Positions 1-40,027 of a stretch of 40,027 bases of DNA are shown here, piece after piece. The translations under genes were made by a program, and so were the position numbers. Every line of letters starts with the position of its first letter. Positions within the stretch are counted from its first letter, which is position 1. The stretch spans positions 1-40,027 of the forward strand of contig JACOVJ010000054.1 in assembly GCA_016177385.1 (NCBI GenBank), read 5' to 3'. The stretch comes from Candidatus Niyogibacteria bacterium. Lineage in GTDB: Bacteria; Patescibacteriota; Minisyncoccia; HO2-45-28. The notes under the pieces were generated by a model. The model made no database searches and was not told the origin of the DNA. It saw nothing but the letters and a program-made list of their open reading frames with translations.

Positions 1-147
1 CGTTCGGTCGCCCGATGACCTTGAGGATCTGATCCCTGCCGTTCTCGCTCGTTTTCCGCATCCGCCATGCAAAGTGGCATGAGATTTGCCGTCCCCTCGA
101 CATATCGTAGATCCTGAGCGTCTACGAAGGACTCGGGGCGGTCTAGA

Positions 148-181
148 AGTCCCGGCGCATCCGCGCCGGGACTATTTTTAT
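148..181 (+). terminator. Intrinsic terminator-like hairpin
   Basis: Perfect 11-bp inverted repeat AGTCCCGGCGC (148-158) / GCGCCGGGACT (163-173), 4-nt loop, then ATTTTTAT. Confidence 0.55.
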
Positions 182-200
182 GCACACGGCGCGAAATTCC

Positions 201-208
201 TGTATAAT
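201..208 (+). promoter_or_regulatory. Extended -10 box TGTATAAT
   Basis: TGnTATAAT match upstream of the small membrane-protein ORF; no clear -35. Confidence 0.4.
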
Positions 209-245
209 GAAATCAACAAAGGCCGATTTTACTATTTGCATTTTT

Positions 246-449
246 ATGCTTCCACGACTTCCTCACAAAACATTTTTCACGGTCGTCATCGGCATTTTTA
301 CCGCGATCGCGATCTTGCACGGGCTTCGGGTATTTTATCAATGGCCAGCGGTTATCGGCGGATACGAGGTCCCGATGTGGCTCTCGTATGTCGCGGTCGC
401 GGTCGCGGCGTATCTGGCCTATCAGGCATCCCAGATCGCAAAGCACTAA
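246..449 (+). CDS. Small hypothetical membrane protein (two predicted TM helices)
   Basis: In-frame part of ORF 180..449. ATG at 246 lies downstream of the -10 box. Hydrophobic segments FFTVVIGIFTAIAIL and WLSYVAVAVAAYLAY. Start uncertain (180 or 207 also possible). Confidence 0.5.
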   Translation: MLPRLPHKTFFTVVIGIFTAIAILHGLRVFYQWPAVIGGYEVPMWLSYVAVAVAAYLAYQASQIAKH

Positions 450-484
450 GGGTTGCCCATATCTCGTTCCTAAGGGCTACCCTT
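448..484. repeat. Degenerate copy of the short GGGGAGTCC-family hairpin
   Basis: AAGGGTTGCCC...GGGCTACCCTT inverted repeat. The 3' half TTCCTAAGGGCTACCCTT matches TTCCTAAGGACTACCCTT at 21357-21374. Confidence 0.45.
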
Positions 485-549
485 GGGCGCTATTGCGCTT
501 CATTCTTATCCATGCTATCGTGATGGCGGATTTTTCGTAGGAGATTTCC

Positions 550-975
550 ATGAAAAACGTCATTCATCGGCTCCTTTGCGGGGCCTTGTTGATTCTTTTT
601 CTTGGGGCCATCGCATGGAAAGTGATTCCCCCGCTTTTCGTATCCACCAACGAGGTGGTGGCGATCGAAGACGTTTCGTTCCGGTCGCCCATGGCTGACC
701 TGCGGGGGACCACCCGACTTTTTCGCTTTCAGATCGTAATCGGCAATTCTACGCGTTGGATCCAGGTTCCTTTGGGGCAGGTCAAAATCGTTGCGCGCGA
801 GGATGGACAGAATGTCACGACTATTTCCGGCACGCGGTATAAGCGCAATACGGATGAGTGGTTGGAAGCGACCGTTTTGGTGCCGCCCGAAGACCTGAAA
901 ATGTGGGAAGAGCGGATGCGATTTTTCAACCCCGACTTTCCTGTGCGTATCGATCCGGAACTCGATCTTCGCTAG
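550..975 (+). CDS. Hypothetical membrane-anchored protein
   Basis: 141-aa ORF, AGGAG 7 nt upstream of ATG, N-terminal hydrophobic helix LLCGALLILFLGAIAW. Confidence 0.7.
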   Translation: MKNVIHRLLCGALLILFLGAIAWKVIPPLFVSTNEVVAIEDVSFRSPMADLRGTTRLFRFQIVIGNSTRWIQVPLGQVKIVAREDGQNVTTISGTRYKRNTDEWLEATVLVPPEDLKMWEERMRFFNPDFPVRIDPELDLR

Positions 976-976
976 T

Positions 977-1028
977 CCCGCTCCGCCTCCGCCAATCGGC
1001 GGATGGCGGATGCGGGGCATTTCTTTTT
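977..1028 (+). terminator. GC-rich imperfect hairpin followed by T-run
   Basis: CCCGCTCCGCCTCCGCC / GGCGGATGGCGGATGCGGGG with bulges, then CATTTCTTTTT. Confidence 0.45.
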
Positions 1029-1041
1029 GTCCCAAAATATA

Positions 1042-1047
1042 TATAAT
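1042..1047 (+). promoter_or_regulatory. -10 box TATAAT, 6 nt upstream of ATG 1054
   Basis: Consensus hexamer; the spacing suggests a leaderless or near-leaderless transcript. Confidence 0.4.
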
Positions 1048-1053
1048 AGGGGA

Positions 1054-1713
1054 ATGAAAAATTGGATGTGGGCGGTTGTGATCTTGGGTGCCTCCGTTCT
1101 CGGGTTTTTAGTGTTGATCGTCATGAGTTCGGGTTCCTCGCCGGCCCGCTTCGACGAAACTTCAGCGAGGCGAGCAGGCGGTGGCCCGGCATTGGTATTT
1201 GATGCGGCCGAATGGCTGCGCGGCGCGACCACCTCCACCGTGACGCTCGCGGAATACAGCGATTTTCAGTGTCCGGCATGCGGCGCGTGGGAACCGCAGC
1301 TTCAGGAGATCGTCCGGGATTACGGAGAGCGCATCCGGTTCATTTACCGGCATTTTCCGCTTCCCCAGCACGCGCAGGCGGAACTCGCGGCTTACGCTTC
1401 CGAAGCGGCCGGTCTTCAGGGAAAATTCTGGGAAATGCATGACGTGATTTTTGAGCGTCAGCGCGATTGGGCAGATAATCGTAATGCGCGCGACATTTTT
1501 ATGGACGCGGCGCGCACGCTGGGACTCGATATGGCGAAATTCGCCAACGATCTGGATTCGGACACCGTGCGTTCCGAAGTGGATAAGGACAAGAAGAGCG
1601 GGCTGGCGGCGCAGGTCAATGCAACGCCAACCTTTTTTGTAAATAGCGTGAAAGTCGAACCACGAAGTTCGGCGGAACTCCGAGCATTCCTCGATGACGC
1701 CCTTGCCCCCTAA
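1054..1713 (+). CDS. DsbA-like thiol:disulfide oxidoreductase, membrane-anchored
   Basis: N-terminal TM helix, thioredoxin-fold motif FQCPACG (CxxC), TPTFFVN. ORF 1003..1713 trimmed to the ATG at 1054. Confidence 0.85.
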   Translation: MKNWMWAVVILGASVLGFLVLIVMSSGSSPARFDETSARRAGGGPALVFDAAEWLRGATTSTVTLAEYSDFQCPACGAWEPQLQEIVRDYGERIRFIYRHFPLPQHAQAELAAYASEAAGLQGKFWEMHDVIFERQRDWADNRNARDIFMDAARTLGLDMAKFANDLDSDTVRSEVDKDKKSGLAAQVNATPTFFVNSVKVEPRSSAELRAFLDDALAP

Positions 1714-2188
1714 AGCGCTTCTTCTCATTTTTTGTATTTTAAGTTTTCTCGGGTTCTTGGATGCGAGTTATTTGGCGCTTGAGCACTATCTGGGTTCGGT
1801 TCCCGCGTGTTCGTTTGTTAAGGGGTGCGAGATCGTAACAACAAGCCCGTATGCGACGCTTGAAGGGACGTGGGCGGCATTCCGTGGCCGGGAGCTCGTA
1901 TTTCTCGTTCCGCGCGGCATTTCCGTAGCACTTTTAGGAGCGCTTTACTACGGCGCGCTCTTTATGGCGGCCGCTGCATCATGGGGGCGCAGGGACGCGA
2001 TTTTTTTGCGACTCTTGCCGTTTACGGCCGTCGGGCTTCTGGCGGCCGCATGGTTCCTATCGCTTCAGGCATTCGTTCTTCAGGCGTTCTGCGTCTATTG
2101 CATTTTTTCCGCGGCGACCTCGACGGCGCTTTTCCTCGTTGCGCTCGCCCTGCTACAATGGAAGCGTAGATTACCAGCTAATATTTGA
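1694..2188 (+). CDS. Vitamin K epoxide reductase (VKOR) family protein, paralogue 1
   Basis: Multi-TM protein with loop cysteines CSFVKGC and a TM CxxC (CVYC), the VKOR hallmarks; overlaps the dsbA-like stop. Confidence 0.85.
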   Translation: MTPLPPKALLLIFCILSFLGFLDASYLALEHYLGSVPACSFVKGCEIVTTSPYATLEGTWAAFRGRELVFLVPRGISVALLGALYYGALFMAAAASWGRRDAIFLRLLPFTAVGLLAAAWFLSLQAFVLQAFCVYCIFSAATSTALFLVALALLQWKRRLPANI

Positions 2189-2190
2189 TC

Positions 2191-2379
2191 ATGGGCTTTT
2201 TTGATTTCTTTTTGAAAAAATCGGAAGACGGCAAGACCGAATCCTATACGTGCGCGAAGTGCGGCAAGGAAAAGGATAAATCACAAGGAGTGTTCATTCA
2301 GGGCGGTTCGTCTTTTTGCTGTAAACAGTGTTGCGATACGGCGGCAGAAAAGAAAGAGGGGACATGCGAATTTTGCTGA
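2191..2379 (+). CDS. Small Cys-rich (zinc-ribbon / TRASH-like) protein
   Basis: 62 aa with CAKC...(about 18-19 aa)...CCKQCC and a C-terminal CEFC. ATG at 2191 within ORF 2185..2379. Confidence 0.55.
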   Translation: MGFFDFFLKKSEDGKTESYTCAKCGKEKDKSQGVFIQGGSSFCCKQCCDTAAEKKEGTCEFC

Positions 2380-3194
2380 TGCGCGGGGAGTGGACGGTTG
2401 CGCGCTTGATGATCGCCATTCTCGCGCTCGCGGGAATCGGCATCATGTCGTATCTGACCTATCTGCACTACGCGAACGCGCAGTCTTTTTGCGATCTTTC
2501 GCAGGAGGTTTCGTGCGACGTCGTGACCACCAGTTTATATTCGGAGATATTCAAGATCCCGATCTCCATCGGGGGGCTGGCGTATTTTTTGCTGATTCTT
2601 TTTTTGGCGGCTTCGAATATCCCGAACGTGTTCCAGCTCCTGTTCATCTCGACGCTGTTGATGCTCATCCCGTCGCTTTTTTTATCGTTCCTTGAGGTTT
2701 TTGTCATTAAATCCGTTTGCATCCTTTGCGAAACGTCCAAAGTGCTCATGGTCGGTATTCTTGGTATCTCGGTATTTACATTGCGGCTTCCGGTCAGGAA
2801 ACTTGCGCGTTTGGCGGCTCCGATCGCGATCGCGGGAGTGGCGGCAGCCGGCATCATGTATTTTGCCCAGACCGGTACGGTAGCAAAAAAGGATTACAGC
2901 GCCTTGGTCGCGTGCCTGAACGAAAATGATGTCGTCTACTACAAATCTGTGCGCTGCAGCACCTGCCGTCGGCAGGAAAAACTATTAGGCGATGCTTACA
3001 AACAATTGAGTTCCGTTGAGTGCCACCCGGAGGGAGAAAATCCCCAGCCGGAATTATGCTTGGAAAAAGGCATCACCAAAACGCCGACCTTTTTGATTGA
3101 GGAAAACGGGAGGGAGGCGGGGCGGGCTGAGGGCCTTCAGCAAATAAAAGAGCTCGCGGTTTTCGGAAATTGCCCGTTAGAATTAGCGGAATAA
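2364..3194 (+). CDS. VKOR-thioredoxin fusion protein, paralogue 2
   Basis: VKOR loop Cys pair (CDLSQEVSC), TM CILC, and a C-terminal Trx-like domain with CSTC and TKTPTF. ATG 2364 preceded by AGAAAGAGGGG. Confidence 0.85.
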   Translation: MRILLMRGEWTVARLMIAILALAGIGIMSYLTYLHYANAQSFCDLSQEVSCDVVTTSLYSEIFKIPISIGGLAYFLLILFLAASNIPNVFQLLFISTLLMLIPSLFLSFLEVFVIKSVCILCETSKVLMVGILGISVFTLRLPVRKLARLAAPIAIAGVAAAGIMYFAQTGTVAKKDYSALVACLNENDVVYYKSVRCSTCRRQEKLLGDAYKQLSSVECHPEGENPQPELCLEKGITKTPTFLIEENGREAGRAEGLQQIKELAVFGNCPLELAE

Positions 3195-3196
3195 CC

Positions 3197-3916
3197 ATGT
3201 TCGGACAAGAACTCACGCTGGGAGTCGTCATCGTTGCCGCGCTTCTGGACAGCATCAATCCGTGCGTGCTCGGAGTGTTGATCTTTTTGATCGCGTTCAT
3301 GAGGCGGTTTTTCCGCAATGCACGAAAAATGCTTTTGGGCGGATTATTGTACACGGCTGTTGTTTATCTCACGTATTTGGCGCTTGGACTCGGGATCTTG
3401 CAGGCGACGCTGTCCATCGGTATTGCGACCGGCGTCTATTGGGCCGCCGCGCTCATCGCTATTGTGGCGGGACTTCTTGAGATCAAGGATTATTTTTGGT
3501 ACGGGAAAGGATTTTCGTTGCAGATGATCCCGGGAGCATCCGAACGCATCAGGCGGTATACGGCATGGATCGAGAGTTTGGAGGGGCGGCATCCGGTCGT
3601 GCTTTATGGCGTCACGGCGGCTTTAGGCGTTTTTGTCGTGCTGGTGGAGCTTCCGTGCACGGGCGCGCCGTATCTCGTGATCTTGGGGCTTTTGGCAAAA
3701 GGCGCGTATGCCTCGGCGGTCCCGCTTCTTCTTTTCTACAATTTCATTTTCATTCTGCCGCTTCTGGTCATTCTGGCGCTCGCGTATTTCGGGGTCGCAT
3801 CCGAACGGCTGGAGCGCTGGCGCAGCCAGCACCGCGAGTGGATGCGGCTTGCGGTCGGTATTTTTCTCCTCTGCCTCGGCTTTTACATGATCTATTCCCT
3901 CAACCCCATCTTTTAA
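3197..3916 (+). CDS. CcdA/DsbD-type thiol-disulfide transporter membrane protein
   Basis: Six or more TM segments with conserved Cys in INPC and ELPCTGAPY, as in the cytochrome c biogenesis CcdA/DsbD TM family. Confidence 0.8.
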   Translation: MFGQELTLGVVIVAALLDSINPCVLGVLIFLIAFMRRFFRNARKMLLGGLLYTAVVYLTYLALGLGILQATLSIGIATGVYWAAALIAIVAGLLEIKDYFWYGKGFSLQMIPGASERIRRYTAWIESLEGRHPVVLYGVTAALGVFVVLVELPCTGAPYLVILGLLAKGAYASAVPLLLFYNFIFILPLLVILALAYFGVASERLERWRSQHREWMRLAVGIFLLCLGFYMIYSLNPIF

Positions 3917-3928
3917 CCCCCTTTAGAA

Positions 3929-4002
3929 CCCCGAGGGGAGTCCTTTGGGTGCATAAGCTGTGGATAAGTGCTAGTTATCCACACAAAGGACTCCCCTCGG
4001 GG
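3929..4002. repeat. 74-nt palindromic repeat, long form, copy 1 (two consensus DnaA boxes)
   Basis: Perfect 19-bp arms CCCCGAGGGGAGTCCTTTG (3929-3947) / CAAAGGACTCCCCTCGGGG (3984-4002). Inner TGTGGATAA (3959-3967) and TTATCCACA (3975-3983). Confidence 0.9.
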
Positions 4003-4009
4003 ACTTTTT

Positions 4010-4432
4010 ATGACACCGCACGCGATTCTTTTTACACTCTCGGCCGTCGGTATTTCGGAGGCGGCGTATCTGATCCGTATGCGCCGCACGGCGCAGGCGC
4101 CGGTCTGTCCCATCGGCGAGAATTGCACAACGGTTCTTTCATCGAAGTACAATAGGATTTTCGGCGTTGTTCACAACGATGTCGCGGGACTCATTTCGTA
4201 TATTTTTATCGCATTCGCGGCGGCGTTTTTGGTCAATGGCGTGGAACCGGTCATCTGGTGGAGCCGCATGGTTCAGGTGTTGGTCGCATCGGGCGCGGTA
4301 TTTTCGCTCATTCTTTTATATCTGCAGTGGCGCGTCATCCGCGCGTGGTGCTTTTGGTGCGTGATGTCCGCATTCACGCTTTTCGGGATGCTCGCGGTCA
4401 TTCTGACGCAGGACCTTTTATCCATTTTATGA
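4010..4432 (+). CDS. VKOR family protein, paralogue 3
   Basis: Loop Cys pair CPIGENC and TM CFWC. ATG 4010 lies 8 nt after the repeat; the upstream part of ORF 3968.. is repeat-encoded. Confidence 0.8.
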   Translation: MTPHAILFTLSAVGISEAAYLIRMRRTAQAPVCPIGENCTTVLSSKYNRIFGVVHNDVAGLISYIFIAFAAAFLVNGVEPVIWWSRMVQVLVASGAVFSLILLYLQWRVIRAWCFWCVMSAFTLFGMLAVILTQDLLSIL

Positions 4433-4436
4433 TCAT

Positions 4437-4835
4437 ATGACGAATCAATCGTACGGCTTCCATATCGTTCGGGTCGGGCTCGGTATCACATTTTTGTGGG
4501 TCGGCGTTCTTATTTTTCAGGACCCTGCAGGGTGGGGCGGATTTGTTTTGCCGTGGGTGCGGGACCTGTTGCCGGTCCCGGTTGAGCAGGCGATGCTCGG
4601 GACCGCGGTTTTTGATATTGCCGTGGGCGGATTATTACTCGTGGGCGTGTGGGTGTGGTGGGCGGCGATTCTTGCGACCATTCATCTTGCGAGCGTGCTT
4701 ACGGTCGCAGGTATCGACCTCATCACGGTGCGCGATATCGGATTGCTTGCGGCCTCCTTCGCGCTCGCGGTCGCGACGTGGCCGGAGAAATATTCTCTGA
4801 AAAAACGGCCGCCATTTTCGCCCCCGATGCATTAA
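4437..4835 (+). CDS. DoxX-like integral membrane protein (tentative)
   Basis: 132 aa, four hydrophobic segments, N-terminal RVGLGITFLWVGVLIF resembles DoxX-family TM1. Confidence 0.6.
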   Translation: MTNQSYGFHIVRVGLGITFLWVGVLIFQDPAGWGGFVLPWVRDLLPVPVEQAMLGTAVFDIAVGGLLLVGVWVWWAAILATIHLASVLTVAGIDLITVRDIGLLAASFALAVATWPEKYSLKKRPPFSPPMH

Positions 4836-4843
4836 AATCAAAA

Positions 4844-4878
4844 CCCCCGCTTCGCCGGTTGGCGAGGCGGGGGTTTTT
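4844..4878. terminator. Bidirectional intrinsic terminator between convergent genes
   Basis: CCCCCGCTTCGCC-GGTT-GGCGAGGCGGGGG, flanked by AAAA upstream and TTTTT downstream. Confidence 0.8.
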
Positions 4879-4880
4879 GC

Positions 4881-5462
4881 TTATAGTCCGTTTTCCTTCC
4901 CGAATTTTTCCCAGAAGGGTTCCCAGTTGTCGCGGAAGACGGCGGTTACGATCGTGTCGTGATAAGCCCCGTTTTTGAAATGATGCGCTTTTAGGAGGCC
5001 CTCCCTAACGAAACCGCATTTTTCTTGACATCGCAGGCTTCGGCCATTGAATGCGGAAACCGATGCGCAAATTTTGTGGAGATTGAGCGCATGGAATGCG
5101 TAATGTAGGACCAACATCAGGGCTTCGGTTCCGTACCCTTTGCCCCAGCAATCTTTTTCACCGATCATGAAGCCCATGGTGGCGGTTCGGTCCCTCCAGT
5201 GGATGTCATGGAGTCCGATTGTGCCGATTGGTTTATCGCCCGTTACAATAATGAAAATCGTATTCGTTTCTCTTCGCTTCGCGAGGCCTTCGAACCATTC
5301 GATTTCGCCAGTTTCCGTCATAGGAAGATAGGCGCCGATATACTGAAGGATTTCCATGTCGTTGATCCACCGAAGAAGCGTGGGGATGTCGGCACGTTCC
5401 GGCGGGCGCAAGACAACGCGTTTTCCGCGTAAGAATTCAACGGGGGGCATTAGCTTCGACAT
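4881..5462 (-). CDS. GNAT family N-acetyltransferase (RimJ/RimL-like)
   Basis: WGKGYGTEALMLVLHYAF...CGFVREG motifs typical of the Acetyltransf_3/GNAT fold; AAAGGAG RBS. Confidence 0.9.
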   Translation of the reverse strand: MSKLMPPVEFLRGKRVVLRPPERADIPTLLRWINDMEILQYIGAYLPMTETGEIEWFEGLAKRRETNTIFIIVTGDKPIGTIGLHDIHWRDRTATMGFMIGEKDCWGKGYGTEALMLVLHYAFHALNLHKICASVSAFNGRSLRCQEKCGFVREGLLKAHHFKNGAYHDTIVTAVFRDNWEPFWEKFGKENGL

Positions 5463-5507
5463 GCGGAACTCCTTTCTGGTTGTAAGAGAACTGATTCAAT
5501 TTATAGC

Positions 5508-6638
5508 ATGAATAGTAAAAAAGTCAATAATCGCATCATCGCGCACTTAGACCTCGACGCCTTTTTTGCGGCCGTCGAGGAGCGCGACCATCCGTGGCTT
5601 CAGGGTAAGCCGCTCGTGGTGGGCGCGGACCCGAACGGCGGGTGCGGGAGGGGTGTCGTTTCGACGGCGAGTTATGCCGCGCGCGCCTATGGTATCCGTT
5701 CGGCGATGCCGATTTCGAAGGCGTGGCAATTGTCCGAGGCGGCGCGCCGCGCCGGCAAAGAGCCCGCGACCTTTTTACTCGGCAACCACCATCGGTACGC
5801 CGAGGTTTCCGGCGCAGTAATGGAAATTGTTCGACACCGAGTGTCTAACATAGGGGCAACCGAGCAGAGTGGAATTGACGAGATTTACTGCGATTTAAGT
5901 TTTACGGAGTCGTTCGAAAACGCCGAGGTATTTGTTCGTAAAATAAAAAATGAAATACGGGAACGCGAATTTTTGACGATATCGGCGGGCATCGGGCCGA
6001 ATAAATTGATTGCGAAGATCGCATCGGAACGCCAAAAACCGGACGGGTTGACGCTCGTGCGTCCTGAACAAGTTCAGGATTTTTTGGATCCGCTTCCGGC
6101 GCGCGTCATCCCCGGCATCGGGCCGAAAACGGACGGGGCGCTCGCGAAAAATGGCGTCAAAACCATCCGCGATCTGCGCGCATTTAGTCGCGAAAAACTT
6201 ATCGAGCGGTTCGGCAAATGGGGGAGTGATTTATACAAAAAAGCGCGAGGTGAGGACGATTCTCCGGTGGAGGAATCGGATGAAATAAAATCGGTGGGTG
6301 AGCAGGAAACGTTTGAAACCGATACGCTCGAATTAGCGTTCGTTTGCGAACGGTTGAATGCATTATGCTCGGATGTGTTCCGGCGATTCTTGCGCGATGG
6401 ATTTAAAACATTCCGCACTATAGCGCTGACCGTGCGATTCGCGGATTTCCAAACGCAAAGCCGTGCGCATTCATTGAAAACGCCTGCTCGAACCGAATCC
6501 GTTTTACGGTTCGAGGCGCTCAAATCGCTCCTGCCGTTTTTTGATAAACGCGAAAATCCGCAGAGCAAAAAGCTCCGCCTGATCGGCGTGCGGGTGGAGA
6601 AGCTGTCTAAAACTTTTGACGGCCGTTCAAAGTTTTAG
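5508..6638 (+). CDS. dinB: DNA polymerase IV (Y-family)
   Basis: IAHLDLDAFFAAVEERD, SGIDEIYCDL, GIGPNKLIAKIAS, IPGIGPKT; full length, 376 aa. Confidence 0.95.
   Translation: MNSKKVNNRIIAHLDLDAFFAAVEERDHPWLQGKPLVVGADPNGGCGRGVVSTASYAARAYGIRSAMPISKAWQLSEAARRAGKEPATFLLGNHHRYAEVSGAVMEIVRHRVSNIGATEQSGIDEIYCDLSFTESFENAEVFVRKIKNEIREREFLTISAGIGPNKLIAKIASERQKPDGLTLVRPEQVQDFLDPLPARVIPGIGPKTDGALAKNGVKTIRDLRAFSREKLIERFGKWGSDLYKKARGEDDSPVEESDEIKSVGEQETFETDTLELAFVCERLNALCSDVFRRFLRDGFKTFRTIALTVRFADFQTQSRAHSLKTPARTESVLRFEALKSLLPFFDKRENPQSKKLRLIGVRVEKLSKTFDGRSKF
5829..5849. repeat. 21-nt hairpin GTTCGACAC-CGA-GTGTCTAAC inside dinB
   Basis: Near-identical copy at 32532-32552 (GTTAGACAC-CGA-GTGTCGAAC). Confidence 0.7.
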
Positions 6639-6643
6639 ACAGC
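6602..6643. repeat. 42-nt near-perfect palindrome covering the dinB stop codon
   Basis: 15-bp arms GCTGTCTAAAACTTT / AAAGTTTTAGACAGC around the palindromic loop TGACGGCCGTTC. Confidence 0.85.
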
Positions 6644-6688
6644 AAGAAAATCCGCCTCATCGGCGTACGGGTCGAGAAACTTCAATAA
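6641..6688 (+). pseudogene. Displaced second copy of the dinB C-terminal coding segment (SKKIRLIGVRVEKLQ*)
   Basis: 42 nt aligned to 6564-6605 show 8 differences, 7 of them synonymous. Out of frame with dinB, and followed by its own TAA. Confidence 0.7.
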
Positions 6689-6692
6689 AGTA

Positions 6693-6720
6693 TTGATTTT
6701 TTCTTGATTTGTGCTATAGT
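6693..6720 (+). promoter_or_regulatory. Promoter TTGATT-N16-TATAGT with TGn extension
   Basis: TTGATT 6693-6698, TGCTATAGT 6712-6720. Confidence 0.5.
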
Positions 6721-6766
6721 ATTCCGAACGCTCAGTTTGTACATTCACACAAAAAACAGAGGAATT

Positions 6767-7267
6767 ATGAGCGAAGAAACCGTGTCGCGGTTTGCATATT
6801 TTTTTCCTTTTCATGGAATGCCGCAAAAACTCAAAACAGTTTCGACGGGCAGCGGGACGCTATCATTGCGTCTCCCTGATGAGGTTGATCCACGCATCTT
6901 GGCCGTCGATCCGAAAGACCGGCGCGTCCTCATTGTTTTCGACGGCGTGATTCCTTCTGGTGGTCTGCCGCAAGCGTGCTCCATTTTGGATTCCGCTCCG
7001 TGCCGCGTTGTGCGTATTCAGACGGAACATGCGTATAAACAGCGTCATCCTGTTGAAGAGCCGTTGACGTATTCTGTACGGAAAATTAATGGCCGAATGT
7101 ACGCTGAACAGGAAATCGCTCGTCATATTCTGCTTTCGCCGCACAAAGAGTCCTGTCTTCGCCGATATCACAACAAAACCCTTCGCCCGCATTATGTTTG
7201 CTTGGAAATTTTGAATGGCAAAAAGGACGGATTGATCGTGCGACTGAGGCGCGTTTCAACGTATTAG
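6767..7267 (+). CDS. Hypothetical protein (orphan, 166 aa)
   Basis: ATG 6767 preceded by AGAGGAA. Has its own promoter and terminator. No family recognised. Confidence 0.65.
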   Translation: MSEETVSRFAYFFPFHGMPQKLKTVSTGSGTLSLRLPDEVDPRILAVDPKDRRVLIVFDGVIPSGGLPQACSILDSAPCRVVRIQTEHAYKQRHPVEEPLTYSVRKINGRMYAEQEIARHILLSPHKESCLRRYHNKTLRPHYVCLEILNGKKDGLIVRLRRVSTY

Positions 7268-7268
7268 C

Positions 7269-7302
7269 CCCTATCGAGGTTGAACCTCGATAGGGATTTT
7301 TT
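7269..7302 (+). terminator. Intrinsic terminator
   Basis: 11-bp stem CCCTATCGAGG / CCTCGATAGGG, 5-nt loop, then ATTTTTT. Confidence 0.8.
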
Positions 7303-7363
7303 ATTGGTGTTCGGGTGGAACATCTGTCTAAAAGAATGAACGGTTGTACAAAAATTTAGATAG
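7303..7363 (+). repeat. Third diverged copy of the dinB 3' end plus hairpin (IGVRVEHLSKRMNGCTKI*)
   Basis: ATTGGTGTTCGGGTGGAACATCTGTCTAAAAG...TTTAGATAG aligns with 6582-6640. Confidence 0.65.
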
Positions 7364-7390
7364 AAAAAACGCCCGCGAGATGCGGGCGCG
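7364..7390 (-). terminator. Intrinsic terminator for the lipoprotein gene
   Basis: CGCCCGC/GCGGGCG stem; on the - strand it is followed by TTTTTT. Confidence 0.7.
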
Positions 7391-7401
7391 TACTTGGAAA
7401 A

Positions 7402-7692
7402 TCAGCGGGCGCGGATGACGACAAAATATCCGACATTCTCACCATAGGCCCCGGCGCCGTTGCCGGTCATCGCCTCGATCTCGGTTCCCGGATTTTGTTT
7501 TTTGAATTGGCTGAGCGCATTTCCGAATTTGGCTTCGTTGCAGGGGAAATATAGAACGCCGTATTCGTAATTGAGGGGCAAACAGCCCGCCTTTCCGATG
7601 TTTTCGGATTCGCTGGCCCGATTCGGATTGCATGCAGTCAGGAAAAAGAGAGCAATGAACATCAGCGCCGCTGTCATGATAGATCGCAACAT
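7402..7692 (-). CDS. Small lipoprotein, hypothetical
   Basis: Signal peptide ending in the lipobox FLTAC; AAAGGAG RBS. Confidence 0.75.
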   Translation of the reverse strand: MLRSIMTAALMFIALFFLTACNPNRASESENIGKAGCLPLNYEYGVLYFPCNEAKFGNALSQFKKQNPGTEIEAMTGNGAGAYGENVGYFVVIRAR

Positions 7693-7808
7693 GGCATCTC
7701 CTTTGGGGAGTTATGAGCGTGAATATCCACGCTATTCTTAGTTCTTTTTATCTGTTTTGTCAAGGGTTAGTTGTCTTGCGAGAAGATCCTAGGAATAATA
7801 GGCGCATA

Positions 7809-8759
7809 ATGACCCCGCGGACATTCCGGAAAACGATCTACGATTTTTACCGTTCGTCGGGGCGCGACTTGCCGTGGCGTAAAACAAAAGACCCATATTA
7901 CATCCTCATTTCCGAAATGATGCTCCAGCAAACGCAGGCAGAGAGCGTGATTCCGAAATACGAAGCATTCATTCGCGCATTTCCGGATTTTCGCGCGCTT
8001 GCAACGGCGCCGCTCCGCAACATTTTAGCGCTCTGGAAGGGATTGGGCTATAACCGTCGCGCGTTATATCTAAAAAAAGCGGCCGAAATCGTAATACGAG
8101 AACATGGCGGCGCATTGCCGCGTGATGTCGAAAAACTCTCGGCGTTGCCCGGCATCGGCCGCGCGACCGCATCGGCAGTTGCGGCGTACGCGTTCAACCG
8201 GCCCGTTGTTTTCATCGAAACCAATATCCGGCGCACATTCATCCATCATTTTTTTAAAACCCGCCTCAACGAACAGGATGAGCGCATACCGCGAAAAAGG
8301 GCTTTCGGAGCGCGACGGCGCGAGAACGAGCCGATTTTTCAGCAGAAAAATACGGCGCACCTTTTTCGCGGTATGCGCGAAGACGGCTTTGAGGCGGGTT
8401 CTAGGACCAGTGCAGCAATCGATGATCGCGAACTCCTTCCGCTCGTCGCACGCATGCTCGACCGCCGGAATCCGCGGCGATGGTATAACGCACTGATGGA
8501 TTACGGCGCAATGCTCAAAAAACAGTATCCGAATCCGAACCGACGGAGCCGGCATTATACAAAACAAAAACCGTTCGAGGGGTCGGACCGTGAGATTCGC
8601 GGGAAAATCCTTGAAATGCTTTTGAAAAGACCGCGTCAGACCGAATGGGCGCTTGCGAGAGCCGCAGCGGTCGAACCCGAGCGGGTCCGACAATGCCTAA
8701 AACGGCTTAAAAACGAAGGAATCCTGCGTTATTCACACCCCTATTTTGCGATCGCATAA
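7809..8759 (+). CDS. HhH-GPD DNA glycosylase (MutY/Nth-like) lacking the Fe-S cysteine cluster
   Basis: LPWRKTKDPYYILISEMMLQQTQ, LPGIGRATASAV. The C-terminal region has only one Cys (no 4Fe-4S loop). ATG 7809 within ORF 7713.. Confidence 0.85.
   Translation: MTPRTFRKTIYDFYRSSGRDLPWRKTKDPYYILISEMMLQQTQAESVIPKYEAFIRAFPDFRALATAPLRNILALWKGLGYNRRALYLKKAAEIVIREHGGALPRDVEKLSALPGIGRATASAVAAYAFNRPVVFIETNIRRTFIHHFFKTRLNEQDERIPRKRAFGARRRENEPIFQQKNTAHLFRGMREDGFEAGSRTSAAIDDRELLPLVARMLDRRNPRRWYNALMDYGAMLKKQYPNPNRRSRHYTKQKPFEGSDREIRGKILEMLLKRPRQTEWALARAAAVEPERVRQCLKRLKNEGILRYSHPYFAIA
8258..8400. repeat. About 143-nt compound palindrome translated in frame within the glycosylase gene
   Basis: Outer arms AACCCGCCTCAA (8258-8269) / TTGAGGCGGGTT (8389-8400). 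Inner perfect 19-bp arms 8282-8300 / 8360-8378. Confidence 0.8.
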
Positions 8760-8782
8760 AGCGGGTATAGGATAGGAGAGCA

Positions 8783-9436
8783 ATGAATGCAAAAACCATT
8801 TCTATCATTGCGGGGGTGATCGTGATCGCCGGAGCGGCGAGCTACGGTTTGTATCGCTGGACCGGCGGCGGATCGTTATTAGGAAATAAAGAAAATGTTG
8901 AGCGTTCTATGGCAAGCGCTTCGAATCCCAATCGTTCGCATCGTGTCATGCTCAAGACGAACCTCGGTTCGATCCAGTTTGAAACGTATGATGCGGATGC
9001 GCCGAAAACCGTTGAGAACTTTTTAAAACTCGCGCGCGAGAATTTTTACAGCAATTTGATCTTTCACCGCGTGGTCAAAGGATTCGTGATCCAGGGCGGC
9101 GATCCGAATTGCAGTTCTGGAGCATCCGCGTCCTCCACGGGCCCGTGCGGCGCCGGCGGACCGGGCTACACATTCGAGGACGAATTGAATCCGGAAACGG
9201 AATCATACAAAGCGGGGTACCAAAAAGGCGTGGTCGCCATGGCGAATGCGGGTCCGAACACGAACGGCAGCCAATTTTTCATTCTGTTGGAGGACTATCC
9301 ATTGCCGCATAACTACACGATCTTCGGTAAGGTCGTAAGCGGACAGGAGATCGTGGATGCGATCGGCCGGTTGAATGTAGACTCGAATGACAAACCACTT
9401 TCACCCGTGGTCATCGAGCAGGTGACGGTGGAATAG
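8783..9436 (+). CDS. Cyclophilin-type peptidyl-prolyl cis-trans isomerase, membrane-anchored
   Basis: HRVVKGFVIQGGDP and VAMANAGPNTNGSQFFI motifs; N-terminal TM helix. Confidence 0.95.
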   Translation: MNAKTISIIAGVIVIAGAASYGLYRWTGGGSLLGNKENVERSMASASNPNRSHRVMLKTNLGSIQFETYDADAPKTVENFLKLARENFYSNLIFHRVVKGFVIQGGDPNCSSGASASSTGPCGAGGPGYTFEDELNPETESYKAGYQKGVVAMANAGPNTNGSQFFILLEDYPLPHNYTIFGKVVSGQEIVDAIGRLNVDSNDKPLSPVVIEQVTVE

Positions 9437-9444
9437 AGGTTCGG

Positions 9445-9450
9445 TATAAT
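9445..9450 (+). promoter_or_regulatory. -10 box TATAAT, 6 nt upstream of GTG 9457
   Basis: Consensus hexamer at the same spacing as the other leaderless candidates. Confidence 0.4.
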
Positions 9451-9456
9451 TGAAAG

Positions 9457-10653
9457 GTGTCGAAGCGAGTTTCCAAACGCACGATCGTCATCGGTGCCGT
9501 TGTTTTGGTCGCCGCTGTTTTTGTTTTGGATGTTTCGGGGTCGCTCGAGCGTTATTTGGCATTGGTATTCCCGCCGTCGGCGTTGAGCCCCGCTTATTTG
9601 AAGGGAAAATATGACCAAGGTCAGCCGATCCGGTTGCTGATCGTGCCGGGGCATGAAGTCGGGGTCGGGGGTGCGTTTTACCGCAATTTCTGGGAGCGCG
9701 ACCTGAATATCGAGCTTTCAGAAAAATTGGTGCAATTGTTTGGGCGCGATCCGCATTTTCAGGTAAGCGTTACGCAGAATTGGGCGGGATACTATCCGGA
9801 ATTCGCGGAGTATTTTGAAAATAATCGCGCATCCATCCGGGCATTTTATACCGGCCTGCGCGATGTCATGCGAAGCTTGGTAGGTTCGGGTGTTGTACAG
9901 AAAAAAATGGACGGCGTACGGCATAACGCCGCAAAACCGGAACTCGGCATGCGGCTCTACGGCGTGAACAAATGGGCAAAGGATAACGCCATCGATATCG
10001 TCCTGCATTTGCATTTCAACGACTATCCGGGGCGCCCCCGGAATGGTCCGGGCGAATACGCGGGATTCGCAATCTACATTCCGGAACGCCAATTCCCAAA
10101 TTTTGAGGCGTCGCACGACATTGCGCGCGCGGTCCTGCGGGAATTGGCGCGATATTTCCCGATATCAAGCTACCCGCCGGAAAGCGCGGGAATCGTGGAA
10201 GATCAGGATTTGATCGCCATTGGCGCGAATGCATCGCTTGAGGCTGCGGGCATCCTCATCGAATACGGTTACATCTACGAGCCGCAATTCGCCAACCTCG
10301 CCATCCGGTCCGCCGCGCTTTCGGAATTGGCTCAAGAAACGTATAACGGATTCAAGCGGTATTTTGAAGGCGCGAATACGCCGGTCCGGGAAACGGTGAT
10401 CGTGCCCCACATGTGGGCGCACGAGATCGGCGAAGGCGCGAAAAATCAGCCGGATATTTTTGCTTTGCAGATCGCGTTAACGCGCGACGAACTCTATCCG
10501 CCGGCCGGTAAAAGTCGCGATGATTGTCCGCCGTCAGGTAATTTCGGCCCATGCACGCGCGAAGCGCTGCGCGCTTTTCAAACGCGGTATGGCCTTTCCG
10601 CAAACGGCAAATTAGATCTCAATACGATCGCAAAACTCAATCAAATTTATTAG
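9457..10653 (+). CDS. N-acetylmuramoyl-L-alanine amidase-like protein with C-terminal peptidoglycan-binding domain
   Basis: LLIVPGHE, VLHLHFNDYPG, IEYGYIYE (Amidase_3-like). C-terminal ALQIAL...REALRAFQTRYGLSANGKLD (PG_binding_1-like). GTG start. Confidence 0.7.
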   Translation: MSKRVSKRTIVIGAVVLVAAVFVLDVSGSLERYLALVFPPSALSPAYLKGKYDQGQPIRLLIVPGHEVGVGGAFYRNFWERDLNIELSEKLVQLFGRDPHFQVSVTQNWAGYYPEFAEYFENNRASIRAFYTGLRDVMRSLVGSGVVQKKMDGVRHNAAKPELGMRLYGVNKWAKDNAIDIVLHLHFNDYPGRPRNGPGEYAGFAIYIPERQFPNFEASHDIARAVLRELARYFPISSYPPESAGIVEDQDLIAIGANASLEAAGILIEYGYIYEPQFANLAIRSAALSELAQETYNGFKRYFEGANTPVRETVIVPHMWAHEIGEGAKNQPDIFALQIALTRDELYPPAGKSRDDCPPSGNFGPCTREALRAFQTRYGLSANGKLDLNTIAKLNQIY

Positions 10654-10662
10654 TCACCCCGA

Positions 10663-10736
10663 CCCCGAGGGGAGTCCTAGGGGTGGATAACTAGCACTTA
10701 TACACAGCTTATGCACCCAAAGGACTCCCCTCGGGG
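10663..10736. repeat. 74-nt palindromic repeat, long form, copy 2 (inverted relative to copy 1)
   Basis: CCCCGAGGGGAGTCCT...AAAGGACTCCCCTCGGGG. Boxes GGTGGATAA and TTATACACA each match 8/9. Confidence 0.9.
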
Positions 10737-10741
10737 ATTCT

Positions 10742-11221
10742 ATGATCGCGATTTTGGCAGATATACGAAGTTCGCATAATACCGGGTCCCTATTCCGCAC
10801 GGCGGATGCCGCGGGTGTGGAAAAATTGTATTTGGCGGGTGTGACATCCGGACCGAAGGACCGATACGGCCGGCCCAACGAAAAATTATTGAAAGTCGCA
10901 TTGGGTGCCGAAAAAGCGGTCGCGTGGGAACATATAAGATCCGCCGCACGGCTCGTGGACATACTCAAAAAAGACGGATTCGATATCTGGGCATTGGAAC
11001 AGGCACGGAGCGCGACATCGCTTTTCGATGCACGCCCAAAAAATTTTTCGAAACTCGCGCTCGTGGTCGGCAACGAAATCAAAGGACTTTCCCGCGCTCT
11101 TTTGAAGCGCGCCGATCGCGTCGTTTACGTCCCGATGTATGGGAAAAAGGAATCGCTCAATGTCGCGGTCGCATTCGGCATCGCCGTTTATCAATTCCGC
11201 GCTACAATAGGAAAATTATGA
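10742..11221 (+). CDS. SpoU/TrmH-family RNA 2'-O-methyltransferase
   Basis: HNTGSLFRTADAAGV, LVVGNEIKGLS, ESLNVAVAFGIAVY. Confidence 0.9.
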   Translation: MIAILADIRSSHNTGSLFRTADAAGVEKLYLAGVTSGPKDRYGRPNEKLLKVALGAEKAVAWEHIRSAARLVDILKKDGFDIWALEQARSATSLFDARPKNFSKLALVVGNEIKGLSRALLKRADRVVYVPMYGKKESLNVAVAFGIAVYQFRATIGKL

Positions 11222-12168
11222 CGCGAATGCCCGCGATCACCGGCGATACGTGGTTCCATTCAAAGCCGCTGACGGCCGAGGACTTGCGCGGGCGTATCGT
11301 GCTCGTGGATTTTTGGACCTATTCCTGCGTCAATTGCCAGCGCACGCTTCCGTATCTCCGCGATTGGTGGTCGAAATATAAAGACAAGGATTTCATTTTG
11401 TTGGGCGTTCATTCGCCGGAATTCGAGTTTGAGAAGGATCCGAGGAACGTAGAGGCGGCCTTGAAAAAATTCGGCGTGGAGTGGCCCGTGGTGTTGGATA
11501 ATGACCACGTCATCTGGGATGCATTTGCGAACCGGTATTGGCCCGCGAAGTATCTGGCCGACCGCAAAGGGGAGATCGTCTACACGCATTTCGGCGAAGG
11601 CGGCTATACCGAAACAGAGCGCGAGATCCAAAGGCTTTTGGGCGAAGACCGAACCGGAGAATCCATGCCCGCGATCGCGGCCGAGGAGCATGGCCATGGG
11701 AACGTGTGTTTTATCCCGACGCCCGAAACGTATTGCGGCTACGAGCGCGGCGCGCTGGCGAACGAGGAGGGGCATCAGGAAAATACGGAATTCGATTACC
11801 GGTGGCAGGGCGAATTACCGGAGGATTCCATTGCGCTTGACGGCCGATTTTTTGCCGCCGCTGAATATGTGGAATCACGCGCCGAAGGCGCGTCGCTCCT
11901 CTTGCGGTTCCGCGCGACCGAGGTGAATCTGGTGATGCGTCCGGTTTCCGGAAAAGAAGCGGAGGTTTCAATTACGTTTGATGGCGAAGCGCCGGATCCC
12001 GCGCGGCGCGGGCGAGATGCGGACGAGAATGGCGGCGTCCGGATCCGCGAGCCGGATCTTTACAATCTCTTGAAAAGCGATGAGGTCATGGAGGGAATCC
12101 TGCGCCTCCGCGCCGATGTCGGGAATTTTCAGGCCTACGCATTCACATTTTCCGGATGTGCGGAATAG
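11218..12168 (+). CDS. Thioredoxin-like (redoxin) protein resembling the DipZ C-terminal domain
   Basis: VLVDFWTYSCVNCQRTLPYL (CxxC), GVHSPEFEFE, NRYWPAKYL. ATGA overlap with the trmH-like stop. ORF 10924.. trimmed. Confidence 0.8.
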   Translation: MTRMPAITGDTWFHSKPLTAEDLRGRIVLVDFWTYSCVNCQRTLPYLRDWWSKYKDKDFILLGVHSPEFEFEKDPRNVEAALKKFGVEWPVVLDNDHVIWDAFANRYWPAKYLADRKGEIVYTHFGEGGYTETEREIQRLLGEDRTGESMPAIAAEEHGHGNVCFIPTPETYCGYERGALANEEGHQENTEFDYRWQGELPEDSIALDGRFFAAAEYVESRAEGASLLLRFRATEVNLVMRPVSGKEAEVSITFDGEAPDPARRGRDADENGGVRIREPDLYNLLKSDEVMEGILRLRADVGNFQAYAFTFSGCAE

Positions 12169-12175
12169 CGATCGG

Positions 12176-12184
12176 TGATATTCT
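12176..12184 (+). promoter_or_regulatory. Extended -10 TGATATTCT, 6 nt upstream of ATG 12191
   Basis: TGnTAnnnT pattern at fixed spacing. Confidence 0.45.
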
Positions 12185-12190
12185 AAAAGA

Positions 12191-13159
12191 ATGATGGAAC
12201 AAGCGCTCCGGGATTTTCCCCGTCAGCTTGAATTCGAGCCGACGATCGAAAACGAAGGCGCATTACGGCGCGCCAAGCGCGTGATCGTTTGTGGTATGGG
12301 TGGTTCGAACTTAGCGACCGGACTCGTTGCCGCAGCGCATCCCCGTGAGGATGTCCGCGCCCACCGCGATTACGGCCTCCCGATCCTTCCAAACGGCGAC
12401 CTCGAAGCAAGTTTGGTCGTCGCAAATTCGCATTCCGGCAATACCGAGGAAACGCTCGATGCGTTCGACCGGGCCGAGGAACGCGGATTGGCGCTTGCGG
12501 CCATGACCACCGGAGGGAAACTGTTGGAACGCGCAGAAAAAAACTCGATCCCGCTGATCCGGATCCCCGCCGGCGATCTTCAGCCGCGCTCGGCTCTGGG
12601 GTTCCATGTGCGCGCGCTGTTGAAACTGATGGGTGATGAGCAGGGGCTTGCGGAAATAAAGAAACTGGCAAGCGGTTTGGACGGCGACGCGGCCGAAAAG
12701 CGCGGTAAAGTCATTGCGAAAAAACTTACGGGATCGATCCCAATGATCTATGCGTCCGGACGCAATAAAACGCTTTCACATATTTGGAAAGTAAAAATAA
12801 ACGAAACAGCGAAAAGCCCCGCGTTCTGCAACGTGTTTCCGGAATTGAATCACAACGAAATGACGGGGTTTGATGTCGGGCAGGCCGTCAAACCGGTTTT
12901 CGGAAATTTTCATTTTCTTTTTTTGCGCGACCTCGACGATCATCCAAAGATCGTGAAACGGATGACCGAAACCGCAACGATCTTCAAAAAACTGGGATAC
13001 GGCGTTGATGATGTCGAGCTTGAAGGGAGCGGGCCGTGGGAAAAAATAGTGCGCATGCTGTTGATTTCCGATTGGGCCACATTTTATCTGGCGCGCGCGT
13101 ACGGAGTAGATCCGGAAGCGGTCCCGCTGGTGGAGGAATTCAAGAAGCGGATGGCATGA
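12191..13159 (+). CDS. Bifunctional phosphoglucose/phosphomannose isomerase (SIS domain, archaeal type)
   Basis: CGMGGSNLATG, SHSGNTEET, PELNHNEMTGF. Confidence 0.8.
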   Translation: MMEQALRDFPRQLEFEPTIENEGALRRAKRVIVCGMGGSNLATGLVAAAHPREDVRAHRDYGLPILPNGDLEASLVVANSHSGNTEETLDAFDRAEERGLALAAMTTGGKLLERAEKNSIPLIRIPAGDLQPRSALGFHVRALLKLMGDEQGLAEIKKLASGLDGDAAEKRGKVIAKKLTGSIPMIYASGRNKTLSHIWKVKINETAKSPAFCNVFPELNHNEMTGFDVGQAVKPVFGNFHFLFLRDLDDHPKIVKRMTETATIFKKLGYGVDDVELEGSGPWEKIVRMLLISDWATFYLARAYGVDPEAVPLVEEFKKRMA

Positions 13160-13163
13160 ACAG

Positions 13164-13331
13164 GAATCCCAAACGTTGTGGAGGATGCGTCGGGCTGGGC
13201 GGAAGCATGCTTCCGCCGGCCGAAGGCCGTGGCTTTGCGCCGCAGAAGCGCAAAGTGGGAACAATGGTTTTGCCCGCCAAAGGCGGGCGTCTAGAAATAG
13301 AGGCGAGCATCCGGAATAACGTTTGGGATTC
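13164..13331 (+). other. 168-nt multi-hairpin element E1 closed by GAATCCCAAACGTT / AACGTTTGGGATTC
   Basis: Perfect 14-bp closing stem (13164-13177 / 13318-13331). Inner hairpins at 13198-13217, 13218-13228, 13233-13255 and 13272-13288. Confidence 0.75.
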
Positions 13332-13348
13332 TTAAAGTGTATTGAATT

Positions 13349-14158
13349 ATGCGTTTGCTTTTCGATATCGGGGCCACGAAAACGCGTCTTGCGACAATAG
13401 AGGACGGAAAAACCTTCGGTGAGCCGCTGGTCATCCCGACCGAATCGGATTTTGAGGCGGGGATGGCGGCATTTGCGGCCGCGGCAAAAAAACTGATAAA
13501 GACCGGGCGCGCGGAATTCGCCGTGGGCGGCGCGGCGGGGCCCTTTGACCGTGACAAAACCACGATGGTCAATGCGCCTAATTTCCCGAATTGGCGCCGC
13601 CGGCCGCTAAAACAGCGGCTCGAGGATATCGCGCAGGCTCCCGTTTTTTTGGAAAACGATGCGGCGCTTGCGGGAGTGGGAGAATGGGCGTATGGAGCCG
13701 GGCGCGGTCACGGCATTGTAGCGTACCTGACGGTCAGCACGGGCGTGGGAGGCGCGCGCATCACGAATGGCGCCATTGATGCGAGCGCGCAGGGCTTCGA
13801 GCCCGGGCACCATATAATAGAAGCAAAAACGCGCCTGACGTTCGAAGCGGCGGTTTCGGGTTCGGCGGTCGAGCGCCGATTCGGCGTAAAACCGCAGACG
13901 ATCTCGGATGCGGGGTTATGGGAGGAATTGGCGGAAAAACTGGCGGTCGGTATTCATAATGCGATCGTTTTCTGGTCGCCGGATGTCGTTATTCTCGGCG
14001 GCTCGATGATCTTGGGAGATCCCGCGATTCCGCTCGACCGCACGGAGGCGCACCTTGCCGCACTTCCGCAGATCTTTCCGGAACTTCCAAAAATCGAAAA
14101 AGCGGCACTCGGCGATTTTTCGGTCCTGTACGGCGCGCTCGCGCTTGCCAATCGGTAA
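13349..14158 (+). CDS. ROK-family sugar kinase (glucokinase-like)
   Basis: LFDIGATKTRLA, ENDAALAGVGEW, TVSTGVGGA. Confidence 0.85.
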   Translation: MRLLFDIGATKTRLATIEDGKTFGEPLVIPTESDFEAGMAAFAAAAKKLIKTGRAEFAVGGAAGPFDRDKTTMVNAPNFPNWRRRPLKQRLEDIAQAPVFLENDAALAGVGEWAYGAGRGHGIVAYLTVSTGVGGARITNGAIDASAQGFEPGHHIIEAKTRLTFEAAVSGSAVERRFGVKPQTISDAGLWEELAEKLAVGIHNAIVFWSPDVVILGGSMILGDPAIPLDRTEAHLAALPQIFPELPKIEKAALGDFSVLYGALALANR

Positions 14159-14211
14159 AAAATAGGGTACTCTTTTTTGAAACCAGCAGTCCTTTGACAG
14201 GAGGGCCGGAT

Positions 14212-15690
14212 ATGGCGCAGAGCTTCGTGGAAAAGATCGAAAAAGCTCCGATTGAACTGTCCTACGATGACGTTTTGATCCGTCCTTTGTATTCGGAAAT
14301 CTCTCCGCTCGAAGTGGATACCAACAGCCGGTTCAGCAGCCATATCTCGCTTAAGGTGCCGATCGTGTCGTCGCCGATGGATACGGTGACCGAACATTTG
14401 TTGGCGATCGGGATCGCGTGCGCGGGCGGCTTGGGAATCATCCATAAAAATCTTTCCATTGCCGATCAGGTGGAAGAAATCGCAAAAGTGAAGCGGTGGC
14501 AAAGCGGGAAGATCGTAAATCCGCAGATGCTTCGTCCGAATCAGACGATCGGGGATGCGCGTCGGCGCATGGAGCACGAAGGAATTTCCGGGTTTTTGGT
14601 CGTTGATTCCGCGGGGAAACTGGTAGGGCTTCTGACGCGGCGCGATTTTGATTACGATCCGCTCGGCGACAGCGTGCTGGTCGGCGACGTGATGACGTCG
14701 AACGAAGCCGGTGAACTCATTTGGGCGAACGAACAAACGACGATGGAGCAGGCGCAAGAAATTTTGTGGAAACATCGCATCGAGAAACTTCCCATCGTGG
14801 ATGCGGATTTTCGTCCCAAAGGCCTTTTTACCAAAAAGGATATCCGGAAACGGCGTCAGTTTCCGAATGCGACGCATGATGCGCACGGGCGGTTGTGTGT
14901 GGGCGCGGCGGTAGGAGCGGTCGGCGATTTTCTGGAGCGCGCAAAAGCGCTGGTGGAAGCCGGTGTCGATGTCATCGTCGTGGATGCGTCGCTTGGGCAT
15001 ACAAAAAATGTCGGCGAGGCGGTGCGCGCGCTCAAAAAACTTCCCGAAATGCCGGATGTGGTCGCCGGGAATATCGTGACGGCGGATGCCGCAAGGTTTC
15101 TGATGGATGCGGGTGCGGATGGATTGCGGGTCGGTATCGGTCCCGGTTCGATCTGCACCACGCGCATGGTCACGGGGTACGGCCGGCCGCAACTCTCGGC
15201 GGTTGCCGATGTTGCGGATGCGGCGGGAGGGATCGTTCCGGTCATTGCGGATGGCGGTATCAAGTTGTCGGGCGATATCGTGAAGGCGCTTGCGGGCGGC
15301 GCCGATAGCATCATGATCGGAAATCTCTTGGCGCGAACCGACGAAAGCGCGGGCGAAATCGTGCAGCGGGGCAGCCAACGATACAAAAAATATCGAGGGA
15401 TGGGTTCGAAGGCGGTGCTGGAGGCGGGCGGCGATCGGTATCCTAGGAAATCTGTTCCCGAAGGCGAGGAGGGTTTGGTTCCATGTGCGGGGCCGCTTGC
15501 GGATGTGTTTCGGCAGCTGGAGGGCGGCTTGCGTCAGGGGATGGGTGGCGTCGGTTGCCGGACGATCGATGAGCTTCGTTCAAAAACATTTTTTGAGCGC
15601 ATTACATCGGCGGGACTTCAGGAAAGCCATGTGCATGACATTTGGCTCGAAACCGAACCCCCTCCCAATTTCCGGAATTGGAATCAGTGA
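14212..15690 (+). CDS. guaB: Inosine-5'-monophosphate dehydrogenase
   Basis: LSYDDVLIRP, CBS pair, GIGPGSICTTR, GMGS. AGGAGGG RBS 6 nt upstream of ATG 14212. Confidence 0.95.
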   Translation: MAQSFVEKIEKAPIELSYDDVLIRPLYSEISPLEVDTNSRFSSHISLKVPIVSSPMDTVTEHLLAIGIACAGGLGIIHKNLSIADQVEEIAKVKRWQSGKIVNPQMLRPNQTIGDARRRMEHEGISGFLVVDSAGKLVGLLTRRDFDYDPLGDSVLVGDVMTSNEAGELIWANEQTTMEQAQEILWKHRIEKLPIVDADFRPKGLFTKKDIRKRRQFPNATHDAHGRLCVGAAVGAVGDFLERAKALVEAGVDVIVVDASLGHTKNVGEAVRALKKLPEMPDVVAGNIVTADAARFLMDAGADGLRVGIGPGSICTTRMVTGYGRPQLSAVADVADAAGGIVPVIADGGIKLSGDIVKALAGGADSIMIGNLLARTDESAGEIVQRGSQRYKKYRGMGSKAVLEAGGDRYPRKSVPEGEEGLVPCAGPLADVFRQLEGGLRQGMGGVGCRTIDELRSKTFFERITSAGLQESHVHDIWLETEPPPNFRNWNQ

Positions 15691-15699
15691 TTTTCGACT

Positions 15700-15738
15700 C
15701 CCAAAATTCGCCCGTCGGCGAATTTTGGGGGTTTTTTA
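15700..15738 (+). terminator. Intrinsic terminator of guaB
   Basis: 13-bp stem CCCAAAATTCGCC / GGCGAATTTTGGG, loop CGTC, then GGTTTTTT. Confidence 0.85.
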
Positions 15739-15739
15739 T

Positions 15740-15902
15740 TAGAATCCATCTCAAAATGGCTTTGAAGGCGAAATCGCGCGAATTTCGTCGCGAGACCGCC
15801 GCCGCAGGGGCGATTCGTACTGGAAGTACGATGAGTCCCGAGAAGGCGGCCGAACAGAAATTCGCCGATTGGAGCCCAAATGCATTTTTGAGATGGATTC
15901 TA
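15740..15902 (+). other. 163-nt element E2 closed by TAGAATCCATCTCAAAA / TTTTGAGATGGATTCTA
   Basis: Perfect 17-bp closing stem (15740-15756 / 15886-15902). Its last 3 nt are the stop codon of the convergent - strand gene. Confidence 0.75.
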
Positions 15903-16799
15903 GAGCGCGTTCAAAATCTTCAGTTTTTCCGTGAGCTCCTCGTTGCACTCCGAAACCGTGGCCGCGATCATTTCCTCGAGATGGGGGATTTTTTGCTTCA
16001 AAAATGTATCGAGATCGTCGTCGCGGTTTCTATGGTCGAGTAATTCAAAAAGAGGTTCTTTATCGGGCGCGCAAAGTCCATTGAGTATTCGCCAGCCGAC
16101 CTGTCCATGAACAAGGGAATAAGCGGCATCGAACAGGCGGTCGAGGTCGGCGGGCGCGATCACTTCCAGCCCCCGTTCCTTAAAGATATTCGAGGTCGTT
16201 TCTGCGGTCGTTTTGTTGCTTGAGTTTTTAAGTGCTCTTTGCAAGCGCGCATTATTTTTTACTGCGCTGAATTTTTCCAGCCACCAATGGATCGGCGGCG
16301 TCGTCTCGTGAATGCCTGAAGCGATCAGGCGCTCGATCGCGGCAGAGGCCACGGTTTCCATTCGGTGCCGGCCTGCCGAAGACGCATTTCCGCCGGAAAG
16401 CGCCGCGAGCGTGTGATTCAAAACAAAAAACGCAGTATTTTCGAGGACGCCGGCCAAAAGAAGGGCGGCCGCCGAGGTTTTGTGCCGCGGCGGCTGGCGG
16501 TACTGCCAGCGCTCGGCTTTTTTCAGGTACCACGATTCCCGGGGTCCGGCATGCTTCATTTCGTAGGCGTAAAAAAGCGCGGTCTCGTTTTCGGCAAGCA
16601 AAATCAGAGCGTGCGCCGGAGAAAAATTTTCTCCGAGTTTTTGTTTGGCCCACGAACCGGCGAACTCGTGATAAGCGGCCCGCGCCAGACGCGCTTCCCG
16701 CTCCTGGGCGTTTTTCATCCACGCTTCGAGACCCGGTTCCTTGGCCCCCCATTTCCTGTTTTGCCATCCTTCAAATGCCGCAAAGAGCGCGCGTTCCAT
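15900..16799 (-). CDS. Hypothetical protein (about 299 aa)
   Basis: ORF 15900..16967 trimmed to the Met at 16799 (MERALFAAFEGW), because the upstream part overlaps a better + strand small ORF. No family recognised. Confidence 0.6.
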   Translation of the reverse strand: MERALFAAFEGWQNRKWGAKEPGLEAWMKNAQEREARLARAAYHEFAGSWAKQKLGENFSPAHALILLAENETALFYAYEMKHAGPRESWYLKKAERWQYRQPPRHKTSAAALLLAGVLENTAFFVLNHTLAALSGGNASSAGRHRMETVASAAIERLIASGIHETTPPIHWWLEKFSAVKNNARLQRALKNSSNKTTAETTSNIFKERGLEVIAPADLDRLFDAAYSLVHGQVGWRILNGLCAPDKEPLFELLDHRNRDDDLDTFLKQKIPHLEEMIAATVSECNEELTEKLKILNAL

Positions 16800-16860
16800 T
16801 CTTTTATGGTAGCGCACTTGACATGTTGCGTTTTCCACATAAAACGCAATACTATGGGAT

Positions 16861-17019
16861 ATGTGGCAATTATGGACCGCGGGGACTCTGGGCATCCTGA
16901 TGGCGCTGGTCCCGTTTTTGGGCTTTACTCCCGACCTTAAGGACGTCATTACGGTCGCGTTCGGCATTGCGATCGCCGTTTTCGTGTTTTGGGCGTTGGG
17001 AGTGAAAAAGCCGGCGTAA
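16861..17019 (+). CDS. Candidate 52-aa two-TM membrane protein (below the ORF-track cutoff)
   Basis: MWQLWTAGTLGILMALVPFLGFTPDLKDVITVAFGIAIAVFVFWALGVKKPA. TACTAT lies 5 nt upstream of the ATG. Confidence 0.4.
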   Translation: MWQLWTAGTLGILMALVPFLGFTPDLKDVITVAFGIAIAVFVFWALGVKKPA

Positions 17020-17020
17020 A

Positions 17021-17029
17021 TGCTATCCT
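17021..17029 (+). promoter_or_regulatory. Extended -10 TGCTATCCT, 6 nt upstream of ATG 17036
   Basis: TGnTAnnnT pattern at fixed spacing. Confidence 0.45.
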
Positions 17030-17035
17030 TGCGGG

Positions 17036-18238
17036 ATGCCGAAACGCTATTGCATCATTGGCGGCGGGATCGCGGGGATCACGGCTGCCGAAACCATCCG
17101 CGCGCACGACGGCGAAGGGGATATTCTGGTGATCTCGGCGGAGCCGCATCCGCTCTATTCGCGGGTTTCGCTTCCGGCGTATGTTTCGGGAGAATTGGAA
17201 CGCGAGCGGGTGATGATGCGCACGCTCCGCGATTATGCAGAGCGAAACATCCGGCTGTTTCCCTCCGAACGCGTGATCGAGGTTCGACCTCGAATTCGAG
17301 GGCGAACCTCGGGAGGAGAAGTAAAGACCGCATCCGGGAAGACATTTGAATATGATGCCTTACTTATCGCAACAGGCGGCCGTCCCGTGGAATGGCCGCA
17401 CGACGAGGTTGTATCGGAACGCATATTCCGTCTGCATACGCTCGACGACGCCCTACGCCTGCGCGAATTTTTTAACAGGCATCCGGCCCGCTTCGCCAGC
17501 CTCGCGTCTAGGCGGGCCGGAACTCCCGCTTCGCTCGCGAAGCGAGGCGAGTCAGCGAGGCGGTCGGTCGGTCGGGTCATTGTTGCCGGCGGGGGATTTA
17601 TCGCTTTAGAGCTTGCCGAGATTTTCCGGACAAAAAAATTCGACGTCACGTTTCTGGTGCGCGGCCCGCAATTTTGGAGCGGCAAATGGGTCGACCCCGC
17701 CGACCACGACCGACTCACCGATTTGTGGAAGAAAAACGGGGTGCGGGCGATTTTCGGTGATGCGGTCCGCGAAATGGAAGAGAATAATGGAGCGGTGCGG
17801 ATCCGCACGACCGCAGGGCGCGACATTGTCGCAGATTGCGTTGCGATCGCGATCGGGATCGAATGCGAGCCGGATTTTGTTCCGCGAAAAATTCTTGGAA
17901 GCCTCGCTTCCAAGAACTTGGAAGCGAGGCTTCCAAACGGAGTTGTGGTAAACAAATACTTGGAAACCGAGTTTCCAAACGTATGGGCCGCCGGGGATGC
18001 GATGCGGTGCGCGGCGGACGGCGAACCTCAGGGGTCGCAGAATTGGTCAAGCGCGGTTCTGTCCGGACAGGCCGCGGGAATGAATATGATGGGCGAGTAC
18101 GGTAGGGGAACGCGCAAAGTATTTCGTTTGCCGCCCCGGTATTCCGTCGGCCACTTCGGCGCTGTGCTAAAATGGGAAAATGGCCGCTCTTTTTTTAAAA
18201 GCAACCCCGACCCCGAGGGGAGTCCTCGGGGTGGATAA
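17036..18238 (+). CDS. FAD-dependent pyridine nucleotide-disulfide oxidoreductase
   Basis: YCIIGGGIAGITAAE, LLIATGGRP, VIVAGGGFIALELAE, VWAAGD. The last 11 codons and the stop lie inside repeat copy 3. Confidence 0.85.
   Translation: MPKRYCIIGGGIAGITAAETIRAHDGEGDILVISAEPHPLYSRVSLPAYVSGELERERVMMRTLRDYAERNIRLFPSERVIEVRPRIRGRTSGGEVKTASGKTFEYDALLIATGGRPVEWPHDEVVSERIFRLHTLDDALRLREFFNRHPARFASLASRRAGTPASLAKRGESARRSVGRVIVAGGGFIALELAEIFRTKKFDVTFLVRGPQFWSGKWVDPADHDRLTDLWKKNGVRAIFGDAVREMEENNGAVRIRTTAGRDIVADCVAIAIGIECEPDFVPRKILGSLASKNLEARLPNGVVVNKYLETEFPNVWAAGDAMRCAADGEPQGSQNWSSAVLSGQAAGMNMMGEYGRGTRKVFRLPPRYSVGHFGAVLKWENGRSFFKSNPDPEGSPRGG
17483..17564. repeat. GC-rich hairpin cluster translated in frame (PARFASLASRRAGTPASLAKRGESARR)
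   Basis: 9-bp stem 17483-17491 / 17512-17520, and hairpin CGCTTCG-CTCG-CGAAGCG at 17527-17544. Shares CCCGCTTCGCC and GCGAGGCGG with the terminator at 4844-4873. Confidence 0.65.
17894..17937. repeat. Two tandem 21-nt hairpins that are reverse complements of each other, in frame
   Basis: CTTGGAAGC-CTC-GCTTCCAAG, then AA, then CTTGGAAGC-GAG-GCTTCCAA; encodes LGSLASKNLEARLP. Confidence 0.8.
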
Positions 18239-18284
18239 CTCATACTTATCCACAGTTTATGCACCCAAAGGACTCCCCTCGGGG
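18211..18284. repeat. 74-nt palindromic repeat, long form, copy 3
   Basis: CCCCGAGGGGAGTCCTCGGGGTGGATAA...TTATCCACAG...AAAGGACTCCCCTCGGGG; perfect TTATCCACA at 18246-18254. Confidence 0.9.
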
Positions 18285-18295
18285 TTTTCAATGCA

Positions 18296-19498
18296 ATGAT
18301 CTCTAAATTATTCCATCCGAACATCACGCTCCCTGTTGTCTTTGTAGCGGCCGGGTCCGCTATTTTTTTGACGTGGAGCGTGGGGAACGATGCAAATGTT
18401 GCGTATGTCGCGCTCAAAAATGAGCCCGTCCAAGAACGCACAGCGCACCTCGCGACCCCGGAGCTGGTCCGCGCCATTTACATGACCAGTTACGTCGCGG
18501 GCGACAAAGCGTGGCGCGGGAAACTCGCGAATTTCGTTGACCGCACGGAATTGAATGCCATCGTCATTGATGTGAAGGACTACACCGGCCGCGTCGCGTT
18601 CGATATGGACAATTCGTATGTCCGGGAACTGGGCTCCGTAAAACCCTTGGTCCCCGATATCCGTGATTTCATCCGCGAATTGCATTCCAAAAATATTTAC
18701 GCGATCGCGCGCATCAGCGTTTTTCAAGACCCGTATTTTCTTTCAGTCCATCCCGAATACGCCGTTAAAACCAAAAGCGGCGCTATGTGGAAGGACCGGA
18801 AAGGGATCCCGTGGGTGGACCCGGCGGCCGAGGACTTTTGGAATTATATCGCGTTACTCGCGCAGGAATCCGAGCGCGCCGGATTCGATGAGATCAATTT
18901 CGATTACATCCGATTCCCGTCGGACGGCAACATGAAGGACATCGCGTACGATTATTGGGACAAGGTAACGCCGCCGGCCGAGGTCATCGAAAAATTTTTC
19001 GCCTATTTGCGGGATTCCCTCGATGTCCGTTTTTCCAAACCGCGCCGCATTCAGGACAATTTGGTATACGTTCCGACGCCCATTCCGCTGTCCGTCGATC
19101 TATTCGGCATGGTGACCGTGAACACCGACGACCTCAATATCGGGCAGGTGCTCGAACGCGCGGCACCCTATTTCGATTACATTGCGCCGATGGTGTATCC
19201 GTCGCACTATCCTGCGACCTACAAAAATTTCGGCAATCCCGCCGCGCATCCCTACGAAATTATTTATGATGCCATGAGCGTGGCATCGCGCCGCCTTATC
19301 GCCGCAAGTTCCACGCCCGCCAAACTCCGGCCGTGGCTGCAGGATTTTGACCTCGGCGCGGAATACGACGCGGCGATGGTGCGGAAAGAAATGCAGGCCG
19401 TGTATGACGCAGGGCTCACGAGCTGGATGGCATGGGATGCGGCCAACAGATATACACAGGACGCGTATCGTTTGTCAACCACGTCCGCGATACAATAG
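18296..19498 (+). CDS. Putative TIM-barrel glycoside-hydrolase-like protein (DUF4015-like), membrane-anchored
   Basis: RAIYMTSYVAG...LNAIVIDVKDYTGRV...WVDPAAEDFWNY...DEINFDYIRFPSDG; the family assignment is from memory. Confidence 0.7.
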   Translation: MISKLFHPNITLPVVFVAAGSAIFLTWSVGNDANVAYVALKNEPVQERTAHLATPELVRAIYMTSYVAGDKAWRGKLANFVDRTELNAIVIDVKDYTGRVAFDMDNSYVRELGSVKPLVPDIRDFIRELHSKNIYAIARISVFQDPYFLSVHPEYAVKTKSGAMWKDRKGIPWVDPAAEDFWNYIALLAQESERAGFDEINFDYIRFPSDGNMKDIAYDYWDKVTPPAEVIEKFFAYLRDSLDVRFSKPRRIQDNLVYVPTPIPLSVDLFGMVTVNTDDLNIGQVLERAAPYFDYIAPMVYPSHYPATYKNFGNPAAHPYEIIYDAMSVASRRLIAASSTPAKLRPWLQDFDLGAEYDAAMVRKEMQAVYDAGLTSWMAWDAANRYTQDAYRLSTTSAIQ

Positions 19499-21312
19499 AA
19501 GATATAGCGAAACGGCTTTCATTTATTGTTGTGTTTGCAGGAATACTCGCGCTGGGATACGCGGGATGGATTTTTGCTGCGGGCGGTAATCTCTCGGGAT
19601 ATGCATGGGCGGACACGCTCGGCTGGATCAGTTTTAACGGCGCAACGTATGGCGTCAATGTCGGCGATAACGGCGTTTTGGGGGGATACGCATGGTCGGA
19701 TGCCATTGGGTGGATTGCATTTGCGGATTATAACGGCGATGGCGTTGCAAATGATGGTGCATTATGCCCCGATCTCAGTGGCTGCCGCGCGATTTTTAAC
19801 GGCACGAGCGGCGCCGTGACCGGCTGGGCGAAAGCATTGCTCGCGCCCGGCGCGGCAGGCGGTTGGGACGGGTGGATTCGCTTGCGTAACGATAGCGATG
19901 GAGATGGTGTTGTAAATACGGACACCGGCGCCGCTAGCAAAGATTATGGCGTGACGGTTTCCGGTTGCAATTGGTCGGGCTACGCATGGGGTTCGGATGT
20001 TATCGGATGGATTCATTTCCGCGGCAACGTTGGAACACCGATTGAATATGGCGTAACCGGAACCGGCGCAGCGTGCGTTGGCACAACGGAAGTGACGCCC
20101 CCGCCCGGAGAGGAACCACCACCCGGAGAGGAGGGCGGGCCGGGCGGAGGGGGAGGTAGCACCTCACCGGACTTTTCCGTTTCATTGACGCCTAATCCGT
20201 CCTCCGGTCCCGAACCGCTTTCCGTTGCGCTGACCGCGGACGTAACCGATACAAAAAGCGACCTTCCGAGTCCGCCCCCGACCATTACGTATTCGTTTTG
20301 GTGGAATTGTGACAATAATACGCTGAATGTCGGCGATATCGATAAACCGGAAGCCGAGGGAGGGTGCGGAGAGTTGCCGGATGATACGGCCGGTGGTGGA
20401 TGTTCGTTACCGAATGATTACGGCATAAAATGCGAGGCGGAATCGGACACGACGCAAGTCGTAGATCATATTTATATCTATGATGCAAGCGTGCTTTCGT
20501 ACACCCCTAAAGTCATTGTGGAGCGCGATACGCGAACGGCCGAAAATCGCTTTTCTTCCATTGATGTATCGGAAACCGCCGACTTTTCCGTTGCATTATC
20601 GGCGCCGGATACGGTCTATATAAACAATAGTTTTTTGATGACGGCGAGCGTTGTTAATGCCGCGGGGTCCATCACGTATTCTTTTTGGTGGGATTGCGCG
20701 AGTACCGCAACGGATGTGCCGACTGCATCGTCGCCGACGGAGTGCGGTTCCGGTCCGAATCGAGTGATCGCACCCGGTAATACACCTCAAGACGTGACGC
20801 ATCCGGGTTATTCTACGACCGGCACGCATCACGCAAAGGTGATCGCGGCAAGCGGCGGGTCTCCGCCGTCCGCCACCGCCATCGAGAATATTGATGTTAT
20901 TTTGCCGCCGCAGTATTACCAAGCAAACTGCGTAGATCCATTTCCCGATGAATTGCCGCCTCCATATGATTGCGACATCAGCGTCAGGGTGATCAGCGTA
21001 GAAGAAGCGCAGTCGTCATCCATCGATGTGAATATCGTTACCGGAAATAATTATACGGGGACGATCGATCTCTCCGCATCCAGCGCAAGGTTGCCGCCGG
21101 AGACGCAATATGTATTCTCGGTCGACCCGATCGTATGTTTGAATGATGTCTGCGATCCCAACACGTCGCGGTTCCATATTGTTACGACGCCGGCCGCGGC
21201 GGAAGGCGGGCATGATATCGTTGTGCGTTTATCGGACGGCGTTTCGTCGCCGCAGACATTTATCGTTCGCCTGAACGTCCAACCTATCCGCCCCGAATTC
21301 CGCGAGATTTGA
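19432..21312 (+). CDS. Large membrane-anchored surface protein with GYAW-x3-GWIxF repeats, a Pro/Gly/Glu linker and Ig/PKD-like repeats
   Basis: Repeats GYAWADTLGWISF, GYAWSDAIGWIAF, GYAWGSDVIGWIHF. ITYSFWW(N/D)C occurs twice. Start uncertain, since the ATG at 19432 overlaps the upstream gene by 67 nt. Confidence 0.8.
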   Translation: MGCGQQIYTGRVSFVNHVRDTIEDIAKRLSFIVVFAGILALGYAGWIFAAGGNLSGYAWADTLGWISFNGATYGVNVGDNGVLGGYAWSDAIGWIAFADYNGDGVANDGALCPDLSGCRAIFNGTSGAVTGWAKALLAPGAAGGWDGWIRLRNDSDGDGVVNTDTGAASKDYGVTVSGCNWSGYAWGSDVIGWIHFRGNVGTPIEYGVTGTGAACVGTTEVTPPPGEEPPPGEEGGPGGGGGSTSPDFSVSLTPNPSSGPEPLSVALTADVTDTKSDLPSPPPTITYSFWWNCDNNTLNVGDIDKPEAEGGCGELPDDTAGGGCSLPNDYGIKCEAESDTTQVVDHIYIYDASVLSYTPKVIVERDTRTAENRFSSIDVSETADFSVALSAPDTVYINNSFLMTASVVNAAGSITYSFWWDCASTATDVPTASSPTECGSGPNRVIAPGNTPQDVTHPGYSTTGTHHAKVIAASGGSPPSATAIENIDVILPPQYYQANCVDPFPDELPPPYDCDISVRVISVEEAQSSSIDVNIVTGNNYTGTIDLSASSARLPPETQYVFSVDPIVCLNDVCDPNTSRFHIVTTPAAAEGGHDIVVRLSDGVSSPQTFIVRLNVQPIRPEFREI

Positions 21313-21334
21313 TGCGCAACAAGGGAAGATAACC

Positions 21335-21375
21335 CAAAGGGGAGTCCTTTTCTGATTCCTAAGGACTACCCTTTG
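21335..21375. repeat. Short GGGGAGTCC-family hairpin
   Basis: CAAAGGGGAGTCCTT - TTCTGATTCCT - AAGGACTACCCTTTG (one mismatch in the arms). Confidence 0.85.
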
Positions 21376-21410
21376 TGAAAATGCGGATAACTCGACTTGA
21401 CAAGGACATA

Positions 21411-21438
21411 TTGACATGCTCCTGTTTTGTGCTATAAT
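21411..21438 (+). promoter_or_regulatory. Consensus sigma70-type promoter TTGACA-N16-TATAAT
   Basis: TTGACA 21411-21416, TATAAT 21433-21438 preceded by TGTGC; a second TTGACA at 21397-21402. Confidence 0.7.
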
Positions 21439-21471
21439 GGGCGCATCCTGTACCTTGCAAACCACTATTCG

Positions 21472-21515
21472 CCCCGAGGGGAGTCCTAGGGGTGGATAAA
21501 CTGTGGATAAGTAAG
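21472..21515. repeat. Half copy of the long repeat with two tandem DnaA-box-like sites
   Basis: CCCCGAGGGGAGTCCTAGGGGTGGATAAACTGTGGATAAG. No right arm. Lies in the leader of the 21542 gene. Confidence 0.8.
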
Positions 21516-21541
21516 TTGCTCATTCTGGAAAGGAGAGCGCG

Positions 21542-22399
21542 ATGAAACACGAAAACGGTTCGTTTCTGTGGGGTGTGTTCGCCGGCGTCATTCTGACGTT
21601 GGCATTCATGGGCATGTCTTCCTGCGCCGGCTCGACCGGAGATGGAGATGACCCGATCGTCGTCGTGGACGAGGACGGCAATCCGCCGCCCGACGGTACG
21701 CCGATGGGCTACGTCGGCTTCCATATGAATTGGCCCGAGCGCGGTTTGAACGCGCTCATCAACTCCGCGACCAAGTGGTTCATCATCGAGCTGAAGGAAT
21801 CGGCGGGTGCCAAGTATTTTGCATCCCTCGCTTGGCCGGACACGGATGCTCTGCTCGCGGTTCCTGTCGGCACCTACACGGTGGAAGTGCCCGCATTTCG
21901 CGATGATTTGCTGGGCGGCTTTTACCAGTGGCTGACCCTCCTATCGTACGGCTCGGTCGGGAACATCGTTGTGGAGTCGGGCCAGACAACGGAGGCGACC
22001 GTTACGCTCGCGCCATCTTCTCTTGCGTTCTCTGAGCCGCAGCCGCCGGTCTATTACGGTTCGGCGCCCGTGCTCGAACTCACGTTCGGTAACTGGCCGC
22101 TCGAGTTCCGGCAGGCGGAAATCTCCTTTTTCCGGACCGACGCATCATTTCCGAATTCGAGCATCGCGTTTCTTTGCACTTCGCCGGCAACGGAGAAGGA
22201 TACGACGACTCGCGGCTGTCAGTCGGCCCCGTTGCCGAGCTCCGGATCTGCCATCGTTTTCTATGCGGGTATCGAAGCGGCTGCCGCATGGAACGCGCCG
22301 CTGTGTCCGACAACCGACTGCACGCCGAACATCGAGGCATTGTCCGATGAGATGGCGTTTCAGTCGCCGACGGGCAATCTCAGTATCGGTATTCAGTAA
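21542..22399 (+). CDS. Secreted or lipoprotein-like hypothetical protein
   Basis: GGAAAGGAGAG RBS; signal peptide with a Cys (FMGMSSCAGS); no family recognised. Confidence 0.8.
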   Translation: MKHENGSFLWGVFAGVILTLAFMGMSSCAGSTGDGDDPIVVVDEDGNPPPDGTPMGYVGFHMNWPERGLNALINSATKWFIIELKESAGAKYFASLAWPDTDALLAVPVGTYTVEVPAFRDDLLGGFYQWLTLLSYGSVGNIVVESGQTTEATVTLAPSSLAFSEPQPPVYYGSAPVLELTFGNWPLEFRQAEISFFRTDASFPNSSIAFLCTSPATEKDTTTRGCQSAPLPSSGSAIVFYAGIEAAAAWNAPLCPTTDCTPNIEALSDEMAFQSPTGNLSIGIQ

Positions 22400-22423
22400 T
22401 GCCGACGGCGCGCTCACCAGCTT

Positions 22424-22463
22424 CCCCCCACCCGTTTTTAACGGGTGGGGGGATTTTTTTTTC
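22424..22463 (+). terminator. Strong intrinsic terminator
   Basis: 11-bp stem CCCCCCACCCG / CGGGTGGGGGG, 7-nt loop, nine T. Confidence 0.85.
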
Positions 22464-22507
22464 ACAAAGGGGAGTCCTTTTCTGGTTCTTAAGGACTCCC
22501 CTTTGTG
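22463..22507. repeat. Short GGGGAGTCC-family hairpin
   Basis: Perfect 17-bp arms CACAAAGGGGAGTCCTT / AAGGACTCCCCTTTGTG, loop TTCTGGTTCTT. Confidence 0.9.
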
Positions 22508-22515
22508 AAACTCTT

Positions 22516-22544
22516 AGGAATCAGAAAAGGACTACCCTCGGGGG
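22516..22544. repeat. Chimeric partial repeat (short-form loop plus long-form arm)
   Basis: AGGAATCAGAA-AAGGACTACCCTCGGGG; a perfect TGTGGATAA follows at 22562-22570. Confidence 0.7.
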
Positions 22545-22577
22545 CCGCTCTTTGTTCCGTGTGTGGATAACTTGCAG

Positions 22578-22605
22578 TTTGCACGAACCTGTCGCGTGGT
22601 AAAAT
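22578..22605 (+). promoter_or_regulatory. Promoter TTTGCA-N16-TGgTAAAAT, 6 nt upstream of ATG 22612
   Basis: Extended -10 at 22597-22605. Confidence 0.5.
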
Positions 22606-22611
22606 ACATCT

Positions 22612-23037
22612 ATGACAGCCGAAGCAATGGTGAAGCCATTGGTGCAAATTGCCGTAGGCGCCGCCATTATTTTTGCGATCACGTATATCGCGGGCGCATT
22701 CACCGAACCCTCCGTATTGGCGCCCAATGACGACCCGAATGTCGCGCGGCCATTGCACGAAGGGACCGATCCGCAAATGAAGAACGGGTCGTTATGGGTT
22801 GCCGATCAACTGATCGTGGGAGATAAATCAACCGTTTTCTCGGGGTACCGATATCTCCAGATAGATGCGGTTGATGTGGGGGGCGGTTATCCTCCAGCCG
22901 AAGATTGCGGCGGCTCTAATGGGGATAGCGAACTTGGGCGCATGATATTTAATAAAGGTGCCGGTTTCGTATATTTCTGCGGGATTGATACCATAACAAA
23001 TACCATTCAATGGAGAAAACTTATCCCGCAGCCTTAA
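22612..23037 (+). CDS. Small N-terminally anchored exported protein (pilin-like architecture, unassigned)
   Basis: One N-terminal TM helix (IAVGAAIIFAITYIAGA) followed by FTEPS...PNVARPL...QMKNGSL. Confidence 0.7.
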   Translation: MTAEAMVKPLVQIAVGAAIIFAITYIAGAFTEPSVLAPNDDPNVARPLHEGTDPQMKNGSLWVADQLIVGDKSTVFSGYRYLQIDAVDVGGGYPPAEDCGGSNGDSELGRMIFNKGAGFVYFCGIDTITNTIQWRKLIPQP

Positions 23038-23050
23038 AACGACGCCAGCA

Positions 23051-23365
23051 ATGAACGGAGAACAAGGGTTGATCTACCATCAAGATTTTTGGAAAAATCC
23101 CCAGAATTGGATTTACATCGGCGTTGCTGCCATCGCGGTTATCGGTTTTGTTGCGATCCTTCTAAATTACAACCGGCCGAAAACAGAGGCGGAAATTCGC
23201 GCCGATGTATTAAATGCGCTCCGGCAATCGGAAGCGGCGCCGATCGCGCCCGAAGATCGGGCAAAAGTCCTGCAATCATTGCGCGCATCGCAAGTGCCCG
23301 TTGTCTCCGATGCCGAAAAGGCGCGGGTATTGGAAGCATTACGAGGAGGAACTTCAGCACAATGA
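23051..23365 (+). CDS. Small membrane-anchored protein with three VL-x2-LR repeats
   Basis: TM helix IYIGVAAIAVIGFVAILL, then ADVLNALRQS / AKVLQSLRAS / ARVLEALRGG. Confidence 0.6.
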   Translation: MNGEQGLIYHQDFWKNPQNWIYIGVAAIAVIGFVAILLNYNRPKTEAEIRADVLNALRQSEAAPIAPEDRAKVLQSLRASQVPVVSDAEKARVLEALRGGTSAQ

Positions 23366-25512
23366 GAAAGTTGATTTTATTTTCATTCATGGTGGTCGCG
23401 GGAGGCGTATATTTACTTTCTTTCAGTCACGTTTTTGCTCGAACGACCGCGGGTCTGGATGGCAACATAGAAGATGTTCAAAATATCCATTTTAAACCGG
23501 CTGGTGATGCGATAACGCGGTATTTAATGCAATATTTGCAGCCCCAAACATCCCCCCAGCGACCGGGAGGAATTCGTATTTGCAACGGATTTTACAGCGG
23601 CGTTGTCGCGACGTGTGACCAGACCGAATCCGGAGCGATTCCCGGTTTTTTTATGGACATCTATGGGGGTCTTGGCCTTCGGGCCGGCGTTCTTAATTTG
23701 GGCGGCGCGGAAATTACCTATAATGTCGCCGGCACCGGAATTACCGATCAGTTGGCGGTTTCGTACGATGGTCAGACATGGCAGCCGATCGGCGCGGGCG
23801 CGGGCACGGGCGGGGGAGCTGCCGCCGGATGGGTATTTGAAGAGCCGGTCATCCAGCCGCAACCGTCGCTCATTACGACCGCCGAAGGGGTCTCGAACCG
23901 CGTGGGTATCAATGTACAGGGGGCGTATCCGGGTCTGGCGACGTTCACCGTAAAACAGCCGGCGGCCTATACGATCTCGAATGTTCAGGTCGCGGGGAAC
24001 AAGATAACGCCGGCCGCCGGAGGCACCACGGACTTTTTCCGGCAGGCGCATATCGGCGACCGGATCACGGCATACGTCGGATTCCCAACGTTTCCGGAGA
24101 GCCATACGGTTTTGAGTGTCGGTTTGATCAACGGCATTGAAACGATCACGGTGGATGCCGCGTTCAGCCAAGGGAGCGGGAATACCCGCATTGATATTCT
24201 TCCCTCGATCATTCGCGTGGAGAATGCGGCGGGCGAGGTCGTTTTCGGCGTGGACGGCAGCGGGAACGTGGTAGGGTCGGGATGGCTGAACGAAGACGGC
24301 GTACTTACCACGCCGCTTGGCATTGCGGTGGACGGCGACAGCGTATTTTTCAACAAATTGGGGGTGGGCGGCCCTTTTGATCTTACAGATCCCACGGCAT
24401 CGCCTTCCGGCAATGAAAATTATGGCACGCTCACGGTTCGCGGGACGCTGGATGTTGAGGCGGGCTCATCTAAATTGGAGGAAGCGAATATTGATGGGGT
24501 GGGTTTAAATGAGATTTTCATCACATCCCCACAATTTAAAGTGGGCGATGCGATTCGATTGGCGCAGAACGGCGAGACCAAGGCGCGAACGACGATTACC
24601 TATGTGGATGCTTCAAATCGCGCGGCGCTCGCGAGCGCAGGTGGGTTGAGTGTTAACGCAACCTACGATTTGTTCAAAGACAGCCGTCTATTCGAAGTTC
24701 AAAATGGCGCCGGAGTCCCCAAATTAACAATGGATAAAAGCGGGAATATCAATGCGCCTAGCGGGCTTAATATTTCCGGTGGAGCCGCGATCGGTTCTTA
24801 TGCAGGCGTGAATCCGGCGCCCGTAAACGGATTGATCGTATCCGGTAATGTCGGCATCGGGACGGCGGCGCCGGGGGCGAAGTTGCACGTAGTTCAAACT
24901 ACGAAACTGGCTGGCAACGGAATTAAGATAACAACACCCTCGGAAATTACGGGAGAAATATTTGAGGGCGGTGGTACTGATTTGGCAATCGGCGCAACCA
25001 CAAATCACGCGGTGAATTTCATACAAGCTAACGCGCCGAGAATTACTTTAAATACTAATGGCACCGTCGACATCGGTTCTAATCCGATTCGCTTCTCTTC
25101 TGCTTGGACCGCTTCCCCTGACAGTGTTACTAACAGAGCAGAAATATCAAATGATACAGAAACATTCAAAACGTTGATGATTGTTGGAAATAAATCTGGT
25201 GGTGCGGAGCGCAGAGTTTCTATTTGGGATAGATTGGAAGTTAATGGCAAATTTTTAATAAACAACTCGCAAAAATTTAATACAGTAAAATATGTAAACG
25301 CGGGAGAGGATACGCGAACCCAATGCACTCACAACGCGGATACCTGCGATGGAAATAGAAACGCGGTTTACACCTGTTCTGTAACTGATGTAAAAACGTG
25401 TTGGGACGAATTCCAGGAAATTAGTGGGGGGGGTTGTAGCGTTGACAGTGGGTCGCGCTCAAGCAGGCTTGTTACATGCAAGGCAGCGGCATATTTACTA
25501 GCGGAACCATAG
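23362..25512 (+). CDS. Large secreted fibre-like protein with a Cys-rich C-terminal module
   Basis: ATGA overlap with the upstream stop; AGGAGGA RBS; signal peptide MRKLILFSFMVVAGGVYLLSFSHVFA; GNVGIGTAAPGAKLHV motif; 7 Cys in the last 60 aa. ORF 23089.. trimmed. Confidence 0.85.
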   Translation: MRKLILFSFMVVAGGVYLLSFSHVFARTTAGLDGNIEDVQNIHFKPAGDAITRYLMQYLQPQTSPQRPGGIRICNGFYSGVVATCDQTESGAIPGFFMDIYGGLGLRAGVLNLGGAEITYNVAGTGITDQLAVSYDGQTWQPIGAGAGTGGGAAAGWVFEEPVIQPQPSLITTAEGVSNRVGINVQGAYPGLATFTVKQPAAYTISNVQVAGNKITPAAGGTTDFFRQAHIGDRITAYVGFPTFPESHTVLSVGLINGIETITVDAAFSQGSGNTRIDILPSIIRVENAAGEVVFGVDGSGNVVGSGWLNEDGVLTTPLGIAVDGDSVFFNKLGVGGPFDLTDPTASPSGNENYGTLTVRGTLDVEAGSSKLEEANIDGVGLNEIFITSPQFKVGDAIRLAQNGETKARTTITYVDASNRAALASAGGLSVNATYDLFKDSRLFEVQNGAGVPKLTMDKSGNINAPSGLNISGGAAIGSYAGVNPAPVNGLIVSGNVGIGTAAPGAKLHVVQTTKLAGNGIKITTPSEITGEIFEGGGTDLAIGATTNHAVNFIQANAPRITLNTNGTVDIGSNPIRFSSAWTASPDSVTNRAEISNDTETFKTLMIVGNKSGGAERRVSIWDRLEVNGKFLINNSQKFNTVKYVNAGEDTRTQCTHNADTCDGNRNAVYTCSVTDVKTCWDEFQEISGGGCSVDSGSRSSRLVTCKAAAYLLAEP

Positions 25513-25564
25513 GAATCTAGCGTCGTGAAATTTATCGGGGGTGGAACTCGATAGTAGAATCCCA

Positions 25565-25608
25565 CGAGGTTCTTCCTCGTAAGATTCGAGGTTCTTCCTC
25601 GTAAGATT
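25565..25608. repeat. Perfect tandem duplication of a 22-nt hairpin unit
   Basis: CGAGGTTCTTCCTCGTAAGATT twice (25565-25586 and 25587-25608), bracketed by TAGAATC / GATTCTA. Confidence 0.9.
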
Positions 25609-25633
25609 CTAATCAAGGACGATTTCTAAATTC

Positions 25634-25653
25634 TACGAGGCTCGGCCTCATAC
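25634..25653. repeat. REP-like hairpin A (GAGGC-TCG-GCCTC), overlapping the transposase stop
   Basis: TACGAGGCTCGGCCTCATAC. Confidence 0.85.
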
Positions 25654-26343
25654 ATTGTTATCTAGAGCCACTTCGTCCATTTCTTCTGTATTAGTTTTCC
25701 AATCCCGGATCCATTCTTTAGTTTTTTGTTTATAGTTTTGTTTGCCATCAAAATAATCTAAAAGAAAATCTCGCGTCGTTATCGACGGGAAGTTTTTCTT
25801 TCCCATATAATCCGGAAAACTGCTCCATCGATAGTTTTCTAAAAATTGCATCCGCACACTTAATGAGGCCGAGCCTCGTACCCGTACGTTTTGCAGATCA
25901 AGCGGATTCATGTGTATGTAATGGGGAATGTGCATGAGATGCGATTCGCGGTCAATGCGAATCGCCTTGAATTTCCCTTGAAAAAGAGGGCCGACGCGCT
26001 TATATTTTTGATTGAAATACATTACATAACCAGTTCCCAATTTGTGCATAAATCTTGGAACCCCACTCTCATCTTTTGCGCGCACCAACAAGTGAAAGTG
26101 ATTTGGCATCAGCGTAAATATCAAAATATCCACCAATTGTTTCCTTGATGTATGAGGCTCGGCCTCATACGATTTGATGTGGGGCTTGCAATGGGCATCA
26201 AGAGCGGGTGCTTCGTCATTGAATTCAAAAAGATTATGAATAAATCTGTAATAATCTTTTTCATTTGAGAAGATATTTCTCTTCTCAACGCCGCGGTTAT
26301 AAATATGATATATCTCATTTTCCGCAAAGCTTTCTTTTCTCAT
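25648..26343 (-). CDS. Y1 HUH transposase, IS200-like / REP-associated (RAYT-like)
   Basis: YHIYNRG, MPNHFHLLV (HUH), GPLFQGKFKA, HYIHMNP (catalytic Tyr region), ENYRWSS. Confidence 0.9.
   Translation of the reverse strand: MRKESFAENEIYHIYNRGVEKRNIFSNEKDYYRFIHNLFEFNDEAPALDAHCKPHIKSYEAEPHTSRKQLVDILIFTLMPNHFHLLVRAKDESGVPRFMHKLGTGYVMYFNQKYKRVGPLFQGKFKAIRIDRESHLMHIPHYIHMNPLDLQNVRVRGSASLSVRMQFLENYRWSSFPDYMGKKNFPSITTRDFLLDYFDGKQNYKQKTKEWIRDWKTNTEEMDEVALDNNV
25863..25880. repeat. REP-like hairpin B (GAGGC-CGA-GCCTC), inside the CDS
   Basis: ATGAGGCCGAGCCTCGTA; encodes RGSAS. Confidence 0.85.
26151..26172. repeat. REP-like hairpin C (GAGGC-TCG-GCCTC), inside the CDS
   Basis: TATGAGGCTCGGCCTCATACGA; encodes SYEAEPHT. 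Confidence 0.85.
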
Positions 26344-26349
26344 AAAGGA

Positions 26350-26358
26350 ATGATAACA
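26350..26358 (-). promoter_or_regulatory. Extended -10 TGTTATCAT, 6 nt upstream of the transposase ATG
   Basis: The reverse complement of 26341-26362 reads TTCATGTTATCATTCCTTTATG. Confidence 0.45.
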
Positions 26359-26367
26359 TGAATAAAG

Positions 26368-26388
26368 TATGAGGCCGAGCCTCAGTAA
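26368..26388. repeat. REP-like hairpin D (GAGGC-CGA-GCCTC), upstream of the transposase
   Basis: GTATGAGGCCGAGCCTCAGTA. Confidence 0.85.
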
Positions 26389-26483
26389 CTTAATCTATCC
26401 AGCGACCTATTATTGATGTGATGCCAACTGCAGCGCGGTTTTGGTTGCGGCGGCATTTTGGGATGTGGTAGCATTTTAGGCAT

Positions 26484-27221
26484 ATGGAAAACTCAACAAC
26501 CAACGAAAGTGGAGGGGGAGAGAAGCAGTCGCCGTTCATCATTCCCGGGACGATCCTGCTTGCGGCCGTGATCGTGGCGGGAGCCATTATGTATGCAAGC
26601 GGCGGGAAAACCGCAAAAGCGCCGGACGGCGAAGACCAGCAAGCGGCCGCTGCGGGCGCGTCCGAGGATGCGCAGCGATTACTTCAGGCCGAGCCGGGGG
26701 ATTTTGTGCTGGGCAATCCCGAAGCGCCCGTTACGCTCGTGGAGTTCGCGGATTTCCAGTGTCCGTTTTGCGGACGGTTTTTCAAGCAGACACTTCCGCA
26801 GATCAAGGATAAGTACGTGAAAACCGGACAGGTAAAATTCATCTTCCGCGATTTTGCGTTCTTGGGTGAGGAATCGTTCAGGGCGGCAGAGGCCGCCCGA
26901 TGCGCGGGCGAGCAGAGAAAATTCTGGGAGTATCATGATTATCTTTACAACCATCAAAGCGGCGAGAATGAAGGGGCGTTTGCCGACACCAACCTTAAGA
27001 AATTCGCGCTGACCCTAGGCCTCGACCAGGAATCTTTTGATGCATGCCTTGATTCCGGTAAATACCGCGAATTGGTTGAAAAAGAGTCGTCGGGCGGCAA
27101 TGACCTCGGTGTTTCGGGAACCCCGACCACGTTCGTGAACGGAAAATCCGTGGTCGGAGCCGTTCCGTTTTCCGAGATCGACAAAGAGATCCAGGCGGCG
27201 CTTCAGGCAGCGGGGGAGTAA
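26484..27221 (+). CDS. DsbA-like thiol:disulfide oxidoreductase, second copy, membrane-anchored
   Basis: FADFQCPFCGRF (CxxC), GTPTTFVNG, N-terminal TM helix. Confidence 0.85.
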   Translation: MENSTTNESGGGEKQSPFIIPGTILLAAVIVAGAIMYASGGKTAKAPDGEDQQAAAAGASEDAQRLLQAEPGDFVLGNPEAPVTLVEFADFQCPFCGRFFKQTLPQIKDKYVKTGQVKFIFRDFAFLGEESFRAAEAARCAGEQRKFWEYHDYLYNHQSGENEGAFADTNLKKFALTLGLDQESFDACLDSGKYRELVEKESSGGNDLGVSGTPTTFVNGKSVVGAVPFSEIDKEIQAALQAAGE

Positions 27222-27227
27222 TTCTAT

Positions 27228-28229
27228 ATGGCGGCGCTTTATGACGTTATCATCATCGGCGGCGGGCCGGCCGGGTGCGCTGCGGCCGTGTATGCCGCGC
27301 GCAAACAACTGAAGACCCTGCTTATCACCGAATCGTTCGGCGGGCAATCCATCGTGTCGGACGATATTCAGAATTGGATCGGCGAGCCGCATATTTCGGG
27401 ATTTGACCTTGCAAAAAAACTCGAGGCGCATGTCCGCGCCTATTCCGAGCAGGTGGCCATCGCGATGCCGGAGCGTGCCGTAAAAGTGCGCGCGGAGCGG
27501 TGCCTGCCTACCGGACAGGCAGGCGCTGTCGGTGAGGAGCGCATGTGCGATTTTGAAGTGGATACGGATAAGGGGAACGCCTACATCGGCAAAACCATTG
27601 TCCTCGTCGCGGGGGCACGAAGACGCAAACTCGGCATTCCGGGCGAGGACAAATTCGAAGGCAAGGGTGTCGCGTATTGCTCGACCTGTGATGCGCCGCT
27701 TTTTTCGGGTAAGCGCGTGGCGGTCGTGGGCGGCGGAAATGCGGGACTCGAAGCCGTACAGGATCTTTTTCCGTATGCGTCCGAAGTTACCATTATAGAA
27801 TACGGCGAAGCGCTTAAGGGCGATCCGGTGACGCAGGAAGAGATCAAAAAGAACCCGAAATTGAAAGACATCATTCTGAATGCCCAAACGCTTGAGGTGT
27901 TGGGCGACAAAACCGTATCGGGTTTGAAATATAAAGACCGCGCGACGGGCGAGGAAAAAGTTCTTGAGGTCGACGGCATTTTCGTCGAGATCGGTTCGGT
28001 TCCTAATTCCGAAATGGTCAAGGACCTAGTTGAGCTCGATAAATGGGGACAGGTGATCATCGATTCCAAGCACGCCTCCACGTCGCATGCCGGTATCTTT
28101 GCAGCGGGCGATATCACGGATGATCCGTACAAACAGAACAACGTTTCGGCGGGCGATGCCGTGAAGGCGGCGCTCGCCACGTATGCGTATCTGCAAAAAC
28201 GCGAAAAGCAAAGCCCGGCCGCCGCATAA
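27228..28229 (+). CDS. trxB: Thioredoxin-disulfide reductase family flavoprotein (TrxB/AhpF-like)
   Basis: YDVIIIGGGPAGCAAAVYA, GVAYCSTCDAPLF, VAVVGGGNAGLEA, IFAAGD. Confidence 0.85.
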   Translation: MAALYDVIIIGGGPAGCAAAVYAARKQLKTLLITESFGGQSIVSDDIQNWIGEPHISGFDLAKKLEAHVRAYSEQVAIAMPERAVKVRAERCLPTGQAGAVGEERMCDFEVDTDKGNAYIGKTIVLVAGARRRKLGIPGEDKFEGKGVAYCSTCDAPLFSGKRVAVVGGGNAGLEAVQDLFPYASEVTIIEYGEALKGDPVTQEEIKKNPKLKDIILNAQTLEVLGDKTVSGLKYKDRATGEEKVLEVDGIFVEIGSVPNSEMVKDLVELDKWGQVIIDSKHASTSHAGIFAAGDITDDPYKQNNVSAGDAVKAALATYAYLQKREKQSPAAA

Positions 28230-28231
28230 TC

Positions 28232-28240
28232 TGGTATACT
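28232..28240 (+). promoter_or_regulatory. Extended -10 TGGTATACT, 6 nt upstream of ATG 28247
   Basis: TGnTAnnnT pattern at fixed spacing. Confidence 0.45.
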
Positions 28241-28246
28241 AGTGAT

Positions 28247-29251
28247 ATGAAAATCGCGATCAACGGTTTCGGCAGGATCGGCAGGGTATTTTTCCGCCAC
28301 GCATTCGGCGAGCGCGGCATTGAGATCGTCGCGGTCAACGACCTCGGAAGTTGTGCGAATCTTGCATATTTGCTCGCGCACGATTCCGTGTACGGGCGAT
28401 ACGAAAAAGAAGTTTCGACCGAGGACGGATATCTCGTCGTGGACGGAACGCGCATCCGGTTTTTGCAGGAAAAGGACCCCGCAAAACTGCCGTGGAGCGA
28501 GCTCGGCATCGATATTGCCGTTGAGTCCACGGGCGTTTTTGATTCGTACGAAAAAGCAAAAACGCATCTGGATGCGGGAGCGAAGCGCGTGGTGATAACG
28601 GCTCCGGCAAAAGACGAGGGGGAAACCAAGACATTCACGCCGAATGTCGGCATGGATTTTGCGGCGGCGGGAAAGATCACCTCGAACGCATCCTGCACCA
28701 CGAACGCCGCAACGCCGGTCATGGCGGTTCTGATGCAAAATCCGGGCATTAAAAAGGCGCTGCTCAATACGGTGCATGGATATACGGCATCGCAGGGATT
28801 GGTGGACGGCACCGCGACCAAGGATTTTCGCAGGGGGCGCGCGGCCGGCGTGAATATTTCGCCATCGTCCACGGGCGCGGCCGAAGCGGTGGTCAAAGCC
28901 ATTCCGGGGGCCGAGGGGCGGTTCGACGGCATTGCGATGCGGGTGCCCGTGATCTCGGGCTCGCTCATCGACTTCACGTTTGTAGCAGAGCGCCAAACGT
29001 CGGCCGAGGAGGTCAATGATATTTTCCGTGCGGCCGCCGCATCCAAAGAATGGAAAGGGATCCTGCGCGTGACCGAGGAGCCGCTGGTTTCGACGGATAT
29101 TTTGCGCGACCCGCACGGCTCGATCGTGGATCTTGCGATGACGCGGGTGGTTGCAGGTGATCTCGTTAAAGTGCTTTCGTGGTACGACAACGAATGGGGG
29201 TACGGCGCGATGCTCTTAAAGCACATCGAGAGTTTGAAAAATTATCTTTAG
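28247..29251 (+). CDS. gap: Glyceraldehyde-3-phosphate dehydrogenase
   Basis: KIAINGFGRIGR, SNASCTTN, WYDNEWGY. Confidence 0.95.
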   Translation: MKIAINGFGRIGRVFFRHAFGERGIEIVAVNDLGSCANLAYLLAHDSVYGRYEKEVSTEDGYLVVDGTRIRFLQEKDPAKLPWSELGIDIAVESTGVFDSYEKAKTHLDAGAKRVVITAPAKDEGETKTFTPNVGMDFAAAGKITSNASCTTNAATPVMAVLMQNPGIKKALLNTVHGYTASQGLVDGTATKDFRRGRAAGVNISPSSTGAAEAVVKAIPGAEGRFDGIAMRVPVISGSLIDFTFVAERQTSAEEVNDIFRAAAASKEWKGILRVTEEPLVSTDILRDPHGSIVDLAMTRVVAGDLVKVLSWYDNEWGYGAMLLKHIESLKNYL

Positions 29252-29328
29252 GCGTTTACGCGCTTTCCATTTTCTTTTCTCGACACGCTCGAATGCCCCT
29301 GCGAGGCATTCTTACTCACTCCAATTTT

Positions 29329-29787
29329 GTGAAAATCTATCTTGCATCCGATCACGCCGGTTTTGAACTGAAAGAAAAAATTAAAAAATACCTCACGGAA
29401 CTCGGCCACGCAGTCGAGGATAGGGGTCCCGCGCGGTTCGACCCCGAAGACGACTATCCCGATCTTATTCGTCCGGCCGCCGAAGCAGTGGCTGCGGACC
29501 CGGAATCGCGCGGTATTATTTTGGGTGGTTCCGGCCAAGGCGAGGCGATGGTCGCGAACCGCATTCGCGGAATTCGCGCCGTCGTATTTTACGGCGGGCA
29601 ATGGGTTGGGCACGGTGATCGCGTTGTCAAACTTTCGCGCGATCACAATGACGCCAACATCCTATCGCTTGGCGCGCGGTTTATGGATTTTCTCATGGCC
29701 CAGCGCGCGATCGACCTGTGGTTAAAGACCCCGTTTTCGCGTGACGAGCGTCACCTGCGCCGTATTAAAAAAATCGATCCCGTATGA
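29329..29787 (+). CDS. rpiB: Ribose-5-phosphate isomerase B
   Basis: (V)KIYLASDHAGFELKE, GILLGGSGQGEAMVANR. GTG 29329 chosen by N-terminal similarity to RpiB; the ATG at 29293 is an alternative. Confidence 0.8.
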   Translation: MKIYLASDHAGFELKEKIKKYLTELGHAVEDRGPARFDPEDDYPDLIRPAAEAVAADPESRGIILGGSGQGEAMVANRIRGIRAVVFYGGQWVGHGDRVVKLSRDHNDANILSLGARFMDFLMAQRAIDLWLKTPFSRDERHLRRIKKIDPV

Positions 29788-30434
29788 CCGCGCTGATTCC
29801 CGCCATTAACGCCGAAACATTCGAGGAGGTCGTGCGTCGCATCCGCATGCTTGAGCCGCTCGCGGAGAAATTCGGTTTTAATACGGTCCACCTGGATGTT
29901 GCGGACGGCACGTTCACCGAAAATACGATCTGGCATGATGCGCGCGAACTAGTCGGCTTCGAAACCCCCTTAGCGATCGAGGCGCATTTGATGCTTGCCG
30001 AAATAGATATGCGCCTCGAGGGATGGCTTTTTGACCCGATGACACGCATCATTTTTCATAAGGAAGCTGCGCACGACCCCTCATTCGTCATCCAAAAATG
30101 CCGCGACGCGAAAATAGGGGTCGGCATTGCGGTCCGTCCGGAAACCGACTGGAAAGTGACCAAGCCCTATTGGAGCGCGGTTGATTGCGTCCAGCTGCTG
30201 TCGGTCATTCCCGGTCGCGCCGGACAGGCGATACAGGAGGGCACCACGGACAAGCTCCGAGCCTTACGTGCAGCATGCCCTTCCTGTACAATAGAAGTCG
30301 ACGGCGGCGTTTCGGCGCGGAATGCGAAAGAATTGAAAGACGCCGGCGCGGACTGGTTGGTGGCGGCATCCGCGATTTTTGATGCGCCCGACGTGGAAGG
30401 AGCGATCGCAAATTTAACGCAGGCGGTTTCATAG
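29784..30434 (+). CDS. rpe: Ribulose-phosphate 3-epimerase-like protein
   Basis: HLDVADGTF, EAHLM, VDGGV, TIM-barrel length; 4-nt overlap with rpiB. Confidence 0.8.
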   Translation: MTALIPAINAETFEEVVRRIRMLEPLAEKFGFNTVHLDVADGTFTENTIWHDARELVGFETPLAIEAHLMLAEIDMRLEGWLFDPMTRIIFHKEAAHDPSFVIQKCRDAKIGVGIAVRPETDWKVTKPYWSAVDCVQLLSVIPGRAGQAIQEGTTDKLRALRAACPSCTIEVDGGVSARNAKELKDAGADWLVAASAIFDAPDVEGAIANLTQAVS

Positions 30435-30440
30435 ATTTTC

Positions 30441-38911: not shown

Positions 38912-40027
38912 TCACGCCGCGGATTCCTGTTCCGCCGGCAGTTGTTTCTCGAGCTTCCACCACTCGCGCCAGAGCCATTCGGCGAACTTCGTCACGGTCC
39001 TCCAGATCGCCATCCGCTGGATGTGCATGTCAGAGTACCGTTTTTTGCCGTCCACGACCTCGGGCGGATGTTTTGCGCGGAACTTCTTTTTGTACTCGAT
39101 GAGGCGCCCGCCCCATTCTGATTTCGGGCGCTTGAGGAACTGGTCGCCCAAAAGATACAGAGCTTGCCGCGCATCCGGACTCCAGTTGGCGACCTCGCCG
39201 CCGCGCCGGCGCGCGAAACGTCCGTCATCGAGCAGATGAACGCCGCAAAACGCTTTGAATTTTGCGGCCGACGCAAATCGCCGAATGTCGCCCACGGCTG
39301 CGATGATGCGCGCGGAAATGGCGGGTCCGCACCCCACGACCTCCGAAAGGATGTCGCGGTATACGGGAAGCGCCTCCGCCGCGTTTTCGAGTTCGTGATT
39401 CCGCGCGCGTTCCTCCTTGGCAAGCGCCGAGAGGATGAGGTCGCTCGCTTCGCGTTCTTCGAAAAGGTCTTCGATCGCCCCTTCCGGATACAGCCCATCC
39501 TCGGAACGGAAGATCTCGCCGATAAGGCGCTGGCGCAGGCGCTGTTCGCAGGCGATCCGCGCTTTCATGGCGTCGGTGCGCAGATTGAGCGCGCCGCGCA
39601 ATTGCATCAGGTCGCGGTCGCGGCGGGTGACGGGATAAAAATCATCCCGATGGTCGCGCACGAGCAGGGCGAGCGTTTCCGCGTCGGCATCCACGGAACG
39701 CCCGTCGCCGAACTCCGCTCGCCGGTTTTTGAGGATGAACGGCGGGATGCGGAACACGGCGGCATGGATCGCCTCGGTACGCTTCGACAGGGCAAAGGCG
39801 AGGTTGTCGCCCGAGCCGCCAAGAATCATACCGATGACGTCGCCCGTTCGGAAACCGTCGTAGGACGCGGGGACCATCGTTTCGGTTTCGGTCTCGGAGC
39901 CGCGTTTTTTGCGCGTTTTGATGTGGCGCGCGAAGATGACCGCGAGATCATCGCTCGGTTCGGCGACGCGGAAGCGCGTCGGAAACCGGCCGAGGACGAA
40001 ATCGAGTTCATCTTCTTCGGTCTCGAG
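38912..40027 (-). CDS. IS110-family-like recombinase (Transposase_20-type C-terminal domain); reading frame open to the window edge
   Basis: VVGCGPAISARIIAAVGDIRRFASAAKFKAFCGV...RQALYLLGDQ. The first in-frame Met is at 39877, but there is no in-frame stop between 39878 and 40027. Confidence 0.6.
   Translation of the reverse strand, partial: LETEEDELDFVLGRFPTRFRVAEPSDDLAVIFARHIKTRKKRGSETETETMVPASYDGFRTGDVIGMILGGSGDNLAFALSKRTEAIHAAVFRIPPFILKNRRAEFGDGRSVDADAETLALLVRDHRDDFYPVTRRDRDLMQLRGALNLRTDAMKARIACEQRLRQRLIGEIFRSEDGLYPEGAIEDLFEEREASDLILSALAKEERARNHELENAAEALPVYRDILSEVVGCGPAISARIIAAVGDIRRFASAAKFKAFCGVHLLDDGRFARRRGGEVANWSPDARQALYLLGDQFLKRPKSEWGGRLIEYKKKFRAKHPPEVVDGKKRYSDMHIQRMAIWRTVTKFAEWLWREWWKLEKQLPAEQESAA

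Follow-up and report, generated by a model that had tools for sequence, protein, structure and literature searches.

Introduction

The Correia elements of Neisseria and the ERIC/IRU repeats of enterobacteria are dispersed intergenic palindromes with IHF sites, and they affect transcription and mRNA processing of the flanking genes. They are ~100-150 bp long and MITE-like, with TA duplications, and to our knowledge they have neither an associated Y1 transposase nor DnaA boxes. In E. coli operons, REP/BIME elements damp or couple expression and protect the 3′ ends of upstream mRNAs. REP units are short imperfect palindromes of 20-40 nt, extragenic and present in over 100 copies per genome. The definition of REPs includes a tetranucleotide tag, GTAG or CGTC, at the unit's foot (PMC3733652), and the REP hairpin is associated with a Y1/HUH transposase gene that is itself flanked by the same hairpin (PMC3333891, PMC2817692). 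They have also been linked to IHF recruitment and mRNA turnover (PMC3479197). DnaA boxes, with the consensus TTATnCACA (PMC5742627), form clusters away from the origin, with described roles in titration, control of initiation and regulation of neighbouring genes (PMC3245932, PMC12371093). The 74-nt palindrome described here appears to join a REP-like chassis to such a cluster.

The DNA analysed (the window, 40,027 nucleotides) is a whole contig of a Candidatus Niyogibacteria MAG (locus tags HYS44_), whose uncultured host came from groundwater. This host is a Patescibacterium with a very small genome. A relative with a protein identity of ~85% (GCA_016181935.1; loci L097 and L104) was used for comparison, the background identity between the two being 0.78/0.82/0.59 by codon position. 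An oriC inside the window was considered and rejected: GC skew is uniformly positive, nearly all genes share a strand, and neither dnaA nor dnaN is present.

Results

Copies and structure of the palindrome

The window contains three full copies and one half copy of the 74-nt palindrome (type A), as follows.

3929-4002: type-A copy 1 (orientation a), arms at 3929-3947 and 3984-4002
3948-3956 (minus strand, TTATGCACC), 3959-3967 (minus, TTATCCACA) and 3975-3983 (plus, TTATCCACA): boxes of copy 1
Neighbours of copy 1: SfLAP-like gene, stop ending at 3916; VKOR gene, start at 4010
10663-10736: type-A copy 2 (orientation b), arms at 10663-10681 and 10718-10736
10682-10690 (minus, TTATCCACC), 10698-10706 (plus, TTATACACA) and 10709-10717 (plus, TTATGCACC): boxes of copy 2
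Neighbours of copy 2: amidase gene, stop ending at 10653; SpoU methylase gene, start at 10742
18211-18284: type-A copy 3 (orientation b), arms at 18211-18229 and 18266-18284
18230-18238 (minus, TTATCCACC), 18246-18254 (plus, TTATCCACA) and 18257-18265 (plus, TTATGCACC): boxes of copy 3
Neighbours of copy 3: Pyr_redox gene, stop at 18236-18238 inside the copy; DUF4015 gene, start at 18296
21472-21510: half copy, one arm (21472-21490) followed by two tandem boxes
21491-21499 and 21502-21510: boxes of the half copy, GGTGGATAA-AC-TGTGGATAA

A sequence-only reading of this DNA had already located the three full copies and the half copy at 21472, and its coordinates and sequences are correct. So is its statement that the arms are shared: they are exact over 16 nt, and the 16-mer CCCCGAGGGGAGTCCT has 7 exact matches in the window and 12 with at most three mismatches, against 0.2 expected. 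The close fit between genes that it described is also borne out, with stop codons ending 12 and 9 nt before copies 1 and 2 or, in copy 3, lying within the element, and with the next start codons at 4010, 10742 and 18296. The Pyr_redox stop codon is the TAA of the TTATCCACC box of copy 3. The half copy lies within the 5′ UTR of a 285-aa gene, downstream of the -10 hexamer (21433-21438) and upstream of the SD/ATG (21542). Copy 2 had rightly been called inverted relative to copy 1, but copy 3, which had not, is inverted as well and has the orientation of copy 2.

Each arm unit is a 21-nt palindrome, CCCCGAGG-GGAGT-CCTCGGGG, whose core AGG-GGAGT-CCT forms a mini-hairpin; the corresponding unit of the relative is CCCAAAGG-GTAGT-CCTTTGGG. 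The core GGAGTCCT occurs 12 times exactly in the 40 kb, in addition to two variant arms, and all of these arms are extragenic except the left arm of copy 3, which overlaps the 3′ end of a gene. Inverted arms are separated by a linker of 36-42 nt (36 nt in the window). The predicted fold has a free energy of ~-52 kcal/mol per copy on either strand, with z-scores of about -6 to -10. Three arm base pairs have changed on both sides between the two genomes, and pairing is kept in 6/6 copies; the arms are homogenised within each genome.

Other identities were considered and rejected. A DNA uptake sequence does not fit an arm core that is confined to intergenic hairpins (the left arm of copy 3 overlapping a gene end), a GAGTC restriction or methylation site does not fit the GTAGTC found instead in the relative, and an integron attC does not fit arms that lack R″/R′ core sites (RYYYAAC ... 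GTTRRRY) between syntenic housekeeping genes. A CRISPR repeat was likewise rejected as the identity of the element. The proposal of a dedicated structured RNA is not upheld, since the elements occur in both orientations and a search of Rfam gave 0 matches at the gathering threshold; the sub-threshold matches were to microRNA-precursor models only, as any long hairpin gives.

A scan with the arm pair over the GTDB species representatives recovered zero type-A copies, and in the same scan the 10-mer was common to many unrelated hairpins by chance, for example terminators of Streptomyces, Kribbella and Woeseiaceae. The arm pair recovered only unrelated repeat families with similar arms from metagenomes, and nothing from viral sequences. 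Neither the arms nor the loop of a second hairpin family (type B, below) were present in five distant Niyogibacteria loci (L100, L102, L103, L128 and L129).

Type-B hairpins

Type-B hairpins share the type-A arm core GGGGAGTCCT and have a linker of ~11-13 nt. They are found at the following sites.

21335-21375: type-B hairpin, arm core GGGGAGTCC / GGACTACCC, loop TTTCTGATTCCTA
22463-22507: type-B hairpin, after a canonical terminator
22513-22543: half type B, between the preceding hairpin and the box at 22562
33439-33475: type-B hairpin AAGGGGAGTCCTTAGGAATCAGAAAAGGACTCCCCTT, stem extended, T-run after it
446-491: degenerate type-B-like hairpin

The hairpin at 33439 looks like a terminator, and the loop of the hairpin at 21335 is flipped at the orthologous site in L097. 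Conservation of type B across phyla was considered and rejected: the one match from outside Niyogibacteria is a contig of 9 kb, obtained in the same groundwater project and binned as Gottesmanbacteria. This contig may be mis-binned, having 50% GC against the 46 in the isolate name, which we read as the GC content of the MAG.

Orthologous copies in relatives

The relative has all three full copies and the half copy, each at the corresponding junction and oriented alike. The orthologue of copy 1 (L104, ~7426-7498) has 27/27 box bases identical; that of copy 2 lies at 2355-2435 of L097; and that of copy 3 (L097, 9893-9993) has four boxes instead of three and shares the stop codon. The orthologue of the half copy keeps the arm and one box, and one further half copy in the relative is absent from the window. 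In the outgroups L100, L102 and L103 the Pyr_redox and DUF4015 ORFs overlap without a spacer, so the hairpin at this junction is derived, an old insertion. A third relative (L098) has a type-B hairpin without boxes at the same junction, which implies that the DnaA cargo is dispensable there. The elements have thus long been fixed in the chromosome: a diverged relative has them at the same sites and in the same orientations.

DnaA boxes within the repeats

Boxes were scored against the near-universal DnaA consensus, from which the preference of the host's own DnaA was assumed. Perfect TTATCCACA occurs 5 times in the window (3959, 3975, 18246, 21502 and 22562), as the sequence-only reading had counted, against 0.13 expected, and 0/100 shuffles reach 5. 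Allowing up to one mismatch, there are 19 boxes against a shuffle mean of 4.9. All boxes had been said to lie in or next to the repeats, which is true of the 5 perfect and of five 8/9 matches, but nine other 8/9 matches are scattered, a number somewhat higher than the shuffle mean of 4.9. Two of these nine, at 8729 and 16831, are conserved non-coding boxes. Matches to TTTTCCACA at SPW gene starts of distant relatives were rejected as boxes, being merely the codons ATG-TGG-AAA.

The inner module had been given as a TGTGGATAA-N7-TTATCCACA pair of perfect boxes facing each other. Copy 1 has this perfect pair, but copies 2 and 3 have 8/9 variants, and by the usual arrow (5′-TTATCCACA-3′) the boxes stand back-to-back, with their TTAT ends facing. 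A third box, TTATGCACC, 2 bp from the middle box in every copy, had been missed. Every type-A copy therefore has three boxes within 36 nt, two in tandem 2 bp apart and one inverted 7 bp away, and fits the definition of a DnaA-box cluster as at least three nine-mers matching TTATNCACA within ~50 bp, outside oriC.

Same-strand box pairs at a start-to-start distance of exactly 11 number 4 in the window and 5 in the relative, against 0.075 in shuffles; all 9 tandem pairs are 2 bp apart, and other start-to-start distances from 9 to 20 are almost empty. GTGGATAA is the commonest non-arm 8-mer in intergenic DNA, and the module TGTGGATAAGTnnnAGTTATCCAC recurs in 19 viral contigs, several times within multi-box clusters. 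Boxes in the arrays of E. coli oriC are 2-4 bp apart (PMC5742627), so the spacing found here is compatible with cooperative DnaA arrays.

W3 and N5 are tolerant positions of the DnaA box. Between orthologues, boxes 1 and 2 differ at 3/54 positions and the central spacer at 5/14 (Fisher p = 0.007, from a small and non-independent sample of 2 genomes and 6 related copies), a comparison that the earlier reading had proposed and that came out in favour of the DnaA module. All three box substitutions fall at W3, N5 or position 9. The third box is identical in 3/3 window copies and in copy 1 of the relative, and differs at 3/9 positions in copies 2 and 3 of the relative. The pattern is like that of the E. 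coli control regions, where boxes are conserved and spacers vary (PMC4585315). Boxes 1 and 2 also pair with each other, and stem constraint or gene conversion of the palindrome could explain part of their conservation, a point that counts against the explanation preferred below.

It is conceivable, though doubtful, that the element is a hairpin only, an RNA or DNA stem-loop that serves for example as intercistronic attenuator or mRNA 3′-end protector, or is simply REP debris, and on which the resemblance to DnaA boxes is a passenger. It could have originated as a palindromised unit of arm plus promoter box, and would be kept by stem pairing and gene conversion without any part for DnaA. The great stability of the fold on both strands and the compensatory changes in the arms agree with this, as do the arm-plus-box units that adjoin promoters and the boxless type-B hairpins at equivalent positions. 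In copy 1, moreover, boxes 1 and 2 are the inner stem, forming a perfect 9-bp duplex at the hairpin tip on either strand. Copies 2 and 3 and the relative, however, have an imperfect version of this duplex, and the substitutions responsible break the inner pairing yet keep the DnaA consensus, as where TGTGTATAA stands opposite TTATCCACC in copy 2. In the fold of copy 1 the third box forms a bulge (a consensus fold can pair it with box 1), and yet it is conserved, with the 3/9 differences noted above in copies 2 and 3 of the relative. In both genomes there are half copies that lack a partner arm and still have two boxes with a 2-bp gap, and the 2-bp rule has no explanation at the RNA level.

Single boxes at promoters

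Single boxes are also found upstream of promoters.

21382-21390, minus strand: single box TGCGGATAA(CT), 42 nt upstream of the TATAAT of a strong promoter
21411-21416 and 21433-21438: TTGACA and TATAAT of this strong promoter
22562-22570, minus strand: single perfect box TGTGGATAA(CT), 29 nt upstream of the -10 hexamer TAAAAT (22600-22605)

The positions orthologous to the 21382 box carry TGTGGATAACT in L097 and L098. The gene served by the TAAAAT promoter starts at 22612, and a like arrangement, the box lying 27-29 nt before the -10 hexamer, is found in L097, L099, L028, L100 and L102, giving six such promoters in five genomes. The boxes at promoters share an extended motif, TGTGGATAAC(T/C), and their distances to the -10 hexamer form one set of 27-29 nt and another of 40-42 nt. 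A promoter inside type A was rejected, as the three copies have no -10-like hexamer at 27-29 nt from the boxes in either orientation.

Fixed distances to the -10 hexamer and a shared extended motif are typical of activator sites, and the repeats might accordingly be dispersed operators for another DNA-binding protein, a global transcription factor recognising TGTGGATAAC(T). We consider this unlikely. The core is the near-universal DnaA box, and because domain IV is conserved, any bacterial DnaA would be expected to bind perfect boxes. The tolerated variants TTATACACA, TTATGCACC and TTTTGCACA follow the known degeneracy TTWTNCACA. The 2-bp tandem spacing also falls in the 2-4 bp range of the oriC DnaA arrays (PMC5742627).

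Arms and RAYT-like transposases

The genome hosts a REP/RAYT-type system. One intact RAYT-like gene lies in the window, outside the element.

25648-26343, minus strand: RAYT-like Y1/HUH transposase gene, intact

A tblastn search with this transposase, run over all loci fetched to that point, found RAYT-like Y1 homologues 32-45 nt from GGGGAGTCCT hairpins in L065, L092 and L093, loci that had been fetched by the arm pattern alone. The core GGGGAGTCC thus stands beside RAYT-like Y1 transposase genes at three independent and unrelated Patescibacteria loci, and in L065 hairpins are found on both sides of the gene. The transposases of these loci and of the window, at ~230 aa, pass Pfam Y1_Tnp or else score against the RAYT model below its curated cut-off. 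The family of the window's transposase has more than 7000 homologues, and the named ones are mostly Patescibacteria.

The sole RAYT-like gene of the window is itself flanked by a hairpin other than the type-A core. Four copies of this other mini-hairpin (TAYGAGGC...GCCTCRTA) lie near 25637, 25865, 26154 and 26371; like the type-A arm they are built of stem, AGG, a 5-nt loop, CCT and stem, with a loop that differs from that of the arm. A homologue in L126 has the four-hairpin layout also. REP pairs with the type-A core in other Patescibacteria have no boxes. The arm unit has no GTAG/CGTC tag at its foot; GGAG (window) or GTAG (relative) stands in the loop. A search of the literature for RAYT together with Patescibacteria found no paper. 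The suggestion of a REP-like element nevertheless stands, on the mini-hairpin arms, the GGGGAGTCC core near RAYT-like genes in three loci and the BIME layout.

Proposed termination, mobility and single-strand function

A terminator and a MITE had both been proposed; an efficient intrinsic terminator or a currently active MITE is very improbable. The stem is GC-rich, with ACTTTTT after copy 1 and TTTT after copy 3, but neither copy 2 nor its orthologue has a T-run, and there are separate canonical terminators. Moreover, transcription must read through, because well-conserved downstream genes without a promoter of their own start 5-11 nt after the hairpin. For a MITE, there are terminal inverted repeats and a half copy in the relative that is absent from the window; the flanks of the three copies, however, have no direct repeat (no target-site duplication), and every full copy has an orthologue in a genome with only 59% identity at third codon positions.

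Least probable of all is a function as single strand, in which an extruded hairpin would be a DnaA-dependent helicase-loading or priming site for replication restart, like the ABC primosome A-site: in E. coli an ssDNA hairpin with a DnaA box suffices for DnaA-dependent DnaB loading (PMC6127211) and copy 1 could offer the perfect 9-bp duplex box at its tip, but copies 2 and 3 and the relative have an imperfect inner duplex, no half copy is able to form one, and a palindrome permits no strand bias.

Discussion

We give somewhat better than an even chance to the explanation that the 74-nt element represents a BIME-like pair of REPs with a putative DnaA-box cluster as its linker, and with the roles proposed here. 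The element probably binds DnaA, for titration or for local control; this follows the earlier suggestion of a DnaA-titrating or DnaA-regulated site, which holds on comparative grounds only, namely boxes kept over spacers and the 2-bp tandem spacing. Two inverted REP-type mini-hairpin arms would flank the 36-nt putative DnaA-box linker. As double-stranded DNA, an element would be expected to bind two to three DnaA molecules, cooperatively on the tandem pair, and with such occupancy the dispersed copies could act as a DnaA reservoir or titration sites. Locally, a copy may serve as a DnaA-dependent roadblock separating its two neighbouring genes. Since the downstream genes have no promoter of their own, transcription must run through the element, and the transcript is predicted to fold into an intercistronic hairpin of ~-52 kcal/mol that would bury a weak ribosome-binding site. 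Probably this RNA hairpin dampens or couples the expression of the genes on either side and shields the 3′ end of the upstream mRNA.

A wider reading, which we regard as improbable, is that a transposase-associated repeat has spread a functional DnaA-box cluster, such that a network of DnaA-binding hairpins sets the level of free DnaA and initiation is mainly titration-controlled. Alternatively or additionally, extruded single-stranded hairpins would be DnaA-dependent helicase-loading or restart sites. If true, replication control would have been built from a mobile-element chassis.

Ultra-small cells are thought to contain very few protein molecules. If the preferred explanation of a REP pair with a DnaA-box linker is true, dozens of high-affinity DnaA sites per ~1 Mb genome would be a strong sink, and they would offer a testable handle on the balance of replication initiation and DnaA-dependent transcription in ultra-small bacteria. 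The GGGGAGTCC core, widespread in Patescibacteria, would be tied to a large family of RAYT-like Y1 transposases, and REP/RAYT systems would be a common feature of reduced Patescibacteria genomes. If the boxes are passengers, what is left is a new family of REPs from an uncultured lineage, of use in annotation but otherwise ordinary.

The element had been thought unassignable to any described family. Its chassis does belong to a known kind, that of REP/BIME repeats, but no described case of the DnaA-box cargo in a REP/BIME repeat was found in the literature searched. As far as that literature shows, this would be the first dispersed REP/BIME-type repeat with a DnaA-box-cluster linker, with the IHF-binding BIME of E. 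coli as the known parallel.

Comparison with known systems

Type A resembles the Correia and ERIC/IRU elements as a dispersed intergenic palindromic repeat, those being longer and, as far as we know, free of DnaA boxes. It is like the A-site of the ABC primosome in that the hairpin stem is a duplex DnaA box (PMC6127211), a structure that copy 1 forms on either strand. However, the A-site is a single-strand initiation signal of plasmids and phages with one box, whereas type A is chromosomal and dispersed, with three boxes and an inner duplex that is imperfect in most copies.

The likeness to the six DBCs of B. subtilis and to datA, DARS1 and DARS2 of E. coli lies in having at least three consensus or near-consensus boxes in intergenic DNA outside oriC. 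The DARS core, too, has three boxes, one of them opposite in orientation (PMC5742627). DARS1 (NC_000913.3) reads TTATCCACT-5-TGTGGATAA-3-TGTGTATTA, with CACA ends facing, whereas type A reads TGTGGATAA-7-TTATCCACA-2-TTATGCACC, with TTAT ends facing, and so does not have the convergent 5-/3-bp spacing of the DARS core. Furthermore, DBCs, datA and DARS are unique loci, and the boxes described here belong to a multi-copy dispersed repeat and lie inside a palindrome.

The likeness to E. coli BIMEs extends to the GC-rich mini-palindromes in inverted pairs, to the short linker and to the positions between genes, at gene ends and inside operons. In the IHF-binding RIP/RIB class the linker can, as proposed here, carry a site for a chromosomal DNA-binding protein. 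Type A differs from E. coli REPs in having no foot tag and in its conserved core GG(G/T)AGTCC in the loop of the mini-hairpin. It differs from the BIME/RAYT system of E. coli in its Patescibacterium host, in its old orthologous copies and in the ~230-aa transposases that fall below the RAYT cut-off. Lastly, the cargo of the E. coli BIMEs is an IHF site, and here it is a putative three-box DnaA cluster.

Anatomy of the type-A element

The 74-nt palindrome (type-A element; two arms around a linker) is a real, non-random feature. The three full copies and the half copy reported by the sequence-only reading were recovered with the same positions and sequences, and their distances to the neighbouring stop and start codons were as first described. 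However, copies 2 and 3 share one orientation, opposite to that of copy 1, whereas only copy 2 had been taken as inverted.

Type-A and type-B hairpins in the window (+ strand coordinates; the junctions named are kept in the relative GCA_016181935.1)
3929-4002, type-A copy 1, orientation a, SfLAP to VKOR
10663-10736, type-A copy 2, orientation b, amidase to SpoU
18211-18284, type-A copy 3, orientation b, Pyr_redox to DUF4015
from 21472, type-A half copy
21335, type-B hairpin, arm core GGGGAGTCCT
22463, type-B hairpin, arm core GGGGAGTCCT
22513, type-B hairpin, arm core GGGGAGTCCT
33439, type-B hairpin, arm core GGGGAGTCCT
446, degenerate type-B copy

The 16-nt arm occurs seven times exactly in the window and 12 times at ≤3 mismatches, against 0.2 expected. 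Boxes, 9-mers resembling the DnaA consensus, number 19 at ≤1 mismatch (4.9 expected), and the five perfect TTATCCACA counted previously were found again, with 0.13 expected. Each full copy is predicted to fold at about -52 kcal/mol whichever strand is taken (z from about -6 to -10). The linker sequence, written in orientation a, is GGTGCATAA-GC-TGTGGATAA-GTGCTAG-TTATCCACA. Every full copy contains a third box, TTATGCACC, 2 bp off the middle box, where two had been described, and the facing pair of perfect boxes separated by N7, proposed as the inner module, exists in copy 1 only. The placing of all boxes in or beside the repeats needs amending for nine 8/9 matches (one mismatch) that lie elsewhere, mostly at about background frequency.

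Inheritance at orthologous junctions

The relative (loci L097, L104 and L028) shares 84-85% identity with the window in two proteins, and nucleotide identity is 0.78/0.82/0.59 by codon position. All three of its type-A elements (3/3) occupy the same junctions in the same orientation. The relative also has the half copy, which lies in a 285-aa gene's 5′ UTR, and a further half copy that is missing from the window. Orthologues agree in details peculiar to single copies: copy 2 has TGTGTATAA, copy 3 has AC as a dinucleotide spacer, and the Pyr_redox stop codon is the TAA of copy 3's first box. The copies were therefore inherited and not re-inserted. The Pyr_redox/DUF4015 junction holds a type-B hairpin in a third relative (L098, 76%). 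Since these two ORFs overlap without a spacer in three Niyogibacteria that are more distant, the hairpin here is derived and was inserted into an operon junction. Both the arms and the type-B loop are absent from the more distant Niyogibacteria examined; as far as sampled, the type-A element is restricted to a Niyogibacteria clade of ~54% GC.

Concerted evolution and probable REP character of the arms

Window arms all read CCCCGAGGGGAGTCC, and those of the relative's full copies all read CCCAAAGGGTAGTCC. Three base pairs are changed on both sides, with pairing kept in 6/6 copies. The arms have thus been homogenised within each genome, whereas the linker of each copy evolves separately. Taken alone, each arm forms a small palindrome (stem, AGG-GGAGT-CCT, stem; for example CCCCGAGG-GGAGT-CCTCGGGG). 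Besides many chance hairpins, a genome scan for arm pairs returned Patescibacteria hairpins of the type xxxAAGGGGAGTCCTTx'x'x' in clear excess. When all loci fetched up to then were searched by tblastn with the window's Y1/HUH transposase, homologues were found 32-45 nt from GGGGAGTCCT hairpins in three loci (L065, L092, L093) that had been retrieved by arm pattern alone. In L065 (Paceibacterota) these hairpins flank the gene, which resembles a RAYT (REP-associated Y1 transposase), on both sides.

RAYT-like genes beside GGGGAGTCCT hairpins (37-38% identity to the window's transposase)
L065, 1813-2520
L092, 1377-2045
L093, 7100-7630

REP/RAYT systems are marked by a gene that has its own hairpin on its flanks (PMC3333891, PMC2817692). 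On this basis the arms are interpreted as short palindromes of the REP type, belonging to a CPR RAYT-like subfamily, and the whole 74-nt element as an inverted REP pair with a linker, similar to a BIME. The REP/BIME-like nature of this chassis is likely, although type-A arms lack the GTAG/CGTC tag of classical REPs (PMC3733652). No cognate enzyme for the GGAGT-type hairpin was seen in ~82 kb from the window's genome and the relative. The L092 insertion comes with a duplicated ~190-aa C-terminal fragment of the neighbouring aminopeptidase N gene.

The window's own transposase (25648-26343, - strand, 231 aa) is intact, lies in a low-GC patch (0.46) and has both the HUH and YxHxNP motifs. It scores above the Pfam Y1_Tnp threshold. 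Among NCBIfam models it matches the REP-associated tyrosine transposase best, with a score under the cut-off of that model. Homologues number >7000, those named being mostly from Patescibacteria. Its flanking mini-hairpin differs from the type-A arm in its 5-nt loop, the build being the same. This 20-nt hairpin, TAYGAGGC...GCCTCRTA, recurs near 25637, 25865, 26154 and 26371, that is, on both flanks and twice within the ORF; the relative is without the gene and retains one copy of this hairpin only. In another Patescibacterium (L126), a homologue with 59% identity likewise carries two flanking and two internal hairpins, whose sequence is different. Judged from these sequences, cognate hairpins inside the coding sequence look like a family trait. 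At L126 2640-2830, TGTGGATAACT stands in a non-coding stretch with a T-arm-like motif, which may be a structured RNA gene.

Constraint on the linker boxes

Boxes 1 and 2 are constrained. Between orthologues they differ at 3/54 positions, all at W3, N5 or position 9; W3 and N5 are tolerant positions of the DnaA consensus. The central spacer differs at 5/14 (Fisher p = 0.007 against boxes 1 and 2; 6 related copies, 2 genomes), and the weaker third box at 6/27. Most boxes located in or near repeats are kept in the relative. Same-strand box pairs at a start-to-start distance of exactly 11 number four in the window and five in the relative, against 0.075 in shuffles, and other distances are almost empty; among these pairs are those of the half copies (an arm with two boxes) and of a version of copy 3 with four boxes. 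Boxes of the E. coli oriC array are 2-4 bp apart, with consensus TTATnCACA (PMC5742627). Arms aside, GTGGATAA is the top enriched intergenic 8-mer, and TGTGGATAAGTnnnAGTTATCCAC was found in 19 viral contigs, several times inside obvious multi-box clusters. Moreover, single TGTGGATAAC(T/C) boxes precede the -10 hexamer by 27-29 nt in six promoters, which come from five Niyogibacteria genomes, and by 40-42 nt in three orthologous promoters. The promoter box forms the loop of a terminator-like hairpin in two distant relatives. Two 8/9 matches away from the repeats (8729, 16831) are conserved non-coding boxes. Taken together, box conservation, spacing, recurrence and the promoter boxes point to a DNA-level protein site. 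DnaA would be the obvious candidate protein, and the linker boxes are probably DnaA sites.

The box at 8729-8737 (TTATTCACA; TTATGCACA in the relative) is at the end of an HhH-GPD gene, ~50 nt ahead of the next gene. Its left flank, TGCG, is common with box 16831, and it may be a further regulatory box. An SPW-family gene (16852-17019, MWQLW...), too short for the 80-aa ORF list, has TTTTCCACA between TTGACA and the -10 hexamer of its promoter, conserved in the relative; in distant Niyogibacteria it is preceded by TGTGGATAA in a hairpin loop and then a T-run. The start of the - strand ORF 15900-16967 is perhaps too far upstream, because its 5′ end overlaps the SPW gene and promoter.

Other hairpins and genomic setting

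Type B, a second hairpin family, has loop AGGAATCAGAAA in either orientation and its arm core in common with type A. The loop is flipped between orthologous sites of window and relative. Two type-B hairpins (L068, 30-75 and 435-475), one apparently within a ComF-like ORF, lie on a contig of the same groundwater project that was binned as Gottesmanbacteria; mis-binning or transfer is possible, since contig GC is 50% against the 46 in the isolate name (read as MAG GC). A third family, the 40-nt palindrome CTGTCTAAAACTTTTGACGGCCGTTCAAAGTTTTAGACAG (6603-6642, 7324-7363), sits within 74-nt repeats bracketing gene 6704-7267, with partial conservation in the relative. A 44-nt perfect palindrome (CTTGGAAGCCTCGCTTCCAAGAACTTGGAAGCGAGGCTTCCAAA, 17894-17937) and a smaller one (17958-17980) lie inside the Pyr_redox ORF, which is unusual in coding DNA; Pyr_redox is the least conserved annotated enzyme between window and relative. 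The PGI/ROK spacer (13254-13331) matches, in inverted orientation, the orthologous position of the relative, at which there is a palindrome. An intergenic inverted-repeat pair is formed by 31293-31326 and 31487-31520, and nearby 31380-31489 matches the relative inverted.

The window spans an entire contig (40,027 bp) of a Candidatus Niyogibacteria MAG, and its gene content is typical of Patescibacteria/CPR (split transketolase, bacterial-type PGI, DUF5663, several VKOR/DsbA genes). Nearly every gene lies on the + strand and the GC skew stays positive from end to end; the window therefore contains no origin. It has no tRNA genes and no Rfam matches at the gathering threshold. At 37717-38500 is a gene for a PaaX/Cas2-like protein. 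A-rich direct repeats of 25-28 nt (GTAAATAGAGAAGCAGACAAAGAAATCG) surround and follow it (37744-38307), and their spacing rules out a CRISPR array. An IS110-family transposase (DEDD_Tnp_IS110 + Transposase_20) occupies 38912-39877 on the - strand at the contig end; IS110-type elements target REP hairpins, as outlined in PMC1525189. In the relative, a reverse-transcriptase gene (RVT_1; L104 1-453, at the locus edge), with no counterpart noted in the window, could be part of a group II intron, retron or DGR.

Possible roles and comparison with known systems

On duplex DNA each element would bind 2-3 DnaA, and the dispersed copies would form a DnaA reservoir or titration set, after the models of the DBCs in B. 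subtilis and of chromosomal titration in E. coli (PMC3245932, PMC12371093). Genes downstream of type-A copies start 5-11 nt past the hairpin, lack a promoter and are well conserved, so the element must be transcribed. Once transcribed, the hairpin would bury a weak GGGG/GGGAG ribosome-binding sequence. At the third junction (Pyr_redox/DUF4015) the upstream ORF stops inside the hairpin, which would permit coupling via ribosome unwinding. A DnaA/DnaA-box complex is able to block transcribing RNA polymerase, and a DnaA-dependent roadblock may be the local role. REP/BIME elements affect mRNA turnover, as summarised in PMC3479197. Overall, this combined functional reading, with a REP/BIME-type pair carrying a DnaA-box cargo, is slightly more likely than not.

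The nearest known counterpart is the E. coli BIME whose linker contains an IHF site; the type-A element carries a putative DnaA cluster instead. DBC, datA and DARS are, like the type-A linker, box clusters outside origins, and the DARS core likewise has three boxes, one of them inverted. However, the geometry of DARS1 (MG1655 sequence) is unlike that of type A, and DBC, datA and DARS loci are unique whereas type-A elements are repeated. In the A-site of the ABC-primosome, the stem of a hairpin contains a DnaA box (PMC6127211); copy 1 could form such a hairpin, but most type-A copies are imperfect. A MITE, attC and known RNA families were rejected, the element failing the tests for each; an efficient terminator is unlikely, because the promoterless downstream genes require readthrough and copy 2, unlike copies 1 and 3, has no T-run. 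No described equivalent of a REP/BIME-type repeat with DnaA-box cargo was found in the literature. The REP/BIME-type repeat is of a known kind, and the cluster of putative DnaA boxes as its cargo is the new part.

Follow-up and report, generated by a model that had tools for sequence, protein, structure and literature searches.

Three diverged dinB 3' ends around a one-gene cassette in a Candidatus Niyogibacteria genome: candidate footprints of nested insertions

Why should the gene for a DNA polymerase be followed by two further copies of its own 3' end, with another gene lodged between them? The question is raised by a 40,027-nt stretch of Candidatus Niyogibacteria DNA (hereafter the window), in which dinB (5508-6638, plus strand) encodes a DNA polymerase IV of 376 aa with the Pfam domains IMS, IMS_C and IMS_HHH_1. 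CPR bacteria have tiny, gene-dense genomes with few recognisable mobile elements, and their acquisition of genes is poorly understood.

The three gene ends and their palindromes

Copy X is the functional end of dinB. Its core, SKKLRLIGVRVEK(L), covers 6564-6601 (plus strand) and runs into a near-perfect 42-nt palindrome of the CTGTCTAAA...TTTAGACAG family (6602-6643, no strand assigned; located by repeat and fold analysis), which codes LSKTFDGRSKF* and supplies the last 12 codons of dinB together with the stop. Copy Y (6641-6688, plus strand) is a displaced, intact-looking dinB end, SKKIRLIGVRVEKLQ*, that lies behind the dinB stop codon; we confirmed that it is out of frame with dinB, as had been claimed from the sequence alone. 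Copy Z (7303-7363, plus strand), IGVRVEHLSKRMNGCTKI*, is also a displaced dinB end, made up of a core (7303-7323) and, at 7324-7363, a degenerate member of the palindrome family. The right-hand resident flank is marked by the terminator (7369-7389, minus strand) of a convergent 96-aa gene (7402-7692, minus strand), and this terminator is common to the sister species (G001).

The sequence-only reading had placed three copies of the dinB end at these positions, and both pattern counts and alignments above the level of shuffled sequence bear it out. The pattern ATYGGNGTNCGGGTNGARMA matched at 6582, 6659 and 7303 only in the 40-kb window (3 matches against 0.10 expected), and 0 of 100 shuffles gave three matches. 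The sequences on either side of the X hairpin align locally with a score of 41, whereas shuffled sequence reached 19 at most, and the similarity exceeds the chance level that the same reading had allowed for. Identity amounts to 75% between X and Y (56 nt) and to 70% between X and Z (74 nt), and the 20-24-nt core ATYGGNGTNCGGGTNGARMA common to all three forms gene-end-derived direct repeats, as attL and attR would be.

The differences between the copies fall mostly on synonymous positions. Recounted by codon, X and Y show 8 nt differences, of which 7 are synonymous and one exchanges Leu and Ile, as reported before; the cores of X and Z differ by 4 synonymous changes and one Lys/His codon. When X/Y and X/Z were pooled with two loci described below (mfd-like, C81; holB-like, C48), synonymous and non-synonymous nucleotides stood at 22:4 (P ~2e-5, even if the null lets the coding copy change at synonymous positions only and the displaced copy drift). 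In related CPR bacteria, the canonical DinB C-terminus reads ...KKIRLIGVRVEKL plus 1-10 residues, and such an ending is encoded by Y (EKLQ*) and by Z' of the sister species (EKLK*). Y and Z have the look of gene ends that once worked, as opposed to in-situ duplicates in decay, and the earlier claim that they had been functional is supported by the significant bias and by the match of Y and the sister Z' to the C-termini of relatives.

The palindrome at the end of X was confirmed, with 21-nt arms that are 90% complementary; folded as ssDNA it reaches -14.3 kcal/mol (z = -5.7). The hairpin reported at the end of Z exists, though its fold is weak (-4.8 kcal/mol, z = -2.5, as ssDNA). The earlier reading had suggested searching for the hairpin elsewhere, and copies were found away from dinB: the hairpin is not special to this gene and is one member of a dispersed family of 38-42-nt palindromes, with 6 copies in this genome (starting at C65:6603, C65:7324, C47:5549, C47:7217, C25:8590 and C62:4328) and 2 in G001. 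The family has conserved tips (CTGTCTAAA/TTTAGACAG), a conserved centre (GGACGGCCGTCC) and covarying inner arms; a loose hairpin pattern run against all genome contigs brought up unrelated palindromes. Its members are polymorphic by insertion or deletion, the Z hairpin being missing in G001 and the C62 copy missing from the orthologous G001 site. Among 37 palindromes tested, significant flanking repeats surrounded only 2 (the one at dinB and one other), and palindrome insertion was therefore rejected as a source of long duplications.

Small palindromic elements that can be read in frame include RPE of Rickettsia and MJRE of Methanocaldococcus jannaschii. Like these and like REP/REPIN sequences, the present palindromes are short, are scattered in intergenic spaces and gene ends, and vary in presence between sister genomes, here even coding the end of dinB. 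They differ in their length of only 38-42 nt and in the tips, centre and inner arms just described, the likeness to RPE and MJRE is one of description, and no link was seen between the family and the three Y1 (RAYT-like) genes of the genome. Of these genes (PF01797 matches on C13, on C18 and at 25.9 kb on C65), two have repeats of other types, with GGGGAGTCC-type repeats flanking the C13 gene and TTGGAAGC-type palindromes just after the C18 match; no copy of the CTGTCTAAA family was found on C13, on C18 or near the C65 match. We propose that the palindrome is selfish DNA in its own right, a dispersed element frequently located at junctions of this kind.

The inserted gene

Between Y and Z lies a gene of 166 aa (6767-7267, plus strand) with its own promoter and terminator, both of which could be located as previously claimed. 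The sigma-70-like promoter (6693-6720, plus strand) consists of an upstream TG, TTGATT, 16 nt and TATAGT, and is conserved in the sister species; the intrinsic terminator (7269-7302, plus strand) comprises the terminator proper at 7269-7295 and a T-run that abuts copy Z. Compared with the sister species, the gene has a dN/dS of 0.12 at a dS of 0.56 and, judged from this low ratio, the reading frame is a real gene.

It had been called an orphan, a label that did not survive the homologue search, which returned 42 distant homologues; the protein, which has no Pfam match, belongs to an uncharacterised family of ~160-aa CPR proteins. An AlphaFold2 model built from 43 sequences predicted an all-beta fold with confidence (pLDDT 93.9), whereas a two-sequence alignment had given an unusable model (pLDDT 37); no structural neighbour was found in PDB or BFVD. 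Homologues elsewhere lie between rseP-like and proS-like genes, as identified from end sequences, and not beside dinB, and a metagenome scan with the cargo family recovered four loci only, none of them adjoining dinB.

Several identities were rejected for the cassette. PADLOC gave no match for its genes, which speaks against a defence gene, and blastn, blastp and tblastn showed none of the similarity between the cassette and the body of dinB that a decayed tandem dinB copy would require. A unit of IS200/IS605 type (hairpin, small transposase, hairpin) was discarded on the lack of a PF01797 Y1 match in the 166-aa protein and on the missing right-hand hairpin in G001; nor was a His-hydrophobic-His motif seen in the 166-aa sequence. 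A mini-element bearing an antisense guide was set aside because the segment 6644-7302 contained no antisense match to the X, Y or Z junctions beyond chance, and an Rfam search over 6300-7800 returned nothing meaningful, which dismissed a known RNA family.

The sister species and other loci

The order X-Y-gene-Z is identical in G001, whose DinB is 84-86% identical to the one studied here, while the details differ: Y' is decayed, with deletions, and Z' reads IGVRVEKLK* and has no hairpin. Because the sister species has the same layout, the layout is old and, by this comparison, older than the divergence between the two species known in the genus. The predicted presence or absence of the whole 6641-7363 segment among relatives was not found, since the sole close relative also carries the cassette. 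The sequence-only reading had also considered that a triplication conserved among relatives would speak for a functional structure; conservation holds for the layout but not for the parts, Y being decayed and Z without its hairpin in G001. More distant DinB loci are non-syntenic (in G059, for example, the end EKLQ... is followed by gatB, without repeats), and two closer metagenome contigs with DinB (1.2-1.3 kb) end too soon to show the sequence past the gene.

The functional dinB end of G001 resembles each of the three copies in turn. Its upstream 18 nt are identical to the first 18 nt of Y (18/18), its core and left arm match Z better than X (36/41 vs 28/41), and its right arm matches X (20/20). 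Read from these matches, it is a three-way mosaic of X, Y and Z of the present genome, and the copies therefore recombine. Polarity tests, in which the copies were compared for their resemblance to the sister genome, gave no uniform answer because few sites are informative and an orthologous divergence of ~15-20% overwhelms them.

The same footprint occurs at other genes of this genome. An mfd-like gene (C81) has a gene end, a 281-aa gene and a second end with its own stop; a holB/dnaX-like gene (C48) has a gene end, a 237-aa gene and a second end; and C51 has a gene end, hairpins and a second end, with the copies 26/27 identical. Further duplications concern tRNA 3' halves and one terminator. 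Whole-genome comparison with G001, based on tight empty sites, yielded 47 insertions found in the present genome only and 32 found in G001 only. Target duplications accompanied ~10 of the 47 (8-65 nt) and ~7 of the 32 (18-69 nt), and the remaining insertions had none; about one-fifth of the lineage-specific insertions between the sister genomes carry a diverged target duplication, of 8-69 nt. Among the insertions displayed with their empty site, duplicated protein-gene ends and gene starts differed from copy to copy, and the two tRNA 3'-end duplications of G001 (18 nt) consisted of identical copies. Across the genome, the duplicated targets were unrelated in sequence and varied in length.

How the locus may have arisen

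Our reading of the whole, which we think somewhat better than an even prospect, is that DNA was inserted at least twice into the last ~14 codons of dinB, by recombination via a short homeologous anchor, and that the three gene ends are the nested footprints left behind. The case for insertion at dinB draws on the anatomy of the locus and on analogy with the other loci, because neither an empty dinB site nor a cassette-free relative was found. A first event would have put a cassette of ~640 nt with a single gene (Y end, promoter, 166-aa gene, terminator) before the then-resident end, now Z, and a second would have put a 77-nt unit, made of a new end and a 40-nt palindromic element, before Y. 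After each insertion dinB would have stayed intact because the incoming DNA brought a second, allele-like gene end. After the species had separated, sequence would have passed between the copies, with the centre of the hairpin as one breakpoint; Y would have decayed in the sister species, and the Z hairpin would belong to this lineage only.

As a mechanism, we infer that imported DNA recombines with a chromosomal gene end via a homeologous stretch of ~10-70 nt, in the simplest form as a circularised fragment through one Campbell-type crossover. The genus would gain genes by this route in general, and no dinB-specific integrase would be at work. The variable duplication length and the allele-like divergence favour the entry of incoming DNA by recombination at such an anchor, and a fixed-stagger transposase or an in-situ duplication fits poorly. 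It counts against the proposal that short anchors diverged by ~10-20% are poor substrates for RecA-type recombination. Perhaps a trans-acting recombinase acted and was lost, or its contig is missing from the assembly, which is 92.7% complete. That insertions leave old ends and supply a replacement, as the earlier reading held, appears right because of the C-terminus match, the significant synonymous bias and the recurrence at other genes; its variant, allelic replacement of dinB that leaves old ends behind, also fits well.

The part of that reading which made the insertions site-specific fared worse, since the cassette carries no recombinase, the cargo homologues are not at dinB, and the targets vary in sequence and length. 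A known class of integrative elements inserts at the 3' ends of tRNA, tmRNA or protein genes and carries a replacement end, and its decayed forms are CIMEs and accretion arrays, such as those related to ICESt1 at fda (PMC5704250); the genomic islands at ssrA of Dehalococcoides are an example of tandem accretion (PMC3146451). The dinB locus resembles them in that target 3'-end repeats bracket cargo and the target gene stays intact, and such systems allow more than two tandem repeats and cargo without a recombination gene (PMC5704250; PMC3146451). It could be a remnant of this kind, in which an integrase element entered the dinB 3' end, accreted in tandem and lost its integrase, leaving X as attL, Y as an internal att and Z as attR. 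Repeats do flank a cassette that lacks integration and transfer genes, accretion with later decay classically yields three gene-end repeats around cargo (PMC5704250; PMC3146451), and the 18-nt T-loop duplications at G001 tRNAs resemble classic integrase footprints. We nevertheless hold this origin to be unlikely. No recombinase was found in or near the cassette, and the search proposed earlier for recombinases of dinB-adjacent islands gave, genome-wide, one tyrosine recombinase on another contig (PF00589, C33), no serine recombinase (PF00239) and one weak, sub-threshold IS110-like match (PF01548, at 39.5 kb); no integrase-bearing relative of the cassette was found. The cargo family elsewhere is unlinked to dinB, X and Y are just 77 nt apart, and the cargo is one small gene or, from X to Y, only 38 nt. 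The same footprint also appears at many unrelated targets, with duplications of 8-69 nt, a pattern that one site-specific recombinase would not be expected to yield.

The copies might instead have been duplicated in situ, by slippage or template switching around the palindrome, and then have diverged. Palindromes arrest replication forks and promote rearrangement, two hairpins coincide exactly with boundaries between copies, and the near-identity of the C51 copies would suit such an origin. We judge it improbable for dinB, since the 22:4 synonymous bias rejects the drift of an untranslated copy, the tails past the shared core differ wholly as between alleles, most palindrome insertions in this genome lack a flanking duplication, and the Y-Z cassette is unrelated to dinB.

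To about the same small degree we credit a functional arrangement, in which the spare ends serve to switch the DinB C-terminus in a programmed manner or to excise the cassette, or in which the hairpins regulate dinB and the downstream gene. The layout is conserved in two species, the copies exchange sequence, and at least one spare end looks intact in each genome; yet deletions have left Y decayed in the sister species, the conserved EKL motif of Z has His in place of Lys in the present genome, the Z hairpin is weak here and missing there, and the hairpin-encoded tails are not conserved as protein. Concatenation of strain variants of one gene end during metagenome assembly has very little left in its favour: the genome is a MAG of 86 contigs and synonymous-only differences resemble strain alleles, but an independent assembly of a different species shows the same X-Y-gene-Z order with its own differences, the copies have different flanks and tails, and no k-mer path would connect the terminator with a second allele.

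The recombination through short anchors that we favour has a parallel in transformation. Homology-facilitated illegitimate recombination uses no element-encoded enzyme, can act on any target sequence and gives heterogeneous outcomes (PMC3240628), as here. A Campbell-type single crossover of circular DNA belongs to the same kind of integration through a short homologous anchor. The described cases mostly delete recipient DNA and show no diverged duplication, in contrast to the duplication seen here, and both competence and a circular intermediate are putative in the present organism.

The dinB locus and about one-fifth of the lineage-specific insertions indicate that DNA can be added repeatedly within the ends of essential or repair genes while leaving those genes unbroken. 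For annotation, displaced gene ends and hairpin-encoded C-terminal tails risk being miscalled as genes or gene extensions. If the insertions are homology-anchored and not integrase-driven, they would represent a way of gaining genes that is general and has not been described before, and would explain many oddities of duplicated gene ends in other small genomes. More speculatively, and with odds that we would place on the doubtful side, small-genome CPR bacteria may routinely gain genes by an enzyme-independent route anchored in homology, from imported and probably circularised fragments that begin within the end of a conserved gene and enter by a single crossover via ~10-70 nt of homeologous sequence, the resident end being left as a spare; such cassettes could then excise and spread to relatives without a recombinase of their own, with palindromes marking or promoting the junctions. 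Were this true, any gene end with its neighbour would be a self-propagating mobile unit that needs no recombinase of its own.

The dinB end and its counterpart in a sister species

The source genome comprises 86 contigs (688 kb, 54% G+C), the window being its contig C65. The dinB gene (5508-6638) ends in ...SKKLRLIGVRVEKLSKTFDGRSKF and a stop (copy X). The degenerate pattern ATYGGNGTNCGGGTNGARMA matched the 40-kb window only at 6582, 6659 and 7303 (three matches against 0.10 expected, a number reached in no shuffle), which confirms the three end copies described in the sequence-only reading: X, a spare end directly after it (Y) and a second spare end (Z) beyond a 166-aa gene. The repeat finder aligned X with Y at 75% identity over 56 nt, and X with Z at 70% identity over 74 nt. 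The codon comparison reproduced the earlier count of 8 nt differences between X and Y, 7 of them synonymous and one exchanging Leu and Ile, while between the cores of X and Z there were 4 synonymous changes and a codon exchanging Lys and His. The palindrome in which dinB had been said to end (6602-6643) was also recovered, with arms of 21 nt that were 90% complementary; dinB takes its final 12 codons and its stop from this element. The 166-aa gene (6767-7267) has its own promoter-like site (6693-6720) and strong terminator (7269-7295), as was proposed, and copy Z begins immediately 3' of the T-run of that terminator.

According to the relatives table, dinB was present in 2 out of 9 genomes of the family, both of this genus. 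In the sister species (G001), an independent assembly with a DinB 84-86% identical, the gene order is the same as here. The dinB end (X'; ...IGVRVERLSKRMNDRSKF and a stop) lies within a hairpin and is followed by a remnant of Y that has decayed and carries deletions (Y'), by the same promoter, gene and terminator, by Z' (ATCGGCGTGCGTGTAGAGAAGCTGAAATGA, encoding IGVRVEKLK and a stop, hairpin absent) and by the same downstream terminator. Therefore, the triplication predates the species split and is no assembly artefact. The proposed check for presence or absence of the segment showed no such polymorphism, the one close relative, G001, carrying it as well.

The C-terminus of DinB relatives consists of KKIRLIGVRVEKL plus 1-10 variable residues, and for this reason Y (EKLQ and a stop) and Z' (EKLK and a stop) resemble natural ends that nothing interrupts. 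In X, Z and X', a natural dinB end seems to be broken by the palindrome right after the Leu codon. The next-best matches of DinB, about 60% identical, came from other CPR groups and Deltaproteobacteria, and dinB itself may have been horizontally acquired.

The copies of the two species do not correspond by position. The core of X matched Z' at 22/24 positions (17/24 for X against X'), and the core plus left hairpin arm of Z matched X' at 36/41 (28/41 for X against X'). The right hairpin arm was identical between X and X' (20/20; 14/20 for Z against X'), and the 18 nt upstream were identical between Y and X' (18/18; 14/18 for X against X'). By these alignments, the functional end of G001 is a three-way mosaic of pieces present here in three separate copies, with one breakpoint at the hairpin centre. 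Since X' combines segments of X, Y and Z, the dinB end copies have continued to exchange sequence.

The gene between the copies

The 166-aa protein (P0001) had been called an orphan, the one factual statement of the sequence-only reading that does not hold: its sole close homologue is in G001 (87% identity), and an exhaustive profile-free search recovered 42 distant homologues of 143-192 aa. The two genes compare with a dN/dS of 0.12 and a dS of 0.56, and therefore this is a working gene. It belongs to an uncharacterised CPR family of ~160 aa with the common motifs D.RD.R.LVVFDG.IP.GGLPK and R.F.LLP..VRRY..SL.P.Y, and none of the family proteins had a Pfam or PADLOC match. The AlphaFold2 model (m904415a1eee1, built on the family alignment A3) was all-beta and confident (pLDDT 93.9, pTM 0.88); Foldseek returned no significant structural neighbour in PDB or BFVD, and the predicted structure may be a new fold. 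Elsewhere among CPR contigs, the homologues are flanked by what their end sequences suggest are rseP-like and proS-like genes; they sometimes adjoin a PemK toxin gene, and never have dinB as a neighbour. The cassette showed no similarity to the dinB body.

Duplicated gene ends and palindromes across the genome

We compared every long ORF end with the 3 kb downstream of it and ran a genome self-BLAST. Two further genes (loci L021 and L022) carried the same footprint. An mfd-like gene (C81:10568-11665; first end NRIGWNLYFQFVNEAIGEMEGLSDA and a stop) is followed by a promoter, a 281-aa gene without Pfam match, a terminator and a second end (NRIGWNLYFQFVNEALDELTFE and a stop), and the shared portions differ by 7 nt, all synonymous. 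A holB/dnaX-like gene (C48:6342-7250; first end RELPVELALHRIVREVSL and a stop) is followed by an opposite-strand 237-aa gene, also without Pfam match, and then by RELPVELALHRIVREIPVA with two stops. In both genes the differences were almost all synonymous, the second end is complete with its own stop, and the cassette is missing at the orthologous G001 site. The three cassette targets, dinB included, are DNA replication or repair genes. Duplications were also found at a gene end on C51 (...KKSLLGKR and a stop; second copy 73 nt downstream, hairpins between), in tRNA 3' parts on C20 (across 100 nt) and C59 (across 37 nt), and at a C47 terminator, where 38 nt are duplicated around a ~300-nt insert and each copy is bordered on its left by a palindrome; the G001 counterpart is single and uninterrupted, and lacks the insert. 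Alongside this terminator lie two tandem ~375-aa paralogous genes (C47:4337-7260, minus strand), whose upstream regions are homologous and terminate in palindromes of different subfamilies. A 145-aa ORF has a perfect 97-nt tandem repeat at its end (C39:12374-12567), which may stem from very recent duplication or from an error of assembly.

A census of the whole G001 genome against this one covered insertions of 30-4000 nt with flanks contiguous in the other genome. It yielded 47 insertions specific to this genome, about 10 with target duplication (8-65 nt), and 32 specific to G001, 7 with target duplication (18-69 nt); the rest were without duplication. Duplicated targets were gene ends, one gene start, tRNA parts, 5S-like sequence and terminators. 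Where the empty site was printed, the copies of protein-gene ends and of the gene start differed from each other, while those of two G001 tRNA 3'-end duplications (18 nt) were identical. These tRNA 3' ends contain two inserts, related to each other and 158 and 180 nt long (G001 C4:~101873-102067 and C9:~59128-59344), flanked by identical 18-nt repeats beginning in the T-loop; both terminate in ...GGAGCGAA(A/G)CGACG and carry a stretch complementary to the T-arm and acceptor of the target tRNA (~20/23 in one). A search of the dinB cassette for an antisense guide was negative. Parts of a 5S-rRNA-like sequence (..CCATTCCGAACAGAG..; C83:2799-3117) are duplicated, over 16 and 44 nt, around inserts (54-152 nt) that are missing from G001. 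On C36, the displaced copy, joined to the orthologous downstream flank, was closer to G001 than the copy in use, as would be expected of an imported replacement end; at the other loci polarity was too noisy.

The suggested search for the dinB hairpin found it elsewhere too. The 40-nt palindrome CTGTCTAAA-n-GGACGGCCGTCC-n-TTTAGACAG is not peculiar to dinB: it has six copies in this genome (C65:6603, C65:7324, C47:5549, C47:7217, C25:8590 and C62:4328) and just two in G001, with tips and centre kept and inner arms covarying. The family belongs to a genome-wide set of ~90 long palindromes, near-perfect and 30-52 nt in length (in the window, e.g. 37662-37707 and 38321-38364). They form two superfamilies, in which the centre (GCTATAGC or ACGGCCGT) is conserved while the arms vary with compensating changes and share an ..ACTAAAC.. 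motif. They are intergenic in any orientation of the flanking genes, often a few bases from a start or stop codon. Relative to G001, the C62 copy is a clean insertion of ~57 nt, without duplication. Since G001 holds two copies and lacks those of C62 and Z, the palindrome is a small element that is mobile or at least indel-prone. In behaviour, the hairpin may resemble the palindromic elements of Rickettsia and Methanocaldococcus. Significant flanking direct repeats were found in 2 of the 37 palindromes tested, and therefore long duplication is no normal by-product of palindrome insertion. The G001 dinB contains an in-frame 21-nt insertion with the palindrome TTGGAAAC-TTA-GTTTCCAA (L002:~2280-2300; columns 993-1013 of alignment A4), absent from dinB here; this is another palindromic element tolerated within a coding region. 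A perfect 38-nt palindrome (TTGGAAGCTAAGCTTCCAATTGGAAGCTTAGCTTCCAA; C33:2754-2791) lies within the region matching the sole tyrosine recombinase of the genome (PF00589).

Origin of the displaced ends

The variable duplication length, the unrelated targets, the allele-like divergence and the wholly different tails past the shared core favour homeologous recombination. Incoming DNA from a related genome would bring its own copy of the target gene end and recombine with the chromosome through a short homeologous stretch; in the simplest form, a single crossover with a circular molecule would give end, cargo and end in one step. Once formed, the repeat-flanked cassette could excise through its repeats and go on to integrate in a relative in the same way; the dinB mosaic between species would then stem from crossovers at different points or from conversion later on.

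Few recombinases were found in the genome, which is just 92.7% complete: a single tyrosine recombinase (C33), three Y1 genes (at least one adjoining repeats of other types) and a sub-threshold IS110-like match, with no serine recombinase. A recombinase may have acted in trans. An enzyme with a fixed stagger, whether transposase or integrase, does not fit: its duplications would all be of the same length and their copies identical at first, whereas here lengths vary and divergence is allele-like. Duplication in situ would let the displaced copy decay at every codon position, but the pooled dinB X/Y, dinB X/Z, mfd and holB comparisons gave 22 synonymous against 4 non-synonymous nt differences (P ~2e-5 under a null in which the coding copy takes synonymous changes only and the displaced copy drifts, expected synonymous share ~0.44). 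This bias, together with the same architecture at the mfd-like and holB/dnaX-like genes, supports the earlier proposal that old ends were left behind as a replacement end was supplied.

Integrative elements in gene 3' ends restore their target, and their cis-mobilizable (CIME) remnants and tandem accretion arrays give three or more end repeats (PMC5704250); in Dehalococcoides, a dozen ssrA 3' repeats lie downstream of ssrA (PMC3146451). These elements, CIMEs and accretion arrays included, are the closest described systems. Like the arrays, the dinB locus carries multiple repeats of the gene end; unlike integrative elements, it showed no integrase in the cassette or beside it, and unlike the products of one site-specific enzyme, targets and repeat lengths vary across this genome. 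The idea of a dinB-specific integrating island is not supported. Imported ends joined by homeologous recombination remain our preferred reading. The dinB locus is an old, nested case of gene-end-restoring insertion, in a variant that recurs in CPR bacteria and is apparently undescribed.

Follow-up and report, generated by a model that had tools for sequence, protein, structure and literature searches.

The window analysed in this study, a complete contig of 40,027 bp from a Candidatus Niyogibacteria MAG (CPR/Parcubacteria), contains three long hairpin-closed elements, E1 to E3, which, together with a truncated copy at 29257-29320 and probably also a further element, E0, on balance seem to be lineage-specific, non-coding palindromic insertion elements of Candidatus Niyogibacteria, resembling MITEs and Rickettsia palindromic elements (RPEs). 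They are DNA insertions lying at gene boundaries beside stop or start codons, and once in frame within a gene, and they have been gained, lost and truncated between collinear genomes, as well as reversed between the same genes at two loci, those of E1 and E3. The sequence of their closing helix changes freely, always on both arms, the core is conserved, and internal hairpins are gained or lost as blocks. The elements and the other features considered here are the following.

8257..8403, + strand: E0, 147 nt (49 codons), in frame in an HhH-GPD / A-G-specific adenine glycosylase-like ORF (7713-8759)
13162..13333, + strand: E1, 172-nt hairpin-closed element in the spacer between PGI (12191-13159) and ROK glucokinase (13349-14158)
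15740..15902, + strand: E2, 163 nt, preceded by the IMPDH terminator hairpin (15696-15733) and followed by the 3' end of a minus-strand DUF5663 gene (15900-16967)
25556..25612, + strand: two REP units bracketed by E-type ends (TAGAATCC ... GATTCTA), directly 3' of the RAYT-like gene
25648..26343, - strand: RAYT-like Y1 (IS200-like) transposase gene, the sole transposase-type gene among 13 window ORFs scanned
29257..29320, - strand: truncated E3-type remnant in the GAPDH-RpiB spacer, with the left arm and first hairpin GAATGCCCCTGCGAGGCATTC kept
31303..31510, + strand: E3, 208-nt element in the spacer between the genes for the transketolase N (30441-31301) and C (31518-32519) subunits

The main comparison genome was JACOYI01 (GCA_016181935.1), which is collinear with the window at ~70-87% nucleotide identity, the two-lineage comparison covering ~75 kb in all (the 40-kb contig plus ~36 kb of JACOYI01). 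Further relatives were the Logan contigs L308 (tktC 88% identical) and L309 (84%), in addition to relatives carrying the PGI/ROK pair; a metagenome scan with IMPDH as the query returned a best match of only 53% identity.

The outer helix ends of E1, E2 and E3 all read (A/G)GAATCC...GGATTCT, and their closing helices extend over 17-25 bp, or 12-25 bp when E0 is included. In E1, positions 13162-13179 pair with 13316-13333, enclosing a second helix (13183-13188 joined to 13307-13312) as well as five hairpins; the closing helix of E2 joins 15740-15756 to 15886-15902, and that of E3, which is imperfect, joins 31303-31331 to 31481-31510. Folded as RNA, the three elements reach -97.8 kcal/mol (E1, z = -8.55), -86.8 kcal/mol (E2, z = -8.54) and -96.1 kcal/mol (E3, z = -8.15), with 0/200 shuffles as stable in each case. 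Sequence and folds (z about -8.5) hence agree with the original prediction of three elements at these places with long closing helices and shared ends, and the four perfect hairpins that it had listed within E1 (13198-13217, 13218-13228, 13233-13255 and 13272-13288) are all present in both the sequence and the fold.

Across the set, element length ranges from 147 to 208 nt and there is no ORF of their own, E0 being read as part of its host gene. Only the outer 6-7 bp of the terminal inverted repeats are conserved between copies, and the end motif varies by compensated Y/R changes only, in the forms GAATCC/GGATTC, GAACCC/GGGTTC and GAATTC/GAATTC. The bare pattern GAATCC-N(120-210)-GGATTC has six matches against ~1 expected and is also found in coding DNA; the combination of end motif and long complementary extension is confined to E1-E3 in the window and up to 2.9 Mb of scanned Parcubacteria DNA. 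The interiors have diverged much further. Compared with shuffles, E1 and E3 are not above expectation (z 1.1), E2 and E3 reach z 6.1, and E3 and the GAPDH-RpiB copy z 49, so that significant similarity is limited to E1 with its orthologue, E3 with the GAPDH-RpiB copy, and E2 with E3. Of the single architecture with common motifs that had been proposed to unite E1 with E2 and E3, what survives is therefore the ends (6-7 bp) and the overall design, E1 having no significant interior similarity; likewise, the motifs CCGCAGAAG and AGGCGAGC do exist in both E1 and E3, but within interiors whose similarity does not exceed that of shuffles. We are thus dealing with four to five highly divergent copies within 40 kb. 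A BLAST search of 1.6 Mb of Parcubacteria loci with E1-E3, together with scans of up to 2.9 Mb for the end motif and for long helices, recovered no relatives but those of JACOYI01 and L308, plus one doubtful candidate in L018; viral contigs gave no match to the core motif. A separate Parcubacteria MITE family, with CCCGTTAGAG ends and 5-bp duplications, was considered as a relative of E1 and rejected, because the GAATCCC that they share belongs to the target duplication of that family.

The history of E1 can be read from the junction that it occupies. In relatives at ~58-66% ROK identity, PGI and ROK overlap by ATGA or lie one base apart, with no spacer, and in the window PGI still ends in the ancestral ATGA, the new ROK ATG starting 17 nt past E1. 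Since the overlap of the relatives is kept in the window, E1 is an insertion into a translationally coupled PGI/ROK pair. An identical copy is present in an independent Logan assembly (L001), and E3 recurs in a second genome, so neither element is an assembly artefact. In JACOYI01, the spacer between PGI and ROK is occupied by a reversed E1 homologue (L082 10972-11091) from which three of the hairpins of E1 are missing. One 18-mer from the core of E1 is single-copy in the JACOYI01 assembly, and an exact search for it in 185,579 genomes yielded the known JACOYI01 locus and chance matches only. The flanks of E1 are AG/TT, with no target duplication.

For E2 there is a clean empty site. JACOYI01 lacks the element and has in its place the uninterrupted junction TTTTTTCT/TAGAGCGC, to be compared with the filled site of the window, TTTTTTAT/TA-GAATCC...GGATTC-TA/GAGCGC; the dinucleotide TA (or TAGA) is thus found twice at the filled site and once at the empty one. 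The IMPDH terminator hairpin is separate from E2 and intact upstream of it, and the last bases of the element supply the TAG stop codon of the convergent DUF5663 gene.

At the transketolase junction, the state of the element differs among relatives. The orthologue of E3 in JACOYI01 spans a contig break (L002 3863-4053 plus L307 1-118), with contigs 7 and 5, broken inside the element, overlapping by 94 nt. Over the 191 nt on contig 7 it is 98.9% identical to E3, and two of its three substitutions are wobble-neutral on the same strand; the adjoining 400 nt of tktN are themselves 95-96% identical, and for this reason the close similarity of E3 between the genomes is an ambiguous sign of selection. 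It suggests instead, as far as the alignment goes, that element and gene may belong to a recombination tract. The tkt junction of L308 bears a reversed homologue with the ends GAATTC...GAATTC, and that of L309 is empty, its 11-nt spacer TAAGTGAAAATTTTATG suggesting an insertion at the centre of AAAATTTT that left no duplication; no duplication accompanies the AA/TT flanks of E3 either. In L018, the corresponding junction has a doubtful distant candidate with GAACCC ends at 2910-3052. The copy that is truncated in the GAPDH-RpiB spacer of the window is a full element in JACOYI01 (L002 about 1280-1445), where it is reversed relative to E3.

E0, which was absent from the original prediction, surfaced in a search for folds of exceptional stability (z -6.4). 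Its closing helix pairs 8259-8270 with 8390-8401, its ends read AAAACCC...GGGTTCT and its flanks TA/TA. The element is read through with no stop codon, adding 49 residues after FIHHFF, and both the reading frame and the downstream domain of the glycosylase ORF are retained past it; the chance of an open in-frame insert with the composition of E0 is ~0.12 x 1/3. The JACOYI01 orthologue and four other relatives lack the insert, to which AlphaFold assigns a low-confidence loop (residues 187-233, pLDDT <50) between two confidently folded flanks. E0 is tied to the family by its ends and design, its interior similarity being not significant, and on these sequence features it is probably a fourth member, inserted in frame. 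In another lineage (P0124, L304) a different and unrelated palindromic insert, of 96 aa, occupies the same codon position.

Several findings count against the reading of these sequences as insertion elements. The copies are not near-identical, with interior homology only among E2, E3 and the GAPDH-RpiB copy, and the E1 core is single-copy in JACOYI01. In the 40-kb contig and the ~36 kb of JACOYI01, no candidate parent came to light, be it an IS or a transposase with matching GAAYCC ends, and a consistent target duplication did not emerge from the four sites, which show TA/TA at E2 and E0, AG/TT at E1 and AA/TT at E3. To these points must be added the conservation of the E1 core and the constancy of the better-folding strand, both of which deserve closer consideration.

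Of the 37 base pairs that can be aligned between E1 and its counterpart in JACOYI01, 30 are unchanged, one has changed on one side and six on both sides, with none broken; all the double changes fall in the closing helix, about one third of whose pairs have been replaced between the window and JACOYI01, and two of them are transversion pairs. For the E3 group, RNAalifold predicted 50 pairs from an alignment of E3, its orthologue, the L308 homologue and the GAPDH-RpiB copy, with 98% of the cells paired and double changes at 9 pairs, compared with 4.4 +/- 1.2 in shuffled controls (0/500) and 0-1 when the partners were slid. Because the pairs of E1 are unbroken and the double changes of the E3 group exceed their controls, we conclude, on samples of two to four sequences per group, that the helices have been maintained, in line with the covarying stems reported earlier. 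The core of E1, moreover, is 90-100% identical between the two genomes, against 49-54% at third codon positions in PGI and ROK on either side, a contrast that, judged by sequence, looks more like purifying selection than like decaying selfish DNA.

In each of the six copies whose orientation homology reveals, the same strand of the element folds better, by a margin of 2-21 kcal/mol, and this constant advantage suggests a functional single-stranded form. The wobble pairs from which the importance of the + strand had been argued are real at 13163/13332 and 31326/31486, the latter being C-G in JACOYI01. That one element strand always folds better agrees with the argument, but in three copies of the relatives this strand is antisense to the host genes and consequently does not point to operon mRNA. 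A functional RNA would be expected to show compensated change and strand bias, and so, equally, would a DNA palindrome homogenised by template switching or one acting as ssDNA; covariation cannot separate the RNA and DNA readings, because palindromic DNA also changes in compensated fashion.

Recombination or template switching at the inverted-repeat arms would flip the interior in place, and the same process, or else selection for the hairpin, would keep the arms complementary. A mobilising enzyme acting in trans may recognise the end motif nGAAYCC...GGRTTCn together with the conserved core, the interior being otherwise unconstrained. Copies lying in operon spacers would be transcribed passively, giving double-stranded RNA stems of 17-25 bp that could be cut by RNase III or stabilise the transcripts, effects demonstrated for Correia and ERIC elements.

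Could the elements instead be functional structured RNAs, either sRNA genes or cis-acting mRNA elements, in which the core carries the function and the closing helix need only pair, the scattered positions reflecting duplication of an RNA gene or a mobile RNA gene? We regard this as unlikely, even if it would accommodate the very strong folds, the covariation above controls, an E1 core so much better conserved than third codon positions with arms that change only when compensated, the wobble-neutrality on one strand of two of the three substitutions in the E3 orthologue, and the superior folding of the same strand in 6/6 oriented copies. Against it, the orientation relative to the surrounding operon is reversed in three of seven copies, and the elements have no promoter or terminator of their own, since scans for sigma-70 promoters and terminators found no convincing promoter and no element-borne signal. 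No gene neighbourhood recurs, E1, E2 and E3 having none in common; one probable copy (E0) is translated as part of a protein, another is truncated, orthologous sites are empty in close relatives, and E0, E1 and the E2/E3 group have interiors unrelated to one another. The covariation, as said, is shared with palindromic DNA, and the lack of a match to known RNA classes noted at the outset persists in Rfam 15, which places nothing on the elements at the gathering threshold or at E <= 0.5 (the best on E1 having E = 3.3), as it does in a tRNA/tmRNA scan with no match on them. A riboswitch or attenuator was also considered and rejected, since different genes follow the different elements and none follows E2 on its own strand.

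Where the original prediction had offered a structured RNA class and a hairpin-ended mobile element as alternatives, presence and absence between relatives, reversal at two loci, truncation, a probable in-frame copy and the absence of a common gene context favour the mobile element, and the RNA class is no longer the primary reading. It had also foreseen that elements absent or variable between close relatives, with target-site duplications, would speak against an RNA; comparison of the orthologous regions found such absence and variability, which largely bears this out, and in regard to the duplications there are only the hints of TA at E2 and E0, with none at E1 and E3.

A different solution would be that of a structure-defined mobile element of the CPR, of an undescribed kind, the active form of which is one single strand, either ssDNA handled by an enzyme of HUH/Y1 type or an RNA intermediate; its partner would recognise only the 6-bp end motif, the conserved core and the overall hairpin. 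Such an element would jointly explain the unrelated interiors, the concerted arms, the cores conserved far above the neutral rate and the constant better-folding strand, and we view it as a rather doubtful proposal.

A more specific proposal concerns the RAYT-like gene of the window. Its product matches Pfam Y1_Tnp with 37.3 bits (cut-off 23) and NCBIfam REP_Tyr_transpos with 40 bits, below the cut-off of 80, and the translation shows the HUH motif (HFH) as well as a YIHMNP motif. REP- and REPIN-like repeats, separate from the E elements, are also present in the same genome. If the E elements were ssDNA hairpin substrates of the REP/BIME/REPIN or IS200/IS605 end type, moved by this Y1 (HUH) transposase, cleavage would take place at the short end motif, and the strand that folds better would be the active one. 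The presence of the gene within the same 40 kb, the two REP units beside it bracketed by E-type ends, a folding advantage independent of host-gene orientation, as a strand-specific ssDNA mechanism predicts, and the irregular target duplication, which fits Y1 chemistry, are all consistent with this idea. However, the hairpin TAYGAGG-N5-CCTCRTA, which flanks this RAYT clade in >10 genomes (Parcubacteria homologues), is found in none of E0-E3, and the link to the RAYT gene through its cognate REP hairpin was accordingly rejected. The left flanks of the elements (ACAG, ATTA, AAAA and TTTA) have no tetranucleotide in common, and a non-exhaustive peptide scan returned no RAYT relative from JACOYI01, though this genome carries E elements. 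Moreover, the E-type ends beside the RAYT gene may be there by chance, because AGAATCC is not enriched in the window once E1-E3 are removed. On this evidence we find mobilisation by the RAYT-like enzyme quite improbable.

Finally, one might see in the elements nothing more than strong hairpins of separate origin (terminators, chance palindromes or assembly artefacts) that share six end bases by accident. This is barely credible, for although the interior of E1 is not significantly similar to those of other copies and the end pattern arises by chance in coding DNA, its combination with a long complementary extension is limited to E1-E3 in 2.9 Mb of Parcubacteria DNA, whatever variation the ends show in relatives consists of compensated Y/R changes, independent assemblies contain both E1 and E3, and E2 follows a separate, intact terminator.

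Returning to the preferred reading of palindromic insertion elements, its implications concern first of all the organisms themselves. CPR (Patescibacteria) genomes are small and streamlined. If this reading holds, then even such genomes are actively remodelled by selfish palindromes, which split coupled genes as in PGI/ROK, donate stop codons as in E2, and add loops to enzymes as in E0 and its DNA glycosylase. In a full-text literature search, no account of MITE-like elements or intergenic palindromes came up for CPR bacteria. There are practical consequences too: the E elements break metagenome assemblies, as seen in the contig break of JACOYI01 inside E3, and fold-based annotation screens will mistake them for structured RNAs. 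The slow core and the fast, concerted arms, combined with two in-place reversals, form a compact natural system for the maintenance of palindromes, and the contrast between core and arms leaves room for a sequence-specific partner.

How do the E elements compare with known systems? With structured RNAs in general they share pairs supported by covariation, and they differ in having no fixed orientation to a transcription unit and no recurrent context. The attC sites of integrons similarly conserve only the outermost few bp, the rest varying provided that it pairs, fold better on one strand and lie at the 3' ends of genes. In contrast with attC sites, E elements end in GAAYCC/GGRTTC and not RYYYAAC/GTTRRRY, measure 150-210 nt with a multi-branched interior and may lie either way round beside their neighbouring gene; the 13 window ORFs scanned include neither an integrase nor a cassette array. 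Elements derived from IS200/IS605 differ in that E elements have no conserved tetra- or pentanucleotide on their 5' side and possess terminal inverted repeats instead of subterminal hairpins. REP, BIME and REPIN sequences are comparable as hairpin-forming extragenic repeats with asymmetric strand folding, and the window does encode a RAYT-like protein. An E element, however, has 4-8 times the length of a REP, consists of heterogeneous hairpins and lacks the REP hairpin of the RAYT clade.

The E elements agree better with prokaryotic MITEs, being under ~500 bp long, free of a transposase ORF, bounded by terminal inverted repeats and variably present at orthologous positions; a target duplication of fixed length, a parent IS and many similar copies did not emerge from the DNA covered. 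For bacterial MITEs and RPEs, published reports describe inversion, cleavage by RNase III at the inverted repeats, and insertion in frame, including reversal in place by exchange between the arms for Correia elements, and inversion together with RNase III or RNase E effects for the Correia and ERIC families (PMC10969869). Like the Correia, ERIC and IRU elements, the E elements are small, non-coding and bounded by inverted repeats, sit in transcribed spacers in either orientation and would form a long stem in the transcript. Their copies differ by internal block insertions, as those of ERIC do, and the TA flanks of E2 and E0 recall the TA duplication of Correia elements, TA not being general among E elements. 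Unlike Correia and ERIC copies, which share a family consensus, E copies share ends of 6-7 bp and, in some cases, a core.

RPEs are non-coding palindromes that reside in spacers as well as, in frame, inside genes, lack a regular duplication and decay from one related genome to the next. To our knowledge, reversal in place, which is documented for the E elements, is not a described property of RPEs. The two are alike in being palindromic insertions of 100-200 nt in a small genome of the host-associated type, residing in spacers and also in frame in genes with no destruction of the fold (here only for E0, from predicted structure), and in having no transposase of their own, no regular target duplication, several divergent families and loss between relatives. 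They are unlike in that E elements belong to a different phylum, the CPR, where no kinship in sequence would be expected, in that one of about five E copies is intragenic, and in the multi-hairpin interiors and short conserved end motif GAAYCC/GGRTTC of the E elements. Among the systems compared, it is nonetheless the Rickettsia palindromic elements that appear to provide the closest behavioural match, by way of analogy and not of membership.

The position at which E0, the probable fourth hairpin-closed palindromic element, lies in frame within the HhH-GPD glycosylase gene (8257-8403) is not peculiar to that element. A palindromic insert of about 290 nt, listed below, differs from E0 and yet occupies exactly the same codon position; it adds 96 residues in an open frame (P = 0.009 by shuffling). 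Since the two unlike inserts share this position, they suggest an insertion hot spot after CATCATTTTTT. In-frame palindromes, moreover, seem to be a general trait of this genome. The pyridine nucleotide-disulphide oxidoreductase gene contains a REP-like hairpin, CGAGGTTCGACCTCG, and a perfect 42-nt palindrome encoding LGSLASKNLEARLP, both in frame, and some 20 residues of its product, FASLASRRAGTPASLAKRGES, form an additional segment that the orthologue in the collinear genome JACOYI01 (GCA_016181935.1) lacks.

Palindromes within genes and further palindromes
L304, about 904-1190 (ENA ERZ4903072 contig; also in L305 and L306): palindromic insert in the glycosylase gene
Window 17036-18238: oxidoreductase reading frame with in-frame palindromes, especially 17278-17311 and 17895-17936
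Window 6602-6643, 37666-37703 and 38321-38364: palindromes (38-44 nt) that are almost perfect and have strongly negative fold scores

Comparison with JACOYI01 also bears on E3, the element between the transketolase genes tktN and tktC. The end of contig JACOYI010000007 (L002 3960-4053) and the start of JACOYI010000005 (L307 1-94) overlap by 94 nt within the E3 orthologue, and the two contigs are therefore genomic neighbours; recurrence of the E3 core in the GAPDH-RpiB spacer is the probable cause of the break in the assembly. Divergence between the window and JACOYI01 is a mosaic (window 14194-15690 and 30882-31510): third-codon identity is 49-54% for PGI and ROK and 78% for IMPDH, while the 3' half of tktN together with E3 retains 95-99% nucleotide identity. 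This mosaic suggests that the two lineages have recombined.

The window contains a second repeat family, of REPIN-like palindromes of about 75 nt (CCCCGAGGGGAGTCC...GGACTCCCCTCGGGG) that have inverted DnaA-box-like 9-mers (TTATCCACA) at their centre and of which JACOYI01 likewise has copies. Such 9-mers, with at most one mismatch, occur 19 times in the window against 4.9 expected.

REPIN-like palindromes in the window
3929-4002, 10663-10736 and 18210-18285: palindromes of about 75 nt
About 21338-21510, 22460-22570 and 33440-33475: related copies

A separate MITE-like family, without a match in Rfam, is found across genera of Parcubacteria. Its inverted ends, CCCGTTAGAG...CTCTAACGGG, are conserved around a variable, AT-rich interior (77-125 nt); copies are flanked by direct repeats of 5 bp (ATGAA, ATAAA, CTCAT, GCTTG) and often lie exactly at ATGA stop/start junctions.

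Inverted-repeat units in contigs of Parcubacteria
MITE-like copies: L037 6249-6366; L083 1692-1816 and 12254-12330; L109 14148-14264; L116 9903-10000; L121 10987-11105; L150 14032-14130; L153 8690-8798; L159 1194-1288
L051 1050-1341: small GIY-YIG-like reading frame inside a 21-bp inverted repeat
L153 8689-8799: tRNA-like sequence inside an 18-bp inverted repeat of CCCGTTA type

Finally, the window encodes a RAYT-like Y1 transposase, the gene of which is flanked by a 20-nt REP palindrome, TAYGAGG-N5-CCTCRTA, with two extra copies in frame within the coding sequence itself.

RAYT-like gene and its internal palindromes
25648-26343, minus strand: RAYT-like Y1 transposase gene (with flanks, 25634-26384)
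26150-26170: in-frame REP palindrome, encoding YEAEPHT
25856-25880: in-frame REP palindrome, encoding VRGSASL

A hairpin of the same kind flanks homologues of this gene in more than 10 genomes of Parcubacteria.
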